Assembly (NCBI GenBank): GCA_003645455.1
Contig: QNFE01000004.1
Coordinates: 3,406-67,405, forward strand
Length of the DNA: 64,000 bases
Reading direction: 5' to 3'
DNA from: Gammaproteobacteria bacterium
Lineage (GTDB): Bacteria; Pseudomonadota; Gammaproteobacteria; QNFE01
In this document: positions 1 through 64,000 of the stretch, piece by piece
Position numbering within the stretch: position 1 is the stretch's first letter
How the letters are laid out: every line of letters starts with the position of its first letter
The notes under the pieces: generated by a model
What the model was told of the DNA's origin: nothing
The model's database searches: none
The model's input: the letters and a program-made list of their open reading frames with translations, nothing else
Translations under genes and position numbers: made by a program

Positions 1-341
1 ATAACGATATAATTTTCTTGTTTTTTGTCCTCTTTTTTGAAGATTAAATAATCAATTTTTACCGATATATTTTGCATAAAACTTTGCAAACAACGATTGC
101 AAATCAAAGGCATAGACGATACAATTTTTCCTTTAACAAAAAAATGAGAACCATTATCGTCCTCCAATGCAGAAAAATCTAATCTAACATTTATAACAAA
201 ATCATCATCAATAACAATTTCATCTGACAAATATTCTTTTAATCTGCGACAATGACGCAACAACAAAACCCCTTGCAATGATTCCCCTGCAAGACACATT
301 TTAAAAGGATCAATTTTAACTGGTAGTTTGTTGATAGTCAT
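1..341 (-). CDS. yceD: YceD/DUF177 family protein, N-terminal part (continues beyond window start)
   Basis: Minus-strand ATG at 341..339 gives MTINKLPVKIDPFKMCLAGESLQG...CNRCLQSF with no stop before position 1. The KLP..DP start and the C-x-R-C motif are typical of DUF177/YceD. The start overlaps the hsdR stop (TAATG). Confidence 0.5.
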   Translation of the reverse strand, partial: MTINKLPVKIDPFKMCLAGESLQGVLLLRHCRRLKEYLSDEIVIDDDFVINVRLDFSALEDDNGSHFFVKGKIVSSMPLICNRCLQSFMQNISVKIDYLIFKKEDKKQENYIV

Positions 342-2710
342 TAGCCAGTTTTTTGATACAGATGTTGTTGAAAATCAACAAACAATTGTTTTATCTGGGT
401 GTTGTTTCCAAGTATTTTTGTAGCATCGTCAAGTGATTGATATTTATTTTCTAATAAAATTGGCAATTTATCTTGGTTAAGTTCTTCAAAACCTATCCGG
501 ATATATTTATCTAAGACAAAATCAATAAACTCTTGTTGTTGTGAATTTAAAAATGTTAAAATTTTATTTTTGTTGTTGGCAACTCTTGTGTGGCGACTAA
601 TCGGCTTGGTATCACTGTTAAAAACATACATCAAAACATCAAATAAATCGCTATTTTCGGCATCAATAAGTTTTTTTAAATTATGCAAATCTGGTAGCGA
701 AAAACCTGCATCATCTAATTTATTTAAAAGTGTTTTGCGAGTCATAGGGTTTGCCCATAATTTTTGTAATTCATCCTCATTTTTAAAAAGCTCTGGCAAC
801 TTGCCAAATAAATTATTTAAAAATGTCTGTGTTGATATTGGTTTACCATCACTATTGTAAAATAATGTTGATTGAATATATTTAATCTCTCGCTCTTTGC
901 CATCTTTTAGTTTTATCACAACTTTTTTGGAGCATATGCAAGGCATTTGCTCACACTTGTCGCAAATTACTGGGTCTTTTTCTTCTCCTTCTTCTTCCTC
1001 TTTTGGTTCATCTGGTGTGGGCTTGCTGATTATAATCTCAACAGGTTCTCCGTCCCATTCCGGGTCTGAAAATCTTTGATAGCTATCGACAAAATCATAA
1101 ATAGTAAAAAATTCTTTACCCTCAAAAAGACGCGTGCCACGACCGATAATTTGTTTAAATTCTACCATTTGATTAACAGGACGCATCAACACTATGTTGC
1201 GAATATTACGTGCATCGACTCCTGTGGATAGTTTTTGTGAAGTTGTTAAAATTGTCGGAATCATCTTTTCGTTGTCTTGAAACTCCCTTAAAAATCTCTC
1301 ACCTATTTCGCCATCATTGGCAGTTACTCGCACACAATAATTTAGATCTTTATTATTTTTAATTTGGTTGATGAGGTCACGCACCAAAGCCGCATGCTCT
1401 TGGGTGGCACAAAAAACAAGAGTTTTGTCATTCTCATTTATTTGTTGCATAAAAATTTGCACTCTTTTTTTCTCACGAGCTTTTATTTCAATCTTGCGAT
1501 TAAAATCACGCTCTTCATATAGTTTGTTTTCGGTAATATCTCCTGTAATAATTTCATCATCATCGGTATAAATATAATCATCTAAGGTGGTAGTGATTCT
1601 TTTTATTTTAAATGGGGTTAAAAAACCATCGTTAATACCCTCCTTTAAGGTATAACTATACACAGGCTCGCCAAAATAATTATAAGTATCGATATTTTCA
1701 TCTCTTTTGGGGGTGGCTGTCAGCCCCAATTGCACCGCAGGCGCAAAATAATTTAAAATATCTCGCCAGCTACTCTCATCATTCGCCCCACCACGATGGC
1801 ATTCATCAATAATAATAAGATCAAAAAAATCAGCAGGATATTCGCCAAAGCTTGGTAAAGGTTCGCCGTTTTCATCTGATCCGCTCATAAAAGATTGAAA
1901 GATAGTAAAAAATATACTGCCATTTGTTGGCACTTTGCCTTTTTTTCTTATCTCTTGTGGTTTGATTCTAACTATGGCATCTCTGGCAAATGCTCCAAAC
2001 GCACCCAAAGCTTGGTCGGCAAGAATATTGCGGTCTGCCAAAAATAATATCCTCGGTCTCCTTGATTGATAGTTATTTTTATCATCCATTGCAGAGAGGT
2101 TCCATCTGGCATAAAATAACTTCCAAGCGATTTGAAAAGCGATGGCAGTTTTGCCAGTGCCTGTGGCAAGATTTAATAAGATTCGTTTTTTATTTTGAAT
2201 GATAGCCTCAAGAGTCCTTTTAATCGCAATTTCTTGATAATATCGCAAATGCCAAGTGCCAGATTTATCTTCAAAAGGAACAGCCGCAAATTTTGTCCGC
2301 CAAGTATTTTGTTTTTGATATAATTTGCCCCATAATTGATCTGGGCTGGGATATTTTTTGACTATTTGCTCGGTGCCTGTTTTTAAACAAATTTCATAAA
2401 TCTGTTTGCCATTGGTGGCATAACTATAATCTAAACATAATTTTTTGGCATATAATTTTGCCTGAGCTACGCCCTCTCCCACAGCTAATTCATCTTTTTT
2501 TGCCTCTACAACGGCTAATTTTATGCCACGATATACCAAAATATAATCAGCAATCAGAGCAGTTCCTCGTCTGCCACCGACAGTAATTTTGCCATCGGTG
2601 ATTTTGCAAACATCCCGCTCACGCAAAATTTTTGCCCCATCTACTACACCCCAACCTGCCATTTTCAAGGCAGGATCAATTAACTCCGCTCTGGTTTCTG
2701 ATTCATTCAT
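341..2710 (-). CDS. hsdR: Type I restriction enzyme R subunit (HsdR)
   Basis: The N-terminus MNESETRAELIDPALKMAGW is the classic HsdR start. DEAD/DEAH helicase motifs are present (GTGKT, IIIDECHRG), and it lies downstream of hsdM/hsdS on the same strand. Confidence 0.85.
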   Translation of the reverse strand: MNESETRAELIDPALKMAGWGVVDGAKILRERDVCKITDGKITVGGRRGTALIADYILVYRGIKLAVVEAKKDELAVGEGVAQAKLYAKKLCLDYSYATNGKQIYEICLKTGTEQIVKKYPSPDQLWGKLYQKQNTWRTKFAAVPFEDKSGTWHLRYYQEIAIKRTLEAIIQNKKRILLNLATGTGKTAIAFQIAWKLFYARWNLSAMDDKNNYQSRRPRILFLADRNILADQALGAFGAFARDAIVRIKPQEIRKKGKVPTNGSIFFTIFQSFMSGSDENGEPLPSFGEYPADFFDLIIIDECHRGGANDESSWRDILNYFAPAVQLGLTATPKRDENIDTYNYFGEPVYSYTLKEGINDGFLTPFKIKRITTTLDDYIYTDDDEIITGDITENKLYEERDFNRKIEIKAREKKRVQIFMQQINENDKTLVFCATQEHAALVRDLINQIKNNKDLNYCVRVTANDGEIGERFLREFQDNEKMIPTILTTSQKLSTGVDARNIRNIVLMRPVNQMVEFKQIIGRGTRLFEGKEFFTIYDFVDSYQRFSDPEWDGEPVEIIISKPTPDEPKEEEEGEEKDPVICDKCEQMPCICSKKVVIKLKDGKEREIKYIQSTLFYNSDGKPISTQTFLNNLFGKLPELFKNEDELQKLWANPMTRKTLLNKLDDAGFSLPDLHNLKKLIDAENSDLFDVLMYVFNSDTKPISRHTRVANNKNKILTFLNSQQQEFIDFVLDKYIRIGFEELNQDKLPILLENKYQSLDDATKILGNNTQIKQLFVDFQQHLYQKTG

Positions 2711-2721
2711 TTTTTTATTTT

Positions 2722-2985
2722 CTATTCAGTAAACATTGTATCCTTGTGCCAATTTATAGGATTATTTACAATGTATTCCGCTATTTCATTATATGATTTT
2801 TCATCTCGTATAATATGCTCCCAATAATTTCGTTGCCAAATTCGTTTATCAAACGGAGGCAAAATACCATTTTTAACCATTTTAATATATTCTATCGTAG
2901 TGTATCGTTTAAATGTTTGAACAACCGTGCCAATCGTAGGGGCGGATTCTATATCCGCCCGTTTATGGTGTTCCGCATTCGTCAA
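2722..2985 (-). pseudogene. Truncated REP-associated tyrosine transposase (RAYT / IS200-like Y1) C-terminal half, fused to a REP doublet
   Basis: The C-terminus QRNYWEHIIRDEKSYNEIAEYIVNNPINW matches the conserved RAYT/IS200 C-terminal block, and TIGTVVQTFKRYTT matches the preceding block. The N-terminal catalytic HuH/Tyr half is missing. The first ~17 codons (MTNAEHHKRADIESAPT) are read from the REP palindrome itself. Confidence 0.55.
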
Positions 2986-3036
2986 TTTTTTAAAATCCGT
3001 ATTATCGCGGGCGGATATGGAATCCGCCCCTACATC
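2927..3036. repeat. REP/BIME-like palindromic doublet, copy 1
   Basis: Two hairpin units GTAGGGGCGGATTC(T/C)ATATCCGCCCG (stem GGGCGGAT/ATCCGCCC) lie in inverted orientation around a ~50-nt spacer. Near-identical copies occur at 3888..4023 and 4738..4873. Confidence 0.75.
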
Positions 3037-3109
3037 AAATTGATTGTTTAAATAATTTTTATCTGAAACTATTTTTCTTCCTATCTCTTTTTCTGTGTTC
3101 TCTCGTGCA

Positions 3110-3856
3110 TCACCTGCAACTTTGCCTCCTCATGTTGGCAACATTCTTATTTTCATTAAATGTTTTAGGTTTTTCATTTTGAGATATTTCTGTTGTAACT
3201 CGTTCGCCTAACATTGTAAAAATCAACTCCAAATCATCCATATTGTCACGAAGATTAACACCAGACTTTGCTGGTAAATTTTTAAAATCTTTATATTCAC
3301 TTGGCGTCATACCAAAAGTAGCCTTAGATATTTCGGCAGTTAAAATTGCATAATCCCTATGCTCTTTTACGCCTCGCTCTTGCCATTCATCGGTTAAATT
3401 TTGGCGAATAGCAATCCCTCGCAATCGTTTATCAATCCAATCTTTTGGATAACCCTTTTGCTCATAAATTTCTTTCATTCGCTCTTGGGCAAGTTCTGGG
3501 TTTTCTATCTCGTCCAATCTATCTTGCCCCACCTGTGCTAACCACATTTTAAACGGCTCTGCTTTTTTTGATGGAATTGATTGAATTAAACGAAAAATAT
3601 CTTTTATATTTCCTGCAAGTATTTTTCTATTTTTACCAGATAATGTTTGCATCTCTACCTGGGGACAATTTGTCCCTAAGTAGGTTTTTAACTCTTCATC
3701 TCGTTTTCTTATTTTTTTGAGATAATCAGTAGGATTTTTGCTATCAGATAAAATCGCAACAACATCAACCAAAGAATAATGCCACTCTTCATTATGCCAT
3801 GCTCTGCGAATATTTTTGTCTTGAAAAACAATAAGTTTGTTTTGTTGGTTATCCAT
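3110..3856 (-). CDS. Bro-N domain / DinD-like DNA-damage-inducible protein
   Basis: The N-terminal IRRAWHNEEWHYSLVDVVAIL resembles a Bro-N/KilA-N motif. Its size and its position between hsdS and hsdR are typical of dinD/rhuM-type insertions in Type I R-M loci. Assignment is from recalled family patterns only. Confidence 0.45.
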   Translation of the reverse strand: MDNQQNKLIVFQDKNIRRAWHNEEWHYSLVDVVAILSDSKNPTDYLKKIRKRDEELKTYLGTNCPQVEMQTLSGKNRKILAGNIKDIFRLIQSIPSKKAEPFKMWLAQVGQDRLDEIENPELAQERMKEIYEQKGYPKDWIDKRLRGIAIRQNLTDEWQERGVKEHRDYAILTAEISKATFGMTPSEYKDFKNLPAKSGVNLRDNMDDLELIFTMLGERVTTEISQNEKPKTFNENKNVANMRRQSCR

Positions 3857-3887
3857 TTTTTTATTTTCTATTTGTTAAAAGCATTAT

Positions 3888-4023
3888 ATCATTGTGCCAA
3901 TCGTAGGGGCGGATTCCATATCCGCCCGTTTATGGTGTTCCGCATTCATCAATTTTTTAAAATCCGTATTGTTGCGGGCGGATATGGAATCCGCCCCTAC
4001 ATTTAATTTATCGTCGTTGGATA
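3888..4023. repeat. REP/BIME-like palindromic doublet, copy 2 (extended ~136 bp unit)
   Basis: ATCATTGTGCCAATCGTAGGGGCGGATTCCATATCCGCCCG...CGGGCGGATATGGAATCCGCCCCTACATTTAATTTATCGTCGTTGGAT. It is ~98% identical to copy 3. Confidence 0.8.
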
Positions 4024-4044
4024 ATTTTTGCCCCATTTTTATAG

Positions 4045-4623
4045 TTATAATTCTCCATTAAATGCTTGTTGCAAGATTGATTTTTGTAATTCTACTACAT
4101 TTTTTGTTTTTTGTTGATATATTTTTGTTAATTCTTGAGTTTGCTTTGATAATTTATCTAATTTTTTGACGATTTGTTGTTGTTCGGCAAGTGGCGGGAT
4201 TGGTATTTTTATTTGACCAATTTGATTTTTGTTGATTGAGTTAAATACGGCACCAGTGTTACCAATAATTTCTTTTTGGTGTTTTTTTAAAAAATAAAAA
4301 ATAAAATCTTTATCTACTGATTTTCTGACTCTGATTGAAGCTAAACCTCTGCCTATACATATTGTTTGGGTTGCAAAATTTACAGGTCCGACAGGTGCAC
4401 GAACAGACATCAAAATATCATTTATAATTGCTTTTTTGGTAATTTTTGTAGTCCATTTTGTAGGTTCGCCTATAAAATTTTTGGTAAATTCTTTTTTCCC
4501 TTGATAAAAAGGCATTCCATTTCCATCATTATTGTAGTATTTACTTTCAGGTGATTGTCCTGCAATTATCTCACAAATATCGCCGAGTTTTTTCTCTTGC
4601 CATTCGCCATTTTCAATTTTCAA
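4045..4623 (-). CDS. hsdS: Type I R-M specificity subunit HsdS, half-size (single target-recognition domain)
   Basis: It starts with the HsdS N-terminal motif (GEWQEKKLGDICEI). It has one TRD followed by the conserved HsdS helical block LPIPPLAEQQQIVKKLDKL..LQKSILQQAFNGEL. At 192 aa it is about half of a normal ~400 aa HsdS. The predicted start is TTG. Confidence 0.7.
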   Translation of the reverse strand: MKIENGEWQEKKLGDICEIIAGQSPESKYYNNDGNGMPFYQGKKEFTKNFIGEPTKWTTKITKKAIINDILMSVRAPVGPVNFATQTICIGRGLASIRVRKSVDKDFIFYFLKKHQKEIIGNTGAVFNSINKNQIGQIKIPIPPLAEQQQIVKKLDKLSKQTQELTKIYQQKTKNVVELQKSILQQAFNGEL

Positions 4624-4737
4624 TTTTCAATTCTCCATTGTTTTAAATGTTTTTTTATTTGCCAACCTTTTTTTAGTTGACGATTAGTTTTTGCATTTTC
4701 AATTTTCAACTCCGCCTCCGTTTGTTTTTAATTCGTT

Positions 4738-4873
4738 ATCATTGTGCCAATCGTAGGGGCGGATTCCATATCCGCCCGTTTATGGTGTTCCACATTCATC
4801 AATTTTTTAAAATCCGTATTATTGCGGGCGGATATGGAATCCGCCCCTACATTTAATTTATCGTCGTTGGATT
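4738..4873. repeat. REP/BIME-like palindromic doublet, copy 3
   Basis: Same ~136-bp unit as copy 2, lying between hsdM and hsdS. Confidence 0.8.
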
Positions 4874-4888
4874 ATTTGTTTTTGTTTT

Positions 4889-6346
4889 TCACAATAAACC
4901 TTTAATTTCTTTTAAAATATTTGCACTTTTTTGATCCAATTCTGCCATATTTTTTAATATTTCGGCAGGTTTTCGCAATGGTGTCTCTTGTGGTGCATTG
5001 GGGTTTTTGGCGGACAAATCATAGGTTTTTTGGTCTAATTTTTCAGTATTTATTATCCACGAATTTGGGCTTGTTTTTTTGGTTTTTTGCAATTTTAAAA
5101 ATTCGCTTAAATCATTAGTATTTAATGGATTGGTTTTGCCAAGGTTGCGCTCTAAATTCAACTGATAAAACCAAATATCTGTGGTGGGTTTGCCTTTTTT
5201 GAAAAACAACACGACTGTTTTTACCCCGGCCCCTGTGAATGTGCCAGACGGTAAATCCAAAATTGTATGCAAGTTGCATGAATTTAATAACTCGTGTCGC
5301 AAAGCGATTGAGGCATTATCAGTATTGCTTAAAAATGTATTTTTTATGACAACTCCTGCCTTGCCACCTGCTTTGAGGATTTTTATAAAATGTTGTAAAA
5401 AAAGCGAGGCGGTCTCGCCGGTTTTAATAGGGAAGTTTTGTTGCACCTCGGCTCGCTCTTTGCCGCCAAATGGTGGGTTTGCTAAAATTATATCATAACG
5501 GTCTTTTTGTTGGATATCGTTGATATTCTCTGACAGGGTATTGGTGTGGATAATGTTAGGGGCTGATATGCCGTGCAAAATCATATTCATAATGCCGATA
5601 ATATAAGCTAATGATTTTTTTTCTTTGCCGTAAAAAGTTTTTTGTTGTAATGTTGTGGTGTCACTTGTGGATAACCCACCTGTGGCACTATTTTTTAAAT
5701 AATCAAAAGCTTCAATTAAAAAACCTGCCGAACCTGCCGCTCCATCATAAACTGTGTTGCCTATTTTAGGGCTCACTACGCGGACGATGGTTTTTATCAA
5801 GGCTCGTGGTGTGTAATATTCACCACCATTGCGCCCGGCATTACCCATATTTTTTATTTTGCCCTCATATAGATGGCTCATTTCTAATTGTTCGGCATGG
5901 GTTTTAAAACGCAACTCATTAATAAGATTTATTATCTCTCGTAGGTTATAACCACTTTGAATTCTGTTTTTTAACTCGTTAAAAATTTGCCCTATTTTAT
6001 ATTCAAGGGTATTAGCAGAGCTGGCATTATTTTTGAATTTTTTAAAATATGGGTATAATTTGTTATTAACAAAATCTAATAAATCATCGCCTGTTAAAGA
6101 GTTGTGATCAATTTTACCATTTTTTAATTTGGGGGCAGCCCAGATTTGCCATTGAAACTCTTTTTTAATTATTTGTTGATATTCGGTATCAGACAATTCA
6201 GCAATTTTTATTTTATCTTGCTCCAAATCATCTAAGTATTTTAAAAACAAAACCCACGAGGTCTGCTCGATATAATCTAACTCGCTACTGCATCCTGCAT
6301 CTTTGTGCAAAATATCGTCAATATTTTTAAAAGTTTGGGTAAACAT
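4889..6346 (-). CDS. hsdM: Type I R-M N6-adenine DNA methyltransferase subunit HsdM
   Basis: Carries the N6-adenine MTase catalytic motif NPPFGG (gamma-class layout, as in HsdM). Size and operon context with hsdS/hsdR fit. Confidence 0.9.
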   Translation of the reverse strand: MFTQTFKNIDDILHKDAGCSSELDYIEQTSWVLFLKYLDDLEQDKIKIAELSDTEYQQIIKKEFQWQIWAAPKLKNGKIDHNSLTGDDLLDFVNNKLYPYFKKFKNNASSANTLEYKIGQIFNELKNRIQSGYNLREIINLINELRFKTHAEQLEMSHLYEGKIKNMGNAGRNGGEYYTPRALIKTIVRVVSPKIGNTVYDGAAGSAGFLIEAFDYLKNSATGGLSTSDTTTLQQKTFYGKEKKSLAYIIGIMNMILHGISAPNIIHTNTLSENINDIQQKDRYDIILANPPFGGKERAEVQQNFPIKTGETASLFLQHFIKILKAGGKAGVVIKNTFLSNTDNASIALRHELLNSCNLHTILDLPSGTFTGAGVKTVVLFFKKGKPTTDIWFYQLNLERNLGKTNPLNTNDLSEFLKLQKTKKTSPNSWIINTEKLDQKTYDLSAKNPNAPQETPLRKPAEILKNMAELDQKSANILKEIKGLL

Positions 6347-6368
6347 TTTTTATCCTATTGTTTGTATG

Positions 6369-6394
6369 CGGTCTGATATGGAATCAGCCCCTAC
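6369..6394. repeat. Half-unit of the REP-like element (degenerate)
   Basis: GGTCTGATATGGAATCAGCCCCTACA resembles the right arm of the REP unit. It lies between the hsdM start and the dnaE stop. Confidence 0.5.
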
Positions 6395-6408
6395 ATTTTT
6401 TGTGTTTT

Positions 6409-9400
6409 TTAATGGCATGTTATGCAATTCCAGCCTAATAGGGTTTGGATTTTATCAAAAAATTCCATTTTAGGGTTTATTGTGTAATGTCCTCCAAGTG
6501 ATAGGTTTAATGTGGCTTGTTCGGTTTTGTAAAGAATGCTTATCAGTTTGTCTCCCTTATATTTATTTATTATTTGTTTGAGTTGATTGATTTTCAGGTT
6601 ATCATTATCGGTAATTGTGATTTTTATATTGTTGATATTTTTTGATAAATAGTCATCTATATTTATAATTTGCTCGACACTAAAACGCAAAGTATCACGA
6701 AATTTATCCACCGATAGACTACATTTGCATAATAATAACTGATCTTTTTTATAATTTACCTCAAAAGAATCATATGTTTGTCCTTTGACGGATAGTTCTA
6801 TGAGTGCTGTTTTATCGTCTATCGTAACAAATATTATAGGTCCGGTTTTAAAACTCTTTTTGGTTATTTTAGTGATAAAACCTGCCACTATTACCTGCTC
6901 TTTTTTACTGTATGTGATGTTTTCTGTTTTGTTTTTATTTAAAATCTCTTCAATATTGCCGTCCATAATATTTGATAAAATAGGGGCATATTGTTCGAAA
7001 GGATGACCGCTTAAATATAAATCTAAAAATTTTTTTTCTTCAATTAATAATTTTTGTTTGCTCCATTTTTTAAGATTTTGCCGAACAGCATTTTTGTTTT
7101 GTCCCTCGTTCGTAGAGTTATCATTATCTCTGCCTCCACCAAATAAATCAGACTGTCCGCTTTGTTGGTTTTTAATCTCTTGTTCGGCAGCTCTTATAAT
7201 GCTTGGCATATTGTTTGATAGGATATGACGTTTATCATCGTATTTATCAAAACACCCAGTTTTAATCAACGCCTCCACCACAGCTTTTGTCATAACAAAA
7301 CTTATATTACGAACCAAAAAATCATCTAAGTTTTTATAGTCACCATTTTGCTCTCTATCACTTATAAGTTTGCCGATGGCTTTGCTACCGACACCTTTGA
7401 TAGCACCTAATCCATACATGATTTTATTATCATCAAGAGCATAAAAATCATCGATGCTTTGATTTATATCAGGTGGCATAATCTGCAAACCCATATCATT
7501 ACACTCTTTGATGATTGGTGCTAATTTTTCGGTTTTGCCCTTATCACCTGTTAAAACCTGTGCCATAAAAATAGCAGGATAGTGAAATTTAAGATATGCT
7601 GTCTGCCATGCTATCATCGCATAAGCTACGGAGTGCGATTTATTAAAACCATATTCGGCAAATTTTTCCATATCATCAAAAATTTTACTGGCTAAATTTT
7701 TGTCAATATTATTTTTAACTGCTCCTGTGATAAAAATCTGACGTTGAGATGCCATCTCTTCTTTTTTCTTTTTACCCATGGCACGTCTTAAAATATCTGC
7801 CTCTCCCAGAGAGTATCCTGATAGAATTTGGGCGATTTGCATTACTTGTTCTTGATATAAAATTGTGCCATAGGTGGGGGCGAGTGTATTTTCCAAAGAT
7901 GGATGAGGATACTCTATCTGACTTAATCCATGTTTGCGATTGACAAAATCTACATCCATGCCAGCTCCAAGAGGACCTGGGCGATATAGTGCCACCAGTG
8001 CCACAATATCTTCAAAAACAGATGGTTTTAATTTTTGCATCAGAGATTTCATGCCGGGGGATTCCAACTGAAACACCCCGATAGTTTTAGCTTTGATTAA
8101 AATATTTTCAAAAACCGCTTTGTCATCTGTGGGAATAGTTGAGATATCAATTTTTTCATCATCATTTTTATCTGTATTGATAATTTTTATTGTTTTGTCA
8201 ATAATAGTTAAGTTGCCAAGCCCTAAAAAATCAAATTTTACTAAACCTATCGCTTCAACATCGTCTTTGTCTAATTGGGTGATAAATTTGGCTCCATTGT
8301 CTTCACAATATAACGGCGTAAAATCTGTTAAAGCAGACGGAGCTATGACAACACCACCTGCATGAGTGCTAGCATTACGAGCTAAACCCTCTAATTTTAA
8401 TGCCATATCCCAAACTCTGCGAACGTCTTCTTCATTTTTATAACGCAACGATAACTCTTCACTTTGTTGCATAGCAGAGGATAGAGTAATTCCGATATCA
8501 AGTGGGATAAGTTTTGCTAATCTATCACAAAAAAAATAGGGCAGTTTTAAAACTCTACCAACATCTCGCACCACACCTTTGGCTGCCATTCTGCCATAGG
8601 TTATAATCTGTGATACTTTGTTTTCACCGTATAATTTTGCCACATGAGATATAACCTCATCTCGTCCTTGAGTGCAAAAATCTATATCAAAATCAGGCAA
8701 GGATACTCGCTCTGGATTTAAGAATCTCTCAAATAACAAATCATATTTTAACGGATCTACATCGGTAATTCCCAATACATAAGCGGCGAGCGAACCTGCG
8801 CCTGAACCTCGTCCTGGACCTACCATTATGCCGTTATCTTTGGACCATTGGATAAACTCTGCCACAATCAAAAAATAACCTGCAAAACCCATCTCTTTGA
8901 TTACTTTATTTTCAATTTCAAGTCTCTCGATATAGGGGATTTTTTGCTCGTCAGTAAATTTATTTTTTATCAAAAATTTATCTAATTTATTTTTGGTGGA
9001 TATTAGAAAAAAATCATCTAAATTTTGATTATTTTTTGTGGGAAAATCTGGTAAATAAGTATTGCCAAGTTCAATGGTGACATTACAACGATAGGCGATT
9101 TGCACTGAGTTGTCAATAGCCTCTGGAATATCTCTGAATAATTCCATCATCTGTTTTGAATTTTTAAAAAATTGTTGCTCTGTGTATTTGGTTTTGCGAT
9201 CACCATCATCAAGGTATTCGCCATCTGCTATGCAAACCTTAACCTCATGAGTTTCATAATCATCCTCTATAATAAAACGCACTTTGTTGATGGCAACAAC
9301 TGGAATATCATTTTGTGAACATAACATTAGATTATATTTAATATATAACTCTTCATTCGTCTCGCCAATTCGGCTAATTCCCAGATAAAATCTTTGTGGA

Positions 9401-9894
9401 CATAAGTTATTCCAAAATTTAATTTCATTGTTTGCCTGTTCTATTTTGCCATTATGACATAAATTTGCAAATGGGTTTTGGTTGTTCGTCATAATGACAA
9501 TCAAGCCCTCTGCATTTGTTTGTAACCATGCTTTGGAGATTGTAATTTTTTTATCATAATGTGGTTTTTCAACCTGTCCTTTTTGATATGCCCACGATAC
9601 TAATTTAAAAAGATTTTTCAAACCTTTTTCATTTTGACAAAGAATGGTCAACTCATAATCGTCATCTTCACAGGCATCATTCAAACAACAAATATCAACT
9701 CCAATAATAGGTTTGATGCCATTTGCCATAGCTTCTTTATAAAATTTTATAAAAGCAAACATATTTGATAAATCAGTCATAGCAACTGCCATCATTTTAT
9801 TTTTTTTAGCATTTCGGACAAGGTCGGATACTCGGATAATGCTATCGTGGAGTGAGTATTCAGAGTGGACATTAAGATGAATAAAATTTTTCAT
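6409..9894 (-). CDS. dnaE: DNA polymerase III alpha subunit
   Basis: 1161 aa with a PHP-domain N-terminus MKNFIHLNVHSEYSLHDSI and a conserved polymerase core. Confidence 0.95.
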   Translation of the reverse strand: MKNFIHLNVHSEYSLHDSIIRVSDLVRNAKKNKMMAVAMTDLSNMFAFIKFYKEAMANGIKPIIGVDICCLNDACEDDDYELTILCQNEKGLKNLFKLVSWAYQKGQVEKPHYDKKITISKAWLQTNAEGLIVIMTNNQNPFANLCHNGKIEQANNEIKFWNNLCPQRFYLGISRIGETNEELYIKYNLMLCSQNDIPVVAINKVRFIIEDDYETHEVKVCIADGEYLDDGDRKTKYTEQQFFKNSKQMMELFRDIPEAIDNSVQIAYRCNVTIELGNTYLPDFPTKNNQNLDDFFLISTKNKLDKFLIKNKFTDEQKIPYIERLEIENKVIKEMGFAGYFLIVAEFIQWSKDNGIMVGPGRGSGAGSLAAYVLGITDVDPLKYDLLFERFLNPERVSLPDFDIDFCTQGRDEVISHVAKLYGENKVSQIITYGRMAAKGVVRDVGRVLKLPYFFCDRLAKLIPLDIGITLSSAMQQSEELSLRYKNEEDVRRVWDMALKLEGLARNASTHAGGVVIAPSALTDFTPLYCEDNGAKFITQLDKDDVEAIGLVKFDFLGLGNLTIIDKTIKIINTDKNDDEKIDISTIPTDDKAVFENILIKAKTIGVFQLESPGMKSLMQKLKPSVFEDIVALVALYRPGPLGAGMDVDFVNRKHGLSQIEYPHPSLENTLAPTYGTILYQEQVMQIAQILSGYSLGEADILRRAMGKKKKEEMASQRQIFITGAVKNNIDKNLASKIFDDMEKFAEYGFNKSHSVAYAMIAWQTAYLKFHYPAIFMAQVLTGDKGKTEKLAPIIKECNDMGLQIMPPDINQSIDDFYALDDNKIMYGLGAIKGVGSKAIGKLISDREQNGDYKNLDDFLVRNISFVMTKAVVEALIKTGCFDKYDDKRHILSNNMPSIIRAAEQEIKNQQSGQSDLFGGGRDNDNSTNEGQNKNAVRQNLKKWSKQKLLIEEKKFLDLYLSGHPFEQYAPILSNIMDGNIEEILNKNKTENITYSKKEQVIVAGFITKITKKSFKTGPIIFVTIDDKTALIELSVKGQTYDSFEVNYKKDQLLLCKCSLSVDKFRDTLRFSVEQIINIDDYLSKNINNIKITITDNDNLKINQLKQIINKYKGDKLISILYKTEQATLNLSLGGHYTINPKMEFFDKIQTLLGWNCITCH

Positions 9895-10478
9895 AGGTTT
9901 GTTAGAATATTTTTGACAGGTTTAAAAGTCTTGCGATGATGAGGACATACACCATATTTTTGTAATGTTAATAGATGATTTTTAGTAGGATAACCCTTGT
10001 GTTTATCAAAACCATATAACGGATATTGTCGATGAATATCCATCATCAAATTATCTCGGTGCACTTTGGCAATAATAGAGGCAGCACTTATCGCAGGCTC
10101 GGTTAAATCACCTTTGATAATTGCCACAGCTTGCATTTGCACCTCTGGGATATGAACCCCATCAACCAAAATTTTATGAGGCTGGATTGTTAGTTTTTCA
10201 ACAGCTATTTTCATCGCCATAAGACTTGCTTGTAAAATATTTATTTTATCTATAATTTTTTCATTTACAGCGGCAATGCTCCAACAAATGGATTTTTTTT
10301 TAATCTCTGTGGCAAGAAACTCTCGTTTTTTAGCGGATAATTTTTTAGAATCAGTCAACCCCATAATTTTATTTTTATAATCCAAAATAACAGCGGCAGC
10401 GACCACCGCACCTGCAAGCGGTCCGCGACCTGCCTCATCCACTCCTGCGATAATAAAATTTGAATTTAAGCTGGACAT
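9891..10478 (-). CDS. rnhB: Ribonuclease HII
   Basis: AGVDEAGRGPLAGAVVAAAVIL motif at the expected size. Confidence 0.9.
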   Translation of the reverse strand: MSSLNSNFIIAGVDEAGRGPLAGAVVAAAVILDYKNKIMGLTDSKKLSAKKREFLATEIKKKSICWSIAAVNEKIIDKINILQASLMAMKIAVEKLTIQPHKILVDGVHIPEVQMQAVAIIKGDLTEPAISAASIIAKVHRDNLMMDIHRQYPLYGFDKHKGYPTKNHLLTLQKYGVCPHHRKTFKPVKNILTNL

Positions 10479-11396
10479 TTAAAATTTAAAATGCTGTGGC
10501 AGATCGGCTACAAAATTATATTTTTTACTGATTATAATTTGGCTTGAATGTAAGTATAAATTATTTTTTTGCTCGTTTTCAAAGTTTTTATTATATTTAT
10601 CATCCCCTATGATGGGGTGTTTAAAGTGGGATAAATGCAGACGAATTTGGTGGGTTCTACCGGTTTCAATTCTAATTTTTAAGAGACTTGTATTATTGTT
10701 GATATATTGACAATTTAAAATATGGGTAATCGCTTGTTTGCCTTTGGGGTTGATTTGCATAAATTTCTCACCATTTCGCAGATTTTTTTTATCCATGGCT
10801 TTGTCAATTTTAATAATTTTTTTATCCCATAAACCTGCCACACGAGCATAATAAATTTTTTCAATTTTACGAGATTTAATTAGAGTCTGAATCTTTTTTA
10901 AAAAATGATAATTTTTTGCTATCAATAACACCCCGGTTGTTTTTTTATCCAAACGATGAATTAACTCATAATCATTATTGATACCAGATTTGATTGCCTC
11001 AATAATCCCCCATTTTATATTGCTACCGCCGTGGACACTAATATTAGCAGGTTTGTTTAAAACCAAAATATCGTCATCCTCAAAGATTATAGATTTTTTT
11101 ATTAAATCTACCATCGCAGAGGGGGCTTTTTTGGTAGCTGTATCGGTCATTCTAACAGGTGGTATCCGCACCATATCGCCTGTTTTAATTTTATAAAGTG
11201 GTTTACATCTTTTGGAATTTACTCGCACCTGTCCGGTCCTGATTATTTTATAAATCAAGGATTTAGGAGCAGGTTTCAAAAAATTTAATAAAAAATTATC
11301 TAACCTTTGTCCTGCCTGCTTGTTATAAACTTCAATATTTTTAACTGATGAATTTGTCATTATTGTATTTAATTTTTTTAAAACAATATTATACAT
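10479..11396 (-). CDS. RluA-family 23S rRNA pseudouridine synthase (RluC/RluD-like, with N-terminal S4 domain)
   Basis: The catalytic motif HRLDKKTTGVLLIAKN is present. The S4-like N-terminus is (QRLDNFL..IRTGQVRVN). Confidence 0.8.
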   Translation of the reverse strand: MYNIVLKKLNTIMTNSSVKNIEVYNKQAGQRLDNFLLNFLKPAPKSLIYKIIRTGQVRVNSKRCKPLYKIKTGDMVRIPPVRMTDTATKKAPSAMVDLIKKSIIFEDDDILVLNKPANISVHGGSNIKWGIIEAIKSGINNDYELIHRLDKKTTGVLLIAKNYHFLKKIQTLIKSRKIEKIYYARVAGLWDKKIIKIDKAMDKKNLRNGEKFMQINPKGKQAITHILNCQYINNNTSLLKIRIETGRTHQIRLHLSHFKHPIIGDDKYNKNFENEQKNNLYLHSSQIIISKKYNFVADLPQHFKF

Positions 11397-11484
11397 AATT
11401 GTCAGATAAGAATATTAAAAATCTTAAACTAACTGGTTTTATAAAAAATACATTATGAATTGGATCTTATGGTTAAAAGTGGGT

Positions 11485-11781
11485 TTACAACTGGGTTATC
11501 TTGCCATATAGGTTTTTAGCCATGGTTTCAACCTTGGTATATTCGTTCTGTTGCAAAAGCCTCAACACTATGATCATTTTCGTTATCGACAATCTGCCCC
11601 TACATTTATGTTTTTTTGGTTTCACGACTCTGCCCCATATTGATTCGTATATTTTTGGACTGTGGCATGGGTTCTCATATCCCAAAGCTTTACCGACTTG
11701 ATTAGTTGTTAAATAAAAGTCATTGTTAGGTTGAATGACATCCATATTTTCGTCATTGAAGTTAGCTGTAAGTTTGTTCAT
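11485..11781 (-). CDS. Hypothetical protein (possible Bro-N/KilA-N fragment)
   Basis: The N-terminal LTTNQVGKALGYENP weakly resembles a Bro-N start. The rest of the protein is not recognisable. Confidence 0.3.
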   Translation of the reverse strand: MNKLTANFNDENMDVIQPNNDFYLTTNQVGKALGYENPCHSPKIYESIWGRVVKPKKHKCRGRLSITKMIIVLRLLQQNEYTKVETMAKNLYGKITQL

Positions 11782-11952
11782 GGTAATTTATCTCTAAAAA
11801 AATATTGTTGTTGCCTCGGATTCAAATGCGACAATCCCCGTCATAACGAGGCGGACGAGAATAATTGATAATTAACAGTTATTAGTTTAAATTCCGCTAT
11901 TAATTTTTAACTAATAACTATATAAACTGACGTGGTTATTTCTTGTTGCTGT

Positions 11953-12067
11953 CGTCACTGCGAGCGAACTTGTGAGCGTGGCAGTCTCTTTGGGTGTCCG
12001 TATACTACGATAAGATTGCCGCGTCATTTGCCTTGTGGCAAACTCCTCGCAATGACGGATTCTTTTT
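11953..12067. repeat. MITE-like element, family 2, copy A (~115 bp, 12-bp imperfect terminal inverted repeats CGTCACTGCGAG / CTCGCAATGACG)
   Basis: It shares termini and a GTGGCAGTCTCT core with the copy at 39732..39828. It ends in ATTCTTTTTTTG. Confidence 0.6.
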
Positions 12068-12223
12068 TTGTTTTTAAATTTTAAAAAGGCTATTATGATT
12101 GATAAAAAACCCACTAACATTAACCAAATTTTAGACATAATATTCCTCATCAATAATTTTTAAAATAAAACCTCTTCGCTGGGTTATCTTGTAACAAAAT
12201 AAAAGAAAAGAATAAAATATATT

Positions 12224-12255
12224 GAGGCCTTTGCATAAAACCTGAAAAGGTCTCA
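12224..12255. repeat. Miniature (32 bp) derivative of MITE family 1 (TIR-TIR hairpin TGAGGCCTTTGCAT...TGAAAAGGTCTCA)
   Basis: Both ends match the family-1 terminal inverted repeat. It is flanked by ATATAT on both sides. Confidence 0.5.
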
Positions 12256-12371
12256 ATATATTCAATATTTGTTAAAAACTATCCTTAAATTATGAAATCT
12301 TGACAGAATTTGTAAGTGACGGTTAAAAATTTATGCTACAATAGTCATTTTTTGTTTTGGAGAGAACTTTT

Positions 12372-14315
12372 ATGAGTGCTAAAAAAATTTATTCCGTGCC
12401 ATCAAACATTGCTGATAATGCAATAATAAATGCTAAAAATTATGAATCTATGTATCAAGAATCGATAGATAATCCAAACAAATTTTGGACTCAACAGGCA
12501 GAAAAATTTATAGATTGGAGACAAAAATGGGATGACAAAAATGTTATGGAATCTGATTTTAACACAGGAGACATAAAATGGTTTGCAGGGGCAAAATTAA
12601 ATGTCTCTTATAATTGTTTGGATCGGCATCTGGCAACTCGTGGCAATCAAACCGCTTTAATCTGGGAATCAGATGATCCTAATGTAGATAAAAAAATAAC
12701 CTATAAAGAATTACACTCCCAGGTGTGTAAATTCGCCAATTCATTAAAAAAACGTGGAGTCAAAAAAGGCGATAGGGTCTGCATTTATATGCCGATGATT
12801 GTTGAAGCCTCGGTGGCTATGTTGGCATGCACAAGAATCGGTGCGGTGCACTCTGTCGTTTTTGGTGGTTTCTCGCCAGAGGCATTAAAAGGGCGGATTT
12901 TAGATTCTGACTGCCAAACGATAATTACCGCCGATGAGGGAGTTCGTGGTGGTAAAGCCGTGCCTTTGAAGGCTAATGTTGATAAAGCGGTTGAAGGTTG
13001 CCCTGATGTTAAAAATGTCATAGTCGTTAAAAGAACCGGTGGCAATGTCAATTGGAATAAAAAACACGATGTTTGGTTGCATGATTTATATAATGAGGTT
13101 GATGATAAATGTGAGCCTGTTTGGATGGATGCCGAAGATCCATTGTTTATTTTATATACCTCAGGTTCAACCGGCAAACCCAAAGGGGTGTTGCATACCA
13201 CAGGTGGTTATTTGTTGTTTGCCGCTATGACGCATAAATACTCTTTTGATTATAAAGACGGCGAGATTTATTGGTGCACAGCTGATGTCGGTTGGGTTAC
13301 CGGACATACTTATATAGTTTATGGTCCGTTGGCAAACGGGGCAATTTCTATGATGTTTGAGGGCATCCCCACTTATCCTGATGCTGGACGTTTTTGGCAA
13401 GTGGTTGAAAAACACAAGGTAAATATTTTTTACACGGCGCCGACTGCTTTGCGAGCTTTGATGGCAGTAGGTGATGATTTTGTTAAAAAACATGATCGTT
13501 CTTCTTTGCGGATTTTGGGGACTGTGGGCGAGCCGATAAATCCCGAAGCTTGGCAGTGGTATTATAATATCGTAGGTGATAAAAAATGTCCGATAGTTGA
13601 TACTTGGTGGCAAACAGAAACAGGCGGACATCTTATCACACCACTACCAGGAGCTACTGATTTAAAACCAGGTTCTGCCTCTAAACCATTTTTTGGCATA
13701 ATACCTGCGATAGTGGACGAACATGGCAATGAACTCAAAGGCGAGTGTGAGGGCAACCTTATTATCAAACAATCGTGGCCAGGGCAAATGCGAACTATAT
13801 ATGGCGATCACCAACGATTCAAAGAAACTTATTTTTCAACCTATCCTGGCAATTATTTTACAGGTGACGGATGCAAGCGTGATAAAGATGGTTACTATTG
13901 GATTACAGGCCGTGTTGATGATGTATTAAATGTATCAGGACACAGGCTTGGCACTGCTGAAATTGAATCATCATTAGTGTTGCATCCTGCGGTGGCAGAA
14001 TCTGCTATTGTTGGTTTTCCACATGACATAAAAGGACAAGGGATTTATGCTTATGTTACCTTGATGAGCGACATTGAGGCAACTGATGATTTAATTACAG
14101 AGTTAGTCAATCATGTCAGAACTGACATAGGTCCAATTGCCAAAATTGATATTCTGCAATGGGCGCCTGCTTTGCCAAAAACTCGCTCTGGTAAAATTAT
14201 GCGCCGTATTTTACGCAAAATAGCTGAAAATTCTTTGGATAGTATGGGTGATATTTCAACCTTGGCTGACCCATCTGTGGTGGATAGTTTAATCAATAAT
14301 CGCAAAAATAGATGA
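12372..14315 (+). CDS. acs: Acetyl-CoA synthetase
   Basis: ~648 aa AMP-forming ligase with the characteristic Acs N-terminus ([15 protein letters not shown]) and the motifs [12 protein letters not shown] and the C-terminal SGKIMRR. An RBS (GGAGA) lies 8 nt upstream of ATG 12372; the ORF-track start at 12357 is TTG. Confidence 0.9.
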
Positions 14316-14322
14316 TATATAA

Positions 14323-15216
14323 ATGGTATTAAGTGATTATGTCAATACTTACGGACAATATCTATTAAAAAAATATAGCCAAAGAGTTCATAAAATATCA
14401 TTAGATGCAAGTTTTACCTGCCCTAATCGTGACGGCACAAAAGGGGTGGGTGGGTGCATTTTTTGCAACAATAGCTCATTTAGCCCCAATAGTAAACAGC
14501 CAGATGATTTATCTGTGCAAGTGCAACGAGGCAAAGATGTCATTATAAAACGCACTGGGGCAAAAAAGTATATCGGTTATTTTCAAGCTTATACCAACAC
14601 CTATGATGACGAATCTCGCCTGAAAATCTTATATGACAAAGTCCTGGCAATGAATGATATTATAGGTTTGTCAATTGGCACCCGTCCTGATTGTGTCAGT
14701 GACAAAGTTTTAGATATTTTACAAAAATACCAAGATGAGGGATTAGAGATATGTTTAGAGTTAGGTCTGCAATCATCAAACGACAAAACCTTAGAAAAAA
14801 TAAATCGCGGACACGGATTTTATGAATATCAACAAACAGCCAAAAAAGCCTTAAAGCGAAAAATCCCTATTTGCACTCATCTTATTATAGGGTTGCCAGA
14901 TGAAGATTATCAACAAAACCAAAAAAGTCTGGGTGATGTTTTGGACATAGGAACTAACGGTTTAAAATTGCATCCTCTACATGTAGTCAAAAATACAGTT
15001 TTAGCAAACCAATATAAACAAGGTCTTTACCGGCCTCTGACTGAATGTCAATATATAGAATATGCGGCAAACTTAATAAAACAAACACCGAAGGATATAA
15101 TTTTTCACAGGGTTACAGGCACAGTAAATAAAGAAATATTAATGGCTCCTATTTGGTGTCAAAAAAAATGGGATATAATAAACGGCATCACAAAACAGTT
15201 ATCACTAATTTTATGA
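14323..15216 (+). CDS. TIGR01212-family radical SAM protein (YhcC-like)
   Basis: Radical-SAM CxxxCxxC motif (CPNRDGTKGVGGCIFCNN); size ~297 aa. Confidence 0.75.
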   Translation: MVLSDYVNTYGQYLLKKYSQRVHKISLDASFTCPNRDGTKGVGGCIFCNNSSFSPNSKQPDDLSVQVQRGKDVIIKRTGAKKYIGYFQAYTNTYDDESRLKILYDKVLAMNDIIGLSIGTRPDCVSDKVLDILQKYQDEGLEICLELGLQSSNDKTLEKINRGHGFYEYQQTAKKALKRKIPICTHLIIGLPDEDYQQNQKSLGDVLDIGTNGLKLHPLHVVKNTVLANQYKQGLYRPLTECQYIEYAANLIKQTPKDIIFHRVTGTVNKEILMAPIWCQKKWDIINGITKQLSLIL

Positions 15217-15229
15217 AACTCTGGTTGGA

Positions 15230-15335
15230 TTCCCCTGGTCTTGTTATTGGAGTGCTCCGATACGGAATTCATCCATAATACACAGGTGGCACCGTTATAC
15301 AGATAGATGTTTCAATCAAGTTCAGCATGACGGTG
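15230..15335. repeat. Left dsr-flanking repeat (related, in inverted orientation, to 26419..26500)
   Basis: It shares GATACGGAAT...CAAGTTCAGCATGACGG termini with the reverse complement of the right-flank repeat. Confidence 0.5.
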
Positions 15336-15642
15336 ACTGCAAACTTTTCTTGATATACCCATAAATAGATATATATAATTGTTTGTTTATCTACTTTGCA
15401 CTTGATAAATAAAAAATAATAAAGTATAATTCGCAAATTATTATAATTATGAAACCTTTGTTTTAAAAAGTTACATTGTTACATATGTTTTATAAACTGT
15501 GCTTAAACATACAAAGATTTCACGATAAATTATAAAAAACAAATTTAATATTTTAATAAAGTTGTTCATTTTTTTTATAAAATTTTTTAAAAATGAGCAA
15601 CATTATTAGTATATTTATCTTATCATAAATGAGGACATAAAA

Positions 15643-16887
15643 ATGGCAGAGCAATTTAAAACTCCAATGTTGGATGAGTTAGAAAAAGGTCCATGGCCTA
15701 GCTTCATCTCTGGTTTTAAAAGACTAAGAGACGATCACCCAGACAAAAGAATCAATGAGACCGCAAATTCTTTGTTGGGACAATTAGAGCACTCCTATGA
15801 AACTCGCAAGGGTTACTGGAAAGGTGGCACAGTCTCTGTATTTGGTTACGGATCTGGAATTATCCCTCGTTTTTCTGAGGTAGCCGACACTTTTGTAGCA
15901 TCAAAAGAATTTCATACCGTTCGGGTGCAACCACCTGCGGGCAACCATTATACCACCGATATGCTTCGCACTTTGTGTGATAGTTGGGAAAAATACGGAT
16001 CTGGTTTAATAACCTTTCATGGGCAAACAGGCAACATAATGTTTATTGGGGTTGACACAGAAAACACCCAAAAATTCTTTGATGAGATTAATGAATACGG
16101 TTGGGATCTTGGCGGTGCAGGCCCATGTGTTAGAACTGGTATGTCTTGTATGGGAGCCGCTCGTTGTGAGATGTCTTGTGCCGATGAGCAACAAATTCAT
16201 TTAAGATTGATGAATAATTTTACGGATGATGTCCATCGTCCCGCTTTGCCTTATAAATTTAAATTTAAAGTTTCAGGCTGTGGTAATGATTGTCAAAATG
16301 CGATTGAAAGATCAGATATGGCAATTCTTGGCACTTGGCGTGATGATATGAAAGTAAATCAGACCGAGGTTAAAAACTATATCAATAAAAAATCTCGTCA
16401 GTATGTCATAGATAATGTTACAACTCGTTGTCCTACTAATGCACTGACTTTAAATGATGATGACACCTTGACGGTTGATAATAAAAACTGTGTGCGCTGT
16501 ATGCATTGCTTAAATGTTATGAATAAAGCTCTAAGCCCAGGTGATGATAAGGGTGTGACCATTTGTATCGGTGGCAAACGAACTTTGAAAATTGGTGATT
16601 TGATGGGAACTGTGGTAATCCCATTTAAGAAATTAGAAACCGAAGAGGATTATGAATCTTTGGTAGAGTTTGCCGAAGATATTATTGATTTTTGGGCTGA
16701 AAATGGTTTGGAACACGAGAGAACAGGCGAGATGATAGAAAGAATTGGAATAGCTAATTTCTTAGATGCAATTGGAGTTGAAGTTGATCCAAATATGATA
16801 AATCATCCACGTCAAAGCTCATATGTTCGTCTTGACGAATGGGATGCCGAAGCGCAAAAATGGTTTGAACGAAAAAAAGCCGCTTAA
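15643..16887 (+). CDS. dsrA: Reverse dissimilatory sulfite reductase alpha subunit
   Basis: 414 aa with siroheme/Fe-S cysteine clusters. It is first in a dsrABEFHCMKLJOP series and preceded by RBS GAGGA. Confidence 0.9.
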   Translation: MAEQFKTPMLDELEKGPWPSFISGFKRLRDDHPDKRINETANSLLGQLEHSYETRKGYWKGGTVSVFGYGSGIIPRFSEVADTFVASKEFHTVRVQPPAGNHYTTDMLRTLCDSWEKYGSGLITFHGQTGNIMFIGVDTENTQKFFDEINEYGWDLGGAGPCVRTGMSCMGAARCEMSCADEQQIHLRLMNNFTDDVHRPALPYKFKFKVSGCGNDCQNAIERSDMAILGTWRDDMKVNQTEVKNYINKKSRQYVIDNVTTRCPTNALTLNDDDTLTVDNKNCVRCMHCLNVMNKALSPGDDKGVTICIGGKRTLKIGDLMGTVVIPFKKLETEEDYESLVEFAEDIIDFWAENGLEHERTGEMIERIGIANFLDAIGVEVDPNMINHPRQSSYVRLDEWDAEAQKWFERKKAA

Positions 16888-16921
16888 ATTTAATTTATAC
16901 AAAAAATAGGAGATAATAAAA

Positions 16922-18001
16922 ATGTCAGAAAATACTAAACCTCGCTCACCTACCGAATCAGGATGCCCTGACGGTTTTCAATACATGCACCCACTTATGC
17001 GTAAAAATTATGGTAACTGGGATCATCACGACCATCCTCGTCCAGGAGTCTTAAAACACGTCTCAAAAGACGGCGAGCCAATTTGGACTGTAAAATGTGC
17101 TACTCAAAGAATCTTAGATACTTTTTCACTGCGAACCTTATGTGATATAGGTGACAATTTTGCCGATGGCCATGTGCACTTTACAATGCGCTCTAATATT
17201 GAATATATGGTAGCAGATGAGGCAAAAGTTCAACCTCTAATAGAAGAGATTGAAAAAAATGGTTTTATAGTCGGTGGCACAGCAGCCTCTGTTTCATCAA
17301 TATCTCATACCCAAGGATGGTTACACTGTGACATTCCAGGCACTGATGCCTCAGGTGTTGTAAAGTCAATGATGGATGAGTTAATTGATGAATTTAAAAA
17401 TCATAATATGCCAAATAGAGTTCATATTACAACCTCTTGTTGCCAGATAAATTGTGGCGGACAAGGAGATATAGCTATCAATGTCCAACACACCAAACCA
17501 CCAAAAATTGATCATGACTTGGTTGGTAATGCTTGTGAGAGACCATCTGTGGTAGCTCGTTGCCCGGTGGCAGCTATTCGCCCTGCGGTCGTAAATGGCA
17601 AACCATCATTAGAGGTGGATGAGAAAAAATGTATCTGTTGTGGAGCATGTTTTCCACCATGTCCTCCGATGCAAATCAATGATGCCGAACATACTAAACT
17701 TGCAATCTGGGTTGGTGGCAATCACTCAAACGCTCGTAGCAAGCCAACATTCCAAAAATTAGTAGCAGCGGGAATCCCTAATAATCCACCAAGGTGGCCG
17801 GAGGCGACTGCCATTGTTAAAAAAATATTAAAATGTTATAAAGAAGATGGTAGACCTTGGGAGCGAATGAATGACTGGATAGAACGGATTGGTTGGCCGG
17901 CATTTTTTGAACAAACAGGATTACCTTTTACTAAATTCCATCTTGATAACTGGCGTGGTGCTAGAAATAGCCTTAATGCTTCAAATCATGTTCGTTTCTA
18001 A
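16922..18001 (+). CDS. dsrB: Reverse dissimilatory sulfite reductase beta subunit
   Basis: 359 aa with conserved Cys clusters, immediately downstream of dsrA. Confidence 0.9.
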   Translation: MSENTKPRSPTESGCPDGFQYMHPLMRKNYGNWDHHDHPRPGVLKHVSKDGEPIWTVKCATQRILDTFSLRTLCDIGDNFADGHVHFTMRSNIEYMVADEAKVQPLIEEIEKNGFIVGGTAASVSSISHTQGWLHCDIPGTDASGVVKSMMDELIDEFKNHNMPNRVHITTSCCQINCGGQGDIAINVQHTKPPKIDHDLVGNACERPSVVARCPVAAIRPAVVNGKPSLEVDEKKCICCGACFPPCPPMQINDAEHTKLAIWVGGNHSNARSKPTFQKLVAAGIPNNPPRWPEATAIVKKILKCYKEDGRPWERMNDWIERIGWPAFFEQTGLPFTKFHLDNWRGARNSLNASNHVRF

Positions 18002-18016
18002 AAAGAGAGTTTATTT

Positions 18017-18409
18017 ATGAAATTTTCAATTCAAATTAATGAAGGGCCATATCAACATCAAAGCTCTGATACTGCCTATCAATTCACTAAGGCTGCATTA
18101 GAAGCAGGGCATGAAATTTTCCGGGTATTTTTTTATCATGATGCTGTGAATGTTGCGACTCGTTTAGCGATTCCACCCCAGGACGATAGAAATATCACCA
18201 AACTTTGGCAAGAGTTAGCAGAGCAACATAAATTAGATCTGGTAGTGTGTATAGCCGCCGCCCAAAGACGCGGATTATTGGACGAGGCAGAGGCAAAACG
18301 CCAAGGCAAGGATGCTAATAATATTGCCACAGGGTTTCGTATCTCAGGGTTAGGTCAGTTAATAGAAGCTGGCATTCAAGCCGATAGACTGATTGTTTTT
18401 GGAGATTAA
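18017..18409 (+). CDS. dsrE: Sulfurtransferase DsrE
   Basis: 130 aa. MKFSIQINEGPYQHQSSDTAYQF is near-identical to the recalled Allochromatium DsrE N-terminus. Confidence 0.9.
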   Translation: MKFSIQINEGPYQHQSSDTAYQFTKAALEAGHEIFRVFFYHDAVNVATRLAIPPQDDRNITKLWQELAEQHKLDLVVCIAAAQRRGLLDEAEAKRQGKDANNIATGFRISGLGQLIEAGIQADRLIVFGD

Positions 18410-18414
18410 ATAAT

Positions 18415-18819
18415 ATGGCAACTAAGAAATTTATGTATGTAAATCGTAAAGCTCCCTATGGCACAGTTTATGCTTTGGAGTCTTTGGAAGTAGTTTTAAT
18501 TGGAGCGGCCTTTGAACAGGATGTATCAGTAGCATTTATGGACGATGGTGTTTATCAACTTGTCAAAGGGCAAAAAACTGATGGCATTGGCATGAAAAAC
18601 TTCTCTCCTACTTATGCAGCCTTGGGTGATTATGAGGTGACTAAAATCTATGTGGATAAAGATTCTATGAAAGAGAGAAATCTAAGTCTTGATGACTTAC
18701 AGCATTTGGTGTGGGAAGATGAAGATGAAGACTATGCTGAAAAAAATTCAATAAAATTAGTGTCTCGTGATGAGTTGGCAAAAATATTGGACGAACAAGA
18801 TGTCTTACTTAACTTTTAA
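18415..18819 (+). CDS. dsrF: DsrF
   Basis: 134 aa DsrE/F-fold protein, second in the dsrEFH triplet. Confidence 0.85.
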   Translation: MATKKFMYVNRKAPYGTVYALESLEVVLIGAAFEQDVSVAFMDDGVYQLVKGQKTDGIGMKNFSPTYAALGDYEVTKIYVDKDSMKERNLSLDDLQHLVWEDEDEDYAEKNSIKLVSRDELAKILDEQDVLLNF

Positions 18820-18831
18820 AGGATAATAAAA

Positions 18832-19140
18832 ATGTCAATGTTACACTTAGTAAATAAATCACCATTTGAAAAAAATTCATTAAAAGTTGCGATAAGTTGT
18901 GCACTTAATAAGAGTGCGATTCTAATGATTGAAGATGGTGTATATGGTGCGGTATCTGATGCAAAACATAGCGATATGGTAAAAACTGCTATGAATAAAT
19001 CAGATTTTTATGTGTTAAAAGAAGATACACAAGCAAGAGGAATAGATGAATCAAAAATAATTGACGGCATACAACTTGTTGATTATGCAGGTTTTGTGGA
19101 ACTTAGCACAAAATACGATAAGATTCAATCTTGGGTTTAG
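18832..19140 (+). CDS. dsrH: DsrH
   Basis: 102 aa, third in the dsrEFH triplet. Confidence 0.85.
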   Translation: MSMLHLVNKSPFEKNSLKVAISCALNKSAILMIEDGVYGAVSDAKHSDMVKTAMNKSDFYVLKEDTQARGIDESKIIDGIQLVDYAGFVELSTKYDKIQSWV

Positions 19141-19180
19141 TTTAGTTTTTAGTTTTTTTAATTTTTTAAGGTAAAATATT

Positions 19181-19513
19181 ATGGCAATTGAAGTAAATGG
19201 CACAAGTTATGAGACGGACGAAGAAGGATATTTAACAGATCTTAGTCAGTGGAATAAAGATATCGCCAATAAAATGGCAGAAGCAGAAGATGCAGAGCTC
19301 ACAAGTAATCACTGGGAAGTTATCAGTTTTTTGCGTGAGTATTATGAAGAGTATCAAATCGCCCCTGCGGTGCGAGTTTTAACCAAAGCAATTGGTAAAA
19401 AACTTGGCAAAGACAAAGGTAACAGCAAATATCTATATGAGTTATTCCCATATGGTCCTGCTAAACAGGCTTGTAAGTATGCAGGCTTGCCAAAACCAAC
19501 TGGTTGCGTTTAA
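19181..19513 (+). CDS. dsrC: DsrC (TusE-like sulfur carrier)
   Basis: 110 aa. The C-terminal arm ...ACKYAGLPKPTGCV carries the two conserved cysteines, including the penultimate Cys. Confidence 0.9.
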   Translation: MAIEVNGTSYETDEEGYLTDLSQWNKDIANKMAEAEDAELTSNHWEVISFLREYYEEYQIAPAVRVLTKAIGKKLGKDKGNSKYLYELFPYGPAKQACKYAGLPKPTGCV

Positions 19514-19562
19514 GTAAGGTCTGATTGACTGCCAAAAAACAACAAATGCAGTTATTATTATA

Positions 19563-19584
19563 ACAAGGGGACATGTCCCCTTGT
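19563..19584 (+). terminator. Perfect 22-nt palindrome ACAAGGGGACATGTCCCCTTGT downstream of dsrC (putative attenuator/partial terminator)
   Basis: GC-rich perfect hairpin 50 nt after the dsrC stop, followed 40 nt later by a second weaker hairpin with a T-run (19620..19650). Confidence 0.35.
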
Positions 19585-19680
19585 TAGCAGTTATTCAGAA
19601 CTTACCTTAGCAATATTATTACTCGCTCTTTTTTTTTAAAGAGTGAGCGATTATAATATAAAAATTAAGGCAACAATCAT

Positions 19681-20409
19681 ATGACATTTATCATAGCGGG
19701 ATTCTATTATATAGCTTTTATTATTTTTGTGGGCGGAGTGCTCTTAAAAATCAAACAATACTGGACTACTCCTGCTCCTATTAAAATTCCTACTACCCCC
19801 GCACCGACAACTCGTTTGGGTGTTTTATATCGGATGGGAAAAGAGATTATCGTATTTGAGAGTCTTTTCAAATCCAACAAATGGATTTGGATTTTTGGTT
19901 GGCTTTTTCACTTTGGGATGTTCGCTGTTTTATTTCGTCATTTAAGATATTTTCTTGATCCTGTGCCTGTTATCGTAGTTATGATGCAACCGCTTAAATA
20001 TGCAGCTTTTGCGATGTTAATTGGTTTATCAGGTTTATTATTTCGGCGAATTTTTGTCGCAAGAATTAGATATATTAGCGACCCCTCAGATATTTTAATG
20101 TTAATTCTTATGTTAGGAATTGGCATAAGTGGCACTATGATGACATTTTTTGGTAATGTTGATATTGTTGCTACCAAATCATTTTTTATTGGAATTTTAA
20201 CCTTTAATTTTCAGCCATTTCCCACCCACCCTATGTTACTTATTCATTTAATTTTGGTGGCTGTTTTAATGTTGATTTTTCCATTTAGCAAACTTTTGCA
20301 TGCCCCTGGAATTTTCTTTTCACCTACCCGTAATCAGGTTGATAATGCTCGAGAAAAAAGACATATCGCCCCGTGGGCTGCCAAATTAGACAAAACGAGG
20401 AGTGTGTAA
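19681..20409 (+). CDS. dsrM: DsrM (NarI-like di-heme b membrane protein)
   Basis: 242 aa polytopic membrane protein at the DsrM position. Confidence 0.8.
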   Translation: MTFIIAGFYYIAFIIFVGGVLLKIKQYWTTPAPIKIPTTPAPTTRLGVLYRMGKEIIVFESLFKSNKWIWIFGWLFHFGMFAVLFRHLRYFLDPVPVIVVMMQPLKYAAFAMLIGLSGLLFRRIFVARIRYISDPSDILMLILMLGIGISGTMMTFFGNVDIVATKSFFIGILTFNFQPFPTHPMLLIHLILVAVLMLIFPFSKLLHAPGIFFSPTRNQVDNAREKRHIAPWAAKLDKTRSV

Positions 20410-21940
20410 AATGGCAGATTTTGACATCCCAGCTTATCGCACTATAAAAATAATCCCCAAACCAGTTGAGGGGACTATGGCACATGTTAAACCATACTTT
20501 GCCAAACCAGAACACCAAGAGGCATTAGGATTTCCAGGAGAAAAACCTGAAAATTGGAAACAAATTGCGATTGATAAATTAGGAGAGATTGTCAAAAAAT
20601 ATAAATCCGTGGCTTTGTTTATGGATATATGTGTCAAATGTGGCTCATGCACGGATAAGTGTCATTATTATATCGGCACCTCTGATGCTAAAAATATGCC
20701 AGTTGCTCGTCAAGACTTATTACGCAAGGTATATCGGCGATATTTTACCTTTGCAGGTAAATATTTTCCATGGTTGGTCGGAGCCGTTGATTTAACCGAA
20801 GAGATAATTGATGAATGGTATGTATATTATCATCAATGTTCTCAATGTCGCCGCTGCTCTGTTTTTTGCCCTTATGGCATAGATACTGCCGAGATATCAA
20901 TGGCTGCCAGAGAAATTTTAGATGCCATCGGTATCGGACAAAAATATTGTAATGAAATTCTCGGTAAGGCACAAAAAATTGGTAATAATTTAGGTTTGCC
21001 AGGTCCTGCTTTGGAAAATACTCTGGAGGGATTAGAAGAAGATATAGAAGATGAAACCGGAGTTGTCGTTAAAATGCCTCTTGATGTCAAGGGTGCTGAT
21101 ATTCTATTAGTGACTCCATCTGCTGATTTTTTTGCCGAACCGCATATTGACGGTTTAATAGGTTATGCTAAGGTTTTTCATGCCGCAGGGGCAAGCTGGA
21201 CTATGAGCACCTATGCATCGGAGGCGGGAAACTTTGGAATGTTCATCGGCAATTATGCCAATACCCAAAAACTAACAATGAGAATCCGCAAAGCAGCCCT
21301 TGATTTAGGGGTTAAAAGATTAGTTTTTGGTGAGTGCGGACATGCTTGGCGAGTTGCTTATAGTTTTATGAATACGATGGCAGGTCCATTTGACTTTTTA
21401 GACCCAAAATATCCGGTGCCAGAGCATATTTGCGAATATACTAATAACTTAATAGAGGCAGGAAAACTAAACTTAGACCCATCATTAAATGATGATATGG
21501 TTTTAACTTTTCATGACTCTTGTAATATCGCTCGTGGTTCTCGGATGGGTAAAAAAGCAGGCGGACAATTTGAGATACCGCGTGCTGTTATCAAAGCTGT
21601 ATGTAATAATTATGTTGATATGCCACATGATACCATCAAAGAGGTAACTTTTTGTTGTGGTGGAGGTGGCGGTTTATTGACAGATGATATCATGGAAGTG
21701 CGTGTCAAAGGCGCTTTGCCGAGAATGGAGGCATTAGATGAGGTAACACGTGAACATGGAGTCACTCATATGGCAGCCATTTGTGCTATATGCAAAAGTC
21801 AGTTCACCAAAGTAATTCCATACTATGGTTTTTCCATGGATCAAATTGTCAGCATCCATCAATTGGTAAGCAATGCAATTATCTTAGACGGACAACAAAC
21901 AGAATCAACAACAGAACCTGATAAAAAATCAGCGGATTGA
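20402..21940 (+). CDS. dsrK: DsrK (HdrD-like Fe-S/CCG-domain catalytic subunit)
   Basis: 512 aa with CxxCxxC ferredoxin motifs and C-terminal CCG-type cysteine repeats. Its start overlaps dsrM. Confidence 0.85.
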   Translation: MCKMADFDIPAYRTIKIIPKPVEGTMAHVKPYFAKPEHQEALGFPGEKPENWKQIAIDKLGEIVKKYKSVALFMDICVKCGSCTDKCHYYIGTSDAKNMPVARQDLLRKVYRRYFTFAGKYFPWLVGAVDLTEEIIDEWYVYYHQCSQCRRCSVFCPYGIDTAEISMAAREILDAIGIGQKYCNEILGKAQKIGNNLGLPGPALENTLEGLEEDIEDETGVVVKMPLDVKGADILLVTPSADFFAEPHIDGLIGYAKVFHAAGASWTMSTYASEAGNFGMFIGNYANTQKLTMRIRKAALDLGVKRLVFGECGHAWRVAYSFMNTMAGPFDFLDPKYPVPEHICEYTNNLIEAGKLNLDPSLNDDMVLTFHDSCNIARGSRMGKKAGGQFEIPRAVIKAVCNNYVDMPHDTIKEVTFCCGGGGGLLTDDIMEVRVKGALPRMEALDEVTREHGVTHMAAICAICKSQFTKVIPYYGFSMDQIVSIHQLVSNAIILDGQQTESTTEPDKKSAD

Positions 21941-21978
21941 TTTTAAATATTTATACAATTAAATTTTAGGAGAATTTT

Positions 21979-23958
21979 ATGGCAGTAGAATTAAAAATAA
22001 CAGACAACAAAATAACCTATCTTCGTTTTCGTGATGGTGACAGCAAGTATAAGAGTTATTCAAACAAATATTTGAATGAAGATAAATCATACAAATGTCC
22101 TACATATGTGCACAAAACTCCACCTTGTCAAGGATCATGTCCATCTGGCCATGATGTTCGTGGCTGGCTTGATATAGTGCGTGGGATTGAAAAACCAACC
22201 GGTGATAAAAGTTGGCAAGAATATGCTTTTATGAGAATGACCAAAGCTAATCCATTTCCATCTATTATGGGGCGTGTATGTCCTGCTCCTTGTGAGAGCG
22301 GTTGCAATAGAAATGAGATAGAAGATAAAGTCGGTATCAATTCAGTGGAACAATTTATCGGTGACTATGCTAACGAACATAATTTTCAATTTGCAAAACC
22401 TGCCAATAAAACAGACAAAAAAGTAGCCATTATAGGTGGCGGTCCAGGAGGGCTGGCAGCGGCATACCAGTTAGCAAAATTAGGCCATAACATAACAATT
22501 TTTGAAGAATTGGAAAAGCTTGGCGGTATGATGCTCTATGGTATTCCAGGTTATAGAGTGCCAAGAAAATCGTTAGAGACCGAAATAAACAGAATTTTAT
22601 CACTTGGCATTGAGGTTAAAACTAATACTCGTGTTGGCCAAGATATAAGTCTGGATGATTTAGAAAAAAATTATGATGCAGTCGTGTGGGCGATTGGCAC
22701 CCATAAATCTCGCAACCTACCAGTTGATGGTTTTGATAAAGCTACAAACTGTTTGGGTGGTGTTGAGTTTTTACGAGCCTTTAATGAGGGCAAATTACAA
22801 AGTTCTGCTAAAAAAGTTGTTGTTGTTGGTGGTGGTGATACCTCAATTGATGTCGCCTCCGTCTCTCGCAGGATAGGTTATGTAGAAGGTAGTGCACCTG
22901 CCGAAGATGTATTATCAGGTAAAGCTGTCCATAATGTTGCTAAAGATTCAAAAAGAGAGGACTCAGATGTCACTTTGACCTCACTTTTCCCACTTGAAAA
23001 TATGACAGCCGCAGAACATGAAATTAACGATGCTATACGAGAGGGCATAGATATAAAAGCAGGAGTTATGCCATTGAAAATGATAATTGATAATAACGGT
23101 CGTGCTACGGCAATGAAGTTATGTAAATGCACAATGGATGGCGAGCGTCCCATTAAAACAGAAGGCACGGAATTTGAAATCAAAGCAGATTTATTTGTTG
23201 CTGCCATAGGTCAAGCAGGAGACATGACAGGCTTAGAGAGCATAGATAATGGTAAGAGCTTTATTGATGCGGATAATTTTTATCAAGTAAAAGATAAACA
23301 GGGGCATTTCGTTTGTGGTGATATTGTTCGTCCGCATCTTTTAACAACTGCAATCGGGCAAGCATCAATTGTCTCAGATGGTGTGCACTCTTATTTATCA
23401 GGAGAAGATATAGGAAAAAGACCAAAGGTTGATGTTCATCATTTTAGTTTGTTAGAAAAATTAAAAGAACACAACTTATATCCAGAAGACTTTGTCGGTA
23501 ATCAAGAGGATACGGACGCTAAAAATGATACTGAATTTAATGGTCATCGTGGCACAGATACTGCAAAATATGCTGTGCATAACTACGAAAATCGCTCTAA
23601 ACACGAAATTGTAGAACACGAAGAACTGTTTTTAGGGCATTTTGCCTATGAGCCAAGGAACAAAAGAGACTCCAAAGAAATCGGGGCAGATGAAGTCTTA
23701 GGCAACTTTGAAGAGAGATTAATTTGTTTGAATGAGGAGACAACCCAAAAGGAGGCGGGTAGATGTATGAGTTGTGGGATGTGTTTTGAATGTGATAATT
23801 GTGTAATTTTTTGTCCGCAAGATGCTATTTTTAGAGTTAAAAAAGATAGCAAAACCACTGGTCGTTATGTCGATACTGATTATAATAAATGTATTGGTTG
23901 TCATATCTGTGCTGATGTATGTCCGACAGGTTATATTGAAATGGCAATGGGGCATTAA
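21979..23958 (+). CDS. dsrL: DsrL (NAD(P)H:acceptor oxidoreductase, GltD-like, with C-terminal ferredoxin domain)
   Basis: 659 aa with FAD/NAD binding GGGPGG, a GltD-like core and a C-terminal 2x[4Fe-4S] motif. Confidence 0.85.
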   Translation: MAVELKITDNKITYLRFRDGDSKYKSYSNKYLNEDKSYKCPTYVHKTPPCQGSCPSGHDVRGWLDIVRGIEKPTGDKSWQEYAFMRMTKANPFPSIMGRVCPAPCESGCNRNEIEDKVGINSVEQFIGDYANEHNFQFAKPANKTDKKVAIIGGGPGGLAAAYQLAKLGHNITIFEELEKLGGMMLYGIPGYRVPRKSLETEINRILSLGIEVKTNTRVGQDISLDDLEKNYDAVVWAIGTHKSRNLPVDGFDKATNCLGGVEFLRAFNEGKLQSSAKKVVVVGGGDTSIDVASVSRRIGYVEGSAPAEDVLSGKAVHNVAKDSKREDSDVTLTSLFPLENMTAAEHEINDAIREGIDIKAGVMPLKMIIDNNGRATAMKLCKCTMDGERPIKTEGTEFEIKADLFVAAIGQAGDMTGLESIDNGKSFIDADNFYQVKDKQGHFVCGDIVRPHLLTTAIGQASIVSDGVHSYLSGEDIGKRPKVDVHHFSLLEKLKEHNLYPEDFVGNQEDTDAKNDTEFNGHRGTDTAKYAVHNYENRSKHEIVEHEELFLGHFAYEPRNKRDSKEIGADEVLGNFEERLICLNEETTQKEAGRCMSCGMCFECDNCVIFCPQDAIFRVKKDSKTTGRYVDTDYNKCIGCHICADVCPTGYIEMAMGH

Positions 23959-23961
23959 TAG

Positions 23962-24330
23962 ATGAAAAATTGGCTACTTTTAATGAGTTTTTTTGTATCG
24001 TTTGCAATTCATGCAGATGATAACAATTCATACTTGCCAAAAGCAAAAGCCGGCACAAAATGTGTGGAAGACCGACAAATTATGCGAACCAATCATATGG
24101 ATTTAATCTTACATCAACGAGATAAAACTATGCGAGATGGCAAAAGAGACGGCAGACACTCTTTAAAAGAGTGTATAAATTGCCATGTAACAAAAAATGA
24201 TAAGAATGAATATCCAAATATTGACTCATCACAACATTTTTGTAACTCTTGTCATACCTATGTTGCTGTTAAAACTGATTGTTTTTCTTGCCACCGTTCT
24301 ATCCCTGAAAACAAACAGGTAAAAAAATGA
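23962..24330 (+). CDS. dsrJ: DsrJ (periplasmic tri-heme cytochrome c)
   Basis: Signal peptide plus three CxxCH motifs (CINCH, CNSCH, CFSCH). Confidence 0.85.
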   Translation: MKNWLLLMSFFVSFAIHADDNNSYLPKAKAGTKCVEDRQIMRTNHMDLILHQRDKTMRDGKRDGRHSLKECINCHVTKNDKNEYPNIDSSQHFCNSCHTYVAVKTDCFSCHRSIPENKQVKK

Positions 24331-25046
24331 ATAAATTAAACCGCCGAGAATTTATCAAAAAAACTACAAATACTGCTGCCATAAGTATTTTACCTGGTGT
24401 TTTTTTGCAAACGGTAAATGCTAAAGGTGCTGATGTTAAAAATCGTTGGGGGATGTTGATTGATACTCGTGGATGTGGTGACTGTAAAAATGAGTGCATA
24501 ACAGCCTGTCATAGCGAACATGCGGTAAAAAGCTTTGATCGCCCCCAAACAGACAGCCAATGGATAAGAAAAGTTACAGTTAAAAACAGAAAAACTTCCC
24601 ACACAATGGCGTTACCTATAATGTGTCAACATTGTGAAAAACCTGCTTGTGTTGATGTTTGTCCTACTGGTGCATCATTCAAACGTGTCGACGGCATAGT
24701 TTTGGTTGACCGGCATATTTGTATCGGTTGTCGTTACTGTATGATGGCATGCCCTTATAAAGCTCGTAATTTTGTTCATGAGAATCTTAGTGAACAAAAT
24801 ACCATATCTCCTCGTGGCAAAGGCACAGTGGAGGCTTGCACGATGTGTGTTCACAGAATAGACAAAGATGGAGCAAAAGCTAAAACTGCTTGTCAACAAG
24901 CATGCCCTAAAAATTCTATAATTTTTGGTGATTTAAATGATAAAAATAGTGGTATATCAAAAAAATTAAAAGCAATGGGTGCCAGACAAATTAGAGCAGA
25001 TTTAAACCTAAATCCTGCTGTATTATATCAAGGGTTGGACTTATGA
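24327..25046 (+). CDS. dsrO: DsrO (Tat-exported 4Fe-4S ferredoxin-like subunit)
   Basis: Twin-arginine-like NRREFIKK leader and multiple Cx2Cx2Cx3CP motifs. Its stop codon is supplied by the first 3 nt of a mini-MITE. Confidence 0.85.
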   Translation: MNKLNRREFIKKTTNTAAISILPGVFLQTVNAKGADVKNRWGMLIDTRGCGDCKNECITACHSEHAVKSFDRPQTDSQWIRKVTVKNRKTSHTMALPIMCQHCEKPACVDVCPTGASFKRVDGIVLVDRHICIGCRYCMMACPYKARNFVHENLSEQNTISPRGKGTVEACTMCVHRIDKDGAKAKTACQQACPKNSIIFGDLNDKNSGISKKLKAMGARQIRADLNLNPAVLYQGLDL

Positions 25047-25114
25047 AACCTTTGCATAATTCAATCACAATTTATAACAACAATAAAATGCACCTGAAAT
25101 ATGAAAAGGTCTCA
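25044..25114. repeat. Internally deleted (71 bp) copy of MITE family 1 exactly filling the dsrO-dsrP intergenic space
   Basis: TGAAACCTTTGCATAATTCAATCACAATTTATAACAA...AAATGCAC...TGAAAAGGTCTCA. The termini match the family-1 TIRs and the interior matches the full copies (CACAATTTATAAAACAAATA, AAATGCAC). It is flanked by TTA/TTA. Confidence 0.6.
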
Positions 25115-25116
25115 TT

Positions 25117-26331
25117 ATGAAAAAACAAACATCATTTAGTCAATTTTCTAATAATAGTTTTTTTTACTGGTCTTTGTTAGTTTTATTCGGTGGCATAATT
25201 TTGATAGGTTTGCTCGCAGTGCATCAAATGGAACATCACGGACATCATATCACAGGGATGAGTCAACAAATAGTCTGGGGTTTGCCTCATGTTTTTGCTA
25301 TATTTTTAATTGTCGCAGCCTCGGGTGCTTTAAATATCTCATCTATGTCATCGGTATTTAATCGAACTCATTATAAACCTCTATCTCGTTTGAGTGCCAT
25401 GTTATCAATTTGCCTGCTCGCAGGTGGTTTGGCAGTTTTAGTGCTTGATTTGGGTCGTCCCGATCGGCTAATTGTTGCGATGACTCATTATAATTTTAAA
25501 TCAATTTTTGCTTGGAATATAATTTTATATAACGGTTTTTTTGCTATTGTTTTTGTTTATATTTGGATGATGATGGAACAAAAAATGAATAAGTTTAGCA
25601 AATTAGCGGGCTTTTTTGCTTTTCTTTGGCGTCTGATATTAACCACAGGAACCGGCTCAATTTTTGGCTTTTTGTTTGCCAGAGAGGCATATGATGCGGC
25701 TATTATGGGGCCGATGTTTGTTATAATGTCTTTCTCGTTTGGTTTGGCATTTTTTATGTTGGTGATGGGATTGTTATATAAATTAGACGGCAGGCAAATT
25801 GGCGATTATGTTTTTAATAAACTTCGCAAATTACTGGGTGTATTTATCGCTGCTGTGCTTTATTTTGTCATCGTTAAACATTTGACAAATCTATATGCCG
25901 CCGAACACACAGATATGGAATATTTTATGCTTTTTGGTGACAACATCTACACTCAACTTTTTTGGTATGGGCAGGTGTTATTAGGTGGTTTATTGCCACT
26001 GATTATGCTCTATGGTCCGCTGTGTAAAAAATCTCGTTTGACAGGGTATTTGGCTGCTTTTCTGGTTGTATTAGGTGGCCTGATTCAGATTTATGTAATT
26101 GTTATCGGTGGACAAGCCTATCCTTTGGTGCTGTTCCCTGGGATGGAAGTTACCAGTTCCTTTTTTGACGGAACTATCAACTCATATATACCATCAAAAT
26201 ATGAAATTGCTCTGGGGGTTTCAGGTGTTGCTATCACTTTATTAGCCATAGTTTTTGCCAGTCGCATTTTACCAGTGGCAGCCGACAACCTATCAGATGA
26301 GTATGTTAATCCACACTTTAAGAAAAAATAA
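25117..26331 (+). CDS. dsrP: DsrP (NrfD/PsrC-like integral membrane quinone-interacting subunit)
   Basis: 404 aa with ~10 TM segments, last gene of the dsrMKJOP module. Confidence 0.85.
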   Translation: MKKQTSFSQFSNNSFFYWSLLVLFGGIILIGLLAVHQMEHHGHHITGMSQQIVWGLPHVFAIFLIVAASGALNISSMSSVFNRTHYKPLSRLSAMLSICLLAGGLAVLVLDLGRPDRLIVAMTHYNFKSIFAWNIILYNGFFAIVFVYIWMMMEQKMNKFSKLAGFFAFLWRLILTTGTGSIFGFLFAREAYDAAIMGPMFVIMSFSFGLAFFMLVMGLLYKLDGRQIGDYVFNKLRKLLGVFIAAVLYFVIVKHLTNLYAAEHTDMEYFMLFGDNIYTQLFWYGQVLLGGLLPLIMLYGPLCKKSRLTGYLAAFLVVLGGLIQIYVIVIGGQAYPLVLFPGMEVTSSFFDGTINSYIPSKYEIALGVSGVAITLLAIVFASRILPVAADNLSDEYVNPHFKKK

Positions 26332-26374
26332 ATGACATTAACTGCTTGAATCCTATGTATTTTAGTTTCATCTG

Positions 26375-26431
26375 TCATGCTGAACCACCTACTCCGTCAT
26401 GCTAAACCACCTACTCCGTCATGCTGAACTT
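26375..26431. repeat. Tandem 22-mer array (GTCATGCTGAACCACCTACTCC x2.5)
   Basis: Direct contiguous copies, one with a single substitution. Confidence 0.8.
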
Positions 26432-26489
26432 GATTCAGTATCCATTCATCCAGCAAGATATTCCATGTCTCATAGATAGATTCCGTATC

Positions 26490-26590
26490 AAGCACGGAAT
26501 GACGAGAAAGAACAAAGCACGGAATGACGAGAAAGAACAAAGCACGGAATGACGAGAAAGAACAAAGCACGGAATAATGAGAGTGAGAGG
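26490..26590. repeat. Tandem 25-mer array (AAGCACGGAATGACGAGAAAGAACA x3 + diverged partial copy)
   Basis: Three perfect contiguous copies then AAGCACGGAATAATGAGAGTGAGAGG. Between the two arrays lies a unique segment related to the left dsr-flank repeat. Confidence 0.8.
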
Positions 26591-26660
26591 TTTAATTTAC
26601 TTTGATAACTTTTGTTAGTGGTTATGAAGAGGATATTGTCATGATATAAAATAGAGTTTT

Positions 26661-27887
26661 CTATGTTTTTATAACTTCTTTAATGACCTTTAAGTGAGCT
26701 TTATTTATAACTTTATTTATTTCTTTATTTGTCCGTGCACCTGACTCTGCAATAACTTTTTTATTGTCTATCTTTAAAACCTGCTCTAAAATATTAGCAA
26801 AAATATTAGCTTGTGGATATTCATCTTTTTCGTGTTTTGTTCTGCCTCGTGCATCAGATTTGCAACAGGATAAAAATAATTTAAAATCATCACTTTGTCC
26901 TATTGCTCTCATTGAGTTTAAAGTTTTTAAAATTGTGGTGGCTTTGAGTTGAGTTATTTTATGGCAGTGGGTATGAAATTTTGCCACAGAGCTGGCAAAT
27001 TTTTGATATTGAGTTGGAATTTTTAATCTATTAGAGAATTCGTTGATTATTTTAACTCCTCTTTTTTCATGACCGTAATGACTTGGTAAGATTGCATCTG
27101 TTGTTGTGCCTTTACCAAAGTCGTGGCACAATACTCCAAAGCGCATTTTTGTATTGTCACTTATTTTACAGGCTTGTTTTAAAGCTAACATTGTATGAAT
27201 GCCACTATCTACCTCAGGGTGATATTTGGCAGGTTGAGGTTTGCCAAAAAGGTTATTTATTTCAGGATATAGGATTTTAAGGGCATCCACTGCTCTTAAT
27301 AGGTTAAAATATTCTTGGGGGTCAGGTTGGGACAAGGCTTTTTTAGTCTCAACCCATACTCGCTCACTGACTAAGGAATTAAGCTCGCCATTTTTTGTCA
27401 TTTTAAGCATTAAATCATAGGTTTCATCTGCTACCTTAAAACCTAAGTGATATAATTTTGCATAAAATCTTGCTAGGCGTAAAACCCTCAGAGGATCTTC
27501 GATAAAGGAGCTTGACACATGGCGTAATATTTTGTTTTTTAGGTCTTGAATCCCATGGTAGGGGTCAATTAGTTTGCCATTTTTATCTTCGGCTATGGCA
27601 TTTATAGTTAAATCTCGGCGACATAAATCCTGCTCTAATGAAACTGTTTTATCAAAGTTAGTCTCAAAACCGCAATATCCCGGGGATATTTTTCGCTCAA
27701 CTCTTGCTAAGGCATATTCCTCAGAGGTAGTAGGATGTAAAAAAACTGGGAAATCTTTACCAACTTGTTTGTAGCCTAATTTTAAAAGTGTGGCAGGTTC
27801 GCTACCTACGATTATCCAGTCTTTCTCCACAACTGGTAACTTTAAAAGCCGGTCTCGGATAGCACCACCAACAAGATATGTTTCCAT
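26661..27887 (-). CDS. cca: Multifunctional CCA-adding tRNA nucleotidyltransferase with HD phosphohydrolase domain
   Basis: The N-terminus METYLVGGAIRDRLL matches the Cca start; the NTase-fold GG motif, polyA-polymerase head and C-terminal HD domain fit Cca. Confidence 0.85.
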   Translation of the reverse strand: METYLVGGAIRDRLLKLPVVEKDWIIVGSEPATLLKLGYKQVGKDFPVFLHPTTSEEYALARVERKISPGYCGFETNFDKTVSLEQDLCRRDLTINAIAEDKNGKLIDPYHGIQDLKNKILRHVSSSFIEDPLRVLRLARFYAKLYHLGFKVADETYDLMLKMTKNGELNSLVSERVWVETKKALSQPDPQEYFNLLRAVDALKILYPEINNLFGKPQPAKYHPEVDSGIHTMLALKQACKISDNTKMRFGVLCHDFGKGTTTDAILPSHYGHEKRGVKIINEFSNRLKIPTQYQKFASSVAKFHTHCHKITQLKATTILKTLNSMRAIGQSDDFKLFLSCCKSDARGRTKHEKDEYPQANIFANILEQVLKIDNKKVIAESGARTNKEINKVINKAHLKVIKEVIKT

Positions 27888-27902
27888 GTGCTTTTATGTT
27901 AT

Positions 27903-29123
27903 TTATTTTGAATATAGATATTCGTCAATAATCTCTTTTGCAGGTGGCAGGATATAGTTACCATTTTGGTCTTGTTTGCTGGTTTTTTTTAGTTTATAGG
28001 TGTTCACCCCACAGGTCCAAACATTATATTTTCTCATTTGGGTGCAAATACACATTTTATCAGTGACAACTACTTTATCGGTAGGGTTTTTTAACTCTGA
28101 TTTTGTCTTATTGTAAGAATCAATGTAGGAACATCTGCCCTTATCCAATAAATAACCATAACTTTCGCAATTTGGTGCCAATCCCGAGCCTATAACGGGG
28201 CTTTGTTTTAACATTCTCATAGGATAACCAGTAGGAGAGAGGTAATTTACAATTATATCCTCTTTTTTGGCGGTAAAATATGCCTGTTTTGCTTTATCTG
28301 GCAATCCTGATTCCACAGAGACAGTAAAACGAGTAGCCACCTGCACCGCAGAGCAACCCATATTCATGTATTCAACTGCCTGTTTGCCATTGAATATTCC
28401 TCCTGCTGGGATTATGGGGATAGATAGTTTTAAATTTTTTAAATAGTCAATAACTTCCTGAGTTATTTTTTTAAGATTAAAATCAGCCCAGTCCATGCCA
28501 AAACCCAAATGGCCACCAGCTTTTGGCCCTTCAACTACAATAAAATCAGGTAATCTGCTAACAATTTGAGCTTTTTTTAAAAATATTTTTAAAGCCCGAG
28601 TAGATGAGACGATAATTCCTAAGATAGCATCATTAAAACGAGGATGATTTTTGATTAAATTCAATGAGTTCATATGCAACCCTGCACTGAGTGTAATCCC
28701 ATCAATACCAGCATCTAATGCTGATTCTAATCTGGCTTTTAGGGTGTCACGTGGGTTATTCATCGTAAGTTTTTCCATGCAGTTGATAAATATTCCGCCA
28801 TTACCTTTTTTGGCAGACATTGCATCTTTTACATGCATTTTTTGTGCTCTGCGAATATCATCCAAATCAAATTGTTCGATATTTTTATCATCATTATCTT
28901 TGTTAAATTTAAATTTTTTTAATCTGTCACGGACAAAAGTGGTTTTAAAATTTTTATCAGCAACAGCAGTAGTTAATGCATCAGATATATGCCCGATGGC
29001 GCCATTATTAGCAAAAGCTACGGCGAGATCAGCAGTAGATATATCAACCCCCATACCGCCAAGCATTAAGGGAGCAAATTCTTTATTTTTAAGTTTTAAA
29101 ACAAAATCATTTAAACATTTCAT
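27903..29123 (-). CDS. Nitronate monooxygenase / NAD(P)H-dependent flavin oxidoreductase (NMO, FabK-like TIM barrel)
   Basis: The N-terminal PLMLGGMGVDIST... and ...IPIIPAGGI motifs are typical of the 2-nitropropane dioxygenase family. Confidence 0.65.
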   Translation of the reverse strand: MKCLNDFVLKLKNKEFAPLMLGGMGVDISTADLAVAFANNGAIGHISDALTTAVADKNFKTTFVRDRLKKFKFNKDNDDKNIEQFDLDDIRRAQKMHVKDAMSAKKGNGGIFINCMEKLTMNNPRDTLKARLESALDAGIDGITLSAGLHMNSLNLIKNHPRFNDAILGIIVSSTRALKIFLKKAQIVSRLPDFIVVEGPKAGGHLGFGMDWADFNLKKITQEVIDYLKNLKLSIPIIPAGGIFNGKQAVEYMNMGCSAVQVATRFTVSVESGLPDKAKQAYFTAKKEDIIVNYLSPTGYPMRMLKQSPVIGSGLAPNCESYGYLLDKGRCSYIDSYNKTKSELKNPTDKVVVTDKMCICTQMRKYNVWTCGVNTYKLKKTSKQDQNGNYILPPAKEIIDEYLYSK

Positions 29124-29176
29124 ATTGATAATTATAAGAAAATAAAATATGTTATATTACATCTTTTTAGAATTTT

Positions 29177-29611
29177 TTGTCCAACTTTATGCCCCCTATT
29201 TTAAAAAATAAAAAATTAGGCAAAAAAATTGCTCTTATTATTGCGATGAGTGCGGGTTTATATTTTTCCTATGATGAGTTTATGGTTAAAAAAGAACCGC
29301 CAAACAAAAAACATGAGGATTATTATCAAACAATTATGTGTAATAAGTTAAATGGATTAAAAGAATATGTCTTAGATGACAGAACAAGGGTTGACTGCTT
29401 GACAGATGATTATGCGATAGAGGTAGACTGGGCAAAAAAATGGGCAGAGGGTATAGGGCAAGCACTTTTTTATGCAGAAAAAACTCAAAAAAAACCAGCG
29501 GTTGCTTTAATAATCGGCAAAAAAGACCAAAAATATTTAAAAAGATTAGAAGTTGTTGCCAATAAGTTTAATATTAAAATAATAAAAATAAAAAAAGAGG
29601 TGGGGCAGTAA
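29177..29611 (+). CDS. Hypothetical membrane-anchored protein (possible PD-(D/E)xK-like motif D..EVDWAKK)
   Basis: N-terminal TM segment; no confident family assignment. Confidence 0.35.
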   Translation: MSNFMPPILKNKKLGKKIALIIAMSAGLYFSYDEFMVKKEPPNKKHEDYYQTIMCNKLNGLKEYVLDDRTRVDCLTDDYAIEVDWAKKWAEGIGQALFYAEKTQKKPAVALIIGKKDQKYLKRLEVVANKFNIKIIKIKKEVGQ

Positions 29612-30140
29612 TTGTGTTAAAATTGTGTTCTTCTCTCACAACTATTTAGATGCATAAGTAGCCTTATTGTGGCGGTGTTGGTAAAAAATTTTGTTTATTT
29701 ATGCAGTTATTTTTTATTATTAGCACTTGTTGCATAGTAAAAGGCATAACTCTTAATAAGAGCAACATAGTAGATTTGTTAAAATCATTAACTCGGCAAT
29801 TAAAAACCTTGTTTTTGGAAAGTTACGAGTAATCTTGCGAGCCTTGGAAGTGGGACTTTGGTTCTGTCTTGCGCTCTGTTGTTTTTAAATGGAAATACCA
29901 CCACCAATACCATAACTGTGCCACTGGTTGCCGCTTTTGGGGTTGGTTTGGCTAGTTCAATCAAAGACCGCAACCAATTGTTGATGGGTTTGGTTTAATT
30001 GCTTTTGCCTCACCTACCCCCATAATTTTTGTTATGTTATATGGCATAATAACCCAACAATAAAACTTATAAATCAGAGGTGGGGCTTTTGGAGTTGTCT
30101 ACGGCGATGCTCCAGAGTTGTTATGTTTTAAAACCAAACA

Positions 30141-30170
30141 CTTAAAAGGTGGGACTAAAGTCCCACCTCC
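30141..30170 (-). terminator. Rho-independent terminator of the PEBP-family lipoprotein gene
   Basis: On the minus strand, GAGGTGGGAC-TTTA-GTCCCACC (perfect 9-bp stem) is followed by TTTTAAG, 30 nt after the stop codon. Confidence 0.6.
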
Positions 30171-30197
30171 GAGACAACGAGGTCAATCAGACCTTCC

Positions 30198-30845
30198 TTA
30201 ATGATCAGCTGGATCAAAGGTGCCAGTTATGGTAGCACTGTCTAAAATATGGGCACTATAAACACTCTCAAACCTTTTGCGTGTTATACCAGAGTTAGTG
30301 TTGTAATTGGTGTCAGCAAGTGTCATGGTCGGCATAGTTGATTTTAAAGCATAAATGGTTGTGCGATATTTATCATGAGCTTGTGGAGGACATACCCCTG
30401 CATATATTTGAGTGGTAGCATAATTATAACCTTGAATAACTGGCGAGCTTACTGTGCTGGGTGTTAGTTTTTCTGCATAACTTGTGGTGCTGGTTGGGAC
30501 ATTAAAAACTCCCCAATGGACACAATAATCATCCATACCTGGGTTGGCAGGACCACAGTCATCTGCAAACTCATCATCCATAATTAAAGCATATTTGGCA
30601 GTGTCAGTCGGAGGATTAGACCAACTAAACTGGGGTGATGTCATAACTCCACCAGTCCAATTTGCACAGGCATGTTTTACCGCAATTTTGCCACCATCTG
30701 TGAAACTGGTGGAGCTTATAGCAAAACTAGTGGTGTCGCCATCATCGTCTTTCTTGGTTGAGCCTGTATCATCGTCATCATCCGAACAAGCTACCATCGT
30801 CAGTGGCAAAATTAGCAAAAAAAGTTTTAAGAAATTAATTTTCAT
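30198..30845 (-). CDS. YbhB/YbcL-family phosphatidylethanolamine-binding (PEBP/Raf-kinase-inhibitor-like) lipoprotein
   Basis: Signal peptide with lipobox LTMVAC, an Asp-rich linker, and the PEBP signature ...DYCVHWGVFNVP. Confidence 0.7.
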   Translation of the reverse strand: MKINFLKLFLLILPLTMVACSDDDDDTGSTKKDDDGDTTSFAISSTSFTDGGKIAVKHACANWTGGVMTSPQFSWSNPPTDTAKYALIMDDEFADDCGPANPGMDDYCVHWGVFNVPTSTTSYAEKLTPSTVSSPVIQGYNYATTQIYAGVCPPQAHDKYRTTIYALKSTMPTMTLADTNYNTNSGITRKRFESVYSAHILDSATITGTFDPADH

Positions 30846-31210
30846 AATTTAGATCTCCATTAAAGTAAAAAACTCCCATTATAAATCGTTTTTTTTTTGC
30901 AAATTTTTTTTGCTACAAAACAAGAAAAATCCAAACTCGGGGTTTGAAATTTTCTTGTTTTGTGTTATTTATAAGAAATTTTTGCTATCAAAGTTCTGTT
31001 TTAATTGTTGGTTATCACCTAAGCCACATGAGTGCCATCTGAGGCCAAAGTAAAGTTATCTATTTTGCCTGTGTGGAAAAAGTTGTCCTGTTTGGGCGTT
31101 TGACAATAATGGAGTGGCAATAACAGCAACAGCAGATGAATTAAGTTGGTTAGTTTCATCTTCATCATTGCTACAAGAATATAATACAACAAACAAGAAT
31201 AATGGTAAAA

Positions 31211-31371
31211 TGAGACCTTTGCATAATTCAAGCACAATTTATAAAACAAATAGATTGCATATGCTTATAGCAAAAATTCGTCAAAGGGCTTGCCATATTC
31301 CTCATTTTTGTTATAAAAATGCACTATTTTTTGCATTCTCTAAACAGCACTTGAATTATGCAAAGGTCTCA
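31211..31371. repeat. MITE family 1, full-length copy (161 bp; TIR TGAGACCTTTGCATAATTCAAGCAC)
   Basis: Terminal inverted repeats of ~24 bp. The internal sequence is ~90% identical to the copy at 60853..61014 in the same orientation and to 50901..51062 in inverted orientation. Confidence 0.85.
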
Positions 31372-31433
31372 AAATATATTTGATGAATTGCATAAAATCT
31401 CCTAATCAAAAAAAAACGATTGCCAATTATTTT

Positions 31434-32216
31434 TTAAAAATTGACTTTGCCTTTTTTCTTGAAAATAAATTTATTGTCCGATTCTTGTTTGGCGAAAAGA
31501 CGCAATATGCTAATTAATTGATTATCTAATTTTTGTTTAGGGTTGATTTTAATTGCTGTTTTGTATGTTTTTTTCAAGATATTAAAAACTGTCATACCTG
31601 AAATTTGAATCTGGTTGGAATCGCTGGTGTTATCTATTTTTATTTTTTCATCCTGTTGTGATGTGGTTATATTTATATGCACATCTCCCAGTTGTAATTT
31701 GCTGGGGGATTCAATATTAAGCCGTAAAATATCAATATTACCAGCAATATATTTTAAACGATTTTTTTCAAGTATTATTTTTTTAATAGAAAAATGAGCC
31801 TTACCAGCTGTTGTTATTAAATCTAAATTCCAGTTACTTAATAGGTTTTGCAAAGAATTTTCATAAGTTAAGTTCGTGATCTGGGTTTGTTTGTCTTTTA
31901 TTCCGATCTTTAATTTAATTTTGCCGTTGATATAATCTCCTGTAATATTAAAGCTTGTATTCAACAACAACAAATCACCTATGTTTAACGATGTTTTGAC
32001 GTTTTCAATTCTATGTTTGTTAAAAGTTACCGCCGAGAATGAGCCGTTGAATATTGTGCCAGATGGTTGTTCTGGGATGATATTTTTTGGTATGTTTACC
32101 ATTGACATAATTTGTGTCAGCGGAATAGCCGTTATTGAAAAATAAAGCAAAGAAACCATAAATACAAACAACAAAATAATAATTTTTTTCATAGGTTTCT
32201 CAAGGTCAATAGGCAA
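31434..32216 (-). CDS. gspN: Type II secretion system protein N (putative)
   Basis: Single N-terminal TM, ~260 aa, last gene after gspM in a gspIJKLMN series. Confidence 0.45.
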   Translation of the reverse strand: MPIDLEKPMKKIIILLFVFMVSLLYFSITAIPLTQIMSMVNIPKNIIPEQPSGTIFNGSFSAVTFNKHRIENVKTSLNIGDLLLLNTSFNITGDYINGKIKLKIGIKDKQTQITNLTYENSLQNLLSNWNLDLITTAGKAHFSIKKIILEKNRLKYIAGNIDILRLNIESPSKLQLGDVHINITTSQQDEKIKIDNTSDSNQIQISGMTVFNILKKTYKTAIKINPKQKLDNQLISILRLFAKQESDNKFIFKKKGKVNF

Positions 32217-32647
32217 CTTACCATACCAGCGCTTGTTTTTTTAACAGCGATATTTTTAACGGTTATGGCATGGGTTTGTCTCATTTTTAAAATAAATTGC
32301 ATAAGCGATTTGTATTTTATGTTTTTAAATTCAAGTTTAATGCTATTTTTGCCAATTGGTTGAATTTTTGCAGGAATAGGTAGCTCCATTTTAGAAATTG
32401 TTTCATCCGTCCTTATGAGAATAGATTTATTTTTATCAATGTTTTGCGTCTTGTTTAATAAATAAGAATTGCTTTTAATGAAATTTAATGTTTGTAGGTT
32501 AGATATTAAATCATTTTTGTTTTTGCTATAATCATCAAGCAATGGCATTAACATGAAATTATAAACCACAAGTGGCACCGCAACCAACAACAAAGATATG
32601 ATTAAAATTTTTTCACGATTAGATAGATTGGAGAATTTTTTTATCAT
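32189..32647 (-). CDS. gspM: Type II secretion system protein M
   Basis: ~150 aa bitopic protein between gspL and gspN. Confidence 0.5.
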   Translation of the reverse strand: MIKKFSNLSNREKILIISLLLVAVPLVVYNFMLMPLLDDYSKNKNDLISNLQTLNFIKSNSYLLNKTQNIDKNKSILIRTDETISKMELPIPAKIQPIGKNSIKLEFKNIKYKSLMQFILKMRQTHAITVKNIAVKKTSAGMVSCLLTLRNL

Positions 32648-33828
32648 TGTTTTTTTATCCGCATTGTAACCAGAGTTTTTTTGCTTTTTTTGTCGATAGA
32701 AAGAATCTCAGATAGAAGTTTTGCTTTTTTTAGCTCTTTGTTAAAATCTCCAAGGCTGATAGGGTTATCTGTTGTAAATATAATCTGTAATTGATTGGCA
32801 TTAAATTTATACTCTTGTATTGAAAAATTTTTAATTTGTTTGCCGTTTTTTATCGTCTGGTTTAAGAGAGTTAAAAACAAACCGGCAGAGTTCATTTCTT
32901 TGATTTTAGATATTTTTTGTTGGATTTTTATAAATTTGCCAGATTTATTTTTTAAAGATGGAAATTTTGCTATGATAATTTTGTTCAACTCTTGTTCGGC
33001 TGCTTGATTTTTATTTTGAATTTTTGATAAATTTATCAAATAATTTGGAATCTGGCTTAATCCTACAATCAATAATATTATCATAGGTAATTTATAAAAT
33101 TGTATTGATTTGATAAAACTGCTTAATTCTATTTGTTTTTTTTGGATAAGATTAACAACAGAATTGGCATAACCCGCCGATGCTTCTTCTAAAAAATTAT
33201 ATTCATATGTTTTGCTATCTGTTGTTGTTTTTATTGCCGGACCACTATTTTTTAGGTTATATTGTTGGATTCCCATCTTAGGGTTGGCAGACAAAATTGA
33301 ATCTATTATAAATTCTACCGCATGATCAGGGCATACTAAGCGATATTTATCGGTGCAAACAACCATTTTTTCATCTGGCAATTGATAGAGGGTTATTTGT
33401 TCTAATAGTGGTGGAAATAAATCCCATGCTGGCACAATTACATCTAATTTTATTCCATTATTTTTATAGATTGTTACGATATGCTCTATTTTGTTATGCT
33501 CACTTACCGCGGTATTGACATTGTCCCCTACAACACTATTGATAAAATTTAAATTTTTAATGTTGTCATTTAGGCTGTCTTCTATTTTAAAGCCTATCGA
33601 GTCAATTGCCTTTTTACGATTTTTTTGGGGCAATGGTGTTTGGATAAAAGTGCAATCTGTGCCATCAGTTATCAATACAATTTTTTTACCAGATAGGGCA
33701 GATTTTAAAGCAGACAAACTGCCAATATGTGAATTTCCGGTTTTTGTTTTATAGTTTTTATCTGTTATAACATAATGAATATCATCAAAGCTGTTATTAG
33801 AATTGTATATAAAAATATAATCTGCCAA
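32644..33828 (-). CDS. gspL: Type II secretion system protein L
   Basis: 394 aa with a cytoplasmic domain, a mid TM segment and a periplasmic domain. Its position after gspK fits. Confidence 0.55.
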   Translation of the reverse strand: MADYIFIYNSNNSFDDIHYVITDKNYKTKTGNSHIGSLSALKSALSGKKIVLITDGTDCTFIQTPLPQKNRKKAIDSIGFKIEDSLNDNIKNLNFINSVVGDNVNTAVSEHNKIEHIVTIYKNNGIKLDVIVPAWDLFPPLLEQITLYQLPDEKMVVCTDKYRLVCPDHAVEFIIDSILSANPKMGIQQYNLKNSGPAIKTTTDSKTYEYNFLEEASAGYANSVVNLIQKKQIELSSFIKSIQFYKLPMIILLIVGLSQIPNYLINLSKIQNKNQAAEQELNKIIIAKFPSLKNKSGKFIKIQQKISKIKEMNSAGLFLTLLNQTIKNGKQIKNFSIQEYKFNANQLQIIFTTDNPISLGDFNKELKKAKLLSEILSIDKKSKKTLVTMRIKKQ

Positions 33829-34779
33829 TTAGTTGCCCCCTATACTTTTTGATATTGTTTTAATTTTGCCATTGTTGGCACGATGCAAAACAAGAATAAA
33901 TTTTAGATTAATTTTTTGTAAAAAAATTACAAATTTTACTTTAAAATAGTTTGATTTAACACTAAAATATTTCATTTGAGGGTTTTTATTTTTTAATAAA
34001 CTATGATTTTTTAGAGTATTGATGTTTTTATAGGGTTCCTCTTGAATCTCATCATAGATTGTTTGGACATCTTCTTTTTTCAGCATAGATAACATAGAGT
34101 GCAAAACCTCAATCTTTGTAGTGTTGATATTTATCAAGGTATCACCTGGCAAGACAGTTACAAAATCTATCATTTTTTCAAAAATTTGTTGATCAATTCC
34201 GCGAACAAGCAATAATTCACTGATATGAATCATAGGTTGGTTTGAATTTTTATAGGGTGTTTCTAAACCCAGATAATAATCACTTTCAGCTCCTCCTATG
34301 CCTGCTACCTCGGAATCCTTGTCGATTCTATCACGAATGGCTTGGATAATGTTTTTATTAATTTCAAGTTCTGCAAACAATAAATTAAGTGCGGTAAAGA
34401 TGTATGGATTGGTTTTGTTATTAGAATCCACCAATGAATTTAAATTTATTTTTCCCGATAAATCGTCAAAATCGCCAGTAAAATAACCATCGTTTGGTAA
34501 GGGATAAGCCATATTTTTAGTCTGTGCCCAGATGTCTTCTTTGGAATCAGTTTTATTTAGCTCGTGATCTTTTTTAAGAATAATATAGGCTAATGCGGTG
34601 GCTCCTTCGGCGTATTGCTGTGCTTGTTGGAATGTTAACCGATTAATTGTTTTTAAGGTTTGTTTTTGTCTGTCCGCTATCATTTTAATGGATATTGCTG
34701 ATATAATGGCACTTATGAGCAAAACCGTTAATAATGCCACTCCATTTTGTTGTTTTTTGCTTAAATATTCCATAACCAC
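33829..34779 (-). CDS. gspK: Type II secretion system minor pseudopilin K
   Basis: The N-terminal QNGVALLTVLLISAIISAISIKMIADRQ prepilin-like hydrophobic segment and ~316 aa size are typical of GspK. Confidence 0.7.
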   Translation of the reverse strand: MVMEYLSKKQQNGVALLTVLLISAIISAISIKMIADRQKQTLKTINRLTFQQAQQYAEGATALAYIILKKDHELNKTDSKEDIWAQTKNMAYPLPNDGYFTGDFDDLSGKINLNSLVDSNNKTNPYIFTALNLLFAELEINKNIIQAIRDRIDKDSEVAGIGGAESDYYLGLETPYKNSNQPMIHISELLLVRGIDQQIFEKMIDFVTVLPGDTLININTTKIEVLHSMLSMLKKEDVQTIYDEIQEEPYKNINTLKNHSLLKNKNPQMKYFSVKSNYFKVKFVIFLQKINLKFILVLHRANNGKIKTISKSIGGN

Positions 34780-35351
34780 TCTAATTTATCAAAGCCATCA
34801 ATTTCAAAACTGATTTTAATACCAGCAGGATAATCTATTTTTTTACTGTAATGAGGAAAGGTGGTTGATTTTGATTTGCCCTCACTATCTAATAAAAATT
34901 CAACTTTTAATTCTTTTACTCCCGACAACAACAATCTTTTGCGTTTTGTGGTATTATCTATTCTATCCGCTTTTGAATATAAAATACGATATATATTTTC
35001 GTCTTCGTATAGATAAACCGCTCTTTGGATTTGGCTGTTTTGAATAACGGGGTTCACAACTCCTGCTCTGCTAAACTCCATGATAATGTTATCCGCCTTA
35101 TTACTGACAAAAGCAGGTTGCTCCGTATCATACTCATCGTTTATTTTTCTATTTACAACCGTGAATAAGTCTGCGGACACTATGCGATGAGCATTTTGTA
35201 GACTCATCAGGGTTGTAGCAATTAATGCAGTTTTATTTTTTTGAAAAAGAATAGTGTTTAAGGCGGAATAAGCAGCAGCAGCCAAGATTGAAAATATTGC
35301 CAAAGCTACCATAAGCTCAATCAAAGTAAAACCATCATTATTTTGTTTCAT
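34761..35351 (-). CDS. gspJ: Type II secretion system minor pseudopilin J
   Basis: Prepilin N-terminus GFTLIELMVALAIFSIL. Confidence 0.7.
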   Translation of the reverse strand: MKQNNDGFTLIELMVALAIFSILAAAAYSALNTILFQKNKTALIATTLMSLQNAHRIVSADLFTVVNRKINDEYDTEQPAFVSNKADNIIMEFSRAGVVNPVIQNSQIQRAVYLYEDENIYRILYSKADRIDNTTKRKRLLLSGVKELKVEFLLDSEGKSKSTTFPHYSKKIDYPAGIKISFEIDGFDKLEWLWNI

Positions 35352-35734
35352 TGGGATGGCGAATAATATGTTTGCAGTTGGTAGATGATTCTCTTATCAT
35401 CATCCTTGCTATAAATCTCGGCACGTACACCGATAAATTGATTTTTGCCTAGGGTTTGTGCCACTGCCGTTTGAGTTATAACATCTTTGACGACCCAATC
35501 CTGTCCTGCCATATGGACATTAGTTTTTTTGTTGTTAATGTGAGGCATTTTTTGGCGCATTCGCAGTTGAGCCAAACGATTAGAGGCAACCCAAGAGGCA
35601 ATCGTTTTGTTTTTAAGGCTAATCAATGATGATGTTTGCATCGTGCTGGTGTTGATAAGTGACACAAAAACAATAGCCACAATAACCATAGCCACCAAAA
35701 CTTCTATCAATGTAAAACCTATAAAATTTTTCAT
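35348..35734 (-). CDS. gspI: Type II secretion system minor pseudopilin I
   Basis: Prepilin N-terminus GFTLIEVLVAMVIVAIV; 128 aa. Confidence 0.7.
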   Translation of the reverse strand: MKNFIGFTLIEVLVAMVIVAIVFVSLINTSTMQTSSLISLKNKTIASWVASNRLAQLRMRQKMPHINNKKTNVHMAGQDWVVKDVITQTAVAQTLGKNQFIGVRAEIYSKDDDKRIIYQLQTYYSPSQ

Positions 35735-35746
35735 CTTTTTAAAAGA

Positions 35747-36769
35747 TTATTCCTCGATACAAATTGATTTATTTAACATAGCTTTGATTGTTTTAATGCT
35801 AAGCAGTATAATCAAAAGCGTAAGGATGGTTAACAATATACCAAACAAAACTTTATAAAATAAAAAACCTGATAATTTCGCCATTAAAAAAGTGGCAATA
35901 GTCATAGCTGCCAGCGGAAAACTATATGCCCACCAAGATAAATAAAATTTTAACTTGATGAGTTTATTAAATTGTAACAATAAAAAAATAGTTAAAAATA
36001 AAGCACTATTATATAAAAATTGGGCAAAAAAATCAATCTGTGTCAAGCCTGTGAGTTGAACATAAGAGATAAAACCCAAAGCAGGAGGTGCGATAAAGAT
36101 GAACAAGGTTGGTAGCAATTTATCAGCCATAGGGTGGTGAAAAATAATCCGATAAAAAACAATCGTAAATAAAATCAGCCAATATAACAAACCTAAATCA
36201 AAGAAAAAATATGAAAGATTGACAAAACCATAGTGTACCCCCGCAATCGGCACAATAATATTACCCACAGCCGGAATAAACCAAGCAGGGTTGATAAATT
36301 TTATATCAATATCTCGATTTATCCAAGCGGATAAAATAAATAAAGTCCAAGCAAAGTGCAACCCTGCCCCTATCATCCATAGATATTTCGAAAGTTCAGG
36401 GTTGATATGGATGCCGGCGGTGGCAAGCAACAAAATGGAGATTGAAGTTGTCGGGAAAAAACTTAATTTTATTGGGCTTTTTAACTCTTTTAAAACTTCT
36501 TGTGGATATTTGATGATTTTTATGAAATACATAACAAGCAACACCACAAACATAAAAAAAGTAAAATAATAAAGATAAAAAGATATAAAGGGAAATTGGA
36601 GCATTGTTGTGGCTCTCTCCCAGGCAAGAGTAAAACCACCAAGACCCATAATTATAGCGAAAAATGAGATCGGCATATTAGCGAGTCTTTGATTGATGTT
36701 GTTCATAAAAAATTTAAAAAATAAAACAGAGCATAATAACACAAACATTCCACATAAAGCAAACATCAA
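35747..36769 (-). CDS. TehA/Mae1-family (TDT) anion/C4-dicarboxylate transporter-like membrane protein
   Basis: ~10 TM helices. The LANMPISFFAIIMGLGGFTLAW motif is typical of TehA-like proteins. Confidence 0.5.
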   Translation of the reverse strand: MMFALCGMFVLLCSVLFFKFFMNNINQRLANMPISFFAIIMGLGGFTLAWERATTMLQFPFISFYLYYFTFFMFVVLLVMYFIKIIKYPQEVLKELKSPIKLSFFPTTSISILLLATAGIHINPELSKYLWMIGAGLHFAWTLFILSAWINRDIDIKFINPAWFIPAVGNIIVPIAGVHYGFVNLSYFFFDLGLLYWLILFTIVFYRIIFHHPMADKLLPTLFIFIAPPALGFISYVQLTGLTQIDFFAQFLYNSALFLTIFLLLQFNKLIKLKFYLSWWAYSFPLAAMTIATFLMAKLSGFLFYKVLFGILLTILTLLIILLSIKTIKAMLNKSICIEE

Positions 36770-36875
36770 GCCAAAAATTCAAAAAAACGACACTTGGACA
36801 CTTGATTTATACAAAGGTATCTTGATATTTTAAAATTAGACTATATAATATTTTTTTATTTTAGAGAAAATTATT

Positions 36876-37253
36876 ATGGCAACAATAAATCTTACCCAAG
36901 ATAACTTTACCGATACTATCAATAATAATGATATAGTTGTAGTGGACTTTTGGGCCGATTGGTGTGGTCCTTGCAAATCATTCGCCCCTGTTTATGAAAA
37001 AGTATCACAGGAGCATAAAAATGTTGTATTCGCAAAAGTTGACACCCAAGCACAACAGGAACTTGCAGGCTCTTTTAACATCCGCTCTATTCCAACTTTG
37101 ATGGTATTTCGTGAAAAAACTATTATATTCCAACAAGCCGGAGCCTTACCAGAATCATCTCTTACCGAGCTTATAACCTCTGCTACAAACCTTGATATGA
37201 AACAGGTCAAAGCAGATATCGAGAAGAAAAATCAAGAAAAAAACAAATCTTAA
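36876..37253 (+). CDS. trxA: Thioredoxin
   Basis: WCGPC active site (FWADWCGPCKSFAP). Confidence 0.85.
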   Translation: MATINLTQDNFTDTINNNDIVVVDFWADWCGPCKSFAPVYEKVSQEHKNVVFAKVDTQAQQELAGSFNIRSIPTLMVFREKTIIFQQAGALPESSLTELITSATNLDMKQVKADIEKKNQEKNKS

Positions 37254-37269
37254 AATAGGATAGTTCCTT

Positions 37270-37752
37270 ATGAAAAAATATAAAAAATGGTTATTGCAGT
37301 TTTTAATTGTTATAGTCATTTTTTTTGGTATTCGTTTTTATCAACAACAAAATCTTATCACAGGAGTTGCCCCCACATTTAACCAAAAATCTTTAAATGA
37401 TGAAAGCATAAATCTTGCAAGTTACCAAGGAGACCCAGTATTAGTGCACTTTTGGGCTAACTGGTGTCCTATCTGCAAAGCAGAGCAATCAAATATAAAC
37501 ATTACCAACGATTACTATAAAATAATTACGATTGCATCTTTTTCGCAAAGAGATGAAATAAAAAAATATGTTAGTGATAATGATTTGAATTGGACTGTTG
37601 TCTATGATAGTGGTAATTTGATCGCTAAAAAATATGGCATAAAAGCTGTGCCTGCAAGTTTTTTTGTAAATTCAAAAGGTGAGATTAAATTTACAGAAGT
37701 AGGCTATACAACTACCATAGGTTTTCTGGCAAGAATGTTTTTGTTTGATTGA
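37270..37752 (+). CDS. TlpA/ResA-like membrane-anchored thiol:disulfide oxidoreductase
   Basis: N-terminal TM plus a WCPIC active site in a thioredoxin fold (VHFWANWCPICKAE). Confidence 0.75.
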   Translation: MKKYKKWLLQFLIVIVIFFGIRFYQQQNLITGVAPTFNQKSLNDESINLASYQGDPVLVHFWANWCPICKAEQSNINITNDYYKIITIASFSQRDEIKKYVSDNDLNWTVVYDSGNLIAKKYGIKAVPASFFVNSKGEIKFTEVGYTTTIGFLARMFLFD

Positions 37753-37782
37753 CTTATATAGGGACCTTTGCACAGTCATAAT

Positions 37783-38304
37783 TTAGTGTAAATCAGGATT
37801 TTTATCATTCGACAGAGGGAGACCGCGAGCATAACCTGTTGAGATTTTACCAGTTAACTCATCGGAGCTGGCACTGCGAATATTTTTAACTTCTAAGTCA
37901 AATCTTAGAGTTTTGCCGGCAAATGGGTGGTTGCCGTCGACCGTGATGCGGTTATCGGTGATGCTTGATACTATAAATGTTTTTTGGTGTCCTTCTTCAT
38001 TTTGCATTTTTACCTCGGCACCTATTTTACACAACTCCTCCGGAACATTGTTGATATCATCGGTAAATGTCAAAGATGGGTCATGATATCCAAAACCTTC
38101 ATCAGGACTCAAATCTACACTTACTTTATCACCTGGCGAGCATCCTTCTAAGGCGTTTTCAATTTTAGGATACATATTGTTTTCTAATTTATGGATGTAG
38201 TTAATCGGCAGATCCATTTTCTCCAATAGGCTATTATCTTTTTTGTCGTAAATTTCATAGGTTATTTCGACTAATTTATTTTTAATTATTTTTGGTTTTG
38301 GCAT
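37783..38304 (-). CDS. slyD: FKBP-type peptidyl-prolyl cis-trans isomerase (SlyD/FkpB-like)
   Basis: VDGNHPFAGKTLRFDLEV motif and an inserted IF domain; 173 aa. Confidence 0.75.
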   Translation of the reverse strand: MPKPKIIKNKLVEITYEIYDKKDNSLLEKMDLPINYIHKLENNMYPKIENALEGCSPGDKVSVDLSPDEGFGYHDPSLTFTDDINNVPEELCKIGAEVKMQNEEGHQKTFIVSSITDNRITVDGNHPFAGKTLRFDLEVKNIRSASSDELTGKISTGYARGLPLSNDKNPDLH

Positions 38305-38341
38305 TTTGTTTTCTCCTTAGTTATTGGTGTTGCTATTATTA

Positions 38342-38584
38342 TTATTTTTCCCATTCCATTAAAATTTGTTTGGGACGTTGTTGTTGTAATTGCTCTTCGG
38401 CTGACAAGGGATTATCAGCGAAAATAACTTGGAATTCATCAGCGTTATTCTTATCTGTATTTTGCATACGAAGAGTGCGAACTTCTTTTTTAGCATCAAT
38501 AAATCTATCAAATTGATTCATTTTTTGCATAATTTTTGGTGCCGGTGGTAAATTTTTCTGCACTTTAAATATAAAATATGGCAT
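38342..38584 (-). CDS. Hypothetical small protein
   Basis: 80-aa ORF with good coding bias; no family recognised. Confidence 0.3.
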   Translation of the reverse strand: MPYFIFKVQKNLPPAPKIMQKMNQFDRFIDAKKEVRTLRMQNTDKNNADEFQVIFADNPLSAEEQLQQQRPKQILMEWEK

Positions 38585-38608
38585 AATTTCCTATTTTTGT
38601 GATAGATT

Positions 38609-39088
38609 ATGAGATTTTTAAGCATTGATCCTGGTTCTGCCATAACTGGTTTTGGTATCATAGATAGCGATGGCAAAAAATATCATTTAATAAAACAGGG
38701 CACTATTATACTAAAAAAAATAAAAGAACATCCATTAAAGTTAAAAAAAATATATTATGAGGTAAATAATCTGATTTTGGAACATCAGCCGGATGAGTTT
38801 GCCATAGAAGATGTATTTATTAGCAAAAACCCCCAGTCTGCTTTAAAGTTAGGACAGGCACGAGGGGCTGCGATTTGTGCGGCAGTTAATAATAACTTAG
38901 GGGTTTTTGAATACTTTCCAAGAATTGTTAAAAAAACAGTAGTGGGGGCAGGCTCTGCTGATAAAAATCAAGTGCAACATATGATTAAAATCCTGCTAAA
39001 TTGTAGGGCAGAAAAGATAACAGAAGATGCAGCTGATGCCTTGGCAGTTGGCATTTGCCATATTAACCATAAACGAAATATAATATGA
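38609..39088 (+). CDS. ruvC: Holliday junction resolvase RuvC
   Basis: MRFLSIDPGSAITGFGI (catalytic Asp7); 159 aa. Confidence 0.9.
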   Translation: MRFLSIDPGSAITGFGIIDSDGKKYHLIKQGTIILKKIKEHPLKLKKIYYEVNNLILEHQPDEFAIEDVFISKNPQSALKLGQARGAAICAAVNNNLGVFEYFPRIVKKTVVGAGSADKNQVQHMIKILLNCRAEKITEDAADALAVGICHINHKRNII

Positions 39089-39666
39089 TAGCGACATTAA
39101 CAGGTTTAATTGCTTCTAAAAATCCACCATTTTTGATCTTAAATGTGATGGGTGTAGGTTATGAAGTTCAAGCTCCATTATCTTCGTTTGGCAAGTGGGA
39201 GAAAGTCGTAAAAAATGAGAGTATAACAATTTTAACTGTCCATATCGTGCGTGAGGACTCCCAAGATTTATATGGTTTTGCCACAGATGATGAAAAAAAT
39301 CTTTTTAAAACTCTGATAAAAGTCAATGGTATTGGTCCTAAGATTGCCATTGGAATTTTATCCGCCAGTGGGGTTGATGGTTTTATCGCTAATATTAACT
39401 CGGCAAATATTGATAATTTGGTGTGTCTGCCGGGGATTGGTAAAAAAACAGCCCAGCGACTTATCATCGAGATGAAAGATAAACTAACAAGCAAAGCGGG
39501 CAACAGCAAACAAGAGGCAAACTTTTTAGACAAAAATTCACAGGTTATATCTGCCTTGACGAATTTGGGTTTTAAATCAAGTGTCGCCCAACGGATGTTA
39601 GCAGGAATTGATAGCAATAACAAAACTATTGATGAGATATTAAGATTAGCATTGAAAAATAACTGA
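39085..39666 (+). CDS. ruvA: Holliday junction branch-migration protein RuvA
   Basis: MIATLTGLI...GVGYEV start and HhH motifs (LPGIGKKTAQRLI). Its start overlaps ruvC. Confidence 0.9.
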   Translation: MIATLTGLIASKNPPFLILNVMGVGYEVQAPLSSFGKWEKVVKNESITILTVHIVREDSQDLYGFATDDEKNLFKTLIKVNGIGPKIAIGILSASGVDGFIANINSANIDNLVCLPGIGKKTAQRLIIEMKDKLTSKAGNSKQEANFLDKNSQVISALTNLGFKSSVAQRMLAGIDSNNKTIDEILRLALKNN

Positions 39667-39731
39667 TGATTTATTATCCGTCTGCTCCTATGAAATAAAT
39701 ACTCCTGCCTACGGTCATGATGCCAAAAAGT

Positions 39732-39828
39732 CCGTCACTGCGAACGAGCCGCGGCGAAGTGTGGCAGTCTCTTGTTGTTATTCGTATACCACGATGAGAT
39801 CGCTCCTCGCGATGACGTATTCTTTTTA
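39732..39828. repeat. MITE-like element, family 2, copy B (shorter, ~97 bp)
   Basis: CCGTCACTGCGAACGAG...GTGGCAGTCTCT...CTCCTCGCGATGACGTATTCTTTTTA has the same termini and core as 11953..12067, with a ~22-nt internal deletion. It lies where ruvB would normally follow ruvA. Confidence 0.6.
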
Positions 39829-39838
39829 TGGCTTTTTC

Positions 39839-41377
39839 TTAATCAAAAACTACTCTGAATCCTATGTCATAACTTGTCAAAGTAGGATGCAAATATCTTT
39901 TGGAGGTTAGAATTGTATTGGATTTATCAAGTGCAAAACTACCGCCCTTGATAACGGCTTGGATATTTTGTTTTGACAAATTAAAGGTAGAGGTCCACTC
40001 CGATACATTCGCCCCCATCGCATATAAACCCAGCAAAGAAATGTCGTTTTTGTCTGATTTTATATCAATGGGATGATTTATATTATTTTCTCTGCTGTGA
40101 GTTATGATAGGCGGATTATTAGAATTTGGATAAATAAATTTATGTAAATTGACACTTTGCATCCACTGCTCTGATGTCGGCAACCTGCCACCTGCAAATT
40201 TGGCAAAAGAATAAGCACAATACCAGTTAATATTTGTGATGGGTCGGCGGGGATTCTTTAATTGTTGTTGCCAATTATTAGGCTTGCACTTGTTGTTTTT
40301 TGGTTGAGATTCGTTGGCATAAAAATTTAATTTGACAAAAGTATTATTTAAAAATTTTTGATAATCTGCAATGCTTATCTCATATTTGCTGATTTTAAAA
40401 TTATTTTTTATTCTATCTTGTTTGATGATGGAGGCTGCATCCTGATAGGATAGTTGGCTGATATGTGGCAACAGAGCGGGCATTTTTGCTTGCTTTTTCA
40501 AACCTATCGTGTATTCCCCATCTGGAATTTTTATTAAATTTAAATTTGTTCCCCAGGCAGTTGTTTTTAAATTTTCATCATAAACACATCTAAACCCCAC
40601 AAAAACGGAGCGATATTTTGGATCTTCTGGGCGATAAACAGGGTTCATAGTCCAAAGTTCGGCAGGTTTTAAATATGAATTACCACCGCTTATGATAGGG
40701 TCGCCGTGAGGATATGAACCCATAGTCCACTCTGATACCATTGTAGACATATTCTCAACACCATCTGGGGTATTGTTGGCAGGGTGAGCGCCGATTTTAG
40801 CACCGGCATTTAAAATTGGGTCATCATAAACATAAGAGCTATTATCAAATTTATCACCCCAGGCATAGGTGCGAGATGTTTTACCGCCGGCAATTGCCAT
40901 CCATTCATAAGTTGCAGGTAATCTGCCACCTGTGTTGTGACAATAACTTGTAACATCATAAAAACTTATATTATTAGCGGCAACATAATTTTCACCTAAG
41001 ATTTTATGGTTTTGTGAGAGGGTTTTTGGTTTAAAATCTTGCCCTACCCCTATTACTTTTCTGATTTTATTTTTTTTGCTATATTCCATAAACTTATAAA
41101 AATCCCCTTGACGAACCTCATATTTATCAATATATATATTTTTTAATTTATAAGTTGTAGGTGGAATTGATAAGGATTTTTGTAAGATTTCTGATTTTTT
41201 AAGATAGGCAAAATTATCTAATAAAATTTTATCAATAGGGTGAATTTTTGTGGTTTTTTTATTATTACCGATTTTTATTTTTTCAATATCAATCAATAAT
41301 CCTGCAAATAAATCTGTTAATAAAAAGATAAAAAATATGAGAGTTATAGTAGCAATTGTGGCATATATTTTTTTCAT
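39839..41377 (-). CDS. Membrane-anchored protein with two tandem FGE-sulfatase (SUMF1/formylglycine-generating-enzyme-like, GldK/PorK-type) domains
   Basis: N-terminal TM. The two repeats are ...YEVRQGDFYKFM...SFYDVTSYCHNTGGRLPATYEWMAIAGG...GFRCVYD and ...YEISIADYQKFL...NWYCAYSFAKFAGGRLPTSEQWMQSV...GFRVVFD, both matching the FGE-sulfatase domain pattern. Confidence 0.65.
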   Translation of the reverse strand: MKKIYATIATITLIFFIFLLTDLFAGLLIDIEKIKIGNNKKTTKIHPIDKILLDNFAYLKKSEILQKSLSIPPTTYKLKNIYIDKYEVRQGDFYKFMEYSKKNKIRKVIGVGQDFKPKTLSQNHKILGENYVAANNISFYDVTSYCHNTGGRLPATYEWMAIAGGKTSRTYAWGDKFDNSSYVYDDPILNAGAKIGAHPANNTPDGVENMSTMVSEWTMGSYPHGDPIISGGNSYLKPAELWTMNPVYRPEDPKYRSVFVGFRCVYDENLKTTAWGTNLNLIKIPDGEYTIGLKKQAKMPALLPHISQLSYQDAASIIKQDRIKNNFKISKYEISIADYQKFLNNTFVKLNFYANESQPKNNKCKPNNWQQQLKNPRRPITNINWYCAYSFAKFAGGRLPTSEQWMQSVNLHKFIYPNSNNPPIITHSRENNINHPIDIKSDKNDISLLGLYAMGANVSEWTSTFNLSKQNIQAVIKGGSFALDKSNTILTSKRYLHPTLTSYDIGFRVVFD

Positions 41378-42993
41378 TTTTTTTGCCTACGAATTAAAAA
41401 GAAAATAGTAAAAGTTATAAATAAAATAAAATATAACCATAAATGAAATGATGATAAATAATTTTTACTATCACTTGATTTTAATATTAACTCTTGATTG
41501 TTAATTTTTAAATCATTTTCTAAGTTTTTAATATCAAGTTTATTTTTATTTATTTTGGCAAAAATATGTCCTAAGGATATATCTTCTATATTTTTGTCAA
41601 TCAAAGCTATGACTTGCCAATTATTGCGATTTTTGATTTTTATAGGCACTAATAAAATATTATTTTTAATAATCTCATTTTCAATTCCTTGATAAAAATT
41701 ATTATAGGGATATAACGATAAAGACAATAAATTATCGGCGAAAATATAAGGTTTGTTGTTTTTTTGATAATATAAATCAAAACCTCGGATGGGAACATTA
41801 AATGGTAGTTTTATAAAATTTTTGCCGCCTTTTTTACGATTATAAATCTGTAATTTTTTTTGCTTGGTTTGGCGTATTGATTTTATTTTTCGTAAAATTA
41901 GATTGACCTCTTGATTATAAATTGAGTTATTAACAAATTTTAAAGGGTCTTTTAAGTGGGCTTGCATTTGTTGTAAAATATCTTTAATGTTAAAATTAAA
42001 AAATTTATTTTTATTTTCAATCTCTTGGGCTTGATGTAAATATAACAATAAAAAATTTAACATAAATCTCTCATATGAAACCTGCGAGCTATTTAATTTT
42101 TTAAATTTTTGTTTAAAAGATAACTCGGCTTTGCCTTGCTCTCCTGCAATTTTTATTTTTAACTTTCGGTTGCTGAAACCTTTTATACCATGTTCTTTTT
42201 GTTGGCGTTTTTTAGCAAATGATTGAGTTAGTGCCTCGGATAAGGATAGGTTTTGTGAATCTCTTTTTTGTTTGCCAATATCGGATGGAATCCTATCATC
42301 AAATGGCGAGTTTTGCATTCTGTCAAAGTCAAAATCTGTATTATTTGGTAGGCTATGAGAAAAATCCGGTTTATCCTCTGTTGGTTTTTCTGTTGTTTCC
42401 GTTTGTTTGTCAAGGGTAAAATTAGTTTTTGTATTTTTTTGTTTTTTGTTTTTCAAACGAGCATTTGCCATATCCTCGCCATTATAATGCCAATGACGAA
42501 TTTTTAAGTTTTGCTCTTTGATAGCTGCCATCGTTAAATAATATAACCTGATGCTATAAATATCTGCTCTTAGCAATAATTTTTGGGGGCTTTTTAATGA
42601 CTTTAAAAATAATTCAAATTTATTGTTTTTTTGCAATAATTGATTACGAGTTATCGTTAAATTTAAATTAGGGTTAGTTTTTTCATCACCTAATATTCTA
42701 ATAAAATTATCATACATTTCAATAATAGGGGACTGTGGATTTCGTTTGTGATTATAGTCATGCAAAACCGCAGGTGATGAGCTTGGCAAATCATTGACGA
42801 TTATTTTATTTAATATGTCTTGTGCCATAACCACTTGCATATCTTTGTTTTGTTGAATTTGCACCTCGGCTTGGTGTTGTTTGACAACCAAAGATAGGAT
42901 TATTAAAATCAAAATTACTGCCACCCCATTTGCCAGAATATCTGCCAAAGCAATTCCGACAACGGATGGCAAATTTTGAGGGTTGAATTTCAT
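41374..42993 (-). CDS. Hypothetical 539-aa lysine-rich protein with N-terminal ExbD/MotB-like TM segment (with Asp) and C-terminal TM segment
   Basis: N-terminal TM VGIALADILANGVAVILILIIL, central low-complexity K/N/Q-rich region, and C-terminal TM LWLYFILFITFTIFFLI. Overlapping stops/starts indicate translational coupling with its neighbours. Confidence 0.45.
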   Translation of the reverse strand: MKFNPQNLPSVVGIALADILANGVAVILILIILSLVVKQHQAEVQIQQNKDMQVVMAQDILNKIIVNDLPSSSPAVLHDYNHKRNPQSPIIEMYDNFIRILGDEKTNPNLNLTITRNQLLQKNNKFELFLKSLKSPQKLLLRADIYSIRLYYLTMAAIKEQNLKIRHWHYNGEDMANARLKNKKQKNTKTNFTLDKQTETTEKPTEDKPDFSHSLPNNTDFDFDRMQNSPFDDRIPSDIGKQKRDSQNLSLSEALTQSFAKKRQQKEHGIKGFSNRKLKIKIAGEQGKAELSFKQKFKKLNSSQVSYERFMLNFLLLYLHQAQEIENKNKFFNFNIKDILQQMQAHLKDPLKFVNNSIYNQEVNLILRKIKSIRQTKQKKLQIYNRKKGGKNFIKLPFNVPIRGFDLYYQKNNKPYIFADNLLSLSLYPYNNFYQGIENEIIKNNILLVPIKIKNRNNWQVIALIDKNIEDISLGHIFAKINKNKLDIKNLENDLKINNQELILKSSDSKNYLSSFHLWLYFILFITFTIFFLIRRQKK

Positions 42994-43006
42994 TTTGAGA
43001 TAGTTC

Positions 43007-43516
43007 TCATTTTTTTATGACTTTTTTAATGTGGGGCGGAATGTCTTTGATATTAACAGATTTTAATAATTCTTGATTAGCTATAATCCAGCCGATAGAT
43101 ATTTTTTTGCCGGCGAATATAGCCATAAGGCAATCACGCGATTTTTTCATTGTGCCTGCTCCGCCCTCTAAAATTGCAAAAATAATTTGTTGTTTTGGTT
43201 GGGAATAAATATTTTTTGCATACGAGACAAAAGCACTATTATTTTTGCAAATATTTGCTCTTTTAACGCTTTTTTGATCTTCAATAATGTGTAATTTATC
43301 TTTAAAACTCAGGACAACAAAACCCTCTCCATCAGAGCCCCAACTTATATTATAGATGCCATCGCTGTTATCTATATCGGCTAATCGCTGGGCTGTCGTG
43401 GATTCACTAATTAGATTAAACAACAAAAACAACACCAGCAACAAAGCGAATGCACCGCCGAAAATCTCAACTATCGCATAGTTATCACCCTCGTCATTAT
43501 TGCGATATTTTCTCAT
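43007..43516 (-). CDS. ExbD/TolR/MotB-like single-TM protein (putative stator partner)
   Basis: A short cytoplasmic N-terminus is followed by a TM with an acidic residue (AIVEIFGGAFALLLVLFLLF). The C-terminal IIFAILEGGAGTMKKSRDCLMAIFAGKKISIGWI resembles the ExbD periplasmic fold. Its start overlaps the MotA-like gene by 4 nt. Confidence 0.45.
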   Translation of the reverse strand: MRKYRNNDEGDNYAIVEIFGGAFALLLVLFLLFNLISESTTAQRLADIDNSDGIYNISWGSDGEGFVVLSFKDKLHIIEDQKSVKRANICKNNSAFVSYAKNIYSQPKQQIIFAILEGGAGTMKKSRDCLMAIFAGKKISIGWIIANQELLKSVNIKDIPPHIKKVIKK

Positions 43517-44496
43517 TTTTGCAAGTTTTGCTTTTGCAGATCACAAAAAAATTGTTCCTCCTTTTTTTGTAATAAGGTTTGCAATAATGCCAAAACTACA
43601 CTCAACGATAAAGCGATTAAAGTGGTATCAAAAGCAATGCCAAGCGGGGCAATAGCGGATGCGAGATCTGAGCCCATCTGCGACAGCCCATCTCCTCCTG
43701 CTATGATTTTTTGCAAGCCTTCGGATGCCAAAGAAATCCCCAAAACCGTGCCGATAAATCCTAATAATGGAATCGCCCAGTTAATGTATTTTAAAGTTTG
43801 ATAAAAATTATTATTTTGTTGCCAGATAACCTCAACAACATCATTAAAATTGGTTTTGTTAATTTTGATTGGTGATTTTTGTTGTTTTTTCAAGGATAAT
43901 AATTTGCCAAGCAACAACAACAACCCCCAGTTGAATAACACCAGACACAATGGCGGAATTATGCCCCTATCTAACATTTTACTATTTAAAAAACTCAAAA
44001 AATCAGGCAACATATGAGATTGAATTAAAGACAGCAACAAAGCGGACAAAATAATAGCGATTGACAAAGAAAATAACAACGGCGGCCCATTTAAAAAATT
44101 ATCTAAATATTCGTTAAATACTTTATTATTTTTTTCGTCAAATAATCTGATTAGAGCAAAGTTTATCAATACACATAAAATTATCAATACCAAAGAAAAA
44201 TGGAATCTCAAATCAATTTGAATTTTATCAGTTTGAATAATATTAAACACAACATCAAAAACAAAAATTGAGGCGAATAAAATACTAAACAAAGACAACA
44301 AATTCATTGAATGTTGCCAAAATTTGTCTTGATATTTTTTTAAACTACTCACAAAAAACCAAACAATCGGCAAAATTGTCGCTATAACAATTAATGCCGT
44401 TGTAGATATCTCAAGCAATCCTGCAACAACAAAAGCCCCTGCCAGAGAGATAATTAAATTCAATCCTAAGTTTAAATACGGATATATTTTTTTCAT
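43513..44496 (-). CDS. MotA/TolQ/ExbB proton-channel family protein
   Basis: The C-terminal INWAIPLLGFIGTVLGISLASEGLQ...LASAIAPLGIAFDTTLIALSLSVV matches the MotA_ExbB signature. It has ~6 TM helices and no long cytoplasmic tail. Confidence 0.7.
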   Translation of the reverse strand: MKKIYPYLNLGLNLIISLAGAFVVAGLLEISTTALIVIATILPIVWFFVSSLKKYQDKFWQHSMNLLSLFSILFASIFVFDVVFNIIQTDKIQIDLRFHFSLVLIILCVLINFALIRLFDEKNNKVFNEYLDNFLNGPPLLFSLSIAIILSALLLSLIQSHMLPDFLSFLNSKMLDRGIIPPLCLVLFNWGLLLLLGKLLSLKKQQKSPIKINKTNFNDVVEVIWQQNNNFYQTLKYINWAIPLLGFIGTVLGISLASEGLQKIIAGGDGLSQMGSDLASAIAPLGIAFDTTLIALSLSVVLALLQTLLQKKEEQFFCDLQKQNLQK

Positions 44497-44516
44497 TTTT
44501 TAATTCCTTTGTGAAG

Positions 44517-45479
44517 TTATACAATCATTTCAAGTCGGTTTTTGTTATCTTTAATTTTGTCTAATCTATATTGAGCGATTTTTATATATTCTTTATTAAG
44601 TTCAATTCCGATATAATTTCTATCCATCATTTTACAGGCTACGGCTGTTGTGCCTGATCCTAAAAATGGATCTAAAACAACTGCTCCTGTTTTGGTGGTA
44701 AGAGATATAAGATATTTACAGATTGATAGGGGCTTGACTGTTTTGTGGGTATTGCCTGCTCCCTTTTCTTTTTTGTTTGGTTTGCCTGTTAAAAACGCTC
44801 TGTCAATAATGGGGCTTATATTTTGAGAAGAGACAACATTCGCAGGGTGCATATTTTGATCCTTGCCGTGTTTTATAGAGGTATTTACCAACGATACATT
44901 ATGTCGCATCATATTGTTTAAAAAAGTTTTGTCAACTGGTTTTTGTGCCATGGCGATGGGCTCAAAACAGGATTTTACCTGTGGGGTTTTCCAGCCACTT
45001 AAAGTTTTTATCAATCTGTTTTTTTCAAAATCTGACATATCTAATTTTTTAATGAAATGGTTAAGGCTCATACCTTTTGGTTGGTTCATTGTGTATAACC
45101 ACATAAAACAGTCACGAATATCAAAACCTGCATCTTCTATCGCACATGCCATTCTATGATATAAACGAGGGCTTGAAAATGAAAAGAAAAATCCACCTGG
45201 TTTTAAAACCCTGTATAATTCTTCTGATATTTTTAAATACCACTTATAAAATCGCTTGCCTTGGTTTTTATCAAACTTCATACCAGCTGGCAGTGATTTA
45301 ATCGTGTGTAAATTTTTATCATTATGCACTCTATCAACATTCCATTTATTATCCATTTTATCTAAAAAATATGGTGGATCTGTCAGCACAATATCCACAG
45401 AATTTTCTTGGATATTTTTTAAAAACTCTAGTGAATCTTGATTTATTATTTTGTTTATATATTCGTTATTTTTTAACAT
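44517..45479 (-). CDS. DNA methyltransferase, beta-class N4-cytosine/N6-adenine family (DPPY then FxGxG)
   Basis: Motif IV VLTDPPYF is N-terminal and motif I VVLDPFLGSGTT C-terminal. This order indicates a PF01555-type MTase. Confidence 0.8.
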   Translation of the reverse strand: MLKNNEYINKIINQDSLEFLKNIQENSVDIVLTDPPYFLDKMDNKWNVDRVHNDKNLHTIKSLPAGMKFDKNQGKRFYKWYLKISEELYRVLKPGGFFFSFSSPRLYHRMACAIEDAGFDIRDCFMWLYTMNQPKGMSLNHFIKKLDMSDFEKNRLIKTLSGWKTPQVKSCFEPIAMAQKPVDKTFLNNMMRHNVSLVNTSIKHGKDQNMHPANVVSSQNISPIIDRAFLTGKPNKKEKGAGNTHKTVKPLSICKYLISLTTKTGAVVLDPFLGSGTTAVACKMMDRNYIGIELNKEYIKIAQYRLDKIKDNKNRLEMIV

Positions 45480-46179
45480 TGAATTTTTGCTCCAATAGTT
45501 TATATGCTTTTTTCTGTACTTCTATTGTACTTCTTAAAATTACTTTTGCATTCGCTAATTTAATTACTCTACCTTTTCTGTCATATTCCCAACGATTTCT
45601 GTCGGCTTGATTGCACTTTTGACATTGTGGAATTATGTTGCCGGCAATAAGTGGCTTTTGTGGATTCATATGGGCTTTTTGGAGTTTGGTTTTAGTTGCC
45701 GGCCAATGAAAATGAGGTTTGTTTTCAACAGAGCCACAGGTCGCACATCTGTTTTGATATTTTCTTTTTATTTCATCAAAATCATCGCCAATATCTTCCA
45801 ATCTACGGTTAGATTTAAAATCAGGATAGGGTTGTTCTAAGGTGTATAATTTGTATTCTCCTCTTTTTAAGTTTTCAACAATATTGTCTCTGCCGCCTGC
45901 GACTATCCACCAACCTTTTTGAGCCCCAAGATGTCTTGCTTGTTGCATGTCATTAGTGTTTGGATAATATTGTCTGATAAATTGAGTTAATTCGTTTTTT
46001 GATGCTACTTTTGTTTGTGGATAATTTTGAGCAAGATAGATTAAAACAAGAGCGTCTTTGGTGTAGCCTGTTTTATATTTAAGGTTAGGTAATTTTACTC
46101 CCACATCTTTTAAGAATTTACCATGGTAAGATTTGATTGTATTGTAGGTTTTATTAATAGTGCTATCTGTTAGTTTCAT
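45466..46179 (-). CDS. HNH-family endonuclease (putative Type II restriction enzyme)
   Basis: C-terminal CATCGS...H..N...CQKCNQADRNRW is a CxxC...H...N...CxxC HNH/zinc-finger nuclease pattern. The N-terminal ~130 aa is a putative DNA-recognition domain. It overlaps the downstream MTase by 14 nt. Confidence 0.65.
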   Translation of the reverse strand: MKLTDSTINKTYNTIKSYHGKFLKDVGVKLPNLKYKTGYTKDALVLIYLAQNYPQTKVASKNELTQFIRQYYPNTNDMQQARHLGAQKGWWIVAGGRDNIVENLKRGEYKLYTLEQPYPDFKSNRRLEDIGDDFDEIKRKYQNRCATCGSVENKPHFHWPATKTKLQKAHMNPQKPLIAGNIIPQCQKCNQADRNRWEYDRKGRVIKLANAKVILRSTIEVQKKAYKLLEQKFNVKK

Positions 46180-46224
46180 ATTTTTATTGTTGTTTAACTT
46201 TTAATGTTATTTTTTGTTGTATTA

Positions 46225-47640
46225 TCATTTACCAAATGTTAGTTTTTCTTTTAATAATTCGTCTTGTATTTTTACTTTATTCATTAGGTATTCCATAGGT
46301 CTGTCGCCTTTGGTTGTGTTGCAATGTCCGCATAATAATTGATAGTTTTCATAATAATCGCCGCCGCCTTTGGCTTTTGGTATTATGTGATCTATGTGAA
46401 AATCTTTGATTAAATATTCGTGGTTGCATCCTTTGCATATGCCTTTTTGTTCTTTATGTAATCTCTCTTTTATGCTGAAACTTGGAAGCTCTTTTTTAAT
46501 GTCATCTCTTTTTGGGATATCTACTCGATGAATAAAATTGCTAAATAAACCTGCATCATCGCTTAGGCGATTAACCAAAACTTCGGCGGCTTGTTTTTCA
46601 ATATCTATGCCGATCCATTTTCGGTTTAATTGTTGGGCTGCCACACAGGCTGTGGCACAACCACAAAATGGATCAAAAATTATATCACCCTCGCGACTGC
46701 TGGCTTTAATTATTCTATTTAATAAAGCTATTGGTTTTTGAGTGGGGTAGCCGGTGCGCTCGCCTCCCATAGCTCTTGGTATATCAATCCAGTTATTATC
46801 TAATGTTTTGCCATCATAATCATCAAAATATTTGCGTCGCTCTAATTTGCCATCATCTTTTATGACGATATTGCCTTTTTGATATTCCTCTTCTAACCTT
46901 TGTTTGGATAGTCTCCAACCAGATAAATGAGGGTTATTAAATCCTCGCCATGCGTAACATAAATTTGGTCTATCTCCCATTGATGGATTGCGCCAAATAT
47001 GAGCCGAATCATCATAATATCTTTTGCCTTTGTTATCAATTTTGTTGAATTTTTTAAGCATTACAGGATCATTTTCTTTGAGTTTTATCGTAGGATTTAA
47101 ATGATATTCATCACTTTTTGTATAGAATAATATAGTGTCTGTGCTGGCACCGAATTTTTTTGCTTTAAATTGACTGCCTTTCGCCCCTGTCATTCTTTGC
47201 CAAATTATTTCATTTCTAAAATTACTTTTGCCAAAAATTTTGTCTAAAACTATTTTCAAATAGTGTGAGGCTGTGGGGTCCACATGTAAATAAAAACTGC
47301 CTGTTGGTTTTAAAACTCGGTGCATTTCTATAATTCTTTGAGTCATATAAGTGATATATGCCATCATAGCTTTGCCGTGGATTCCTTCGATGGATTGAAT
47401 AAAATTAACCAAAAAAGGATAGTTGCTAAACATTTTTTCAAGATAAGATTCGTTAACATCCTCCCAACTCCACATATCAGAAAAACTCGCCCCTGCGGAC
47501 TTGCTACCAATGGGGGCAGAATAAAAACGTTTGGAATTAAAAGGTGGGTCCAAATATATTAAATCAATGCTCTCGTTATTCAAACCATTTAAAATAAATA
47601 GGTTGTCGTTGGTATATAAAGTGTTTATAAATTTATTCAT
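46225..47640 (-). CDS. DNA methyltransferase (beta-class, DPPF) fused to C-terminal HNH endonuclease domain
   Basis: IYLDPPFNS (motif IV) comes before IIFDPFCGCATA (motif I). The C-terminal CKGCNHEY...HIDHIIPKAKGG..YENYQLLCGHCNTTKG is a clear HNH motif. Confidence 0.8.
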   Translation of the reverse strand: MNKFINTLYTNDNLFILNGLNNESIDLIYLDPPFNSKRFYSAPIGSKSAGASFSDMWSWEDVNESYLEKMFSNYPFLVNFIQSIEGIHGKAMMAYITYMTQRIIEMHRVLKPTGSFYLHVDPTASHYLKIVLDKIFGKSNFRNEIIWQRMTGAKGSQFKAKKFGASTDTILFYTKSDEYHLNPTIKLKENDPVMLKKFNKIDNKGKRYYDDSAHIWRNPSMGDRPNLCYAWRGFNNPHLSGWRLSKQRLEEEYQKGNIVIKDDGKLERRKYFDDYDGKTLDNNWIDIPRAMGGERTGYPTQKPIALLNRIIKASSREGDIIFDPFCGCATACVAAQQLNRKWIGIDIEKQAAEVLVNRLSDDAGLFSNFIHRVDIPKRDDIKKELPSFSIKERLHKEQKGICKGCNHEYLIKDFHIDHIIPKAKGGGDYYENYQLLCGHCNTTKGDRPMEYLMNKVKIQDELLKEKLTFGK

Positions 47641-47683
47641 TAGTTTTTTAAAATTTGTTTAATGGTCGTATTATGCCATAATC

Positions 47684-48253
47684 TCAATGAATAATTCGCA
47701 TAAATTTATCAAATTCTTCGTTGATGAGTAAATCGTTTTGATCTATGACATCTGATATTTTATCGGTTATGGCGGTAGCCTGATTTTTGTCAGGTTTTGA
47801 TAAAACATAATTTGTAACAGCTGATTTGTCGCCAGGGTGAGAGATGCCGATTCGCAGTCGCCAAAAATCTTTGTTGCCGAAATGTTCAAATATATTTTTC
47901 AAACCATTGTGACCGCCATTGCCACCACCTTTTTTAAGCTTGATTGTGCCAGATGGTAAGTCTAACTCATCATGGGCTACTATAATATTTTGTGGTTCAA
48001 TTTTATAAAAACTAATAATAGAGGCGATGCTTATGCCGTTATTATTCATAAATTGTCGGGGTTTGATGAGATAAATATTGCCATTTTCGCTGTCTATCGA
48101 GGCGATATCTGCTTTGAATTTTAGGCTTTGTTGCCATTGGGTGTTGTGGAATTTTGCTAATTCGTCTAATAACCAAAACCCAACATTGTGTCGGGTTTTG
48201 TTATATTTTTCGCCAAAATTACCAAGTCCTGCGATGAGTTTATTTTTTCTCAT
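47684..48253 (-). CDS. pth: Peptidyl-tRNA hydrolase
   Basis: LIAGLGNFGEKYNKTRHNVGFW core. The ORF-track start at 48316 is probably an upstream extension; the likely start is Met22 at 48253. Confidence 0.8.
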   Translation of the reverse strand: MRKNKLIAGLGNFGEKYNKTRHNVGFWLLDELAKFHNTQWQQSLKFKADIASIDSENGNIYLIKPRQFMNNNGISIASIISFYKIEPQNIIVAHDELDLPSGTIKLKKGGGNGGHNGLKNIFEHFGNKDFWRLRIGISHPGDKSAVTNYVLSKPDKNQATAITDKISDVIDQNDLLINEEFDKFMRIIH

Positions 48254-48947
48254 CCTTTTTGTCGTCTTCTTTTTTGTCGGACTCATCGTCTTTATTGCCT
48301 TGTTTGGTAGTTTCAACTTCGGCTGATTGCTCCTCTTCGGTTTCTTCTACTATTTCTTCTACTTTCTTTGGTATATGACAGGTTACAACCGCAGTATCGT
48401 GATCGCTATCGTGAGATAATGCTGTGATAACAACACCATCTGGCATTTTAATCTCACTCAAAGAAACCGAATTGCCTATGTCTAAGTCCATAACATCAAC
48501 TGTTAGATATTCTGGAATATCTTTTGGCAGGGCAGTAATCTCAACACTGGTTAGAACAAAACTTAGGACACCGCCACCTGTTTTAACACCTGCTGCCTCT
48601 TCGGTATTTTCAAAGTGAATTGGAATTGTAAGGCTTATGGCAACTTTGTTACTTACTCTTTGAAAATCAGCATGCATTATTTGTCTTTTAAAAGGGTGTC
48701 GTTGTAAATCTCTTAAAATCACTTTTTCCTTTTCTTTTTCCACTACCAAGGTTATGATTTGCGAGAAAAATTCTTCATGATCGCATCTTTTTATGATGTC
48801 ATCGTGATTCAAACATAGGCTTATGGCATCTTTTTCTGATCCATAGATTATTGCAGGCACCATATTGTTGTGACGTAAGCGGCGGCTCGCACCCTTGCCT
48901 TTGTCGGATCTCATGGTGGCATTTAATTTTAAAACTTCAATACTCAT
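48240..48947 (-). CDS. rplY: 50S ribosomal protein L25 / general stress protein Ctc
   Basis: MSIEVLKLNATMRSDKGKGASRRLR start and an acidic/lysine-rich C-terminal tail. It sits in the conserved prs-ctc-pth neighbourhood. Confidence 0.85.
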   Translation of the reverse strand: MSIEVLKLNATMRSDKGKGASRRLRHNNMVPAIIYGSEKDAISLCLNHDDIIKRCDHEEFFSQIITLVVEKEKEKVILRDLQRHPFKRQIMHADFQRVSNKVAISLTIPIHFENTEEAAGVKTGGGVLSFVLTSVEITALPKDIPEYLTVDVMDLDIGNSVSLSEIKMPDGVVITALSHDSDHDTAVVTCHIPKKVEEIVEETEEEQSAEVETTKQGNKDDESDKKEDDKKDEKK

Positions 48948-49020
48948 TGTATATACTCCAAAAATAAAAAATAAAAAAACTATTCTGTCGCGACCAACAA
49001 AATAGTACCTAAAAAAAATT

Positions 49021-49974
49021 TTACGAATACAGCGAACTCACAGATTCGTTGTTATGAATTCTTGATATTGCCTCTCCCAGTAAATTGGCAATCGTAATTT
49101 GTCTGATTTTTTTGCATTTTTTTGCCTCTTCTGCCAAAGAAATGGTATCGGTTACCACCAACTCATCAATTTGTGAGTTTTTAATGTTTTCCAAAGCATT
49201 GCCTGACAATACCGGATGGGTGGCATAGGATACGACTTTATTAGCTTTGTGTTCTTTTAAGGCATCAGCGGCTTTGCAGATTGTGCCTGCGGTATCAACT
49301 ATGTCATCAACGAGAATACAGGTTTTGTTGTTAACCTCACCTATGATATTCATAACTTGGGATTGATTAGGGGCAGGGCGTCTTTTATCAATTATAGCCA
49401 AATCCAAATCACCCAGTTGTTTGGCAATAGCACGGGCTCGCACGACACCGCCTACATCAGGAGAAACTACAACTAAATTATCAGTATTTTGTTTTTTGTA
49501 AATGTCGCCCAATAAAATCGGCGAGGCATAGATATTATCTACTGGAATATCAAAAAAACCTTGGATTTGCTCTGCATGTAAATCCACCGTAAGTAACCTA
49601 TCAACTTTGCTAATAGCGAACATATTAGCAATAAGTTTTGAGGTTATAGCAACACGTTGCGAGCGAACTCGGCGATCTTGTCGTGAATAACCAAAATAAG
49701 GCACAACGGCGGTAATTCTGGCAGCAGATGCACGAGATAGAGCATCCACCATTATCATAAGCTCCATTATGTTTTCATTCGCAGGGCTACTGGTGGGTTG
49801 GATTATAAAAACATCGCGTCCGCGAACATTGTCTAATATCTCAACACTAATCTCACCATCGCTAAATGTCTCGACACTGGCATCACCTAATTTTGTTTGC
49901 AAATAGGTGGCAATATCGTAACTTAGTTTTTTATTAGCATTACCTGTAAATAAAATGGCATCTGTTTGTTGCAT
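49021..49974 (-). CDS. prs: Ribose-phosphate pyrophosphokinase
   Basis: [16 protein letters not shown]... and PRPP-binding motifs. The start is taken at Met17 (49974) to avoid overlap with tRNA-Gln. Confidence 0.85.
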
Positions 49975-49990
49975 ATTTTTATATTGTGTA

Positions 49991-50065
49991 TGGCTGGGTT
50001 GGCAGGATTCGAACCTGCGCATGACGGGATCAAAACCCGGTGCCTTACCGCTTGGCTACAGCCCA
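49991..50065 (-). tRNA. tRNA-Gln (anticodon UUG)
   Basis: The reverse complement TGGGCTGTAGCCAAGCGGTAAGGCACCGGGTTTTGATCCCGTCATGCGCAGGTTCGAATCCTGCCAACCCAGCCA gives a cloverleaf with anticodon loop TTTTGAT, a T-loop GGTTCGAATCC and an encoded CCA. It closely resembles E. coli tRNA-Gln. Confidence 0.8.
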
Positions 50066-50070
50066 TTTTT

Positions 50071-50895
50071 TTAAAGACTACTTACCACTTGACAAAACCA
50101 ACTTATAGGCAGATGAGGCAACATTTTAATACCTGTTTTTTTGTCAGGTATTGCAATAAAAATACTAGACCCTGTGCCGGTTAATTTTGCTTGGGTATTT
50201 AACTTAAAATCTTTTATTAGTTGATTTATTAGAGAAAAATTTTCAATCATTTGCGGATATGCATCAAGTGCACTCTGCAAACAATCATTCCTACTATTTT
50301 TAAAATCAAAAAAAGCGGATATATTAACTCTTTTTGTAAACTTTGTCAATTTTAAATTTGAAAAAACTTGCTTGGTGCTGATGTGAAGGTTGGGATAAAT
50401 CAATAAATAGTTCTGTTGTGGTAGATTATGAGGGGTGATTATTTCTCCTGTACCCTCGGCAAATGCACTTTGTTTTTTGATAAAAATACTAACATCGGCA
50501 CCAATTTTTAGAGCCATTTTTAAAAGTTCTTGTTGACTTAAATTAGTTGAAAACATTTCATTTAAAGCGATTAAGGCTATCGCCGCATTAGAGCTTGCTC
50601 CGCCGAGCCCTGCCCCTGCTGGAATATTTTTGTTGATTTCTATACGGACATTTTGGAGGCATCTGGTTGTTTTTTGCCATAAATTAAAAGCTTTATAAAC
50701 CAAATTATCTGCCATTTTTATTTGTTGATTATGAGTTATAATCTTTGTCGTCACAGATGGTTTTATCTTGATTGTATCATATAAATCTATGAGCTGAAAA
50801 TAGGTTTGTAGTTTGTGAAAACCATTATCTTTTTTGCCGACTATATGCAGAAATAAATTTATTTTTGCATAGGATTTGTATTCTTTAAATTTCAA
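50071..50895 (-). CDS. ispE: 4-diphosphocytidyl-2-C-methyl-D-erythritol kinase
   Basis: GHMP kinase. YAKINLFLHIVGKKDNGFH is typical of the IspE N-terminus. It lies in the conserved ispE-tRNA-prs neighbourhood. Confidence 0.85.
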   Translation of the reverse strand: MKFKEYKSYAKINLFLHIVGKKDNGFHKLQTYFQLIDLYDTIKIKPSVTTKIITHNQQIKMADNLVYKAFNLWQKTTRCLQNVRIEINKNIPAGAGLGGASSNAAIALIALNEMFSTNLSQQELLKMALKIGADVSIFIKKQSAFAEGTGEIITPHNLPQQNYLLIYPNLHISTKQVFSNLKLTKFTKRVNISAFFDFKNSRNDCLQSALDAYPQMIENFSLINQLIKDFKLNTQAKLTGTGSSIFIAIPDKKTGIKMLPHLPISWFCQVVSSL

Positions 50896-50900
50896 AATTA

Positions 50901-51062
50901 TGAGACCTTTGTATAAATCAAGTGCTGTTTAAAGAGGACAGAAAATAGTGCATTTTTATAGCAAAAATGAGGAATATGGTAATTCCCTTTGACGAATTTT
51001 TGCTATGAAAAGGTGCATTTTGTGTATTTTATAAATTGTGCTTGATTTATACAAAGATCTCA
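50901..51062. repeat. MITE family 1, full-length copy (162 bp), inverted internal orientation
   Basis: TGAGACCTTTGTATAAATCAAGTGC...GTGCTTGATTTATACAAAGATCTCA. It is flanked by ATTA/ATTA and ends 1 nt from the lon stop codon. Confidence 0.85.
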
Positions 51063-51063
51063 A

Positions 51064-53412
51064 TTAAACCAAAGCAATTTTAAAAACCTCTTCAATCCAC
51101 AACACGGGTTTTATTGTTATTTTTTGTAAAATAGTGACAGGAATTTCTTTTAAATCTTTTTCGTTTTCGGATGGAATAATAACTGTTTTGATGCCACCAC
51201 GATGGGCTGCGAGCAATTTTTCTTTTAAACCTCCGATAGGCAGAACTTCTCCTCGTAGAGTTATCTCGCCTGTCATAGCAACCGATGCTTTGACTTTTTT
51301 ATTTGCCAAAACTGATGCTAATGCTGTGCACATACCAACCCCTGCACTTGGCCCATCTTTGGGTGTGGCTCCCTCTGGCACATGAATATGAATATCTGTT
51401 TTTTTGTAATAGTCTTTTTTTAGTTTTAAATCATTATGTCTGTTGCGGACCACACTCATGGCAGTCTCAATAGATTCTTTCATAACGTCTCCCAGTGATC
51501 CAGTATATTTTATCTTACCATCACCTGCAAATGCCGCCGCCTCAATTGTAAGCAACTCACCACCTACTTGGGTCCATGCGAGCCCTGTAACTTGTCCTAT
51601 TTGGTTTTGTCTCGTAGCTTTACCATAGTTAAATTTATAGACTCCCAAATATTGTTCTAAATCATTAGGAGTTATCATAGTTTTAACTTCTTTTTTGTCA
51701 TCATCAGGGGCAAGGGCTATTTTTGTGACTACCTTGCGACAAACCTTAGCAATTTCTCTCTCTAAACCTCTTACTCCTGATTCACGAGTATATGTGCGGA
51801 CAATCTCTAAGATGGCAGATTTTGTAAAAAATATATCTTTTCTATCTAAGCCATTATTTTTTATTTGTTTAGGAATAAGGTATTTTTGGGCGATATTCGT
51901 TTTTTCATCCTCTGTGTAACCTGATATTTTTATAATCTCCATCCTGTCTAATAATGGCGGTGGAATATCAAGACTATTTGCTGTTGCCACAAACATTACA
52001 TCAGATAAATCATAATCAATCTCTAAATAATGATCGCCAAATGTGTTGTTTTGTTCTGGATCCAATACTTCTAACAAAGCTGAGCTAGGATCTCCTCTGA
52101 AATCTGTTGACATTTTGTCAATTTCATCCAATAAAAATAATGGATTGCTATTTTTAATTTTTGACAGATTAGTGATGATTTTGCCAGGCATTGATCCTAT
52201 GTAAGTTCTTCTATGTCCTCTGATTTGCGCCTCATCACGCACACCGCCGAGCGACATTCGGATGAATTTGCGCTTTGTGGCACGAGCGATTGAACGGGCA
52301 ATAGAAGTTTTGCCGACACCAGGTGGACCGACCAGACATAAAATAGGTCCTTTTAATTTTGCTACCTTGTTTTGCACAGCAAGATGTTCGGTGATTCTTG
52401 TTTTTACCTCATTCAATCCATAGTGATCTTTTTCTAATATGTTTTGTGCTTTGTTAAGGGTTTTTTCTAATCTGCTTTTTTTATCCCATGGCAGATCAAA
52501 AATAACATCAAGATAATTACGAATGACAGTCGCCTCGGAGCTCATAAGGTGCATTTTTTTGAGTTTTTTAAATTCTTTTTGACACTTTTCTTTGGCCTCG
52601 GAACTCATTTTAATTTTGGTAATTTTGCTTTCTATCTCTTTTAATTCTTCTTCATCATCGGCATCGTCATCTTTGTTGATCTCTTTTTTGAGGACTTTTA
52701 TTTGTTCGTTGACATAGTATTCTTTTTGGTTTTTGTCCATTTGTTTGCGAACTTTTGAATGAATTTTTTGTTCAATTTGCAAAACTTCCAATTCTTTTTC
52801 AAGATATTTTAAAATAATCTCCATTCTTGAGTCCAATTCAACGGTTTCTAAAATAGTTTGTTTGTCTGTTAGTTTTAATTTGATATGAGCCGATACCACA
52901 TCACACATAGCACCATAATTTGTCGTGTTTAGAACAGAGGATAAAATATCAGTGGGAATTTTACGATTGATTCTAACATATTGTTCAAAAACAGACAAAA
53001 CAGAACGAGACAATGCCTCAGATACTTTGTTATAACGATGTTTTTTGTCATATAGTGTTATATAATCTGCGACAAAATTTTGTGAATTATTTCTGATTTC
53101 AGTGGATACAGCACGATGCCTGCCCTCTATTAAAACCTTAATGGTGTTGTCAGGTAGTTTTACTAATTGTAAAATATTAGCAACTGTGCCGACCTTATAG
53201 AGATCTTTTAATTTGGGACTATTGGTTTTTGATGTTTTTTGGGTAGATAAAAAAATATTTTGATGGTTTTTGGTAGCAATATTTATAGCATTGATTGATT
53301 TTTTTCTGCCAATAAAAAGAGGAACCACCATCCCAGGGAATACCACCAAATCTCGCAAGGGCAATAAAGGAATAGTTTCTATTTTATGAATATCGTCTGT
53401 TGCAGTTGCCAT
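51064..53412 (-). CDS. lon: ATP-dependent Lon protease
   Basis: N-terminal LON domain, AAA+ Walker A GPPGVGKTS, and C-terminal protease PKDGPSAG; 782 aa. Confidence 0.95.
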   Translation of the reverse strand: MATATDDIHKIETIPLLPLRDLVVFPGMVVPLFIGRKKSINAINIATKNHQNIFLSTQKTSKTNSPKLKDLYKVGTVANILQLVKLPDNTIKVLIEGRHRAVSTEIRNNSQNFVADYITLYDKKHRYNKVSEALSRSVLSVFEQYVRINRKIPTDILSSVLNTTNYGAMCDVVSAHIKLKLTDKQTILETVELDSRMEIILKYLEKELEVLQIEQKIHSKVRKQMDKNQKEYYVNEQIKVLKKEINKDDDADDEEELKEIESKITKIKMSSEAKEKCQKEFKKLKKMHLMSSEATVIRNYLDVIFDLPWDKKSRLEKTLNKAQNILEKDHYGLNEVKTRITEHLAVQNKVAKLKGPILCLVGPPGVGKTSIARSIARATKRKFIRMSLGGVRDEAQIRGHRRTYIGSMPGKIITNLSKIKNSNPLFLLDEIDKMSTDFRGDPSSALLEVLDPEQNNTFGDHYLEIDYDLSDVMFVATANSLDIPPPLLDRMEIIKISGYTEDEKTNIAQKYLIPKQIKNNGLDRKDIFFTKSAILEIVRTYTRESGVRGLEREIAKVCRKVVTKIALAPDDDKKEVKTMITPNDLEQYLGVYKFNYGKATRQNQIGQVTGLAWTQVGGELLTIEAAAFAGDGKIKYTGSLGDVMKESIETAMSVVRNRHNDLKLKKDYYKKTDIHIHVPEGATPKDGPSAGVGMCTALASVLANKKVKASVAMTGEITLRGEVLPIGGLKEKLLAAHRGGIKTVIIPSENEKDLKEIPVTILQKITIKPVLWIEEVFKIALV

Positions 53413-53452
53413 AGGTATTTAAGGTTTTAGAAAAAAATTTTACAAAAAAGAA

Positions 53453-53479
53453 CATAAGGGCAAAATAAAAAATATCAAG
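53453..53479 (-). promoter_or_regulatory. Putative sigma-32 (heat-shock) promoter of lon
   Basis: On the minus strand CTTGAT-N13-CCCTTATG sits ~40 nt upstream of the lon start, against the consensus CTTGAAA-N13-15-CCCCATNT. Confidence 0.3.
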
Positions 53480-53594
53480 TTCAATCAAGACACCTGACAA
53501 GCAAAAACCCAACTAAAAAAATATTATCCTTAAAATTTGTTATAATATCTCATTTTTAATTGGTGTTTTCGCAAAATCAAACATTAAATTCCAT

Positions 53595-54080
53595 ATGACA
53601 AAAAACCAAACCACACAAAAATTACTCCAAAAAAGATTAAAAAAGGCTTCCAGGCATTTTACAGCATTAAAAGAATATAAGTTCTTAATAGAGCAAATTT
53701 TAATCGATAAGAATATTTACCAAGTAGATGAATACAAACAATTACAACCAGCAGACAGGGCAATATTTGATGCCTATTTAAAAAGATTTTCATCATTGCA
53801 AGATTTTCTGGGGGCAAAAATATTCCCATTGTTGCTTGATATAGCTGGTATAAATAATAACTCATTGAGCGAGGTTTTGTTATATGTTGAAAAAGAGCAG
53901 ATAATTGACAGTCTAGATAGTTGGATTGAGTTGCGAGCGATAAGAAATGAGCTAGAACATGATTATCCAGAGATTATAAGAGAGGCATTAGAGAACTTAA
54001 AATATTGTGTTGATAGTTTTGATAGAATAACTTCTTATTATAAAAATAGTGTCAATTTTTCTAATAAATACATAAAATGA
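53595..54080 (+). CDS. HEPN-domain protein (HepT-like putative RNase toxin)
   Basis: Carries the Rx4-6H motif in ELRAIRNELEHDY. At 161 aa and all-helical, it is immediately followed by nucleotidyltransferase genes. Confidence 0.6.
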   Translation: MTKNQTTQKLLQKRLKKASRHFTALKEYKFLIEQILIDKNIYQVDEYKQLQPADRAIFDAYLKRFSSLQDFLGAKIFPLLLDIAGINNNSLSEVLLYVEKEQIIDSLDSWIELRAIRNELEHDYPEIIREALENLKYCVDSFDRITSYYKNSVNFSNKYIK

Positions 54081-54370
54081 GACTATCAACAAGAATTATA
54101 AGTATTTTAAAAAATAATATCCATACCAGTTTTGGTGATGTTGAGGTATATTTATTCGGTAGTCGTGTAGATGACAACAAATTAGGTGGGGATATTGATC
54201 TTGCCATTGATACTAATATAAATAACCAAAAATTTTTAAAAAATAAGATAAAATTTGACTGCCAGATGATAAGAGCAGGTTATGATTTAAAAGTTGATTT
54301 AGTAAAATACAATCACTGGGACGATTTATTAAACAGACAAATAAAAAACGATGCTATTAAATTATTTTAA
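54077..54370 (+). CDS. Minimal nucleotidyltransferase (MNT, Pol-beta superfamily) protein, copy 1
   Basis: LFGSRVDDNKLGGDIDLAID matches the GS-x9-13-DhD NTase motif. Its start overlaps the HEPN stop (ATGA). Confidence 0.7.
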   Translation: MRLSTRIISILKNNIHTSFGDVEVYLFGSRVDDNKLGGDIDLAIDTNINNQKFLKNKIKFDCQMIRAGYDLKVDLVKYNHWDDLLNRQIKNDAIKLF

Positions 54371-54376
54371 ATTAAA

Positions 54377-54664
54377 ATGAGATTATCAAAACAAGATATA
54401 AATATTATAAAAAATACAATTCTTGACAACATAAACGATGGCAAAATTACTCTATTCGGCAGCCGTGCAGATGACAATAGAAAAGGTGGCGATATTGATT
54501 TAATGGTGGAGACAAATAAAAATATTAGTTTTGCAACTGAGCTTAATATTTTAACAAAATTAGAATTAAATGGCATTGAGAGAAAAGTAGATCTATTGCT
54601 TAAAGCTCCAAATTCAACACCACACAATATTTATAAAAAAGCGAAAAAGGGAGTACTGTTATGA
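54377..54664 (+). CDS. Minimal nucleotidyltransferase (MNT) protein, copy 2 (paralogue of copy 1)
   Basis: LFGSRADDNRKGGDIDLMVE. The N-terminus MRLSKQDINIIKN parallels copy 1 MRLSTRIISILKN. Confidence 0.7.
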   Translation: MRLSKQDINIIKNTILDNINDGKITLFGSRADDNRKGGDIDLMVETNKNISFATELNILTKLELNGIERKVDLLLKAPNSTPHNIYKKAKKGVLL

Positions 54665-55539
54665 TACAGAAACCTCCAATAACAACTGGTAAACAAAATA
54701 TACAAGATAAAATTTATACTTTAAGAGATGTTCAGGTAATGTTAGACAGAGACTTAGCTGAACTTTACGGGACTAAATCTACAAGACTCAGAGAGCAGGT
54801 TAAAAGAAATATAAAAAAATTTCCACAAGATTTTATGTTTGAACTTACTGAACCTGAAACTAATTTGATGGTATCGCAAAATGCGATACCATCAAAACAG
54901 CATTTAGGAGGCAGTTTGCCACTTGTATTCACTGAGCAAGGTGTTTCTATGCTGGCCACTGTTTTAAAAAGTGATATTGCTACACAAATAAGCATAAAAA
55001 TTATGAGAGCTTTCGTCAATATGCGAAAATTCATTTTATCTAATGCAGATATGTTTATGAGATTTGAAAGAATAGAGCATCGCATATCTTTACATGATGA
55101 AAAGTTCAATAAATTATTTCAAGCTATAGAAAACAAAGAGACCAAACCAAAACAACATATATTCTATGATGGACAAATATTTGATGCTTATCTTTATGTC
55201 CGTGATATTATAAAGTCGGCTAAAAAATCTATAAAACTTATAGATAACTATATAGACGAGAGTATTTTAGTATTATTTACAAAAAGAAATGCAGATGTAG
55301 ATATGAAAATATATACAAAAACTATATCCAAGCAATTAGAATTAGACATAAAAAAATATAATGCCCAATATCCAAAGATTGAGGTAAAAAAATTTGCTTT
55401 ATCCCATGATAGATTTTTAATCATAGATGAAAAAAAGATATATCACTTCGGAGCAAGCTTAAAAGATCTTGGCAAAAAATGGTTTGCAGTTTCAAAAATG
55501 GACATAAACTCTTTTGAACTTTTAGAGAAGTTAAAATAG
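54661..55539 (+). CDS. ORF6N (KilA-N-like) domain protein
   Basis: The N-terminal LRDVQVMLDRDLAELYGTKSTRLREQVKRNIKKFPQDFMFELT matches the ORF6N DNA-binding domain. The C-terminal half is uncharacterised. Its start overlaps the MNT2 stop. Confidence 0.65.
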   Translation: MIQKPPITTGKQNIQDKIYTLRDVQVMLDRDLAELYGTKSTRLREQVKRNIKKFPQDFMFELTEPETNLMVSQNAIPSKQHLGGSLPLVFTEQGVSMLATVLKSDIATQISIKIMRAFVNMRKFILSNADMFMRFERIEHRISLHDEKFNKLFQAIENKETKPKQHIFYDGQIFDAYLYVRDIIKSAKKSIKLIDNYIDESILVLFTKRNADVDMKIYTKTISKQLELDIKKYNAQYPKIEVKKFALSHDRFLIIDEKKIYHFGASLKDLGKKWFAVSKMDINSFELLEKLK

Positions 55540-56793
55540 ATGTTAAATAAACTCAAACCAAAATCAGAGTTTAGTCGTAATGTCCTAACTCTTATGACAG
55601 GTAGCACCATCGCCCAAGCTATCCCTATCGCTATTAGCCCTATTTTAACCAGAATTTACACTCCTGAGGATTTTGGGATATTTGCTTTATATATGAGTAT
55701 TGCCTCCATCATAGCGGTCATTGCCACAGGGCGCTATGAATTAGCAATAATGTTACCAGAAAAAGATGAGGATGCTATCAATATTGTAGCTTTATCTGCC
55801 ATCATTACAGTTATCATAAGCCTTTTAACTTTATCAATAGTTATAATATTCAACTTGCAAATTACGAATTTATTAGGCAACCCCCAAATCTCAAATTGGT
55901 TATATCTTGTGCCTATTAGTGTGCTTTTGACAGGATTTTATCAAAGTTTTAATTATTGGTCTAACCGCCAAAAACAATACAAAACCTTAGCACAAAATAA
56001 AGTTATTCAAAGCACCTCAACAGCTGGGGTCAATTTAAGTATGGGGCTGGCAAAATGGGGGGTTGTAGGTTTAATATGGGGCAATATTATAGGGCAAACT
56101 CTTGCTAGTGTAATTTTATTTAAAAATATTTTGAAAAAAAATCATAATTTGCCAACGGCAATCAATAAAAACAAAATAATTAAAATGTTGAAAAGATATA
56201 TAAAATTCCCCAAATATGATATAATATCAGCACTTGCCAACACCTCGGCACAACAGATAACCCATATTTTATTCAATATAATTTACAACCCTGCCATAGC
56301 AGGCTTTTTTTATTTTACTCAAAAAATACTTTCAATGCCAATCACTTATATATCATCTGCCATCTTAGATGTCTTTAAAGAGCAGGCAGCCCGAGATTAT
56401 AAAAAATATAATAACGCTAAAAAAATATATAAATCAACATTTATCAAATTGATGATGATTGCTATCTTGCCTTCTGTTTTTTTATATTTTTTTGCAGTTG
56501 ATATGTTTGTTATAGTTTTTGGAGAAAAATGGCAAATAGCAGGTGAATATGCCAAAATTTTGTCTCCCATGCTTTTTTTCAGATTTATGGGCAACCCATT
56601 GAGTTTTATGTTTTATATTGGCGAGAGGCAAATTTGGGATATGTATAGTCAGACACTATTGCTGTGCAGTATTCTGCTGTCTTTTTTTTGGAACACTAAT
56701 GCAACACAAACTGTATATTTTATATCTTTGGTGTTTTCTATTTTTTATATATCTCAAATTTTTTTATCCGCAAAAATTGCTAAAATATTCTAA
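55540..56793 (+). CDS. wzx: Wzx-like oligosaccharide/O-antigen flippase (MOP superfamily)
   Basis: 417 aa with ~12 TM helices and a polysaccharide-biosynthesis-protein pattern. It heads a glycan cluster. Confidence 0.65.
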   Translation: MLNKLKPKSEFSRNVLTLMTGSTIAQAIPIAISPILTRIYTPEDFGIFALYMSIASIIAVIATGRYELAIMLPEKDEDAINIVALSAIITVIISLLTLSIVIIFNLQITNLLGNPQISNWLYLVPISVLLTGFYQSFNYWSNRQKQYKTLAQNKVIQSTSTAGVNLSMGLAKWGVVGLIWGNIIGQTLASVILFKNILKKNHNLPTAINKNKIIKMLKRYIKFPKYDIISALANTSAQQITHILFNIIYNPAIAGFFYFTQKILSMPITYISSAILDVFKEQAARDYKKYNNAKKIYKSTFIKLMMIAILPSVFLYFFAVDMFVIVFGEKWQIAGEYAKILSPMLFFRFMGNPLSFMFYIGERQIWDMYSQTLLLCSILLSFFWNTNATQTVYFISLVFSIFYISQIFLSAKIAKIF

Positions 56794-56795
56794 TC

Positions 56796-58109
56796 ATGAT
56801 AACTATAACAATCCCCAATAATAACAATAAAGAAAGAGAATATGTGATTAGTGTTATTTTTAAAGAGTTCATGTGTATAGATTATAACATACAGTATGGA
56901 TCAAAAAATTATGAAATTAAGATGAAAAATAACTCTAAATTAATAGTGATAGATTGTTTTTTCAATAAGCATCCAACAAGCCTGTCTTATCTAAAAAATG
57001 AGAACATACCAAAAAAAATAAATTTAGTAAAAAATCAATTTACAAATGTGGATGGTCTACCAGTTATCTACGGCAATAATAAATTAGAAATAAAAGAAGA
57101 CATAATAGTTTGTGGCACAGATATATTTGCTTCTATTTTTTTTATGTTAAGCAGATGGGAAGAGTATGTAAATAAAAATAGAGATTATCATAATCGTTTT
57201 CCAGCAACTGAAAGCATTGCTTTTAAGTATAATTTTTTGAACAGACCGATTGTTGATGAATGCATTAAAATGTTAAAAAATATGCTGATAGAGTTAGATA
57301 GCAGTTTAACATTTAATCAAAATAAAACCAAATTATATTTAACTCATGATGTAGATGAGGTGTATAGATGGAAAAATTGGAGACAAGTAATCAGATCTTC
57401 GCTTGGAGATATAATAAAAAGACAAAACTTGAAGTTAGGTTTAAAGAATTTTAGCAAATATTTTTTAATAAAAAGAAATAAAACAAAAGAACCATTTGAT
57501 ACATTTGACTGGCTAATGAATGAAAGCGAAAAATTAAAAACTAAAAGTAGATTTTATTTTATGAGTGGAGGGAATTCAATTTATGATAGAGGTTATGCTA
57601 TTAACGACAAGTATATATTAAATCTTATTAAAAAAATAAAAAAAAATAATCACTACATAGGTTTTCATCCATCATATAATACATACAATGATCTTGAAAG
57701 ATTTAAGCAAGAAAAAGAATTATTAAGCAATGTTGTTGGTATTGATTTAAAAGAGGGTAGACAACATTTTTTAAGGTTTGAGGTGCCTACTACATGGCAA
57801 ATATGGGAAGATAGCGGAATGAAGGTAGATAGTACTTGTGGATATGCAGACAAAGAAGGTTTCAGGTGTGGCACAGCTTATGAATACAGTGTTTTCAATA
57901 TATTGACAAGAATAAAATTGAACCTAAAAGAGAGACCTTTGATTGTTATGGACTGCACTTTATTTAGGTATATGAATCACAGTCATAAAAGTGCGATGAA
58001 TAGTGTGCTAACAATGCAAAATAAATCAAAAAATTTCACAATATTATGGCATAATTCACACATCGATGATATGATTTTTTATAAAAATTTTTTAAAAAAA
58101 CAATGCTAA
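56796..58109 (+). CDS. Hypothetical protein, possibly polysaccharide deacetylase-like (CE4-like)
   Basis: Soluble 437-aa protein with THDVD and HPSY motifs, reminiscent of NodB-type deacetylases. Its position inside the O-antigen cluster fits. The call is weak. Confidence 0.3.
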   Translation: MITITIPNNNNKEREYVISVIFKEFMCIDYNIQYGSKNYEIKMKNNSKLIVIDCFFNKHPTSLSYLKNENIPKKINLVKNQFTNVDGLPVIYGNNKLEIKEDIIVCGTDIFASIFFMLSRWEEYVNKNRDYHNRFPATESIAFKYNFLNRPIVDECIKMLKNMLIELDSSLTFNQNKTKLYLTHDVDEVYRWKNWRQVIRSSLGDIIKRQNLKLGLKNFSKYFLIKRNKTKEPFDTFDWLMNESEKLKTKSRFYFMSGGNSIYDRGYAINDKYILNLIKKIKKNNHYIGFHPSYNTYNDLERFKQEKELLSNVVGIDLKEGRQHFLRFEVPTTWQIWEDSGMKVDSTCGYADKEGFRCGTAYEYSVFNILTRIKLNLKERPLIVMDCTLFRYMNHSHKSAMNSVLTMQNKSKNFTILWHNSHIDDMIFYKNFLKKQC

Positions 58110-59317
58110 ATTTTCAAAACAAAAATTTTTATCAGTCTCTATTAAACCTATCTTTATATCTATTCGTTTATTATTATTTTGTCAGGGTCGTTTATGTTTA
58201 TTATAAGCTTGCAAAATATATAAGTCTTGATTTTTATAGGGTTGCCCTTTTTGTGCCAGCAGTTATTTTTATTACTCTTGCTGCCTATCATTATTTTAAA
58301 AACATCCAACAATTAAAAAATAATATTTATTTGAATTCATTCCTATCGTTGTTTGCAATTATTGTTTTATCTATAATTTATCATTTTATTTTTCGCTTGG
58401 ATTATATGAGTGATGATGTGTTTTCATATCAAATTAAGAATTTATCTTATAGCATTCTTAATGCTTTGTTAGGTTTTTATCTTTATCAACAATTAAATTC
58501 CAACTCATCAAAAAAAATAATTTTTGTTGTTTGGTTTTTTTATGCGATTATGTTGTTGATTAATTTAAATGGCTTCGCTTTGGATACAAAAGGAGTAAGC
58601 GGTGTTCATTTAATGCTCGGTGATACATTCATAATAATATCAATTGTTGCTATTTTTATGAATATAAATCATAAAATTTTAAAAATTATATCTTTGTCTG
58701 CTGTTTTGATTTTGGCATACTTAATTAACTCTCGCAGTTCTTTTTTTAGTTTTTTGGTCGTGTATTTATTTTTTCTCTACAAAGAAATTGGGTTAAAAAA
58801 TTTGTTGTATTTATTTGTTTTAATGTTTTTTGTTGCATTTGCACTTTATTATTTTGATTTGTTGCGGATAAACAAAAGAATGTTTGGAGTTTTTCAAGGA
58901 CACAGTGACGGCTCATTGAATGAGAGAATGGAACAGTTTAAATATGGTATCGAAGCCATTAAAAATAATTGGTTTTTTGGTGAGTTTGCAGGACAAGCAA
59001 TTGTTCATACGCAAGGCTATAGGAGCGGTCAAATGGGTGCTTATATGCACAATTGGTTGTCATATTATCGTCAATTTGGTTTAGTGTTTTTTGTTATTTT
59101 TACTTTAATGTTTGTTTATGCAGGTCTGTTTATACTTAAAGAATGGTATTTGAAAAACACACCTATAAAAAATATGTTATATTATCTGTTTGTTTTTGAA
59201 GCGGTGTCTTTATTGGTATTTAGAGCTTATAGTTTTACTCATGTATGGCTTGTTATGGTTATGTTATATTCTTATATCCATGACAAAAATATAAAAAATT
59301 TATCGGAGAAAGCATGA
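58103..59317 (+). CDS. O-antigen polymerase/ligase-like (Wzy/WaaL family) membrane protein
   Basis: 404 aa with ~10 TM helices and a large periplasmic loop near the C-terminus. Confidence 0.5.
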   Translation: MLNFQNKNFYQSLLNLSLYLFVYYYFVRVVYVYYKLAKYISLDFYRVALFVPAVIFITLAAYHYFKNIQQLKNNIYLNSFLSLFAIIVLSIIYHFIFRLDYMSDDVFSYQIKNLSYSILNALLGFYLYQQLNSNSSKKIIFVVWFFYAIMLLINLNGFALDTKGVSGVHLMLGDTFIIISIVAIFMNINHKILKIISLSAVLILAYLINSRSSFFSFLVVYLFFLYKEIGLKNLLYLFVLMFFVAFALYYFDLLRINKRMFGVFQGHSDGSLNERMEQFKYGIEAIKNNWFFGEFAGQAIVHTQGYRSGQMGAYMHNWLSYYRQFGLVFFVIFTLMFVYAGLFILKEWYLKNTPIKNMLYYLFVFEAVSLLVFRAYSFTHVWLVMVMLYSYIHDKNIKNLSEKA

Positions 59318-60381
59318 AACTTAAATTTGGATTAGTAGGTTGTGGTAGAATTGCTAAAAGGCATAGCGAGTTGTTGGGGCTTGATCAGATTAAAAATGCA
59401 ACCTTGGTGGCAGTTTGTGATATTATTAAAGAAAAAGCACAAAAAATTGGAAAACAATTTGATGTGCCGTTTTATGATGATATGGATCAGATGATGCAAA
59501 ACACTGATATTGATGTTGTAGTGGTGTTGACAGAAACTGGTCTGCATGCGAAAAATGTTATAAATCTGGCAAAATATGGCAAACATATTTTGGTGGAAAA
59601 ACCTATGGCATTGACTTTGGATGATGCTGATAAAATGATTATGAGCTGTGATAAAAACAATTGTAAATTATTTGTCATCAAACAAAATCGCTTTAATGTG
59701 CCGGTCGTAAAATTACGCGAAGCTTTGGAGGCGGACAGATTTGGCAAATTAGTCTTAGGCACGGTGCGAGTGCGGTGGAGTCGTAATCAAGATTATTATG
59801 ATCAAGCGGATTGGCGAGGAACCTGGGCTATGGACGGCGGAGTTTTAACCAATCAAGCCAGCCACCATGTTGATTTATTAGAGTGGATGATGGGTGATGT
59901 GGAGAGTGTTTTTGCCAAAAGCACCACAGCTTTGGTTGATATTGAAGCCGAAGATACCGCGATTGTAACTTTAAAATTTAAAAATGGAGCGCTGGGAATT
60001 ATAGAGGCAACAACTGCGGTGCGTCCCAAAGATTTGGAAGGTTCAATTAGTATTCTGGGCGAGACAGGCACAGTTGAAATTGGCGGTTTTGCGGTTAATC
60101 AAATGTTACATTGGAATTTTAATAACAAACAACCAGGCGATGATGAGGTGATGGAAAAATACTCGGTAAATCCGCCGAATGTATATGGTTTTGGTCATCA
60201 GGCTTATTATGAACATGTCGTAGATAGCATAATAAATGGTAAAAAGCAGCTTGTTGATGGCTTAGTGGGGCGTAAAAGTTTAGAGTTAATATCAGCTATT
60301 TATGAGTCAATTGAAACCGGACGTGAAGTATTTTTAAGATTTAAACCGACAAAATGTAAATTAGGGCAAATTAGTGAATGA
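59314..60381 (+). CDS. Gfo/Idh/MocA-family NAD-dependent sugar-nucleotide dehydrogenase (WbpB-like UDP-GlcNAcA 3-dehydrogenase)
   Basis: Rossmann start KFGLVGCGRIAKRH and the EKP motif LVEKPMAL. It is followed by a hexapeptide acetyltransferase and a DegT aminotransferase, the WbpB-E-D pathway layout. Confidence 0.7.
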   Translation: MKLKFGLVGCGRIAKRHSELLGLDQIKNATLVAVCDIIKEKAQKIGKQFDVPFYDDMDQMMQNTDIDVVVVLTETGLHAKNVINLAKYGKHILVEKPMALTLDDADKMIMSCDKNNCKLFVIKQNRFNVPVVKLREALEADRFGKLVLGTVRVRWSRNQDYYDQADWRGTWAMDGGVLTNQASHHVDLLEWMMGDVESVFAKSTTALVDIEAEDTAIVTLKFKNGALGIIEATTAVRPKDLEGSISILGETGTVEIGGFAVNQMLHWNFNNKQPGDDEVMEKYSVNPPNVYGFGHQAYYEHVVDSIINGKKQLVDGLVGRKSLELISAIYESIETGREVFLRFKPTKCKLGQISE

Positions 60382-60850
60382 AAAACCTATAATAAAGCAA
60401 ACGGGCATAAAAAATGTTAATTTTGGTAAAAATGTAACTATTATTCAGCCAGTTAATTTATATGGTTGTGACATAGGAGATAACACTTTTGTAGGACCGT
60501 TTGTTGAAATTCAAAAAGATGTTAAAATTGGCAAAAATTGTAAAATCCAATCCCATTGTTTTATTTGTGAATTAGTGAATATCGGCGATAATACAGTCAT
60601 AGCTCATGGGGTAATGTTTATCAATGATTTGTTTAAAAATGGTCGCCCCGCAGGTGGTGATAAAAAATTATGGCAAAAAACTAAGATAGGTAATAATGTG
60701 TCAATCGGTTCAAATGCCACCATTTTGCCAGTTAATATTTGTGATAAGGTCGTAATCGGAGCAGGCTCGGTGGTCACCAAAAATATAACAGAATCTGCTG
60801 TTTATGCTGGCAACCCTGCCAAAAAAATAAAAAATTTTACTGATAGATAA
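60374..60850 (+). CDS. Left-handed beta-helix (hexapeptide-repeat) N-acetyltransferase (WbpD/WlbB-like)
   Basis: 158 aa with hexapeptide repeats (IGDNTVIAHGVMF, IGNNVSIGSNATI). Confidence 0.7.
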   Translation: MNEKPIIKQTGIKNVNFGKNVTIIQPVNLYGCDIGDNTFVGPFVEIQKDVKIGKNCKIQSHCFICELVNIGDNTVIAHGVMFINDLFKNGRPAGGDKKLWQKTKIGNNVSIGSNATILPVNICDKVVIGAGSVVTKNITESAVYAGNPAKKIKNFTDR

Positions 60851-60852
60851 AA

Positions 60853-61014
60853 TGAGACCTTTGCATAAATCAAGCACAATTTATAAAACAAATAGATTGC
60901 ATATGCTCATAGTAAAAATTCGTCAAAGGGAATTACCATATTCCTCATTTTTGCTATAAAAATGCACTATTTTCTGTCCTCTCTAAACAGCACTTGATTT
61001 ATGCAAAGGTCTCA
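60853..61014. repeat. MITE family 1, full-length copy (162 bp)
   Basis: TGAGACCTTTGCATAAATCAAGCAC...GTGCTTGATTTATGCAAAGGTCTCA. It begins 2 nt after the wbpD-like stop. Confidence 0.85.
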
Positions 61015-61086
61015 AAATAAAATGATAAATTTACTTATCATTTATGTTATAATACCTCAAAATGATAAACAAATTTATCAAAATCT

Positions 61087-62241
61087 ATGGAAAATATAAC
61101 TGTTTCAATTAAAAACAAACAAATCGGTGAGCTTTTTTATGATGAAAGTTTGCATCAATACGGTTTTAATTACAATAATGACGTGGCTCCTATATCATTG
61201 ACTATGCCATTTAAAAACTCAACCTATCTATGGCAAAATAAACTCCATCCAATTTTTGATATGCACATGCCAGAGGGTTATTTGTTTGAAGTATTTAAAA
61301 ACTATCTTAATAAAAAACACGGATTTATCAATGATTTTCTAATTTTTTCTTATTTATCGGCTAATATTCAAAGCAGATTGGAATTTAAAAGTGAATTTGC
61401 GGTTAAGAAATTTAAAAGTTTGGAGTTATCTTATATATTACAAAATGATGATAACGATACTTTTTTAAAACTTGTTAAAATGTTTCTATCTAAAAACTCT
61501 ATCTCTGGTATTCAACCTAAAACCATCGCAGTTGTAAAAGACAAAGAGGCTTTAAATTATCGTGAATATATTGTAAAAACATGGGGTGATGAATATCCGC
61601 AGTTGGCTCTTAACGAATATTTTTGCTTAAAAGCCGTGCAAGAATCAGGGGTTACTATCCCTCATATTCATCTATCAAATAACAACAAATTTTTACTGGT
61701 TGAAAGATTTAATTATGATAAAAAAAATAATAAATTTTTAGGTTTTGAAGAAGTTCTGGGTTTAATGGGTAAAAATTCTTCGCAGAAATATACGGGTAGT
61801 TATGAGCAGGTGGCAAAACTAATCTATAAAATAACAACCGATAAAATCGCAGATATGACAAATTTTTATAAAATAATGGTGATGAATTATTTACTTAAAA
61901 ATGGCGACGCTCATCTTAAAAATTTCGGCATAATTTATAATGATGATTTTTCCGTTATAAAACTTGCCCCAGCTTATGATATAGTTAATACCGTGGCATA
62001 TTTATATGACGATAAACCTGCTCTTACGATGTTTGGCAAAAAAGTCTGGTTCGGCAAAAAGGATTTATTAAAATTTGGCATCAAACATTGTTATTTATCC
62101 AAAACACAAGCTAATAGATGCTATCAAGATTGTTTTTTATCTTTGCAAGAAAACCACCAAAAATTAAAAAAATATATAAAAACAAATCCTGATTTTGTTA
62201 ATATAGGCACAAAAATGTTAGACAGTTGGAGGGTAGAATAG
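61087..62241 (+). CDS. HipA-like Ser/Thr kinase toxin
   Basis: The HipA N-terminal region (IGELFYDES...FDMHMPEGYLFE) and the kinase catalytic motif NGDAHLKNFGI (DxHxxN) are both present. Confidence 0.75.
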   Translation: MENITVSIKNKQIGELFYDESLHQYGFNYNNDVAPISLTMPFKNSTYLWQNKLHPIFDMHMPEGYLFEVFKNYLNKKHGFINDFLIFSYLSANIQSRLEFKSEFAVKKFKSLELSYILQNDDNDTFLKLVKMFLSKNSISGIQPKTIAVVKDKEALNYREYIVKTWGDEYPQLALNEYFCLKAVQESGVTIPHIHLSNNNKFLLVERFNYDKKNNKFLGFEEVLGLMGKNSSQKYTGSYEQVAKLIYKITTDKIADMTNFYKIMVMNYLLKNGDAHLKNFGIIYNDDFSVIKLAPAYDIVNTVAYLYDDKPALTMFGKKVWFGKKDLLKFGIKHCYLSKTQANRCYQDCFLSLQENHQKLKKYIKTNPDFVNIGTKMLDSWRVE

Positions 62242-62244
62242 AGC

Positions 62245-62505
62245 ATGAATTTAGATGAAATAGGACCCAAAATACAACAACTTAGAAAAAGTTTAAAAAT
62301 AACTCAACAGGAACTATCAGATTTAAGTGGCATAAGCCGGGTTACCTTAGGCAAATTAGAGCGAGGAGAAATTGCTCCAATTTCTTTAAAAACTCTCGAT
62401 TTGATTTTAAATAAACTCAATTATGAAATAGATTTTGTCGTAAAAAATAAATTTTCTTTGCCGACTTTGGATCAAATGGGACAAGACAGTAAGTTTTATA
62501 CATAA
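62245..62505 (+). CDS. XRE-family helix-turn-helix protein (HipB-like putative antitoxin), encoded downstream of the kinase
   Basis: ITQQELSDLSGISRVTLGKLERGE is an HTH_XRE motif. It starts 4 nt after the hipA-like stop. Confidence 0.7.
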   Translation: MNLDEIGPKIQQLRKSLKITQQELSDLSGISRVTLGKLERGEIAPISLKTLDLILNKLNYEIDFVVKNKFSLPTLDQMGQDSKFYT

Positions 62506-62520
62506 TAAGGAGAGAATATA

Positions 62521-62784
62521 ATGCAATTAGAAGCAATTAGAAAAAACGGTCATTTTTATATTCCATATTTAGATAGGGTAAAAGTAAAATCCGATAAAAT
62601 TATGATTGAAATAGATAATGATATTATTGAGAATAAAAATGATAAAAAAATAGAATATTCGGATGAATACCTTCAAAAAAACTGGCGAAAATTGATTATG
62701 ACCTCGTCTTTGCCAGTTGATTATGAAGATAGCGAGGAATATAAAAAAGATCGTGGTGAATATTTAGCAAAAAAATACCAATGA
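62521..62784 (+). CDS. Hypothetical small acidic protein (candidate antitoxin partner of the downstream PIN domain)
   Basis: 87 aa. Its stop overlaps the downstream ATG (ATGA), the classic toxin-antitoxin coupling. Confidence 0.35.
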   Translation: MQLEAIRKNGHFYIPYLDRVKVKSDKIMIEIDNDIIENKNDKKIEYSDEYLQKNWRKLIMTSSLPVDYEDSEEYKKDRGEYLAKKYQ

Positions 62785-64000
62785 AAAATATTCTATTGGA
62801 TTTGAATGTAATATTTGATAACTATGATCCGGTTAGACAAAAGTCATACCCATCATCTGTTGTCGCTTTAAACGAATTAAAAAAAGATAAAAATGTAAAT
62901 ATTTTTATATCTGCAAGCTCGCTTGATAATTTGCATTTTATAAAATTAAAAGATATAAAACGAGAACATCCAGCGCTAACCAACAAAAAAGCTAATTTTT
63001 TGACGAATAATTTTATCAAAGATATATTGTCATTTTGCCGCATTATCAAAACCCCATCTTACCTAGATATAGATTATAACAATATAGAGGACTCACAAAT
63101 CATAGCATCTGCTATCGCCTGTAATGCGATAGTTATAAGCCGTGATAAAAATATGTTAAATAGTTATCCAGATATAGCAATAAACCCCAAACAATTTTTA
63201 AAAATTATCAAGCCTGAAAACCAACAGATTAAATTTTTAGACCTACCATCTCAATATGCCAAAATTCAACCCCAGATAGAACAAGTCATTGATAAAGTTA
63301 TAAATAATAGTGCTTTTATCGGTGGTGAATATGTTGCCAAATTTGAAAAAAAATTTGCCGTCTATCAAGATGCGGATTTTTGTGTAGGGGTAGCCAACGG
63401 CACAGATGCTTTGGAGATTGCGATTGAAGCTTTTGATTTACCAAAAAATAGTGAGATTATAGTGCCTGCAAATAGTTTTATCGCAAGCTCCGAGGCGGTT
63501 ACCAGATGCGGACATAAAGTAGTATTTTGTGATTGCAATAAGCACAACTACACAATTTCAATAAAAAGCTTACAAGAGAAAATTACGAGAAAAACAGCCG
63601 CCATAATCGCTGTTCATATTTATGGGCATCCGGCTGATATGGACGAATTATTAAAAATTGCCAAAACTCATAACCTTAAAATCATAGAAGACTGTGCTCA
63701 ATCTCATGGTGGCACCTACAAAAACCAAAAAATAGGGGCAATAGGTGATATCGGGGCTTTTAGTTTTTACCCTGGCAAAAATCTGGGAGCATATGGCGAC
63801 GGTGGAGCGATCACTACCAACAACCAAACCTTAGCCAAAAAATGTAAAATGATTGCCAATCATGGTAGGGTAGAAAAGTATAATCATCAATTTGAGGGTA
63901 GAAATTCAAGGTTAGATGCCATCCAAGCTGCGATATTATCAATAAAATTAAAATACTTAGATAACTGGACGGATGCCAGGATAAAAGTAGCAGACTATTA
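62781..64000 (+). CDS. PIN-like domain fused in frame to a DegT/DnrJ/EryC1-family aminotransferase (WbpE-like). Partial: the ORF continues past the window end
   Basis: Hand translation from ATG 62781 shows no stop through 64000. The N-terminal ~124 aa (ILLDLNVIFD ... DSQIIASAIACNAIVISRDKN) has PIN-domain acidic positions. From ~63230 the sequence (IKFLDLPSQYAKIQPQIEQVI..GGEYVAKFEKKFA..VGVANGTDAL...YGHPADMDEL..) is a PLP sugar aminotransferase. An internal in-frame ATG at 63153 may be the aminotransferase's own start. The ORF track omits this ORF because it is open-ended. Confidence 0.7.
   Translation, partial: MKNILLDLNVIFDNYDPVRQKSYPSSVVALNELKKDKNVNIFISASSLDNLHFIKLKDIKREHPALTNKKANFLTNNFIKDILSFCRIIKTPSYLDIDYNNIEDSQIIASAIACNAIVISRDKNMLNSYPDIAINPKQFLKIIKPENQQIKFLDLPSQYAKIQPQIEQVIDKVINNSAFIGGEYVAKFEKKFAVYQDADFCVGVANGTDALEIAIEAFDLPKNSEIIVPANSFIASSEAVTRCGHKVVFCDCNKHNYTISIKSLQEKITRKTAAIIAVHIYGHPADMDELLKIAKTHNLKIIEDCAQSHGGTYKNQKIGAIGDIGAFSFYPGKNLGAYGDGGAITTNNQTLAKKCKMIANHGRVEKYNHQFEGRNSRLDAIQAAILSIKLKYLDNWTDARIKVADY

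Follow-up and report, generated by a model that had tools for sequence, protein, structure and literature searches.

RAYTs are HuH/Y1 transposases that bind and cleave GTAG-footed REP hairpins as single-stranded DNA, and inverted pairs of REPs (REPINs) are the unit that these enzymes are thought to copy. In one branch of the family, TnpAREP subclass 2.4, the RAYT gene contains REPs that form part of its coding sequence and fall in the loop connecting the HuH strand to helix alpha-C, and this in-gene REP is a unique feature of the subclass (Quentin et al. 2018, PMC6006769), which corresponds to RAYT Group 4 (Bertels et al. 2017, PMC5581495). None of the sources consulted describes a biochemical test of a subclass 2.4 enzyme.

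Here we analyze a window of 64,000 nucleotides (64 kb; the whole stretch of DNA under study) from an uncultured gammaproteobacterium, in which a type I restriction-modification (R-M) operon carries REP hairpins together with part of a RAYT gene. We consider this locus very probably a decayed REPtron of the TnpAREP subclass 2.4 / RAYT Group 4 type, an assignment made from homologues and gene architecture and not from those authors' own profiles. The RAYT fragment and its REPs qualify as a REPtron only as a remnant, and the locus is a clear but ordinary case of a known kind of element.

REP doublets in a type I R-M operon

On the minus strand, the operon reads hsdM, unit 3, hsdS, unit 2, a Bro-N/DinD-like gene, unit 1 with an 87-aa open reading frame (ORF), and hsdR. 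Judged by its genes, with hsdR, hsdM and hsdS all present, it is a predicted type I R-M system. Its features are as follows.

341-2710, minus strand: hsdR, intact, starting 11 nt after the stop of the RAYT fragment
2722-3036, minus strand: 3' part of a RAYT/TnpAREP gene of subclass-2.4 type, consisting of the in-gene doublet and the C-terminal core (WQRNYWEHIIRDE...AEYIVNNP)
2936-3033: core of REP doublet 1 (REPIN-like), with arms at 2936-2961 (plus strand) and 3008-3033 (minus strand); wider unit 2920-3060
3037-3856 (ORF 3110-3856), minus strand: Bro-N/DinD-like guest gene, a probable pseudogene
3903-4000: core of REP doublet 2, in the gap between hsdS and the dinD-like gene; unit 3887-4027
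4045-4623, minus strand: half-size hsdS with one target-recognition domain (TRD) and one conserved region (CR)
4650-4700, minus strand: putative out-of-frame remnant of the hsdS N-terminus (ENAKTNRQLKKGWQIKK), between unit 3 and the present hsdS start
4753-4850: core of REP doublet 3, in the gap between hsdM and hsdS; unit 4737-4877, 98% identical to unit 2
4889-6346, minus strand: hsdM, intact
6369-6394, minus strand: solo diverged REP, between the dnaE stop and the hsdM start

A repeat search of the window returned a single repeat family made up of the three 141-nt units. An earlier sequence-only reading of this DNA had described three doublets and a half unit, and its positions agree with ours to within a few bases; its estimate of about 98% identity between copies 2 and 3 was likewise accurate (138 of 141 positions). 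The 98-nt cores of the three units are identical at 94-96 of 98 positions, whichever pair is compared. Each core consists of two 26-nt arms (GTAGGGGCGGATTCCATATCCGCCCG) placed in inverted orientation around a 46-nt spacer, and the arms are 96-100% complementary, in keeping with the two inverted hairpins that had been proposed for each doublet. Unit 2 folds into one long hairpin both as DNA (-37.3 kcal/mol, z = -8.1) and as RNA (-60.5 kcal/mol, z = -8.6), and two inverted REPs folding as a single hairpin is the structure of a REPIN. The likeness to the BIMEs of E. coli, which are mosaics of y and z REP types with defined linkers and IHF/gyrase sites, lies in this generic doublet layout only.

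The single arms have the characters of a REP, namely a short repeated hairpin with a conserved 5' GT[AG]G foot whose stem pairing is kept, and each REP at the locus has a 5' GTAG foot. Among 65 distinct variants, stem pair 8-22 changed from CG to AT seven times and pair 10-20 from GC to CG eight times. The solo REP at 6369-6394 differs by three mismatches, with one stem pair compensated (G-C to T-A) and one broken. Allowing up to three mismatches, we found seven REP units in the window, all within 2936-6394 and all inside the R-M locus, where 100 shuffles gave an expectation of zero; the remaining ~57 kb contained none. A generic scan of the whole 64 kb for GTAG with a perfect hairpin gave no further instance, and an Rfam scan of the window returned only a tRNA. 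The REP is thus limited to 3.5 kb of the window, unlike a classic genome-wide REPIN population. This confinement could reflect local duplication, or the REPs could have come with the locus. The plus-strand ORFs at 2815-3051 and 3779-4006, already taken to be translations of the palindromes, do contain those translations (RRGGF.IRPF...GGYGIRPY), overlap minus-strand features and are spurious.

The hsdS ORF corresponds to TRD2+CR2 of a two-TRD HsdS (62% identical to residues 204-389 of the L200 protein), and the putative N-terminal remnant upstream of it, a weak match (53% over 17 aa, E = 0.04 in a small database), would mark an internal deletion of TRD1+CR1. We rejected the idea that REPs cut hsdS in half, since the remnant lies between unit 3 and the start codon and the ORF is TRD2+CR2. 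The Bro-N/DinD-like gene is probably a pseudogene. Its ORF has a +1 frameshift ~30 codons before the end, and the true tail (GGKVAGDARENTEKEIGRKIVSDKNYL) lies in the other frame and runs open into unit 1; as this unit replaces the ~8 last codons seen in relatives, the gene is clipped, and doublet 1 abuts its clipped 3' end. Hence the earlier statement that REPs "dissect" the locus fits the dinD-like gene but not the half hsdS, which would derive from the internal deletion and not from a REP edge, and the word is better taken as descriptive than as causal. A 16-nt leader with its ATG (19 nt in total) is duplicated, standing once before the dinD-like gene and once before hsdR.

Comparison with 80 related R-M loci revealed no such REPs in any of them. 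These loci are tightly packed: only 1-4 nt separate the dinD-like stop codon from the start of hsdR (ATG) in two (L159 and L174), and hsdM and hsdS are ~12 nt apart in four (L163, L186, L219 and L229). Because the related loci lack the units and their gaps are a few bases or absent, we conclude that the REP units are insertions.

Related operons also host RAYT genes of different lineages, as in L157 (hsdM, RAYT, RhuM, hsdS, dinD, hsdR) and L185 (hsdM, ORF, RAYT, hsdS); a RAYT lies just downstream in L156, and L150/L151 and L152 hold remnants. The variable modules of the window, the hsdS half-gene and the accessory DinD-like gene, are exactly those that the near-identical doublets enclose.

The RAYT fragment and its in-gene REPs

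The called ORF of the RAYT fragment (2722-2985, minus strand, 87 aa, TTG start) had been read as the C-terminal part of a RAYT, and homology searches bear this out. It matches NCBIfam REP_Tyr_transpos (NF047646) with E = 9e-12 at profile positions 72-132 of 146 and full-length PF01797 proteins with E values down to 3e-31, while the Pfam Y1_Tnp profile by itself gives a sub-threshold match (E = 0.03). The curated whole-protein thresholds are missed (45 bits versus 80 for NCBIfam; 14.8 versus 23 for Pfam), as expected for half a protein, and we class the sequence as a gene fragment and not as a member protein.

On helix alpha-D the fragment still has its catalytic Tyr, and the conserved W and the Y..NP block are likewise present; in an alignment with E. 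coli TnpAREP (4ER8), Y71 corresponds to Y115 and the catalytic Asn, N75, to N119. The HuH motif, located at 59-61 in 4ER8, is absent from the 87-aa ORF and its extended frame, and the N-terminal half of a RAYT was not found anywhere in the 64-kb window. The sequence-only reading had the catalytic N-terminal half missing, which is correct for HuH, but the nucleophile Tyr is kept. With the HuH half gone there is no metal site, and the local RAYT is dead. Two other identities were considered and rejected. The stretch NQFD just upstream of doublet 1 resembles a decayed HuH (NHFH), but relatives show that it belongs to the frameshifted DinD-like C-terminal tail. An IS200/IS605 element was dismissed given the weak match to NF033573 (E = 0.017), the absence of left- and right-end hairpins, and the single gene copy.

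A REPtron is a RAYT gene with its REPs on both flanks; here REPs lie 5' of the RAYT fragment and inside it, and none lies 3'. On the minus strand, doublet 1 encodes VGADSISAR-DNTDFKKLTNAEHHK-RADIESAPT, which is the in-gene RAYT linker directly upstream of alpha-C. In full-length homologues, the in-frame stretch that separates NH[FI]H from the C-terminal block contains VGADSISAR...RADxESAPT, and the two peptides are direct translations of the REP and its reverse complement; the REP is thus in frame between HuH and Tyr, the arrangement of subclass 2.4. The DNA of L097 confirms the in-gene REP, and L109 holds a homologue without the insertion. Since homologues have the same in-frame REP peptides, the break in the RAYT gene lies immediately 5' of the doublet that the gene itself carries. 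The earlier picture of a REP flanking, or fused to, a RAYT remnant gives way to a doublet that is part of the gene. Other loci are broken at the same place. For instance, L153/L154 likewise retain the doublet and the C-half only, L150, L152 and L155 have RAYT deletions or frameshifts at the in-gene REP, and L032 has a RAYT N-half that stops at the REP.

The sequence-only reading had named two tests, a significant transposase match for the 87-aa ORF and further occurrences of the REP, and it passed both. In species-representative genomes, the same 25-mer was found in at least 120 stretches, which belong to several phyla; 28 viral contigs also carry it, among them the phage contig IMGVR_UViG_3300010330_000057 from the same sample, and no RAYT gene was found at any of these 28 viral loci. 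Solo REPs in the phage contig have an A/T-rich 5' flank similar to that of the units (92% over 50 nt). Outside the window the arms occur singly, in phage and other genomes, or in same-orientation tandem arrays (L118, L090). The arrays in L118 alternate two REP types, and a CRISPR-like reading of them was rejected on account of this alternation and of the constant "spacer". The 22-mer ATCCGCCCGTTTATGGTGTTCC, comprising one REP stem and the adjoining spacer, had no match in a metagenome collection that evidently lacks the source sample, and a full-text literature search returned no paper with the REP sequence or the peptide VGADSISAR. An identical REP of 25-26 nt spans genomes of 30-67% G+C.

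Origin of the doublets

We propose that a full RAYT once stood between the dinD-like gene and hsdR and seeded REP copies nearby. The 5' half of this gene would then have disappeared, and the simplest route is a deletion whose endpoint was the doublet inside the gene. Two more doublet copies would have inserted in the hsdM-hsdS and hsdS-dinD-like gaps, with the solo REP upstream of hsdM, and without an intact RAYT at some other place in the genome the remaining units would be fossils. We infer this order of events, as no closely related intact sister locus was found and the nearest full-length RAYT is 65% identical.

Past the REP feet, the flanks that units 2 and 3 have in common with unit 1 extend for ~30 nt and 9-17 nt, which simple REPIN transposition does not predict. 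It is possible, though we favor it less, that the three 141-nt units did not arise by independent REPIN transpositions and that segmental duplication or gene conversion instead copied a single junction segment (dinD-like tail, in-gene doublet, first RAYT alpha-C codons) locally. Every copy in the window lies within 3.5 kb; past the REP foot, units 2 and 3 share with unit 1 the sequence ATTGGCAC ("IGT"), which aligns with native residues of homologues; an A/T-rich flank of ~30 nt on the other side is common to the units; and the 19-nt duplication before the dinD-like gene and hsdR shows the same tendency. However, we found no support for the dinD-like 3' end as the source of the left flank in units 2 and 3: alignments of this flank to dinD-like tails are not significant (p = 0.06-0.86) and score no higher than shuffles. 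The similar flank of the phage solo REPs suggests that this stretch may belong to the mobile unit, and E. coli TnpAREP cuts at CT sites distant from the hairpin and would carry flanks along.

A role as native regulatory elements of the operon (terminators, attenuators or mRNA stabilizers) and not as mobile DNA would account for units placed exactly in intergenic gaps, for a fold of -60 kcal/mol on the mRNA strand, and for other small palindromes in the same gaps of some relatives. We find it improbable, given that 0 of 80 related loci carry the units, that the coding (minus) strand has no T-run after the stem, the terminator-like matches being antisense, and that the REP is common to unrelated genomes and phages; the units could still have acquired a secondary regulatory effect after insertion. 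Even less credible is a MITE that ends in 26-nt terminal inverted repeats and is mobilized by a DDE transposase, for which the RAYT fragment would be an unrelated neighbor. A 98-nt element with perfect inverted ends does resemble a MITE, but each arm is itself a 5' GTAG-footed hairpin, the arms also occur singly (6369-6394, phage, other genomes) and in same-orientation arrays, RAYT genes contain this very sequence in frame, and neither definition of the boundaries yields a target-site duplication.

A different question is whether subclass 2.4 RAYTs have a recurring and perhaps functional association with this type I R-M family instead of being random junk within it. The doublets could then mark the limits of cassettes, with specificity or accessory modules exchanged through a single-strand transposase or through recombination. 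We regard this as a long shot. A literature search that paired RAYTs with restriction-modification found no title or abstract on a link between the two.

Comparison with known REP-RAYT systems

With the decayed REPtron as our preferred reading, the locus can be set beside four described systems. As in E. coli TnpAREP and its REP-BIME elements (4ER8; Messing et al. 2012, PMC3479197), the substrate is a GTAG-footed hairpin and the protein has the WQ...H.IR...Y.x.NP block with catalytic Tyr and Asn; the E. coli enzyme differs in belonging to subclass 2.2, its C-terminal tail is inhibitory, its REPs are bulged, and its gene contains no REP. The REPINs of Pseudomonas fluorescens (Bertels and Rainey 2011, PMC3116915) likewise comprise two inverted REPs with a short spacer that form one long hairpin, occur as near-identical copies and are associated with a RAYT. 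However, classic REPINs number in the hundreds and are inherited vertically with a single-copy RAYT, whereas here the copies cluster in a single locus, the associated RAYT is dead, and an identical REP is found across phyla and phages. REP insertions in coding genes (Di Nocera et al. 2013, PMC3733652) are also singles or dimers read in frame, adding 20-30 residues in tolerant loops, but here the host gene is the transposase itself.

The closest match is subclass 2.4 / Group 4 (PMC6006769, PMC5581495), with which the locus shares the 5' GTAG foot, three G-C pairs at the stem base, the in-frame REP between HuH and Tyr, the lack of a C-terminal extension past the core, and a patchy distribution across phyla. 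It departs from that group in having the 3' part of the gene only, without HuH, and in its host, as Gammaproteobacteria are uncommon hosts.

The locus leaves the general picture of REPs and RAYTs unchanged. It adds a gammaproteobacterial case, situated within a defence locus, to a subclass described chiefly in Cyanobacteria and Bacteroidetes, and it offers a natural example that a RAYT carrying its own target hairpins can decay at those hairpins and that REP doublets can wedge into an operon with genes that otherwise overlap or lie only a few bases from one another. The cross-phylum REP, its presence in a phage of the same sample, and RAYTs recurring in one type I R-M family bear on whether the REPIN-RAYT systems of this subclass spread horizontally, in contrast to those of Groups 2 and 3, which are vertically inherited.

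REP doublets in the type I R-M locus

The type I R-M locus lies within the first 6.4 kb of the window, which derives from a gammaproteobacterial MAG (JGI sample 3300010330; locus proteins RLA08644-RLA08647), and is adjoined by dnaE and rnhB. Its features are as follows.

341-2710, minus strand, hsdR
2722-2985, minus strand, 87-aa ORF
2920-3060, REP unit 1, 141 nt
3110-3856, minus strand, Bro-N/DinD-like gene
3887-4027, REP unit 2, 141 nt
4045-4623, minus strand, half-size hsdS
4737-4877, REP unit 3, 141 nt
4889-6346, minus strand, hsdM

The three units were recovered by a repeat search of the window as a single family, each with a core of two inverted 26-nt arms (GTAGGGGCGGATTCCATATCCGCCCG) separated by a 46-nt spacer. 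At up to three mismatches this 26-mer is found seven times in the window, all within 2936-6394, versus none expected by chance, and a generic scan for perfect-stem hairpins with GTAG found no further one in the remaining ~57 kb. The unit folds into a single long hairpin as DNA or RNA (z about -8). The repeat search, the copy number and the folding confirm that the palindromic REP doublets proposed for this locus by the sequence-only reading are real. Pairwise identity among the 98-nt cores is 96-98% throughout, and units 2 and 3 are near-identical as had been claimed, with 3 differences in 141 positions.

At the far end of the locus, the hsdR stop and the ATG of the following minus-strand ORF overlap (TAATG at 331-343), and this ORF continues beyond the window's left end; there is no REP on this side. 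The hsdR and DinD-like starts are preceded by the same 16 nt (TAGAAAATAAAAAAA and the base next to it; 2708-2726 and 3854-3872, minus strand), giving 19 identical nucleotides once the ATG is counted. They lie inside a 42-nt repeat (76% identical) that may be a duplicated leader.

A RAYT fragment and its in-gene doublet

The 87-aa ORF that overlaps doublet 1, the core of unit 1, is the C-terminal part of a RAYT. Pfam Y1_Tnp by itself is sub-threshold (E = 0.03), and NCBIfam REP_Tyr_transpos matches at E = 9e-12 over profile positions 72-132 of 146. Among 5.8 billion proteins the ORF has 281 matches with 45-65% identity to the query, most of them 160-190 aa long with a recorded PF01797; JGI annotates several as 'REP element-mobilizing transposase RayT'. 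The assignment to Y1/RAYT transposases thus holds. A profile built from these homologues matches E. coli TnpAREP (4ER8), aligning Y71 of the ORF with Y115, the catalytic tyrosine, and N75 with N119, the metal ligand; the HuH motif (H59-M60-H61) falls in the missing half. The catalytic half had been described as absent, which is correct for the HuH portion but not for the catalytic tyrosine and asparagine. A search of the whole window for a RAYT N-terminal half yields nothing, even at E = 50, and without the metal-binding half any enzyme made from this fragment must be inactive.

Doublet 1 had been read as a flanking REP fused to a transposase remnant, a reading the homologues rule out. Minus-strand translation of the REP gives VGADSISAR, that of its reverse complement gives RAD(M/I)ESAPT, and an alignment of full-length homologues shows both peptides as in-frame segments separating the HuH strand from the C-terminal block, in the order NH[FI]H-x-II-EI, VGADSISAR, a variable stretch, RADxESAPT and IGxIVQ[ST]FKR. 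At the DNA level, the full-length RAYT gene of comparison locus L097 carries the REP within its ORF, and in L109, whose homologue lacks the insertion, a short loop takes that position and the REPs lie outside the gene. Therefore, doublet 1 belongs to the RAYT gene itself as its in-gene doublet, and the break in the gene falls immediately upstream of it. This architecture is already known: in-gene REPs are a unique feature of TnpAREP subclass 2.4 (Quentin et al. 2018, PMC6006769), the counterpart of RAYT Group 4 in Bertels et al. 2017 (PMC5581495).

The HuH/Y1 enzyme TnpAREP binds and cleaves GTAG-footed hairpins in single-stranded DNA (PMC3479197), and inverted REP pairs, or REPINs, are the replicating unit (PMC3116915). 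We propose that a full subclass-2.4 RAYT would once have stood between the DinD-like gene and hsdR, that its doublets would have been copied into the adjoining gaps, and that its 5' half would then have been lost in a deletion that stopped at the in-gene doublet. That in-gene REPs act as break points is supported by RAYT genes in other organisms: doublet and C-half alone remain in L153/L154 (L153 2934-3237), deletions or frameshifts occur at the in-gene REP in L150, L152 and L155 (1-397), and an N-half ends at a REP in L032 (3190-3447). In such genes the REP loop (GATATGGAA) also provides an in-frame ATG that gene callers take as a start. Units 2 and 3 could instead have arisen by local duplication of the junction segment, as they have short flanks beyond the REP feet in common with unit 1; however, these flanks show no significant similarity to DinD-like tails, and we regard this history as rather unlikely. 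The window element is very probably a decayed REPtron of the described subclass, and the sequence-only reading was right in substance.

Related R-M loci and lesions in the window

A scan for HsdM relatives yielded 80 loci (72-79% identity), usually ordered hsdM, two-TRD hsdS, optional guest genes and hsdR, with a DinD-like homologue (44-88% identical) in 8 of the 80. The window's REP occurs in none of them, even at up to five mismatches. Their junctions are tight: 1-4 nt separate the DinD-like stop from the hsdR start in L159 and L174, and in several relatives the HsdS tblastn match starts about 12 nt past the end of the HsdM match. The three units are therefore insertions into junctions that are normally nearly empty.

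Two genes of the locus carry lesions. Comparison with homologues in L159, L174, L170 and L157 reveals a +1 frameshift in the DinD-like gene, some 30 codons short of its end (3037-3135, minus strand); the true tail GGKVAGDARENTEKEIGRKIVSDKNYL lies in another frame and runs directly into doublet 1, and unit 1 takes the place of roughly eight terminal codons that the relatives have. NCBI lists no protein for this gene, and the frameshift is either a pseudogene lesion or an assembly error. The hsdS ORF corresponds to the TRD2 and CR2 portion of a complete HsdS, sharing 62% identity with residues 204-389 of L200. Between unit 3 and the present start lies a short remnant of the original hsdS N-terminus, out of frame, so TRD1 was lost within the gene and not at a REP edge. 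Together with TTGAAAA heptamers (three at the hsdS start and two about 75 nt upstream; 4607-4715, minus strand), this remnant marks an internal deletion of one TRD.

RAYTs that belong to other lineages and carry in-gene 'double-foot' REPs of their own lie inside related operons in L157 (hsdM, RAYT, RhuM, hsdS, dinD, hsdR; RAYT 2410-2988) and L185 (hsdM, ORF, RAYT, hsdS; RAYT 3479-4045) and directly downstream of one in L156 (10772-11143). RAYT remnants sit beside fragments of homologous hsdM or hsdR in L150/L151 (L150 2950-3306) and L152 (2880-3270). RhuM, Bro-N or DinD-like guest genes accompany these RAYTs and remnants. The association of RAYTs with homologous type I R-M loci is possibly recurrent, and may merely reflect the gathering of mobile DNA by defence loci.

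The REP in phages and other genomes

Twenty-eight IMG/VR contigs contain the REP, and none of these viral loci encodes a RAYT. One, L127 (G+C 38%), comes from the window's own sample and is a phage fragment whose ORFs, judged by eye, resemble capsid, portal, tail-fibre, baseplate and endolysin genes. Four REPs lie between its genes, among them a doublet that matches the window's at about 80% identity over 104 nt. A perfect 24-nt palindrome unrelated to the REP, AACAAGGGGACATGTCCCCTTGTT, occurs once in the window (19562-19585) and at many sites, 10-12 per ~10 kb, in REP-bearing phage contigs L127, L139 and L143. Shared by phage and window, this palindrome suggests a common host lineage and may point to a phage-host link. 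At 39725-39773 of the window, a G+C-rich stretch with A+T-rich surroundings matches phage locus L139 (2885-2931) at 84% identity over 49 nt.

In species-representative genomes the exact 25-mer REP is present in at least 120 stretches. The matches listed (L002-L121) span several phyla and local G+C of 30% to 67%; they are mostly Oscillospiraceae and other Clostridia, and include Desulfobacteraceae, Coriobacteriaceae, Bulleidia and Bacteroides. Several of these genomes carry the REP on more than one contig. Since a RAYT lies within the stretch (at most 8 kb examined) in only 7 of the 120 listed, most copies are dispersed REPs. In a set of 65 distinct variants, substitutions in the upper stem pairs affect both partners, showing selection on the REP hairpin. 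Tandem BIME-like arrays are also seen: eight repeats of a 69-70-nt unit in L118 (4493-5004), alternating the window's REP with a second REP type in opposite orientation (GTAGGGGAGCATTTCATATGCTCCCG), and four REPs at 41-nt spacing in L090 (320-467). While enterobacterial and pseudomonad REPs are species-specific, the identical 25-26-nt REP described here has a far broader range, and this breadth suggests horizontal spread of this REP/RAYT family.

Follow-up and report, generated by a model that had tools for sequence, protein, structure and literature searches.

The window analysed here, a 64-kb stretch of DNA from an uncultured gammaproteobacterium, carries a dsr cluster between two repeat loci. 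ORF and Pfam analyses bore out the gene order dsrABEFHCMKLJOP given in the preliminary description, and tblastn found no DsrN or DsrR homologue in the whole window, again in agreement with it. The neighbours of the cluster (acs, radical SAM, cca and NMO) are housekeeping genes, and GC content and skew around it mark no island. The left repeat locus starts 26 nt past the radical-SAM stop codon and the right one 43 nt past the dsrP stop codon. The nearest DsrK relatives are Thiotrichales-like proteins with 77–89% identity, and the closest relative is the locus L122 (DsrK 89%). In L122 the dsr cluster also ends at dsrP and is followed by REP arrays of the CGTC family and then by unrelated genes; the six CGTC-family units found there are other than those of the window and come with longer half-unit arrays, and synteny ends at this point. 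More distant relatives have dsrN-dsrR after dsrP and no REPs there. The features of the window are as follows:

11953-12057, no strand: CGTC-REP head-to-head dimer, long-loop GTCAyTGCGAG type (CM and sequence searches)
15242-15333, no strand: decayed B-spacer-A dimer, opposite orientation (sequence; CM; DNA fold)
15643-26331, plus strand: dsrABEFHCMKLJOP, between two REP loci (ORFs; Pfam)
26374-26416, plus strand: two copies of unit A's tagged half, repeated outward, forming the 22-nt array (TRF; sequence search)
26417-26444, plus strand: CGTC-REP unit A (CM R1 40.3 bits, E 8e-8; DNA fold)
26445-26476, no strand: spacer of the head-to-head dimer, 32 nt (sequence; typical spacing in the family 11-48 nt)
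26477-26504, minus strand: CGTC-REP unit B (CM R1 38.3 bits, E 2.5e-7; DNA fold)
26505-26582, minus strand: three copies of unit B's tagged half, repeated outward, forming the 25-nt array (TRF; sequence and repeat search)
39733-39817, no strand: fourth CGTC-REP head-to-head dimer, same type as 11953-12057, between convergent genes

Structure of the two flanking repeats

At the right flank, positions 26374-26582 form a single symmetric element made of two hairpins with outward tags and 32 nt between them. Unit A reads CGTC-ATGCTGAA-CTTGA-TTCAGTAT-CCA and unit B reads CGTC-ATTCCGTG-CTTGA-TACGGAAT-CTA; in both, the stem of 8 bp opens with A-T and T-A pairs, contains one G-T pair and closes on the 5-nt loop CTTGA. 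The tandem arrays of the preliminary description were recovered by TRF at 26374-26429 (period 22, 2.5 copies, 94% matches, score 105) and 26490-26582 (period 25, 3.7 copies, 97%, score 172). The 22-nt repeat consists of GTCATGCTGAAC and the 10-nt spacer CACCTACTCC, and the 25-nt repeat, on the plus strand, of AAGCACGGAATGACG and GAGAAAGAAC, with a diverged outermost copy. These arrays are reiterated tag-bearing hairpin halves, each made of CGTC, the 5′ arm, the first loop base and a short spacer. The earlier view of them as slipped-strand variable loci held in part: the arrays exist and growth by slippage may well occur, yet they consist of REP half-hairpins and are not independent loci. They probably expand and contract through slipped-strand events or unequal exchange between the reiterated halves. 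The half-unit spacer may derive from the tail and the inner spacer after deletion of a hairpin arm; the comparison is suggestive for A (CACCTACTCC against CATTCATCC) and weak for B. Short-read contigs of the same organism (L003 and L251) break inside the elements; together with L001/L002 on the left they are its only further assemblies, all stopping inside or beside the repeats, and breaks at the elements were counted in three assemblies.

The left locus is a remnant of the same kind of dimer. Its B′ part (15242-15270) is about 72% identical to unit B in an alignment made by eye, its A′ part (15304-15333) keeps the outer 20 nt exactly and has a mutated inner arm, and DNA folding shows that neither hairpin is left. 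The sequence AATCAAGTTCAGCATGACGG occurs exactly twice in the 64 kb, at 15314-15333 (plus strand) and 26416-26435 (minus strand), against none expected from 100 shuffles, and GATACGGAAT at 15259-15268 has its reverse complement at 26481-26490. The inverted related repeats proposed to lie around dsr are thus real, with this 20-mer and 10-mer common to 15259-15333 and 26416-26490. The longest identity between the two copies is 20 nt, and MAFFT alignment of the left and right copies (stretches of 129 and 141 nt including unaligned flanks) gave a mean column identity of 66%. Since the copies align only weakly between their shared termini, it is the hairpin units that they share, and not clearly the spacer. 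The elements and arrays had been placed 1–8 nt away from the positions given here, and the base before AATCAAG, given earlier as A or G, is C in the left copy and G in the right one.

Assignment to the CGTC-tagged REP family

CGTC-tagged REPs occurring as head-to-head dimers were defined by Di Nocera, De Gregorio and Rocco (2013, BMC Genomics 14:522). In the accessible part of that paper, the family is characterized by a palindrome with an unpaired tag, CGTC (or TGTC/CCTC), on one side, a short unpaired tail that is mostly CCA, a predominance of head-to-head dimers with the tags outside and spacers of 20-100 nt, and many copies per genome, predominantly downstream of ORFs. In the right element the tag lies at 26417-26420 (plus strand) and 26504-26501 (minus strand), the stem and loop are as described above, the tail is CCA in unit A and, with one mismatch, CTA in unit B, and the two tags face outward across a spacer within the 20-100 nt range. 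CM R1, which was built from 104 distinct units of other genomes, recovered both right units in the window with the scores listed above, followed by A′ of the left remnant (14.9 bits, E 0.17) and by noise. The flank repeats of dsr are therefore, with high confidence, CGTC-tagged REP head-to-head heterodimers, the right copy being intact and the left one a mutated remnant.

Altogether four CGTC dimers lie in the 64 kb, two of them just past stop codons and one between convergent genes. The spacer of the dimer at 39733-39817 (CGTATACyACGATrAGAT) resembles that of the dimer at 11953-12057. The CTTGA-loop type is confined within the window to the two dsr flanks, which by our estimate chance explains at roughly the 5% level. 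Rfam returned no family for the element, either in the window, for the right flank at E up to 10, or for six family loci, and literature searches with the raw sequence and with peptides from spurious ORFs of the repeats yielded nothing relevant. Neither RNA nor DNA folding gave exceptional energies; z scores of -1.1 and -0.5 are nothing unusual in hairpins so rich in A and T.

Distribution of the repeats in other genomes

More than 118 genome loci, spread over many phyla, contain the 18-mer TCAAGTTCAGCATGACGG, against about 17 expected by chance. The hairpin is completed in 101 of the 123 matches, and 79 of them are preceded on their own strand by a GTCAY tag no more than about 100 nt away, where a convergent partner would have it. 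The genome loci contain 270 units in all, compared with 9 in shuffled sequence. Among 120 pairs of neighbouring units in other genomes, 76 are convergent, mostly 11-48 nt apart. These elements are found in intergenic DNA, for the most part shortly past the end of a gene: the unit-bearing gene gaps comprise 42 convergent and 77 tandem ones against 13 divergent ones. Exact unit A occurred at least 12 times in unrelated metagenome contigs; exact unit B was found in L140 and L209, and its perfect-stem variant at least 18 times in metagenome contigs, the metagenome pattern, intended for the subfamily of this genome, having also matched common canonical units. Among the matches listed, the unrelated contigs with exact A or B units range from 31 to 59% GC. 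At the family level the repeat is thus largely scattered without relation to dsr, an outcome that the preliminary description had named as speaking against its own reading.

Outward half-hairpin arrays on both sides of a dimer were also found in Gammaproteobacteria, Alphaproteobacteria, Spirochaetota, Bacteroidota and Elusimicrobiota. Their period is 16-27 nt, and each piece stops directly behind the stem or one base into the loop and continues with a CCAC-like spacer. These arrays recur across phyla, and no description of them was found in the accessible text of the literature.

Comparison with known repeat systems

The elements share with the CGTC REPs of Di Nocera et al. (2013) the tag, stem, loop, tail, outward tags, heterodimer arrangement, spacer and position downstream of ORFs, and such REPs were already known from sulfur-oxidizing Gammaproteobacteria in the form of Halothiobacillus neapolitanus, which the accessible part of that paper includes. 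They differ in that the host is a low-GC (about 34%) uncultured gammaproteobacterium and their density in the window is low, and in that both window units are extended outward by half-unit arrays, whereas the accessible part of the 2013 paper describes whole units or dimers reiterated with flanking DNA. REPINs mobilized by RAYT are likewise doublets of two inverted hairpins that are intergenic, multi-copy and decay into remnants; however, the tag in the window is CGTC instead of GTAG, CGTC REPs have no known RAYT, and neither a RAYT nor a Y1 transposase is encoded in the 64-kb window. GTAG-type hairpins are present elsewhere in the window.

The CGTC REP superfamily includes dRS3/NTS of Neisseria, RPE-4/6 of Rickettsia and the "Ssn-related motifs" (SRMs). 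In the accessible text of Di Nocera et al. (2013), RPE-4 and RPE-6 are assigned to CGTC-4 and CGTC-1. The group CGTC-1 corresponds to dRS3. Rickettsia and Megaera genomes also contain the 18-mer of unit A, but RPEs often lie in frame inside genes whereas the window copies are all intergenic. The resemblance to dRS3/NIME lies in clusters that stay at one chromosomal site from relative to relative although the repeats within them are exchanged, as between the window and L122, and L122 carries exact ATTCCC-N8-GGGAAT units, including ATTCCCGCGTAGGCGGGAAT. In contrast, the window units are ATTCCG-N9-CGGAAT and ATGCTGAA...TTCAGTAT, 20-bp ATTCCC-N8-GGGAAT repeats in RS arrays are absent from the window, no RS elements of 50-150 bp alternate with its hairpins, and it contains no Nf-type phage or IS110-type recombinase.

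In Neisseria the dRS3/NTS family modulates recombination of incoming DNA. NTS is the single-stranded DNA target of the GIY-YIG nuclease SsnA, whose N. meningitidis form does not bind the RNA form of the motif, and Ssn-like genes adjoin such motifs (Chenal et al., 2025, Nat Commun 16:2388). The GTC before the palindrome and the C right after it, which are critical for cutting and binding (Chenal et al., 2025), are present in both units (GTC-A...T-C); these columns are invariant in the 104 family units, for whose selection GTCA had been required. The system thus resembles NTS/SRM-Ssn in a hairpin with an orientation-giving upstream GTC and a C directly past the palindrome, in the "repeat-gene(s)-repeat" layout, and in CTTGA-loop units beside Ssn-like genes in other genomes, since Ssn-like GIY-YIG genes adjoin units in eight loci (L012, L013, L021, L088, L095, L121, L196 and L243). 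It differs in that the window units fail the degenerate SRM pattern HGTCWYN(0-2)YYVSBRHN(0-5)WNVSBRGN(0-2)RNCYNB, which has no match in the window or in L122, and in that the window lacks ssnA. This pattern, derived from G+C-rich stems (Chenal et al., 2025), matched 29 times in the 118 genome loci and 8 times once these had been shuffled. No ssnA (cd10448 GIY-YIG, about 90-100 aa) was detected in the 64-kb window by regular expression or tblastn (best E 0.35), or in the 16 kb of L122. A further difference is that the present organism is not known to be naturally transformable.

Discussion

That the left and right flanks resemble each other by chance is a practically negligible explanation: the weak resemblance of the central spacers is the only point in its favour, whereas the exact 20-mer stands against none expected and both flank pieces fit one known unit architecture. 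The preliminary description went further and saw in the repeats the ends of a mobilized dsr cassette. As terminal inverted repeats of a composite element that brought in dsrABEFHCMKLJOP, or as mediators of its inversion, they would fit the inverted position of the copies on either side of the cluster, the lack of dsrNR, which more distant relatives keep after dsrP, and the different flanking genes in the window and L122. However, they are generic CGTC-REP dimers of many phyla with two more loci in the window, they share only 20 and 10 nt, the left copy is decayed, the neighbouring genes and base composition suggest no island, and DsrK relatives at 77-89% identity fit vertical descent. None of the 67 window ORFs with a length of 70 aa or more gave a Pfam match to a transposase, integrase, Y1_Tnp, RAYT or GIY-YIG domain, and a transposase or recombinase gene combined with recognized terminal repeats, as in a composite transposon, is absent from the 64 kb. 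Because each REP locus is a pseudo-symmetric dimer, relative orientation carries little meaning. We therefore find a composite element hardly credible: a repeat found in so many bacterial phyla is ordinary intergenic repeat DNA, copies of a ubiquitous REP-type hairpin dimer on either side of dsr give no grounds for regarding it as mobile, and the dsr operon is not itself part of a mobile element. Of the proposed mobilization or recombination boundary, mobilization is unsupported, but a repeat-marked rearrangement boundary after dsrP is plausible, since the cluster of L122 ends there with REPs as well.

The arrays had also been proposed as protein-binding iterons; the binding of a dsr-specific regulator or of a replication/partition protein would suit the regular periods of 22 and 25 nt, about two helical turns, and the conserved core in every unit. 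We consider this role very improbable, because the core that recurs coincides precisely with the tagged half of the adjoining REP hairpin, the same architecture stands beside unrelated genes in many phyla, the arrays sit downstream of the operon and not at a promoter, and the arrays of the relative L122 use different units. Action as 3′-UTR hairpins that end or stabilize the dsr and radical-SAM mRNAs, as proposed for classical REPs, is unlikely, although both loci begin 26-43 nt past a stop codon, the family favours the gaps of convergent and tandem gene pairs, many units were argued to be transcribed (Di Nocera et al., 2013, in its accessible part), and, read on the plus (dsr mRNA) strand, unit A has a G-U wobble as its imperfect pair. 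Against it, there is no U tract or site resembling a terminator and no Rfam match, the RNA fold of 26360-26600 is no stabler than its shuffles (z = -0.5), both hairpins are lost in the left copy, and N. meningitidis SsnA fails to bind its motif as RNA. Action at the RNA level would not exclude action as single-stranded DNA.

Taken together, the flank repeats are probably best explained as generic CGTC-REP dimers, not transposon ends of dsr, with a mechanism of the Ssn type by homology. The operation of such a mechanism in this organism is possible, and we propose it tentatively. In single-stranded DNA each unit would fold into an 8-bp hairpin. If the genome encodes a small Ssn-family GIY-YIG nuclease outside the window, this enzyme could bind the hairpin and cleave the DNA upstream of the tag, a few nucleotides away. 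Such cutting would trim incoming or exposed single-stranded DNA and lower recombination across the flanked segment, and each reiterated half could pair with the single 3′ arm to provide an alternative cut site. The arrays themselves could arise from an Ssn-type nick just upstream of the tag and synthesis stalled at the hairpin apex, and the REP-dsr-REP layout, probably conserved in L122, could fence the sulfur-oxidation operon against recombination through restriction of single-stranded DNA. It is rather a long shot that outward arrays of tagged half-hairpins are at once a general growth mode of CGTC REPs, a footprint of their propagation and such a fence around dsr.

The result is mainly a correction, in that the conspicuous inverted repeats of an 11-kb operon are two REP-type hairpin dimers. 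It also adds a low-GC sulfur-oxidizing gammaproteobacterium to the hosts of CGTC REPs and provides a clean example, with parallels in other phyla, of dimers that grow outward by their tag-bearing halves only. Since CGTC REPs are without a known transposase according to the accessible part of Di Nocera et al. (2013), and the Ssn nuclease, which cleaves beside the tag, was described only in 2025, such polar arrays may help in studying how these repeats originate and spread.

A symmetric REP element downstream of dsrP

Analysis of the two loci flanking the dsr cluster confirmed the inverted repeats and tandem arrays of the preliminary description, with coordinates shifted by a few bases. The window contains exactly two copies of AATCAAGTTCAGCATGACGG, one on the plus strand at 15314-15333 and one on the minus strand at 26416-26435; shuffled sequences predict none. 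The sequence GATACGGAAT at 15259-15268 recurs as its reverse complement at 26481-26490. Tandem Repeats Finder placed the arrays at 26374-26429 (22 nt x 2.5) and 26490-26582 (25 nt x 3.7). The ORFs between the two loci, judged by gene order and Pfam content, are dsrABEFHCMKLJOP as previously read, and the described absence of dsrN and dsrR also held, since DsrN and DsrR of a relative used as queries gave no match in the window.

The right flank is a single symmetric element, in which two hairpin units (A and B) of the small intergenic REP type stand head-to-head. Both hairpins were recovered by DNA folding.

Components of the right-flank element
Right flank, 5' end, plus strand: outer array of the unit A side, (GTCATGCTGAAC + CACCTACTCC) x 2
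26417-26444, plus strand: unit A, CGTC-ATGCTGAA-CTTGA-TTCAGTAT-CCA
32 nt: inner spacer between units A and B
26504-26477, other strand: unit B, CGTC-ATTCCGTG-CTTGA-TACGGAAT-CTA
Right flank, 3' end: outer array of the unit B side, (spacer + ACGGAATGACG) x 3

The 22-nt and 25-nt arrays are therefore not loci of their own: each consists of the tag-bearing half of the adjoining hairpin, repeated outward. The left locus (15242-15333) is the same B-spacer-A pair in the orientation opposite to the right flank. The inner arms of both its units are mutated so that neither hairpin remains, and the central spacers of the left and right copies align weakly.

Units A and B belong to the CGTC-tagged REP family

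Di Nocera et al. (2013) characterise CGTC-tagged REPs by the CGTC tag itself, a stem of 8-9 bp whose first pairs are nearly always A-T and T-A, a loop of 4-5 nt, and a tail resembling CCA. They sit downstream of ORFs in head-to-head dimers, often heterodimers, with the tags outside; in the same paper, CGTC-1 corresponds to the Neisseria dRS3, and CGTC-1/4 to the Rickettsia RPE-6/4. Units A and B have all the structural characters of this family, and Rfam holds no family for them.

The unit A 18-mer was scanned against one genome per species and was found at no fewer than 118 loci, with about 17 expected by chance. The hosts among the matches listed include Rickettsiales, Sphingomonadales, Rhodospirillales, Bacteroidota, Treponema, Armatimonadota, Patescibacteria, Campylobacterota and Elusimicrobiota. 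Among these listed matches, the hairpin is completed by upstream bases in 101 of 123, and 79 of 123 have a GTCAY tag on the same strand within about 100 nt upstream, as a convergent partner would provide. A scanner for GTC followed by a palindrome starting A-Y detected 270 units in the at least 118 loci versus 9 after shuffling. At the loci among the matches listed, neighbouring units are convergent in 76 of 120 pairs, most convergent pairs being 11-48 nt apart, and units are far commoner between convergent or tandem genes than between divergent ones.

A covariance model of 104 distinct units, all from other genomes, scored units A and B at 40.3 and 38.3 bits (E ~1e-7) and the left remnant at 14.9 bits, with no other score above noise in the rest of the window. 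The model units combine many different stems with one invariant GTC-A...T-C frame, and the covariation count on them is circular because they were chosen for pairing. Exact unit A occurs in at least 12 copies on unrelated metagenome contigs (31-59% GC) with a different partner every time; exact unit B occurs in at least 2 copies, and its perfect-stem form in at least 18, likewise on unrelated metagenome contigs and always with different partners.

The REP loci and the boundaries of the dsr cluster

The number of CGTC-REP loci in the window is four in total, including two dimers of the long-loop type with similar spacers (CGTATACyACGATrAGAT). At about 11839 there is also a candidate half-unit standing alone, CCGTCATAACGAGG.

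CGTC-REP dimers of the long-loop type
11953-12057: CGTCACTGCGAnCGA...GCAGTCTC with partner unit
39733-39817: CGTCACTGCGAnCGA...GCAGTCTC with partner unit

The dsr cluster is preceded by genes for an acetyl-CoA synthetase and a radical-SAM protein, and followed by genes for a CCA-adding enzyme and an NMO-family oxidoreductase. In its closest relative with the cluster (L122; DsrK 89% identical), dsrP is also the last dsr gene, and after it come two elements with the layout of the right flank, assembled from different units (CGTCATTCCCGCGTAGGCGGGAATC with partner CGTCATGCCTGCGGAGGCAGGCATC) and with up to about 8 reiterated halves; beyond them lie the unrelated genes BamD, shikimate kinase and LapAB. 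More distant relatives (DsrK 76-78%) carry dsrN-dsrR after dsrP and no such units there. This comparison indicated that the ends of the conserved block coincide with REP sites and that the post-dsrP site is a synteny breakpoint in this lineage. The L122 contig begins roughly where the left remnant stops in the window, with a conserved motif of the promoter region shortly after; a repeat may thus lie upstream of dsrA there as well.

The preliminary description had proposed that the inverted repeats reflect past mobilisation of the dsr cassette or a recombination boundary. Mobilisation by the repeats is not supported, given the four CGTC-REP loci, the lack of transposase and integrase genes (and of RAYT and GIY-YIG genes) among all 67 window ORFs scanned, and a base composition of the window in which no island was seen. 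Any two repeat copies necessarily bracket something, and we estimate the chance adjacency of two copies of one type among about 40 inter-operon gaps at about 5%. Of the boundary proposal, a repeat-marked rearrangement boundary is plausible in view of the breakpoint after dsrP, and it fits REP-rich gaps being either where rearrangements end or sites that tolerate both repeats and breakpoints; the evidence does not establish that the repeats moved dsr.

Independent short-read assemblies break off within the REP elements or immediately next to them: contigs of the same organism (L003, L251 and L002) end at window positions 26442, 26546 and 15373, and the L122 contig end corresponds to about 15345. 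Such ends fit multi-copy repeats, and the number of array copies assembled for the window thus deserves checking against reads.

Upstream of dsrA, a motif (ATAAATAGATATA, then 12-15 nt, then TTATCTAyTTTGCAC) with an inverted TAGATA/TATCTA pair is kept between the window (~15357-15405) and L122 (~13-58), the rest of the promoter region having diverged; the motif is a possible operator for this promoter. The distant relatives L123-L128 have a conserved divergent block adjoining dsrA (TauD-family dioxygenase, 63-67 aa ORF, Pfam Cas6 (PF09559) match and second DsrC-like protein), and dsrN-dsrR plus a GAF histidine kinase/response regulator pair after dsrP, except that L123 has this pair upstream of the divergent block and L128 stops before dsrP. 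The window is without the divergent block, dsrN-dsrR and the kinase/regulator pair.

Other repeats and genes of the window

REP-like hairpins tagged GTAG (GTAG-GGGCGGAT-TCCAT-ATCCGCCC) are also present on the minus strand, so that the CGTC and GTAG superfamilies coexist in the window; no RAYT gene was found there. Three of them lie within a 141-nt repeat (2920-3060, 3887-4027, 4737-4877) whose copies separate the type I restriction-modification genes hsdR, Bro-N protein, hsdS and hsdM. A MITE-like element of about 170 nt has terminal inverted repeats TGAGACCTTTGCATAA...TTATGCAAAGGTCTCA, and a short derivative of it fills the 70-nt dsrO-dsrP gap; the L003 contig starts inside that derivative.

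GTAG-tagged and MITE-like repeats
3006-3037, 3973-4004, 4823-4854, 6367-6398, minus strand: GTAG-tagged hairpins
11591-11621, minus strand: partial GTAG-tagged hairpin
31208-31375, 50897-51065, 60850-61018: full MITE-like copies, 83-91% between copies
25041-25116 (dsrO-dsrP gap), ~12223-12258: short hairpin-like MITE forms

Two N6/N4 DNA methylase genes at 44517-47640, one of them with a fused HNH nuclease domain, enclose an unannotated 237-aa ORF and are followed just downstream by a MotA/ExbB-like protein. Together with the type I system (341-6346) and a HipA/HTH pair (61087-62505), they make the window rich in defence/toxin genes.

Possible function of the units

This analysis directly established how the elements are built, which family they belong to, how they are distributed and in what context they lie; a function can be proposed from work in Neisseria. 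Chenal et al. (2025) report that the oriented dRS3 form (NTS) is bound as ssDNA by SsnA, a 94-aa GIY-YIG nuclease whose cleavage site, judging by the oligonucleotide lengths, lies upstream of the tag by about 3 nt; that hairpin halves can be supplied in trans; that the presence of SsnA lowers transformation by NTS-gene-NTS donor DNA; and that SsnA homologues with related motifs are widespread. Ssn-like genes directly adjoin CGTC-type units in 8 fetched loci. No Ssn gene lies within the 64-kb window, and the published Ssn-related motif pattern does not match the A+T-rich stems of units A and B. By analogy with Neisseria, each unit as ssDNA could fold into a hairpin recognised by an Ssn-type nuclease, which would cut just outside the tag, and units on either side of a segment would lower recombination of incoming DNA across it. 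Alternatively, the units could act at the RNA level as 3'-UTR hairpins, a role compatible with the ssDNA reading, but their folding energies were unremarkable and no terminator-like site was found.

Polar arrays of half-hairpins

Among 528 family units from several phyla, 38 showed reiteration of the CGTC tag and 5' arm on the tag side, often flanking a dimer at both ends (24/280 and 14/248 full units in two independent samples, with well under one per sample expected by chance). In 29 of the 38 array-bearing units, the distance to the closest reiterated copy is 16-27 nt. Inner-side copies were found for only 9 and 5 units in the two samples, and the control, the 3' arm plus tail, gave 5 outside and 4 inside. 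The reiterated piece stops at the end of the stem or one base into the loop; after it comes a spacer rich in C and A, in which a CCAC-like core recurs across unrelated genomes. Both units of the dimer bear arrays in the window and in four loci of other contigs.

Half-hairpin arrays on both units of a dimer
Window, 26374-26582
L122, 10905-11560
L139, 1630-1810
L142, 1690-1830
L189, 320-720

No description of such arrays was found in the accessible portions of Di Nocera et al. (2013) or Chenal et al. (2025), and there is a small chance that these polar half-unit arrays could say something new about the growth of CGTC REPs.

What the first reader, a model, noticed from the sequence alone, without database searches (positions are those of the whole stretch)
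25044..25114. Miniature MITE copy forms the entire dsrO-dsrP intergenic region, supplying dsrO's stop codon and abutting dsrP's start
The 71-bp element begins with TGA, which is the dsrO stop codon (25044..25046), and ends 2 nt before the dsrP ATG (25117). Its right TIR, AAAAGGTCTCA, therefore occupies the dsrP ribosome-binding region. An inserted hairpin between two genes of the DsrMKJOP membrane complex could modulate dsrP translation or differentially stabilise mRNA. It also shows the element can insert without disrupting an essential energy-metabolism operon.
Basis: seen in the sequence. Interest (0 to 1): 0.6.

Follow-up and report, generated by a model that had tools for sequence, protein, structure and literature searches.

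The report
MITE inserted in dsrO–dsrP stop/start overlap
A 71-base non-coding mobile element landed exactly in the four-base ATGA overlap between two sulfur-oxidation genes, rebuilding the first gene's stop codon, the second gene's start codon and a ribosome-binding site, and the same family does this at four more gene pairs in the same genome.

Summary
dsrO (24327..25046) ends on the TGA at 25044-46 and dsrP starts at 25117. The 71 nt between them is a degenerate, internally deleted copy of a real MITE family, with 7 copies or fragments in the window and at least 65 complete copies in the same MAG.

It is an insertion, not an ancestral spacer. The closest relative has an ATGA overlap (gcgTTATGAagaat), and 86 related loci mostly have gaps of -4 to +8 nt and no such element.

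Refinement: the element proper is GAGACC…GGTCTC with a 5-bp target duplication. This was shown by a near-isogenic empty site for another copy. The stop is therefore T (duplicated host base) plus GA (element tip), and the start is AT (duplicate) plus host G. The right repeat puts AAAGG 7 nt before the ATG, replacing the original AAGGG.

New: five copies in this genome sit in exactly this register inside stop/start overlaps (dsrO/P, trpE/G, methylase/nuclease, zipA/purM, rhodanese/rsmE). About 0.12 were expected (p≈1e-7).

Inferred: the hairpin hides the ribosome-binding site until a ribosome terminates on the upstream stop, giving structure-based translational coupling. The SUP05 attribution is unsupported. 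This is a new variant of a known kind.

The parts
24327..25046 (+). dsrO (239 aa). Its stop codon TGA at 25044-25046 is built from the last base of the left target duplication (T25044) and the first two bases of the element (GA).
   Evidence: ORF list. NCBIfam DsrO NF045797, 286 bits against a cut-off of 200, full-length match.
25030..25034 (+). AAGGG inside the dsrO 3' end. This is the inferred original Shine-Dalgarno of dsrP, 8 nt before the ATG in the reconstructed empty site and now displaced 74 nt upstream.
   Evidence: Sequence. The homologous AAGGA lies at the same distance in the closest relative L082. CAGGG/CAAGG in the conserved YQG codons is seen across relatives.
25040..25044 (+). 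Left copy of the 5-bp target-site duplication (CTTAT).
   Evidence: Family-wide 5-bp duplication: 37 of 63 copies perfect against a 2% control. Proven by the empty site L160 against the filled site L125.
25045..25113 (+). MITE core, 69 nt (GAAACC…GGTCTC). It is a deletion derivative of the 97-100 nt subfamily.
   Evidence: nhmmer E=1.4e-6. Alignment to L150/L115/L112 copies shows a 27-28 nt deletion next to a short GCAC repeat.
25044..25064 (+). Left inverted-repeat arm (TGAAACCTTTGCATAATTCAA). It pairs with the right arm, and its bases 6-10 (CCTTT) pair with the SD-like AAAGG.
   Evidence: MFE and centroid structures.
25094..25114 (+). Right inverted-repeat arm (TGAAATATGAAAAGGTCTCA region). 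It carries 4 substitutions relative to the family consensus GCACTTGAATTATGCAAAGGTCTCA.
   Evidence: Alignment A2. Hairpin -14.2 kcal/mol against -33 to -37 for the five other 72-73 nt copies.
25105..25109 (+). AAAGG, a Shine-Dalgarno-like motif supplied by the right repeat, 7 nt upstream of the dsrP ATG.
   Evidence: Sequence. P(unpaired) is 0.10 in free mRNA and 0.43 with a ribosome placed on the dsrO stop. AAGG/AGGAG-type motifs at 5-10 nt are used by other dsr genes in the window.
25114..25118 (+). Right copy of the target-site duplication (ATTAT). Its last two bases plus host G25119 form the dsrP start codon.
25117..26331 (+). dsrP (404 aa, NrfD-type membrane subunit). Its N-terminus MKKQTSFS is homologous from codon 1 to that of L082 (MKNTTSFS).
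25088..25120 (+). 10-codon mini-ORF (MHLKYEKVSL) inside the element. Its TGA overlaps the dsrP ATG as ATGA. It has no SD of its own and is probably incidental.
   Evidence: Read directly from the sequence. Not tested further.
12223..12255 (+). 33-nt ultra-miniature copy (TGAGGCCTTTGCATAAAACCTGAAAAGGTCTCA). It shares the derived CCTGAAA…AAAAGG right arm with the dsrO-dsrP copy.
15450..15522 (-). 73-nt degenerate copy of the family.
   Evidence: nhmmer hit and sequence.
31211..31371 (+). Full-length 161-nt copy.
36799..36821 (+). Solo right-end fragment of the family.
50901..51062 (-). Full-length 162-nt copy, ending 1 nt from the stop codon of lon (51064..53412, minus strand).
60853..61014 (+). 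Full-length 162-nt copy.

Best explanation
A non-autonomous DNA transposon (MITE) transposed into the ATGA stop/start overlap of dsrO and dsrP. Its termini are GAGACC…GGTCTC and it makes a 5-bp target duplication.

The duplicated target ended in …TTAT and the element begins with GA. As a result:
- The left junction reads T+GA, so the dsrO stop is in the same place.
- The right junction reads AT+G, so the dsrP start is in the same place.
- Both proteins are unchanged. These three points are shown.

The insertion moved the original Shine-Dalgarno (AAGGG in the dsrO 3' end) 74 nt away. It put the AAAGG of the right inverted repeat at almost the same distance from the ATG (7 nt against 8 nt). This too is shown.

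Termination-reinitiation coupling needs an overlap or a gap of a few nucleotides, so the 70-nt spacer should have abolished it. This is inferred from published work.

dsrP is now most likely initiated at the repeat-borne AAAGG. In free mRNA this motif is paired with CCUUU, which lies immediately after the dsrO stop. A ribosome terminating on that stop covers the left arm and frees the site, so dsrP translation stays coupled to dsrO translation by structure unmasking. This step is computed and inferred, not measured.

This copy is old and its hairpin is much weakened, so the coupling or barrier here is mild. Four intact copies sit in the same register at other gene pairs of the same genome, and there the predicted effect is large.
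For: Gene identities.

Family membership.

Empty site in the closest relative:
- L082 reads …gcgTTATGAagaat, with dsrO at 8839-9558 and dsrP at 9555-10772.
- Removing the element plus one duplicate from the window gives …gacTTATGAaaaaa.
- The DsrP N-termini are then homologous from codon 1.

Junctions in relatives:
- 86 related junctions are mostly -4 to +8 nt.
- There are no family termini in 615 kb of relatives.

Target duplication:
- A 3-bp duplication is perfect in 41 of 64 copies against a 5% control. A 5-bp duplication is perfect in 37 of 63 against 2%.
- A near-isogenic empty site (L160) has a single ATTAT inside an ATGA overlap. L125 has ATTAT[GAGACC…GGTCTC]ATTAT.

Recurrence:
- 10 copies have an ORF of at least 80 codons ending exactly on the terminal TGA.
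- 5 copies also have the downstream gene starting 2 nt after the element.
- All of these partners are real genes by Pfam and belong to one MAG accession series.
- A target-motif-weighted null expects 0.12 such copies of 64. Five were observed, p≈1.4e-7.

RNA folding:
- The SD is 90% paired in free mRNA.
- The RBS opening cost is 9.1 kcal/mol free and 5.3 with a ribosome on the stop.
- The reconstructed empty site costs 5.9. An intact 72- or 98-nt copy at the same site would cost 22.7.
- The other four junction copies cost 18-27 free and 7-8.5 with a ribosome on the stop.

Published basis: gaps of about 20 nt almost abolish termination-reinitiation coupling (PMC10666635).
Against: - No expression data exist. 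Use of AAAGG as the SD and hairpin-mediated coupling rest on thermodynamic predictions only. The z-score of the local fold is modest (-2.1).
- The closest relative showing the dsrO-dsrP empty site is only 69% identical in DsrO, so the insertion cannot be dated. The first base of the two duplicates differs (C against A).
- The hairpin-weakening substitutions in the right arm are shared with the 33-nt copy at 12223-12255. At least some therefore predate this insertion and are not adaptations at this site.
- No autonomous transposase with these ends was found in 666 kb.
- The enrichment at overlaps depends on my crude estimate of tolerated non-coding space.
Confidence: 0.7

Rival explanations
1. 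Neutral passenger. The insertion happened as described but has no regulatory consequence. The weakened hairpin is irrelevant, dsrP is initiated independently at AAAGG or the A-rich leader, and the recurrence at ATGA overlaps reflects only survivorship, because these are among the few sites where the element is harmless.
For: - This copy's hairpin is weak (-14.2 kcal/mol).
- Its RBS opening cost (9.1) is only about 3 kcal/mol above the reconstructed empty site (5.9).
- The proteins are unchanged.
- About half of the window's genes lack a clear SD.
Against: - The four intact junction copies sequester the RBS by 18-27 kcal/mol. That would be strongly deleterious for trpG or purM without some unmasking mechanism.
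- Enrichment is about 40-fold over a target-motif null.
- Junction copies fold more weakly than size-matched peers (p=0.002), and all five share one orientation.
Confidence: 0.25
2. mRNA processing or stability element. The transcribed hairpin is a substrate for RNase III or RNase E, as reported for Correia/nemis and ERIC elements. It would uncouple the stability of the dsrMKLJO and dsrP segments and so change subunit ratios.
For: - By analogy, ERICs are co-transcribed with their flanking genes and affect transcript stability through a ribosome-exposed RNase E site.
- Correia hairpins have also been studied at the RNA level (PMC2229807).
- The element forms a long imperfect duplex.
Against: - No RNase site can be identified from sequence.
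- The duplex in this copy is interrupted by four mismatches in 21 pairs, which makes it a poor RNase III substrate.
- There is no terminator-like or promoter-like signal in the element and no Rfam family above threshold.
Confidence: 0.1
3. Ancestral spacer. The 70-nt sequence is the original dsrO-dsrP intergenic region, and the MITE family's ends were captured from it or resemble it by chance.
For: A few distant lineages do have long dsrO-dsrP spacers of 64-240 nt.
Against: - The closest relatives have an ATGA overlap or a 1-nt gap.
- The element aligns along its full length with a family of at least 65 copies.
- It is flanked by a duplication.
- Excision restores the relative's junction exactly.
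- The long spacers in other lineages are unrelated sequences.
Confidence: 0.02
4. Assembly artefact. A repeat-induced misjoin put a MITE between dsrO and dsrP.
For: - Many contigs of this metagenome break inside MITE copies.
- The Logan contigs break within this copy, and their 25-nt overlap is shared with other copies.
Against: - Each junction is covered separately by an independent assembly.
- The two halves carry the copy-specific substitutions.
- The matching TTAT duplicates on both sides, and the exact restoration of ATGA, are not expected from a misjoin.
Confidence: 0.03

Closest known systems
Bacterial MITEs in intercistronic positions: ERIC/IRU of Yersinia and Correia/nemis elements of Neisseria
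   Same: - Small, non-coding, TIR-bounded and multi-copy, with target duplications.
- Co-located with genes so that they are transcribed as hairpins.
- Reported to alter the expression of flanking genes through ribosome-dependent RNA conformational change or RNase cleavage (PMC2229807; PMC3184786).
   Different: - There is no sequence relationship.
- The duplication is 5 bp and ANNNT-biased, where Correia elements duplicate TA (from my own knowledge).
- This element sits inside stop/start overlaps and rebuilds stop, start and SD, and it does so recurrently. I found no report of this for those families.
MIRUs (mycobacterial interspersed repetitive units)
   Same: They are repeats located between genes of polycistronic operons, and their ends overlap the adjacent genes' termini (Supply et al. 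1997, as summarised in PMC3184786). This is the closest precedent for a repeat occupying a stop/start junction.
   Different: - MIRUs carry short ORFs that bridge the two genes, and they occur as tandem units.
- This element is a single hairpin-forming MITE.
- Its only internal ORF (25088-25120) does not start at the dsrO stop.
- Coupling here would work by structure unmasking, not by a relay ORF.
Translational coupling by termination-reinitiation at ATGA overlaps, and coupling by unmasking of a structured RBS (classical examples: RNA-phage coat/replicase and several E. coli operons; from my own knowledge)
   Same: - The pre-insertion state is the standard -4 overlap, which is enriched in heteromeric complexes (PMC10666635).
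- In the post-insertion geometry the stop codon is the first 3 nt of the arm that pairs with the SD. That is the arrangement required for unmasking-type coupling.
   Different: The masking structure is delivered ready-made by a mobile element rather than evolved in place. Nothing here has been tested experimentally.
Mobile insertion cassettes (TIR-bounded, transposase-less elements with passenger genes; from my own knowledge)
   Same: One family member, L132:314-1629, has the same ends and an AAA duplication. It carries a RhuM-family gene and no transposase.
   Different: This is a single instance. It may be a MITE split by an inserted gene rather than a mobile cassette.

Membership tests
MITE (miniature inverted-repeat transposable element) | Terminal inverted repeats | tested here: met
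   The family consensus is TGAGACCTTTGCATAA(A/T)TCAAG at both ends. In this copy, 17 of the first 21 terminal pairs are retained.
MITE (miniature inverted-repeat transposable element) | Target-site duplication flanking each copy | tested here: met
   The 5-bp duplication is perfect in 37 of 63 copies (control 2%), and 11 more have one mismatch. This copy has CTTAT/ATTAT. The empty (L160) against filled (L125) comparison shows a single ATTAT against a duplicated ATTAT.
MITE (miniature inverted-repeat transposable element) | Small, no transposase, many copies in one genome | tested here: met
   Copies are 33-185 nt. There are 7 copies or fragments in the 64-kb window and 65 distinct complete copies in about 666 kb of one MAG or metagenome. 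No ORF exceeds 10 codons in this copy.
MITE (miniature inverted-repeat transposable element) | Evidence of insertion (empty site in a relative) | tested here: met
   For dsrO-dsrP, L082 has the ATGA overlap. For MTase/nuclease, L160 has the empty site with about 95% identical flanks.
MITE (miniature inverted-repeat transposable element) | Autonomous partner IS with the same ends | tested here: inconclusive
   Only one TIR pair lies 400-5000 bp apart, and it carries RhuM cargo, not a transposase. There are no multi-copy ORFs in 666 kb and no transposase domain in the ORFs checked. The rest of the genome could not be searched.
Specific IS family of origin (for example IS3, IS5 or Tn3-derived) | Transposase homology and a family-typical combination of ends and duplication | not testable with these tools
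   Only the ends (GAGACC…) and the 5-bp ANNNT-biased duplication are known, with target consensus T|ANNNT|A. No ISfinder-type library is available, so no assignment is made.
Intrinsic terminator / REP-type extragenic palindrome | GC-rich stem followed by a U-run (terminator), or a short GC-rich palindrome without TIR and duplication (REP) | tested here: not met
   No terminator-like site lies in 25044-25116. The stem is AT-rich with no T-run after it, and the element has TIRs and a target duplication.
Any Rfam RNA family | Score above the gathering threshold | tested here: not met
   There are only sub-threshold hits to eukaryotic miRNA hairpin models (26 bits against 79, and 24 against 65).
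   The best DsrO in one genome per GTDB species is 60% identical. The best among 5.8 billion proteins other than itself is 69%. NCBI names the source only as 'MAG: Gammaproteobacteria bacterium'.

The most novel reading that the evidence does not exclude
This MITE family acts as a portable intercistronic cassette that preferentially lands in, or is selectively kept in, ATGA-type stop/start overlaps. Three features make this work:
- The GA tip plus the duplicated T always regenerates a stop codon.
- The duplicate plus the host G regenerates the start codon.
- The inverted repeat supplies an SD at 7 nt, and pairing of that SD with the bases just after the stop makes downstream initiation conditional on upstream termination.

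The element would then convert termination-reinitiation coupling into structure-gated coupling. It could retune subunit ratios in operons such as dsrMKJOP and trpEG without changing any protein.
Probability: 0.3. Interest if true: 0.75.

Novelty: new variant of a known kind. Interest (0 to 1): 0.55.

Why it matters
MITEs between co-transcribed bacterial genes are known. An element whose ends let it insert inside a four-base gene overlap without changing either protein, and which does so at five gene pairs in one genome, is a cleaner and more specific case than those I could find described.

It gives a natural experiment on translational coupling. The same genome holds 51 untouched ATGA-type (NTGA) overlaps in the sampled 666 kb and five that were converted into 70-190 nt hairpin spacers. 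The converted pairs include subunits of heteromeric enzymes (DsrO/DsrP, TrpE/TrpG).

It also warns annotators that a repeat can supply a gene's stop codon and ribosome-binding site.

For the dsr operon itself the consequence is probably small, because this copy's hairpin has decayed.

Tried and rejected
- **Relatives scan (genome contigs, DsrO query).** It was useful for the junction survey but gave no close empty site. The close relatives came from the protein search and contig look-ups instead.
- **Autonomous element.**
  - TIR pairs 400-5000 bp apart gave only a RhuM-carrying unit.
  - An all-against-all comparison of 474 ORFs found no multi-copy ORF apart from two unrelated pairs.
  - Ten window ORFs scanned with Pfam were housekeeping or R-M genes.
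- **Rfam and terminator/promoter scans of the junction.** Nothing meaningful was found.
- **3-bp against 5-bp duplication.** I first read it as 3 bp with T…A as part of the repeat. I revised to 5 bp for two reasons:
  - Copies with other terminal bases co-vary with the flank, for example TATGA|…|TATGA.
  - The L160 empty site shows 5 bp directly.
- **Weakened hairpin as local adaptation.** I could not accept that the substitutions are adaptations at the dsr junction, because the 33-nt copy at 12223 shares them.
- **Relay mini-ORF (25088-25120).** I judged it incidental because it has no SD and does not begin at the dsrO stop.
- **MAFFT three-way alignment of the junction.** It placed the gap ambiguously because the duplication repeats TTATGAA, so I aligned this by hand.
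- **Literature searches.**
  - Searches for MITE plus translational coupling or ATGA overlaps found no direct precedent.
  - A search for the metagenome identifier found nothing.
- **Window against the 69 metagenome loci.** There is no overlap outside MITE copies. A shared origin was inferred from GC content and the consecutive NCBI accession series.
Full report
**1. The observation**

The window (33.8% G+C) carries a dsr cluster. NCBIfam identifies the ORFs 19681-20409, 20402-21940, 23962-24330, 24327-25046 and 25117-26331 as DsrM, DsrK, DsrJ, DsrO and a DsrP/NrfD-type subunit. A DsrL-like NAD(P)-binding protein lies at 21979-23958.

dsrO ends with TGA at 25044-25046 and dsrP begins with ATG at 25117. 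The 71 nt from 25044 to 25114 read TGAAACCTTTGCATAATTCAATCACAATTTATAACAACAATAAAATGCACCTGAAATATGAAAAGGTCTCA.

**2. It belongs to a real repeat family**

- The terminal 11-mer occurs 8 times in the window against 1.5 expected.
- Three full-length copies lie at 31211-31371, 50901-51062 (inverted) and 60853-61014, and are 161-162 nt long.
- An HMM built from these three finds the dsr copy at E=1.4e-6.
- The same search finds a 73-nt degenerate copy at 15450-15522 and an end fragment at 36799-36821.
- A 33-nt ultra-miniature copy lies at 12223-12255.

An exact-pattern scan of the metagenome collection with the 22-nt terminus returned 69 loci. Of these, 68 come from one JGI metagenome, Ga0164315. 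The loci contain 65 distinct complete elements in discrete size classes: 161-162 nt (40 copies), 184-185 nt (6), 96-100 nt (8) and 72-73 nt (5).

The loci have the window's G+C content. Their proteins carry NCBI accessions in the same series as the window's DsrO: RLA08661 for DsrO, RLA08286 for TrpG, RLA06892 for PurM and RLA08878 for the methylase. All are named 'MAG: … [Gammaproteobacteria bacterium]'. I therefore infer that they are other contigs of the window's own genome.

The dsr copy aligns end to end with the 97-100 nt subfamily, its closest match being L150:1668-1765. The exception is a 27-28 nt internal deletion next to a short GCAC repeat. It also has four substitutions in the right arm and one (G4A) in the left terminus.

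**3. It is an insertion, and the pre-insertion state was an ATGA overlap**

The nearest DsrO other than itself among 5.8 billion proteins is 69% identical. On that contig (L082) dsrO is at 8839-9558 and dsrP at 9555-10772. The junction reads caaggattagcgTTATGAagaatacaacatcc.

The window reads caagggttggacTTA[TGAAACC…GGTCTCA]TTATGaaaaaacaaacatca. Removing the element and one copy of the flanking repeat gives gacTTATGAaaaaac. That is the same ATGA overlap, and the DsrP N-termini are then homologous from the first codon (MKKQTSFS against MKNTTSFS).

The next relatives (67% identity, six contigs) have a 1-nt gap. Across 86 related loci the gap is mostly -4 to +8 nt. None of these 615 kb contains the family's terminus, apart from the window's own Logan contig.

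Two Logan contigs of run SRR6478866 independently cover each junction.

**4. Transposition anatomy**

With ends defined as TGAGACC…GGTCTCA, 41 of 64 copies have a perfect 3-bp duplication, against a 5% control. Two observations show that the true duplication is 5 bp:

- Copies whose terminal bases are not T…A co-vary with the flank, for example TATGA|GAGACC…GGTCTC|TATGA.
- With ends defined as GAGACC…GGTCTC, 37 of 63 copies have a perfect 5-bp duplication (control 2%), and 11 more have one mismatch.

The target consensus is T|ANNNT|A.

A near-isogenic empty site settles the point. An 808-kb ENA contig (L160) carries a methylase of at least 90% identity and reads …AAGGATTT-ATTAT-GATAAAAGG. L125 reads …AAGGATTT-ATTAT[GAGACC…GGTCTC]ATTAT-GATTGAGGG. 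That empty site is again an ATGA overlap.

For the dsr copy the duplicates are CTTAT (25040-44) and ATTAT (25114-18), and the core is 25045-25113. Strictly, then, the dsrO stop is the host T plus the element's GA. The dsrP start is the duplicated AT plus the host G.

**5. The configuration is recurrent**

Ten elements have an open frame of at least 80 codons that ends exactly on the terminal TGA. Where the original stop was TAA, the T is the last duplicated base and the element turns it into TGA (L104, L137).

Five elements also have a long ORF starting exactly 2 nt after the other end. Pfam confirms that all the partners are real genes:

| Copy | Upstream gene | Downstream gene |
|---|---|---|
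| window 25044 | dsrO | dsrP |
| L109:7489 | trpE | trpG |
| L125:2145 | N6/N4 methylase | PD-(D/E)XK nuclease |
| L147:6624 | zipA-like | purM |
| L092:7186 | rhodanese | rsmE-like (TTGA overlap) |

In the sampled 666 kb there are 51 intact NTGA overlaps and about 150 kb of non-coding positions. I built a position-weight model of the target from the other insertions. It assigns 0.18% of insertion propensity to such overlaps, so 0.12 of 64 insertions are expected there. Five were observed (binomial p≈1.4e-7).

The non-coding denominator is crude. Even so, a five-fold smaller tolerated space leaves the excess clear.

All five junction copies have the same internal orientation relative to transcription, while stop-only copies are mixed. 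This is weak evidence, 1 in 16.

**6. Consequences for translation**

The original SD-like AAGGG (25030-34, in the conserved YQG codons) lay 8 nt before the ATG. L082 has AAGGA at the same place. After insertion it is 74 nt further away, and the AAAGG of the right repeat lies 7 nt before the ATG. The other dsr genes in the window use AGGAG/AAGG-type motifs at 5-10 nt.

Published reporter work shows that intergenic distances of about 20 nt almost abolish termination-reinitiation coupling (PMC10666635). The ancestral coupling mode should therefore be lost.

Folding of 24985-25175 pairs the left arm (UGAAACCUUUGCAUAA…) with the right arm. The computed results are:

| Situation | RBS (-14..+13) opening cost, kcal/mol |
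|---|---|
| Present copy, free mRNA (AAAGG 90% paired) | 9.1 |
| Present copy, 30-nt ribosome footprint on the dsrO stop | 5.3 |
| Reconstructed empty site | 5.9 |
| Intact 72- or 98-nt copy at this site | 22.7 |
| Four intact junction copies, free | 18-27 |
| Four intact junction copies, ribosome on upstream stop | 7-8.5 |

The geometry explains this. The stop codon is bases 1-3 of the arm whose bases 6-10 pair with the SD. A terminating ribosome therefore necessarily unmasks the downstream site.

Junction copies also fold more weakly than size-matched copies elsewhere (ranks 1/6, 4/40, 1/6, 3/6 and 2/8; permutation p=0.002). The dsr copy's hairpin is -14.2 kcal/mol against -33 to -37 for the other 72-73-nt copies.

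There is a caveat. The 33-nt copy at 12223 shares the derived right-arm changes. Some of the weakening therefore predates the dsr insertion.

**7. What is shown and what is inferred**

Shown:
- family membership;
- insertion into an ATGA overlap;
- the 5-bp duplication;
- unchanged DsrO and DsrP;
- replacement of the SD position by the repeat's AAAGG;
- recurrence of the same architecture.

Inferred:
- loss of termination-reinitiation;
- use of AAAGG for initiation;
- hairpin-gated coupling;
- any selective value.

Not found:
- a transposase partner;
- a terminator or promoter in the element;
- any Rfam family.

**8. Comparison with known systems**

The element meets the defining features of a bacterial MITE, except that no autonomous partner was found.

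Functionally, the closest precedents are ERIC elements in Yersinia operons and Correia/nemis elements. These are co-transcribed hairpins that affect flanking gene expression (PMC2229807). MIRUs, whose ends overlap the adjacent genes in a polycistron, are the other precedent (PMC3184786).

I found no report of a MITE that recurrently occupies ATGA overlaps while regenerating stop, start and SD. The library is limited to open-access texts.

**9. Verdict**

The specific dsr copy is an old, decayed and probably near-neutral insertion. The interest lies in the family-level pattern it led to. I rate it a new variant of a known kind, with interest 0.55.

Noticed in passing
L077:3713-3955 (Sideroxydans MAG, CAYOJU010000061.1): An unrelated TIR-bounded element of about 243 nt fills the dsrO-dsrP spacer in a distant betaproteobacterial lineage. 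Its arms are 26 nt and 88% complementary, and the fold is -115 kcal/mol. The left arm contains dsrO's TAA stop, and the right arm ends 2 nt before the dsrP ATG. Other Sideroxydans loci have a 2-nt gap. This is an independent MITE-like hit at the same junction.
   Followed up: partly
L045 (about 3768-3875), L034, L049, L040, L067: Other lineages have unusually long dsrO-dsrP spacers of 64-176 nt. In L045 the spacer is about four tandem copies of AAAACATAGCTTC(A/G)AT. The origin of the others was not examined.
   Followed up: no
L132:314-1629: A 1.3-kb unit is bounded by the same MITE ends with an AAA/AAA flank. It carries a RhuM-family gene (Pfam 336 bits) and a 92-aa ORF but no transposase. 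It is either a mobile-insertion-cassette-like relative or a MITE split by a gene.
   Followed up: partly
L099:654-814 and L154:422-582: Two 161-nt copies from different metagenome samples share one flank (ttgagtgcaa) but differ on the other. Both lack matching duplications. This suggests recombination between MITE copies, or a chimeric assembly across the repeat.
   Followed up: no
window 2940-4846 and 6370-6390: A second, unrelated repeat is a GC-rich palindrome GGGCGGATATGGAATCCGCCC in 7 copies (0 expected). Six of the copies form three inverted pairs inside three 141-nt direct repeats spaced 967 and 850 nt apart. These lie within a type I restriction-modification locus (hsdR, hsdS fragment, hsdM, Bro-N ORF). 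It may be an hsdS shuffling or phase-variation module.
   Followed up: partly
window 26374-26429 and 26490-26582: Two tandem arrays lie just downstream of dsrP. One has 2.5 copies of a 22-nt unit (GTCATGCTGAACCACCTACTCC) and the other 3.7 copies of a 25-nt unit (AAGCACGGAATGACGAGAAAGAACA). The Logan contig L159 ends inside the first array.
   Followed up: no
window 50901-51062 / 51064-53412: The full-length MITE copy ends 1 nt from the stop codon of lon (minus strand). This is another case of the family abutting a gene end.
   Followed up: partly
window 25088-25120: A 10-codon ORF inside the element (MHLKYEKVSL) ends with a TGA that overlaps the dsrP ATG as ATGA. This is a leftover of the duplicated junction. 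There is no SD upstream.
   Followed up: no
L125:1365-2144 and cluster members: The methylase next to one junction MITE has relatives of at least 90% identity in MAGs named Methylococcales sponge symbionts and 'uncultured Candidatus Thioglobus sp.'. This R-M module therefore appears to be horizontally mobile among marine gammaproteobacteria. In L160 the downstream nuclease ORF is only 42 aa.
   Followed up: no
L090-L158 contig ends: Many Ga0164315 contigs terminate about 100-124 nt from a MITE terminus. The family is therefore a major cause of assembly breaks in this genome, and the count of 65 copies is a lower bound.
   Followed up: no

Follow-up and report, generated by a model that had tools for sequence, protein, structure and literature searches.

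The 64-kb stretch of DNA analysed here (the window) carries several copies of a repeat of about 160 bp, and the question raised by this locus is whether the repeat is a mobile element and, if so, which transposase could have moved it. MITEs are non-coding DNA transposons that retain only the two ends recognised by a transposase, and the initial annotation of the window described the repeat as a non-autonomous element of this kind, mobilised in trans. This description is supported by the terminal inverted repeats (TIRs), the 5-bp target-site duplications (TSDs), the lack of coding capacity, the occupation of many unrelated intergenic sites and one empty site. The reading preferred here, to which a probability of about 0.88 may be given, is thus that of a non-autonomous MITE derived from an insertion sequence (IS) of the IS5 family, belonging to the ISAba23-like clade.

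The 25-nt terminal motif given in the initial annotation matches the 64-kb window seven times at three or fewer mismatches, the expectation from shuffled sequences being 0.00. Altogether, the window contains three full copies, three deletion derivatives and one solo end (Table 1), the full copies being 91-93% identical to each other in pairwise comparisons based on repeat finding and alignment. The arms of their TIRs pair over 21 nt, followed by imperfect pairing further in. The three full and two short copies recognised previously (the latter as 71 bp near 25044 and 32 bp near 12224) do exist, and two relics missing from that list—the mini copy at 15451 and the solo end at 36799—were recovered with a profile built from 23 family members. 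The solo end agrees with the terminus of the copy at 50902 in 20 of 20 nt. Another solo end, proposed near 37766 (37761-37775), has to be abandoned, since it carries 3 mismatches in 15 positions and about 2.5 such matches are expected by chance. The remnant at 12224 and the copy at 25045 have in common the atypical right end CCTGAAA..AGGTCTC, through which the two short copies are related to each other. Concerning the copy at 50902, it had been described as having its internal segment inverted; it is, in fact, the whole element that is reversed—the repeat containing it covers 169 nt that are 91% reverse-complementary to 60850-61018—and the reversal resembled an inverted interior because the element has inverted ends. 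Coding for a transposase was not detected by tblastn anywhere in the 64-kb window, in agreement with what had been stated before, and the open reading frames crossing the element, earlier taken for mere translations of it, continue into unrelated flanks.

Table 1 Copies and relics of the MITE in the window, with their flanks and gene neighbourhood
Feature	Position	Strand	Evidence	Flanks (left / right)	Neighbourhood
Full copy, 159 bp, subfamily a	31212-31370	+	nhmmer E=1e-48	AAAAT / AAAAT, exact (31207-31211 and 31371-31375)	63 nt downstream of the stop of a T2SS-N-like gene (31434-32216, -); 366 nt from the next gene
Full copy, 160 bp	60854-61013	+	Repeat finding, alignment, profile	AAAAT / AAAAT, exact (60849-60853 and 61014-61018)	Hexapeptide acyltransferase gene, its TAA stop (60848-60850) reaching into the left duplicate; hipA-like gene begins 73 nt downstream
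Full copy, 160 bp, whole element reversed	50902-51061	-	Repeat finding, alignment, profile	ATTAT / AATTA, imperfect	Between the lon stop (51064-51066, -) and the start (50895) of a GHMP-kinase (ispE-like) gene
Internal-deletion derivative, 69 bp, ends GAAACC...GGTCTC	25045-25113	+	E=4.5e-10	CTTAT / ATTAT	Between dsrO and dsrP
Micro-remnant, 31 bp, GAGGCCTTTGCATAAAACCTGAAAAGGTCTC	12224-12254	+	Alignment		Divergent intergenic region upstream of acs (12357)
Degenerate mini copy, 71 bp, GAAATCTTTGTATGTTTAAGCACAGTTTATAAAACA...AAAACAAAGGTTTC	15451-15521	-	nhmmer E=0.011, 13 blast matches; weak		About 120 nt upstream of dsrA
Solo terminal repeat GATACCTTTGTATAAATCAAGTG, without a partner end	36799-36821	-	Profile, motif search		

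In order to place the borders of the element, public metagenome contigs were scanned for GAGAYCTTTGYATAA, followed by 105-135 nt and then by TTATRCAAAGRTCTC, which gave more than 118 loci among the matches listed; the resulting set of 132 elements includes the three full window copies together with other loci, its metagenome part consisting of the matches listed. In 130 related elements, the base preceding GAGACC and the base following GGTCTC vary freely and therefore belong to the flank and not to the element. The true ends are thus GAGACC...GGTCTC, so that the repeat of ~162 bp defined earlier, with the ends TGAGACC...GGTCTCA, is retained except for its outer T and A. Both flanks are present in 126 of the elements, 67 of which (among the matches listed) are bordered by an exact 5-bp direct repeat, and 92 of the 126 by one with at most one mismatch, whereas shifting the right flank by 7 nt as a control left only one exact 5-bp repeat. 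No exact 6-bp repeat was seen among the 126 elements. The duplicated pentamers are A+T-rich, TATTA being the commonest. The duplications ATTA, TTA and ATATAT suggested for the window are at odds with this family rule of 5 bp, which is not fitted by 3-, 4- or 6-bp readings, nor by TA. Within the window itself, the exact duplication is found in two of the three full copies, while a clean 5-bp duplication is missing at three copies. The window copies are old, the full ones being 7-9% apart and accompanied by three deletion derivatives and one solo end, and the imperfect flanks fit this age. They are probably immobile relics by now, because no transposase is found nearby.

At least five MITE subfamilies of ~142-162 bp are delimited by one 15-nt terminus, that of the window elements, and occur on more than 118 metagenome contigs among the matches listed. 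Clustering by the interior, with the counts again referring to elements among the matches listed, resulted in subfamily b with 57 members (146-188 bp, most of them about 155-163 bp), subfamily c with 26 (157-161 bp), subfamily a—the window type—with 24 (159-162 bp, one of 183 bp with an insertion), subfamily d with seven (158-162 bp) and subfamily e with five (142-143 bp), as well as three minis of 100 bp, a pair of 157-bp elements and eight singletons (94-168 bp). Outside the window, subfamily a is represented by 21 copies on 19 other contigs among the matches listed, almost wholly from the JGI metagenome Ga0164315, which holds at least 20 copies. The subfamily-a copies share 73-96% identity with the copy at 60854, and a few variant modules are combined in them in mosaic fashion. 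Subfamilies b, c, d and e originate from other metagenomes and hosts than the window, and share with subfamily a the identical 15-nt terminus and the 5-bp duplication; taken together, the members of b, c and d span 146-188 bp, with 157-163 bp in the majority. Their interiors are mostly unalignable: a weak similarity connects a with c and d (z = 4.6-5.0), and none was found between a and either b or e. All subfamilies fold as long hairpins, and the family is widespread in marine sulfur-oxidising bacteria. As regards the genome-wide expansion presumed from the density of copies in the window, the support is indirect. It comes from the metagenome Ga0164315 mentioned above and from two independent SRR6478866 contigs in Logan, both belonging to this organism, that end inside copies, one of them (L001) in the copy at 50902, as is expected of a multi-copy repeat.

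The partner of the element was searched for by a scan for the terminus in 185,579 species-representative genomes, yielding 15 loci. It should be pointed out that the pattern used started with the flank T and misses ends with another flank base; subfamily a was not found in these genomes, a result that, with the pattern limited to T-flanked ends, is suggestive only. At 11 of the 15 loci, the motif forms the left terminus of a single IS, present in nine copies in the Candidatus Poriferihabitaceae MAG CBDFMY01 (L002-L010), in one copy in a Candidatus Spongiihabitans genome (L012) and in one truncated copy in a Nitrospinales MAG (L015). In L002, the IS spans 1265 bp (4161-5425) and its open reading frame of 331 aa scores 252.8 bits against the NCBIfam model NF033581 'IS5 family transposase' (cutoff 140), with the Pfam domains DUF772 (PF05598) and DDE_Tnp_1 (PF01609). 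Its left end, GAGACCTTTGCATAAATCAAGCC (L002-L010 and L012), is identical over 22 nt to the terminus of the copy at 60854, GAGACCTTTGCATAAATCAAGC. The right end of the IS, GAGACTTTTGCATAATCCATAATC, differs from the left one, and the MITE termini match the left one; the MITE therefore bears two left-type ends. An IS5-like parent had been among the candidates named at the beginning, and the end shared with an IS of that family lends it support. The other candidate, a parent of the IS630/Tc1-mariner type, is ruled out, the duplication being of 5 bp, variable and A+T-rich rather than TA, and the matching transposase being of the IS5 type.

The clade comprises IS copies of 1.24-1.27 kb coding for a DDE transposase of 331-340 aa, and those with intact flanks are bordered by the 5-bp duplications TAAGT, TTATT, ACATT and TTAAT. 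Homologues of the transposase at 74-84% amino acid identity are numerous. A copy of 1243 bp with the left end GAGACCTTTGCATAAATCAACCC and an exact TTATT duplication is present in the thioautotrophic gill symbiont of Bathymodiolus septemdierum (AP013042, L137), and several more copies occur in the 1.52-Mb genome CP125320. Five relatives of the IS all end in GAGACCTTTGCATAA-like cores, the 15-nt core being common to every MITE subfamily. The IS with the perfectly matching end comes from other hosts, of 44-48% G+C, while the closer low-G+C copies of the mussel symbiont differ from the MITE in one of 21 terminal positions. The autonomous IS was found neither in the window, which covers 64 kb of a 75-kb contig, nor in ~0.9 Mb of metagenome sequence adjoining copies elsewhere, where the transposase matches are N-terminal fragments only (~140-150 aa, three loci). 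Viral contigs gave no match to the paired-end pattern, and three IS-sized Logan contigs came from other samples. Judging from the sequences compared, the partner is likely to be an IS5-family IS of 1.24-1.27 kb from the ISAba23-like clade.

Several further observations concern this IS. It is nearly unchanged in the two different sponge-symbiont Gammaproteobacteria (CBDFMY01 and Ca. Spongiihabitans), and the truncated copy of the Nitrospinales MAG shares 77% amino acid identity over 147 residues, which suggests a recent horizontal spread of the IS within sponge microbiomes. Several copies of the Poriferihabitaceae MAG (L002, L003, L004, L006, L009 and L010) occupy the same near-palindromic site, ..GCATACAT TAAGT ATGTGACCGACCGAGCGACG.., which belongs to another repeated sequence and thus represents an IS hot-spot inside a second repeat family. 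In Ca. Spongiihabitans thiooxidans LFLB01 (L013 and L014), the same terminus is followed by a G+C-rich sequence (GAGACCTTTGCATAATTCAAGATTACCCGCCAATC...), and two right-end motifs lie close together in L014, where the arrangement may be nested or tandem. Finally, in CP125320.1 (L138, 1366-1388) a solo terminus, GAGACCTTTGCATAGTTCTTGCC, precedes a full IS copy by 53 nt, suggesting nested or abortive insertions at the IS ends.

With such a partner, we infer mobilisation in trans by this IS clade along the following lines. Both MITE ends having the left-end sequence of the IS, GAGACCTTTGCATAA(A/T)TCAAG, a transposase supplied in trans by an ISAba23-like IS would bind both of them, the element would be excised or copied by it, and the insertion would proceed through a cut staggered by 5 bp within A+T-rich pentamers, leaving the 5-bp duplication. 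In these genomes, intergenic regions and TAA stop codons would be especially rich in such pentamers, and selection would remove the insertions inside genes; this targeting, together with the selection, would be the cause of the copies being intergenic, often touching a stop codon and leaving the proteins intact.

The positions of the copies may be viewed in this light. All the window copies are intergenic, as had been noted earlier, and so are 129 of the 132 elements among the matches listed, with 53 tandem, 19 convergent and 15 divergent settings. The earlier statement that the copies lie within 0-2 nt of a stop codon holds for those at dsrO, lon and the hexapeptide-transferase gene, which abut the stops; it does not hold for the copy at 31212, located 63 nt past the stop. 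In the superfamily, among the matches listed, 20 of 110 stop-proximal sides are within 5 nt of a stop codon, as against 8 of 108 start-proximal sides. This proximity to stop codons would result from the A+T-rich target and the selection against disruptive insertions. Exact-protein look-ups for empty sites within the species gave either SRR6478866 contigs of the same organism ending in the repeat or nothing.

One insertion can be compared with an empty site from a different species. The 69-bp copy lies precisely where the stop of dsrO and the start of dsrP ancestrally overlapped as ATGA: in the closest available relative (L017, with DsrP 77% identical), the two genes overlap by the 4 nt ATGA (...GCGTTATGAAGAAT...). 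In the window, the dsrO stop TGA (25044-25046) has been rebuilt from the flank T and the first GA of the element, and the dsrP ATG follows at 25117, after the right flank. Both proteins, DsrO and DsrP, are unchanged by the insertion, the genes being now split by a hairpin-forming spacer. As to an effect on neighbouring genes, we infer that, with the ATGA overlap gone, the dsrO and dsrP genes of the sulfur-oxidation operon lost their translational coupling; individual insertions may matter for gene expression.

Some neighbourhoods deserve mentioning on their own. In a different organism (L107, 6061-8201), whose acs shares ~70% of its DNA sequence with that of the window, a subfamily-b MITE is situated ~300 nt upstream of the acs orthologue, the counterpart in the window (12224-14315) being the 31-bp relic ~100 nt upstream of acs; the two may represent independent insertions into the same A+T-rich promoter region. 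Genes of the defence or toxin type adjoin two of the MITE copies, i.e. two Polbeta/NTP_transf_2 nucleotidyltransferase open reading frames and an ORF6N-domain gene beside lon (53595-55539), and a HipA-like kinase downstream of the copy at 60854 (61087-62241).

The closeness to stop codons is also one of the features that would be expected if the element were primarily a structured RNA or a regulatory hairpin—a terminator, an mRNA stabiliser or a target of RNase III—with its transposon traits being secondary. The hairpin predicted for the copy at 31212 is indeed long and very stable (-53.8 kcal/mol, z=-8.5), z being about -8.5 on both strands. In subfamily a, the pairing is kept in 97.5% of cells, and two-sided, compensatory changes are seen in 8 pairs, a number reached by 5 of 500 shuffles and to be compared with 1-4 in slid controls. 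The remaining evidence does not go along with a function at the RNA level, including the terminator or mRNA-stabilising role once proposed for the TIR hairpins. A search of the whole window against Rfam at the gathering threshold matched only a tRNA, and for one copy searched by E-value the best hit was MIR2670, whose 22 bits fall short of the gathering score of 117; a known structured RNA, named at the outset as a finding that would speak against a MITE, was thus not encountered in Rfam. T-tract intrinsic terminators were not found around the two copies inspected. The copies occupy all kinds of intergenic context, divergent promoter regions included, and no orientation bias is apparent, the subfamily-a elements between tandem genes being three in sense and five in antisense. 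The 11 G-U cells are balanced by 14 mirror C-A cells, without strand bias, so that the symmetry belongs to the DNA or is, at any rate, not specific to one strand. Moreover, both the 5-bp duplications and the matching IS ends would be left unexplained. A primarily RNA-based element is accordingly judged improbable.

There is one feature that the simple decay of a transposon does not predict, namely the coordinated change of the two arms, observed in subfamily a at the terminal positions 11, 16 and 18 and in the central stem. It could reflect the propagation of subfamilies from master copies, arm-to-arm conversion or a constraint on the hairpin. In addition, the different subfamilies retain equal size and the long-hairpin fold despite their unalignable interiors. 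That the palindrome itself is under selection, either with the transposase acting on a hairpin or cruciform DNA intermediate or with the hairpin having been co-opted, is a speculative idea which we consider rather unlikely. A co-opted hairpin might serve, for example, as a spacer or an RBS-donating module between genes that once overlapped, like dsrO and dsrP, or it might supply an outward -35 box (TTGAWT). With regard to the latter, the only promoter-like match of a scan was weak, combining an outward TTGAWT -35 of the terminus with a -10 of the flank, and did not exceed chance expectation. At the right terminus (60994-61023 and 31351-31380), a -35-like TTGATT or TTGAAT is accompanied by a -10-like hexamer 18 nt off in the A+T-rich flank; this could form an outward hybrid promoter, the matches being no more frequent than in shuffles.

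Returning to the MITE derived from an IS5-family IS, it could be asked whether the short form has ever been mobile, since each copy might go back to a full-length IS of its own, the interior of which was deleted on the spot. Deletion derivatives do arise in the family (the 69-, 71-, 31-, 94- and 100-bp forms), and the IS of L015 is truncated. Nevertheless, the 24 copies of subfamily a have in common the same 115-nt interior, which is without similarity to that of the IS, and both their ends are of the left type, in contrast to the IS, the two ends of which differ; furthermore, independent deletions would not yield the same product of 159-161 bp with intact duplications at dozens of sites. Such an origin is therefore considered highly improbable. 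Hardly any credence can be given to the idea that the repeat is REP/BIME-like or a recombination site, served by a RAYT (Y1) transposase or by a site-specific recombinase and not by a DDE transposase, a view in line with a palindromic multi-copy intergenic repeat and with the presence of a second, G+C-rich hairpin repeat family in the same window, but contradicted by the 5-bp target duplications, which are the signature of staggered-cut DDE integration, by the termini identical over 15-22 nt to an IS5-family IS and by the fact that no Y1 or recombinase gene was seen linked to any copy in the window or at the other loci.

Among the named elements, the closest relative of the partner IS is ISAba23, the transposases of that family sharing 49% amino acid identity with that of the partner. 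ISAba23 has been published as an IS5-family element of 1249 bp, the inverted repeats of which measure 16 bp and the target duplication 5 bp (PMC4110982); the partner IS copies are of similar size (1243-1266 bp) and produce a duplication of the same length. The ends of ISAba23 read GGA(A/G)ACCTTTGCACGAA, and the cores are related, GGAGACCTTTGCACGAA in ISAba23 versus GAGACCTTTGCATAA in the partner IS. The latter is, however, a distinct unnamed lineage from sponge and mussel symbionts, and the window elements differ from ISAba23 in being ~160 bp long and non-coding, with an unrelated interior. A 12-nt core, GAGACCTTTGCA, is common to the window family, the Neisseria ATR and the Porphyromonas gingivalis BrickBuilt/MITEPgRS MITEs: it is contained in the terminus GAGACCTTTGCAAAA of ISNme1, the proposed parent of the ATR elements, and forms the terminus of BrickBuilt_4/5 (PMC4596501). 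Like the window family, ATR and BrickBuilt are non-autonomous, intergenic and IS5-associated; they occur in other hosts, their terminal sequence differs past position 12, and the likeness rests on the termini. BrickBuilt, in addition, carries a minisatellite and has irregular duplications (PMC4596501).

The Correia elements of Neisseria (CREE/NEMIS) are likewise hairpin-forming MITEs of ~100-160 bp that are intergenic and often located beside the ends of open reading frames. They have different 26-bp ends and a TA duplication, alter transcription and are cut by RNase III; to our knowledge, no transposase has been identified for them. In the literature searched, neither a published description of the window MITE family nor papers linking MITEs with SUP05 or Thioglobus were found, and the matches for Bathymodiolus transposons concern molluscs, not the bacterial symbionts. 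The kind of element, its terminal core and the likely mechanism are well known; it is the family itself that appears undescribed.

The window family leaves the understanding of how MITEs work unchanged, its value being of a more practical nature. It explains several spurious open reading frames and contig breaks in MAGs of sulfur-oxidising Gammaproteobacteria, and it provides annotators with a defined, maskable repeat with the ends GAGACCTTTGCATAA and a 5-bp duplication. Moreover, free-living bacteria and those associated with sponges and mussels are connected by a single IS5 clade, which makes the element a convenient marker of horizontal exchange among them.

Apart from the MITE, the window contains other repeats. 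A second, unrelated family consists of three copies of 141 nt (2920-3060, 3887-4027 and 4737-4877), which are 84-98% identical and spaced by 967 and 850 nt. In each of them, the G+C-rich hairpin GCGGGCGGATATGGAATCCGCCCC is followed by TACATTT, and the hairpin is also present at 6367-6398 and 11591-11621; the family looks like a REP-like or intergenic operon repeat. Just downstream of dsrP, between convergent genes, a nearly perfect tandem array (26490-26582) is formed by ~3.7 copies of the 25-nt unit AAGCACGGAATGACGAGAAAGAACA.
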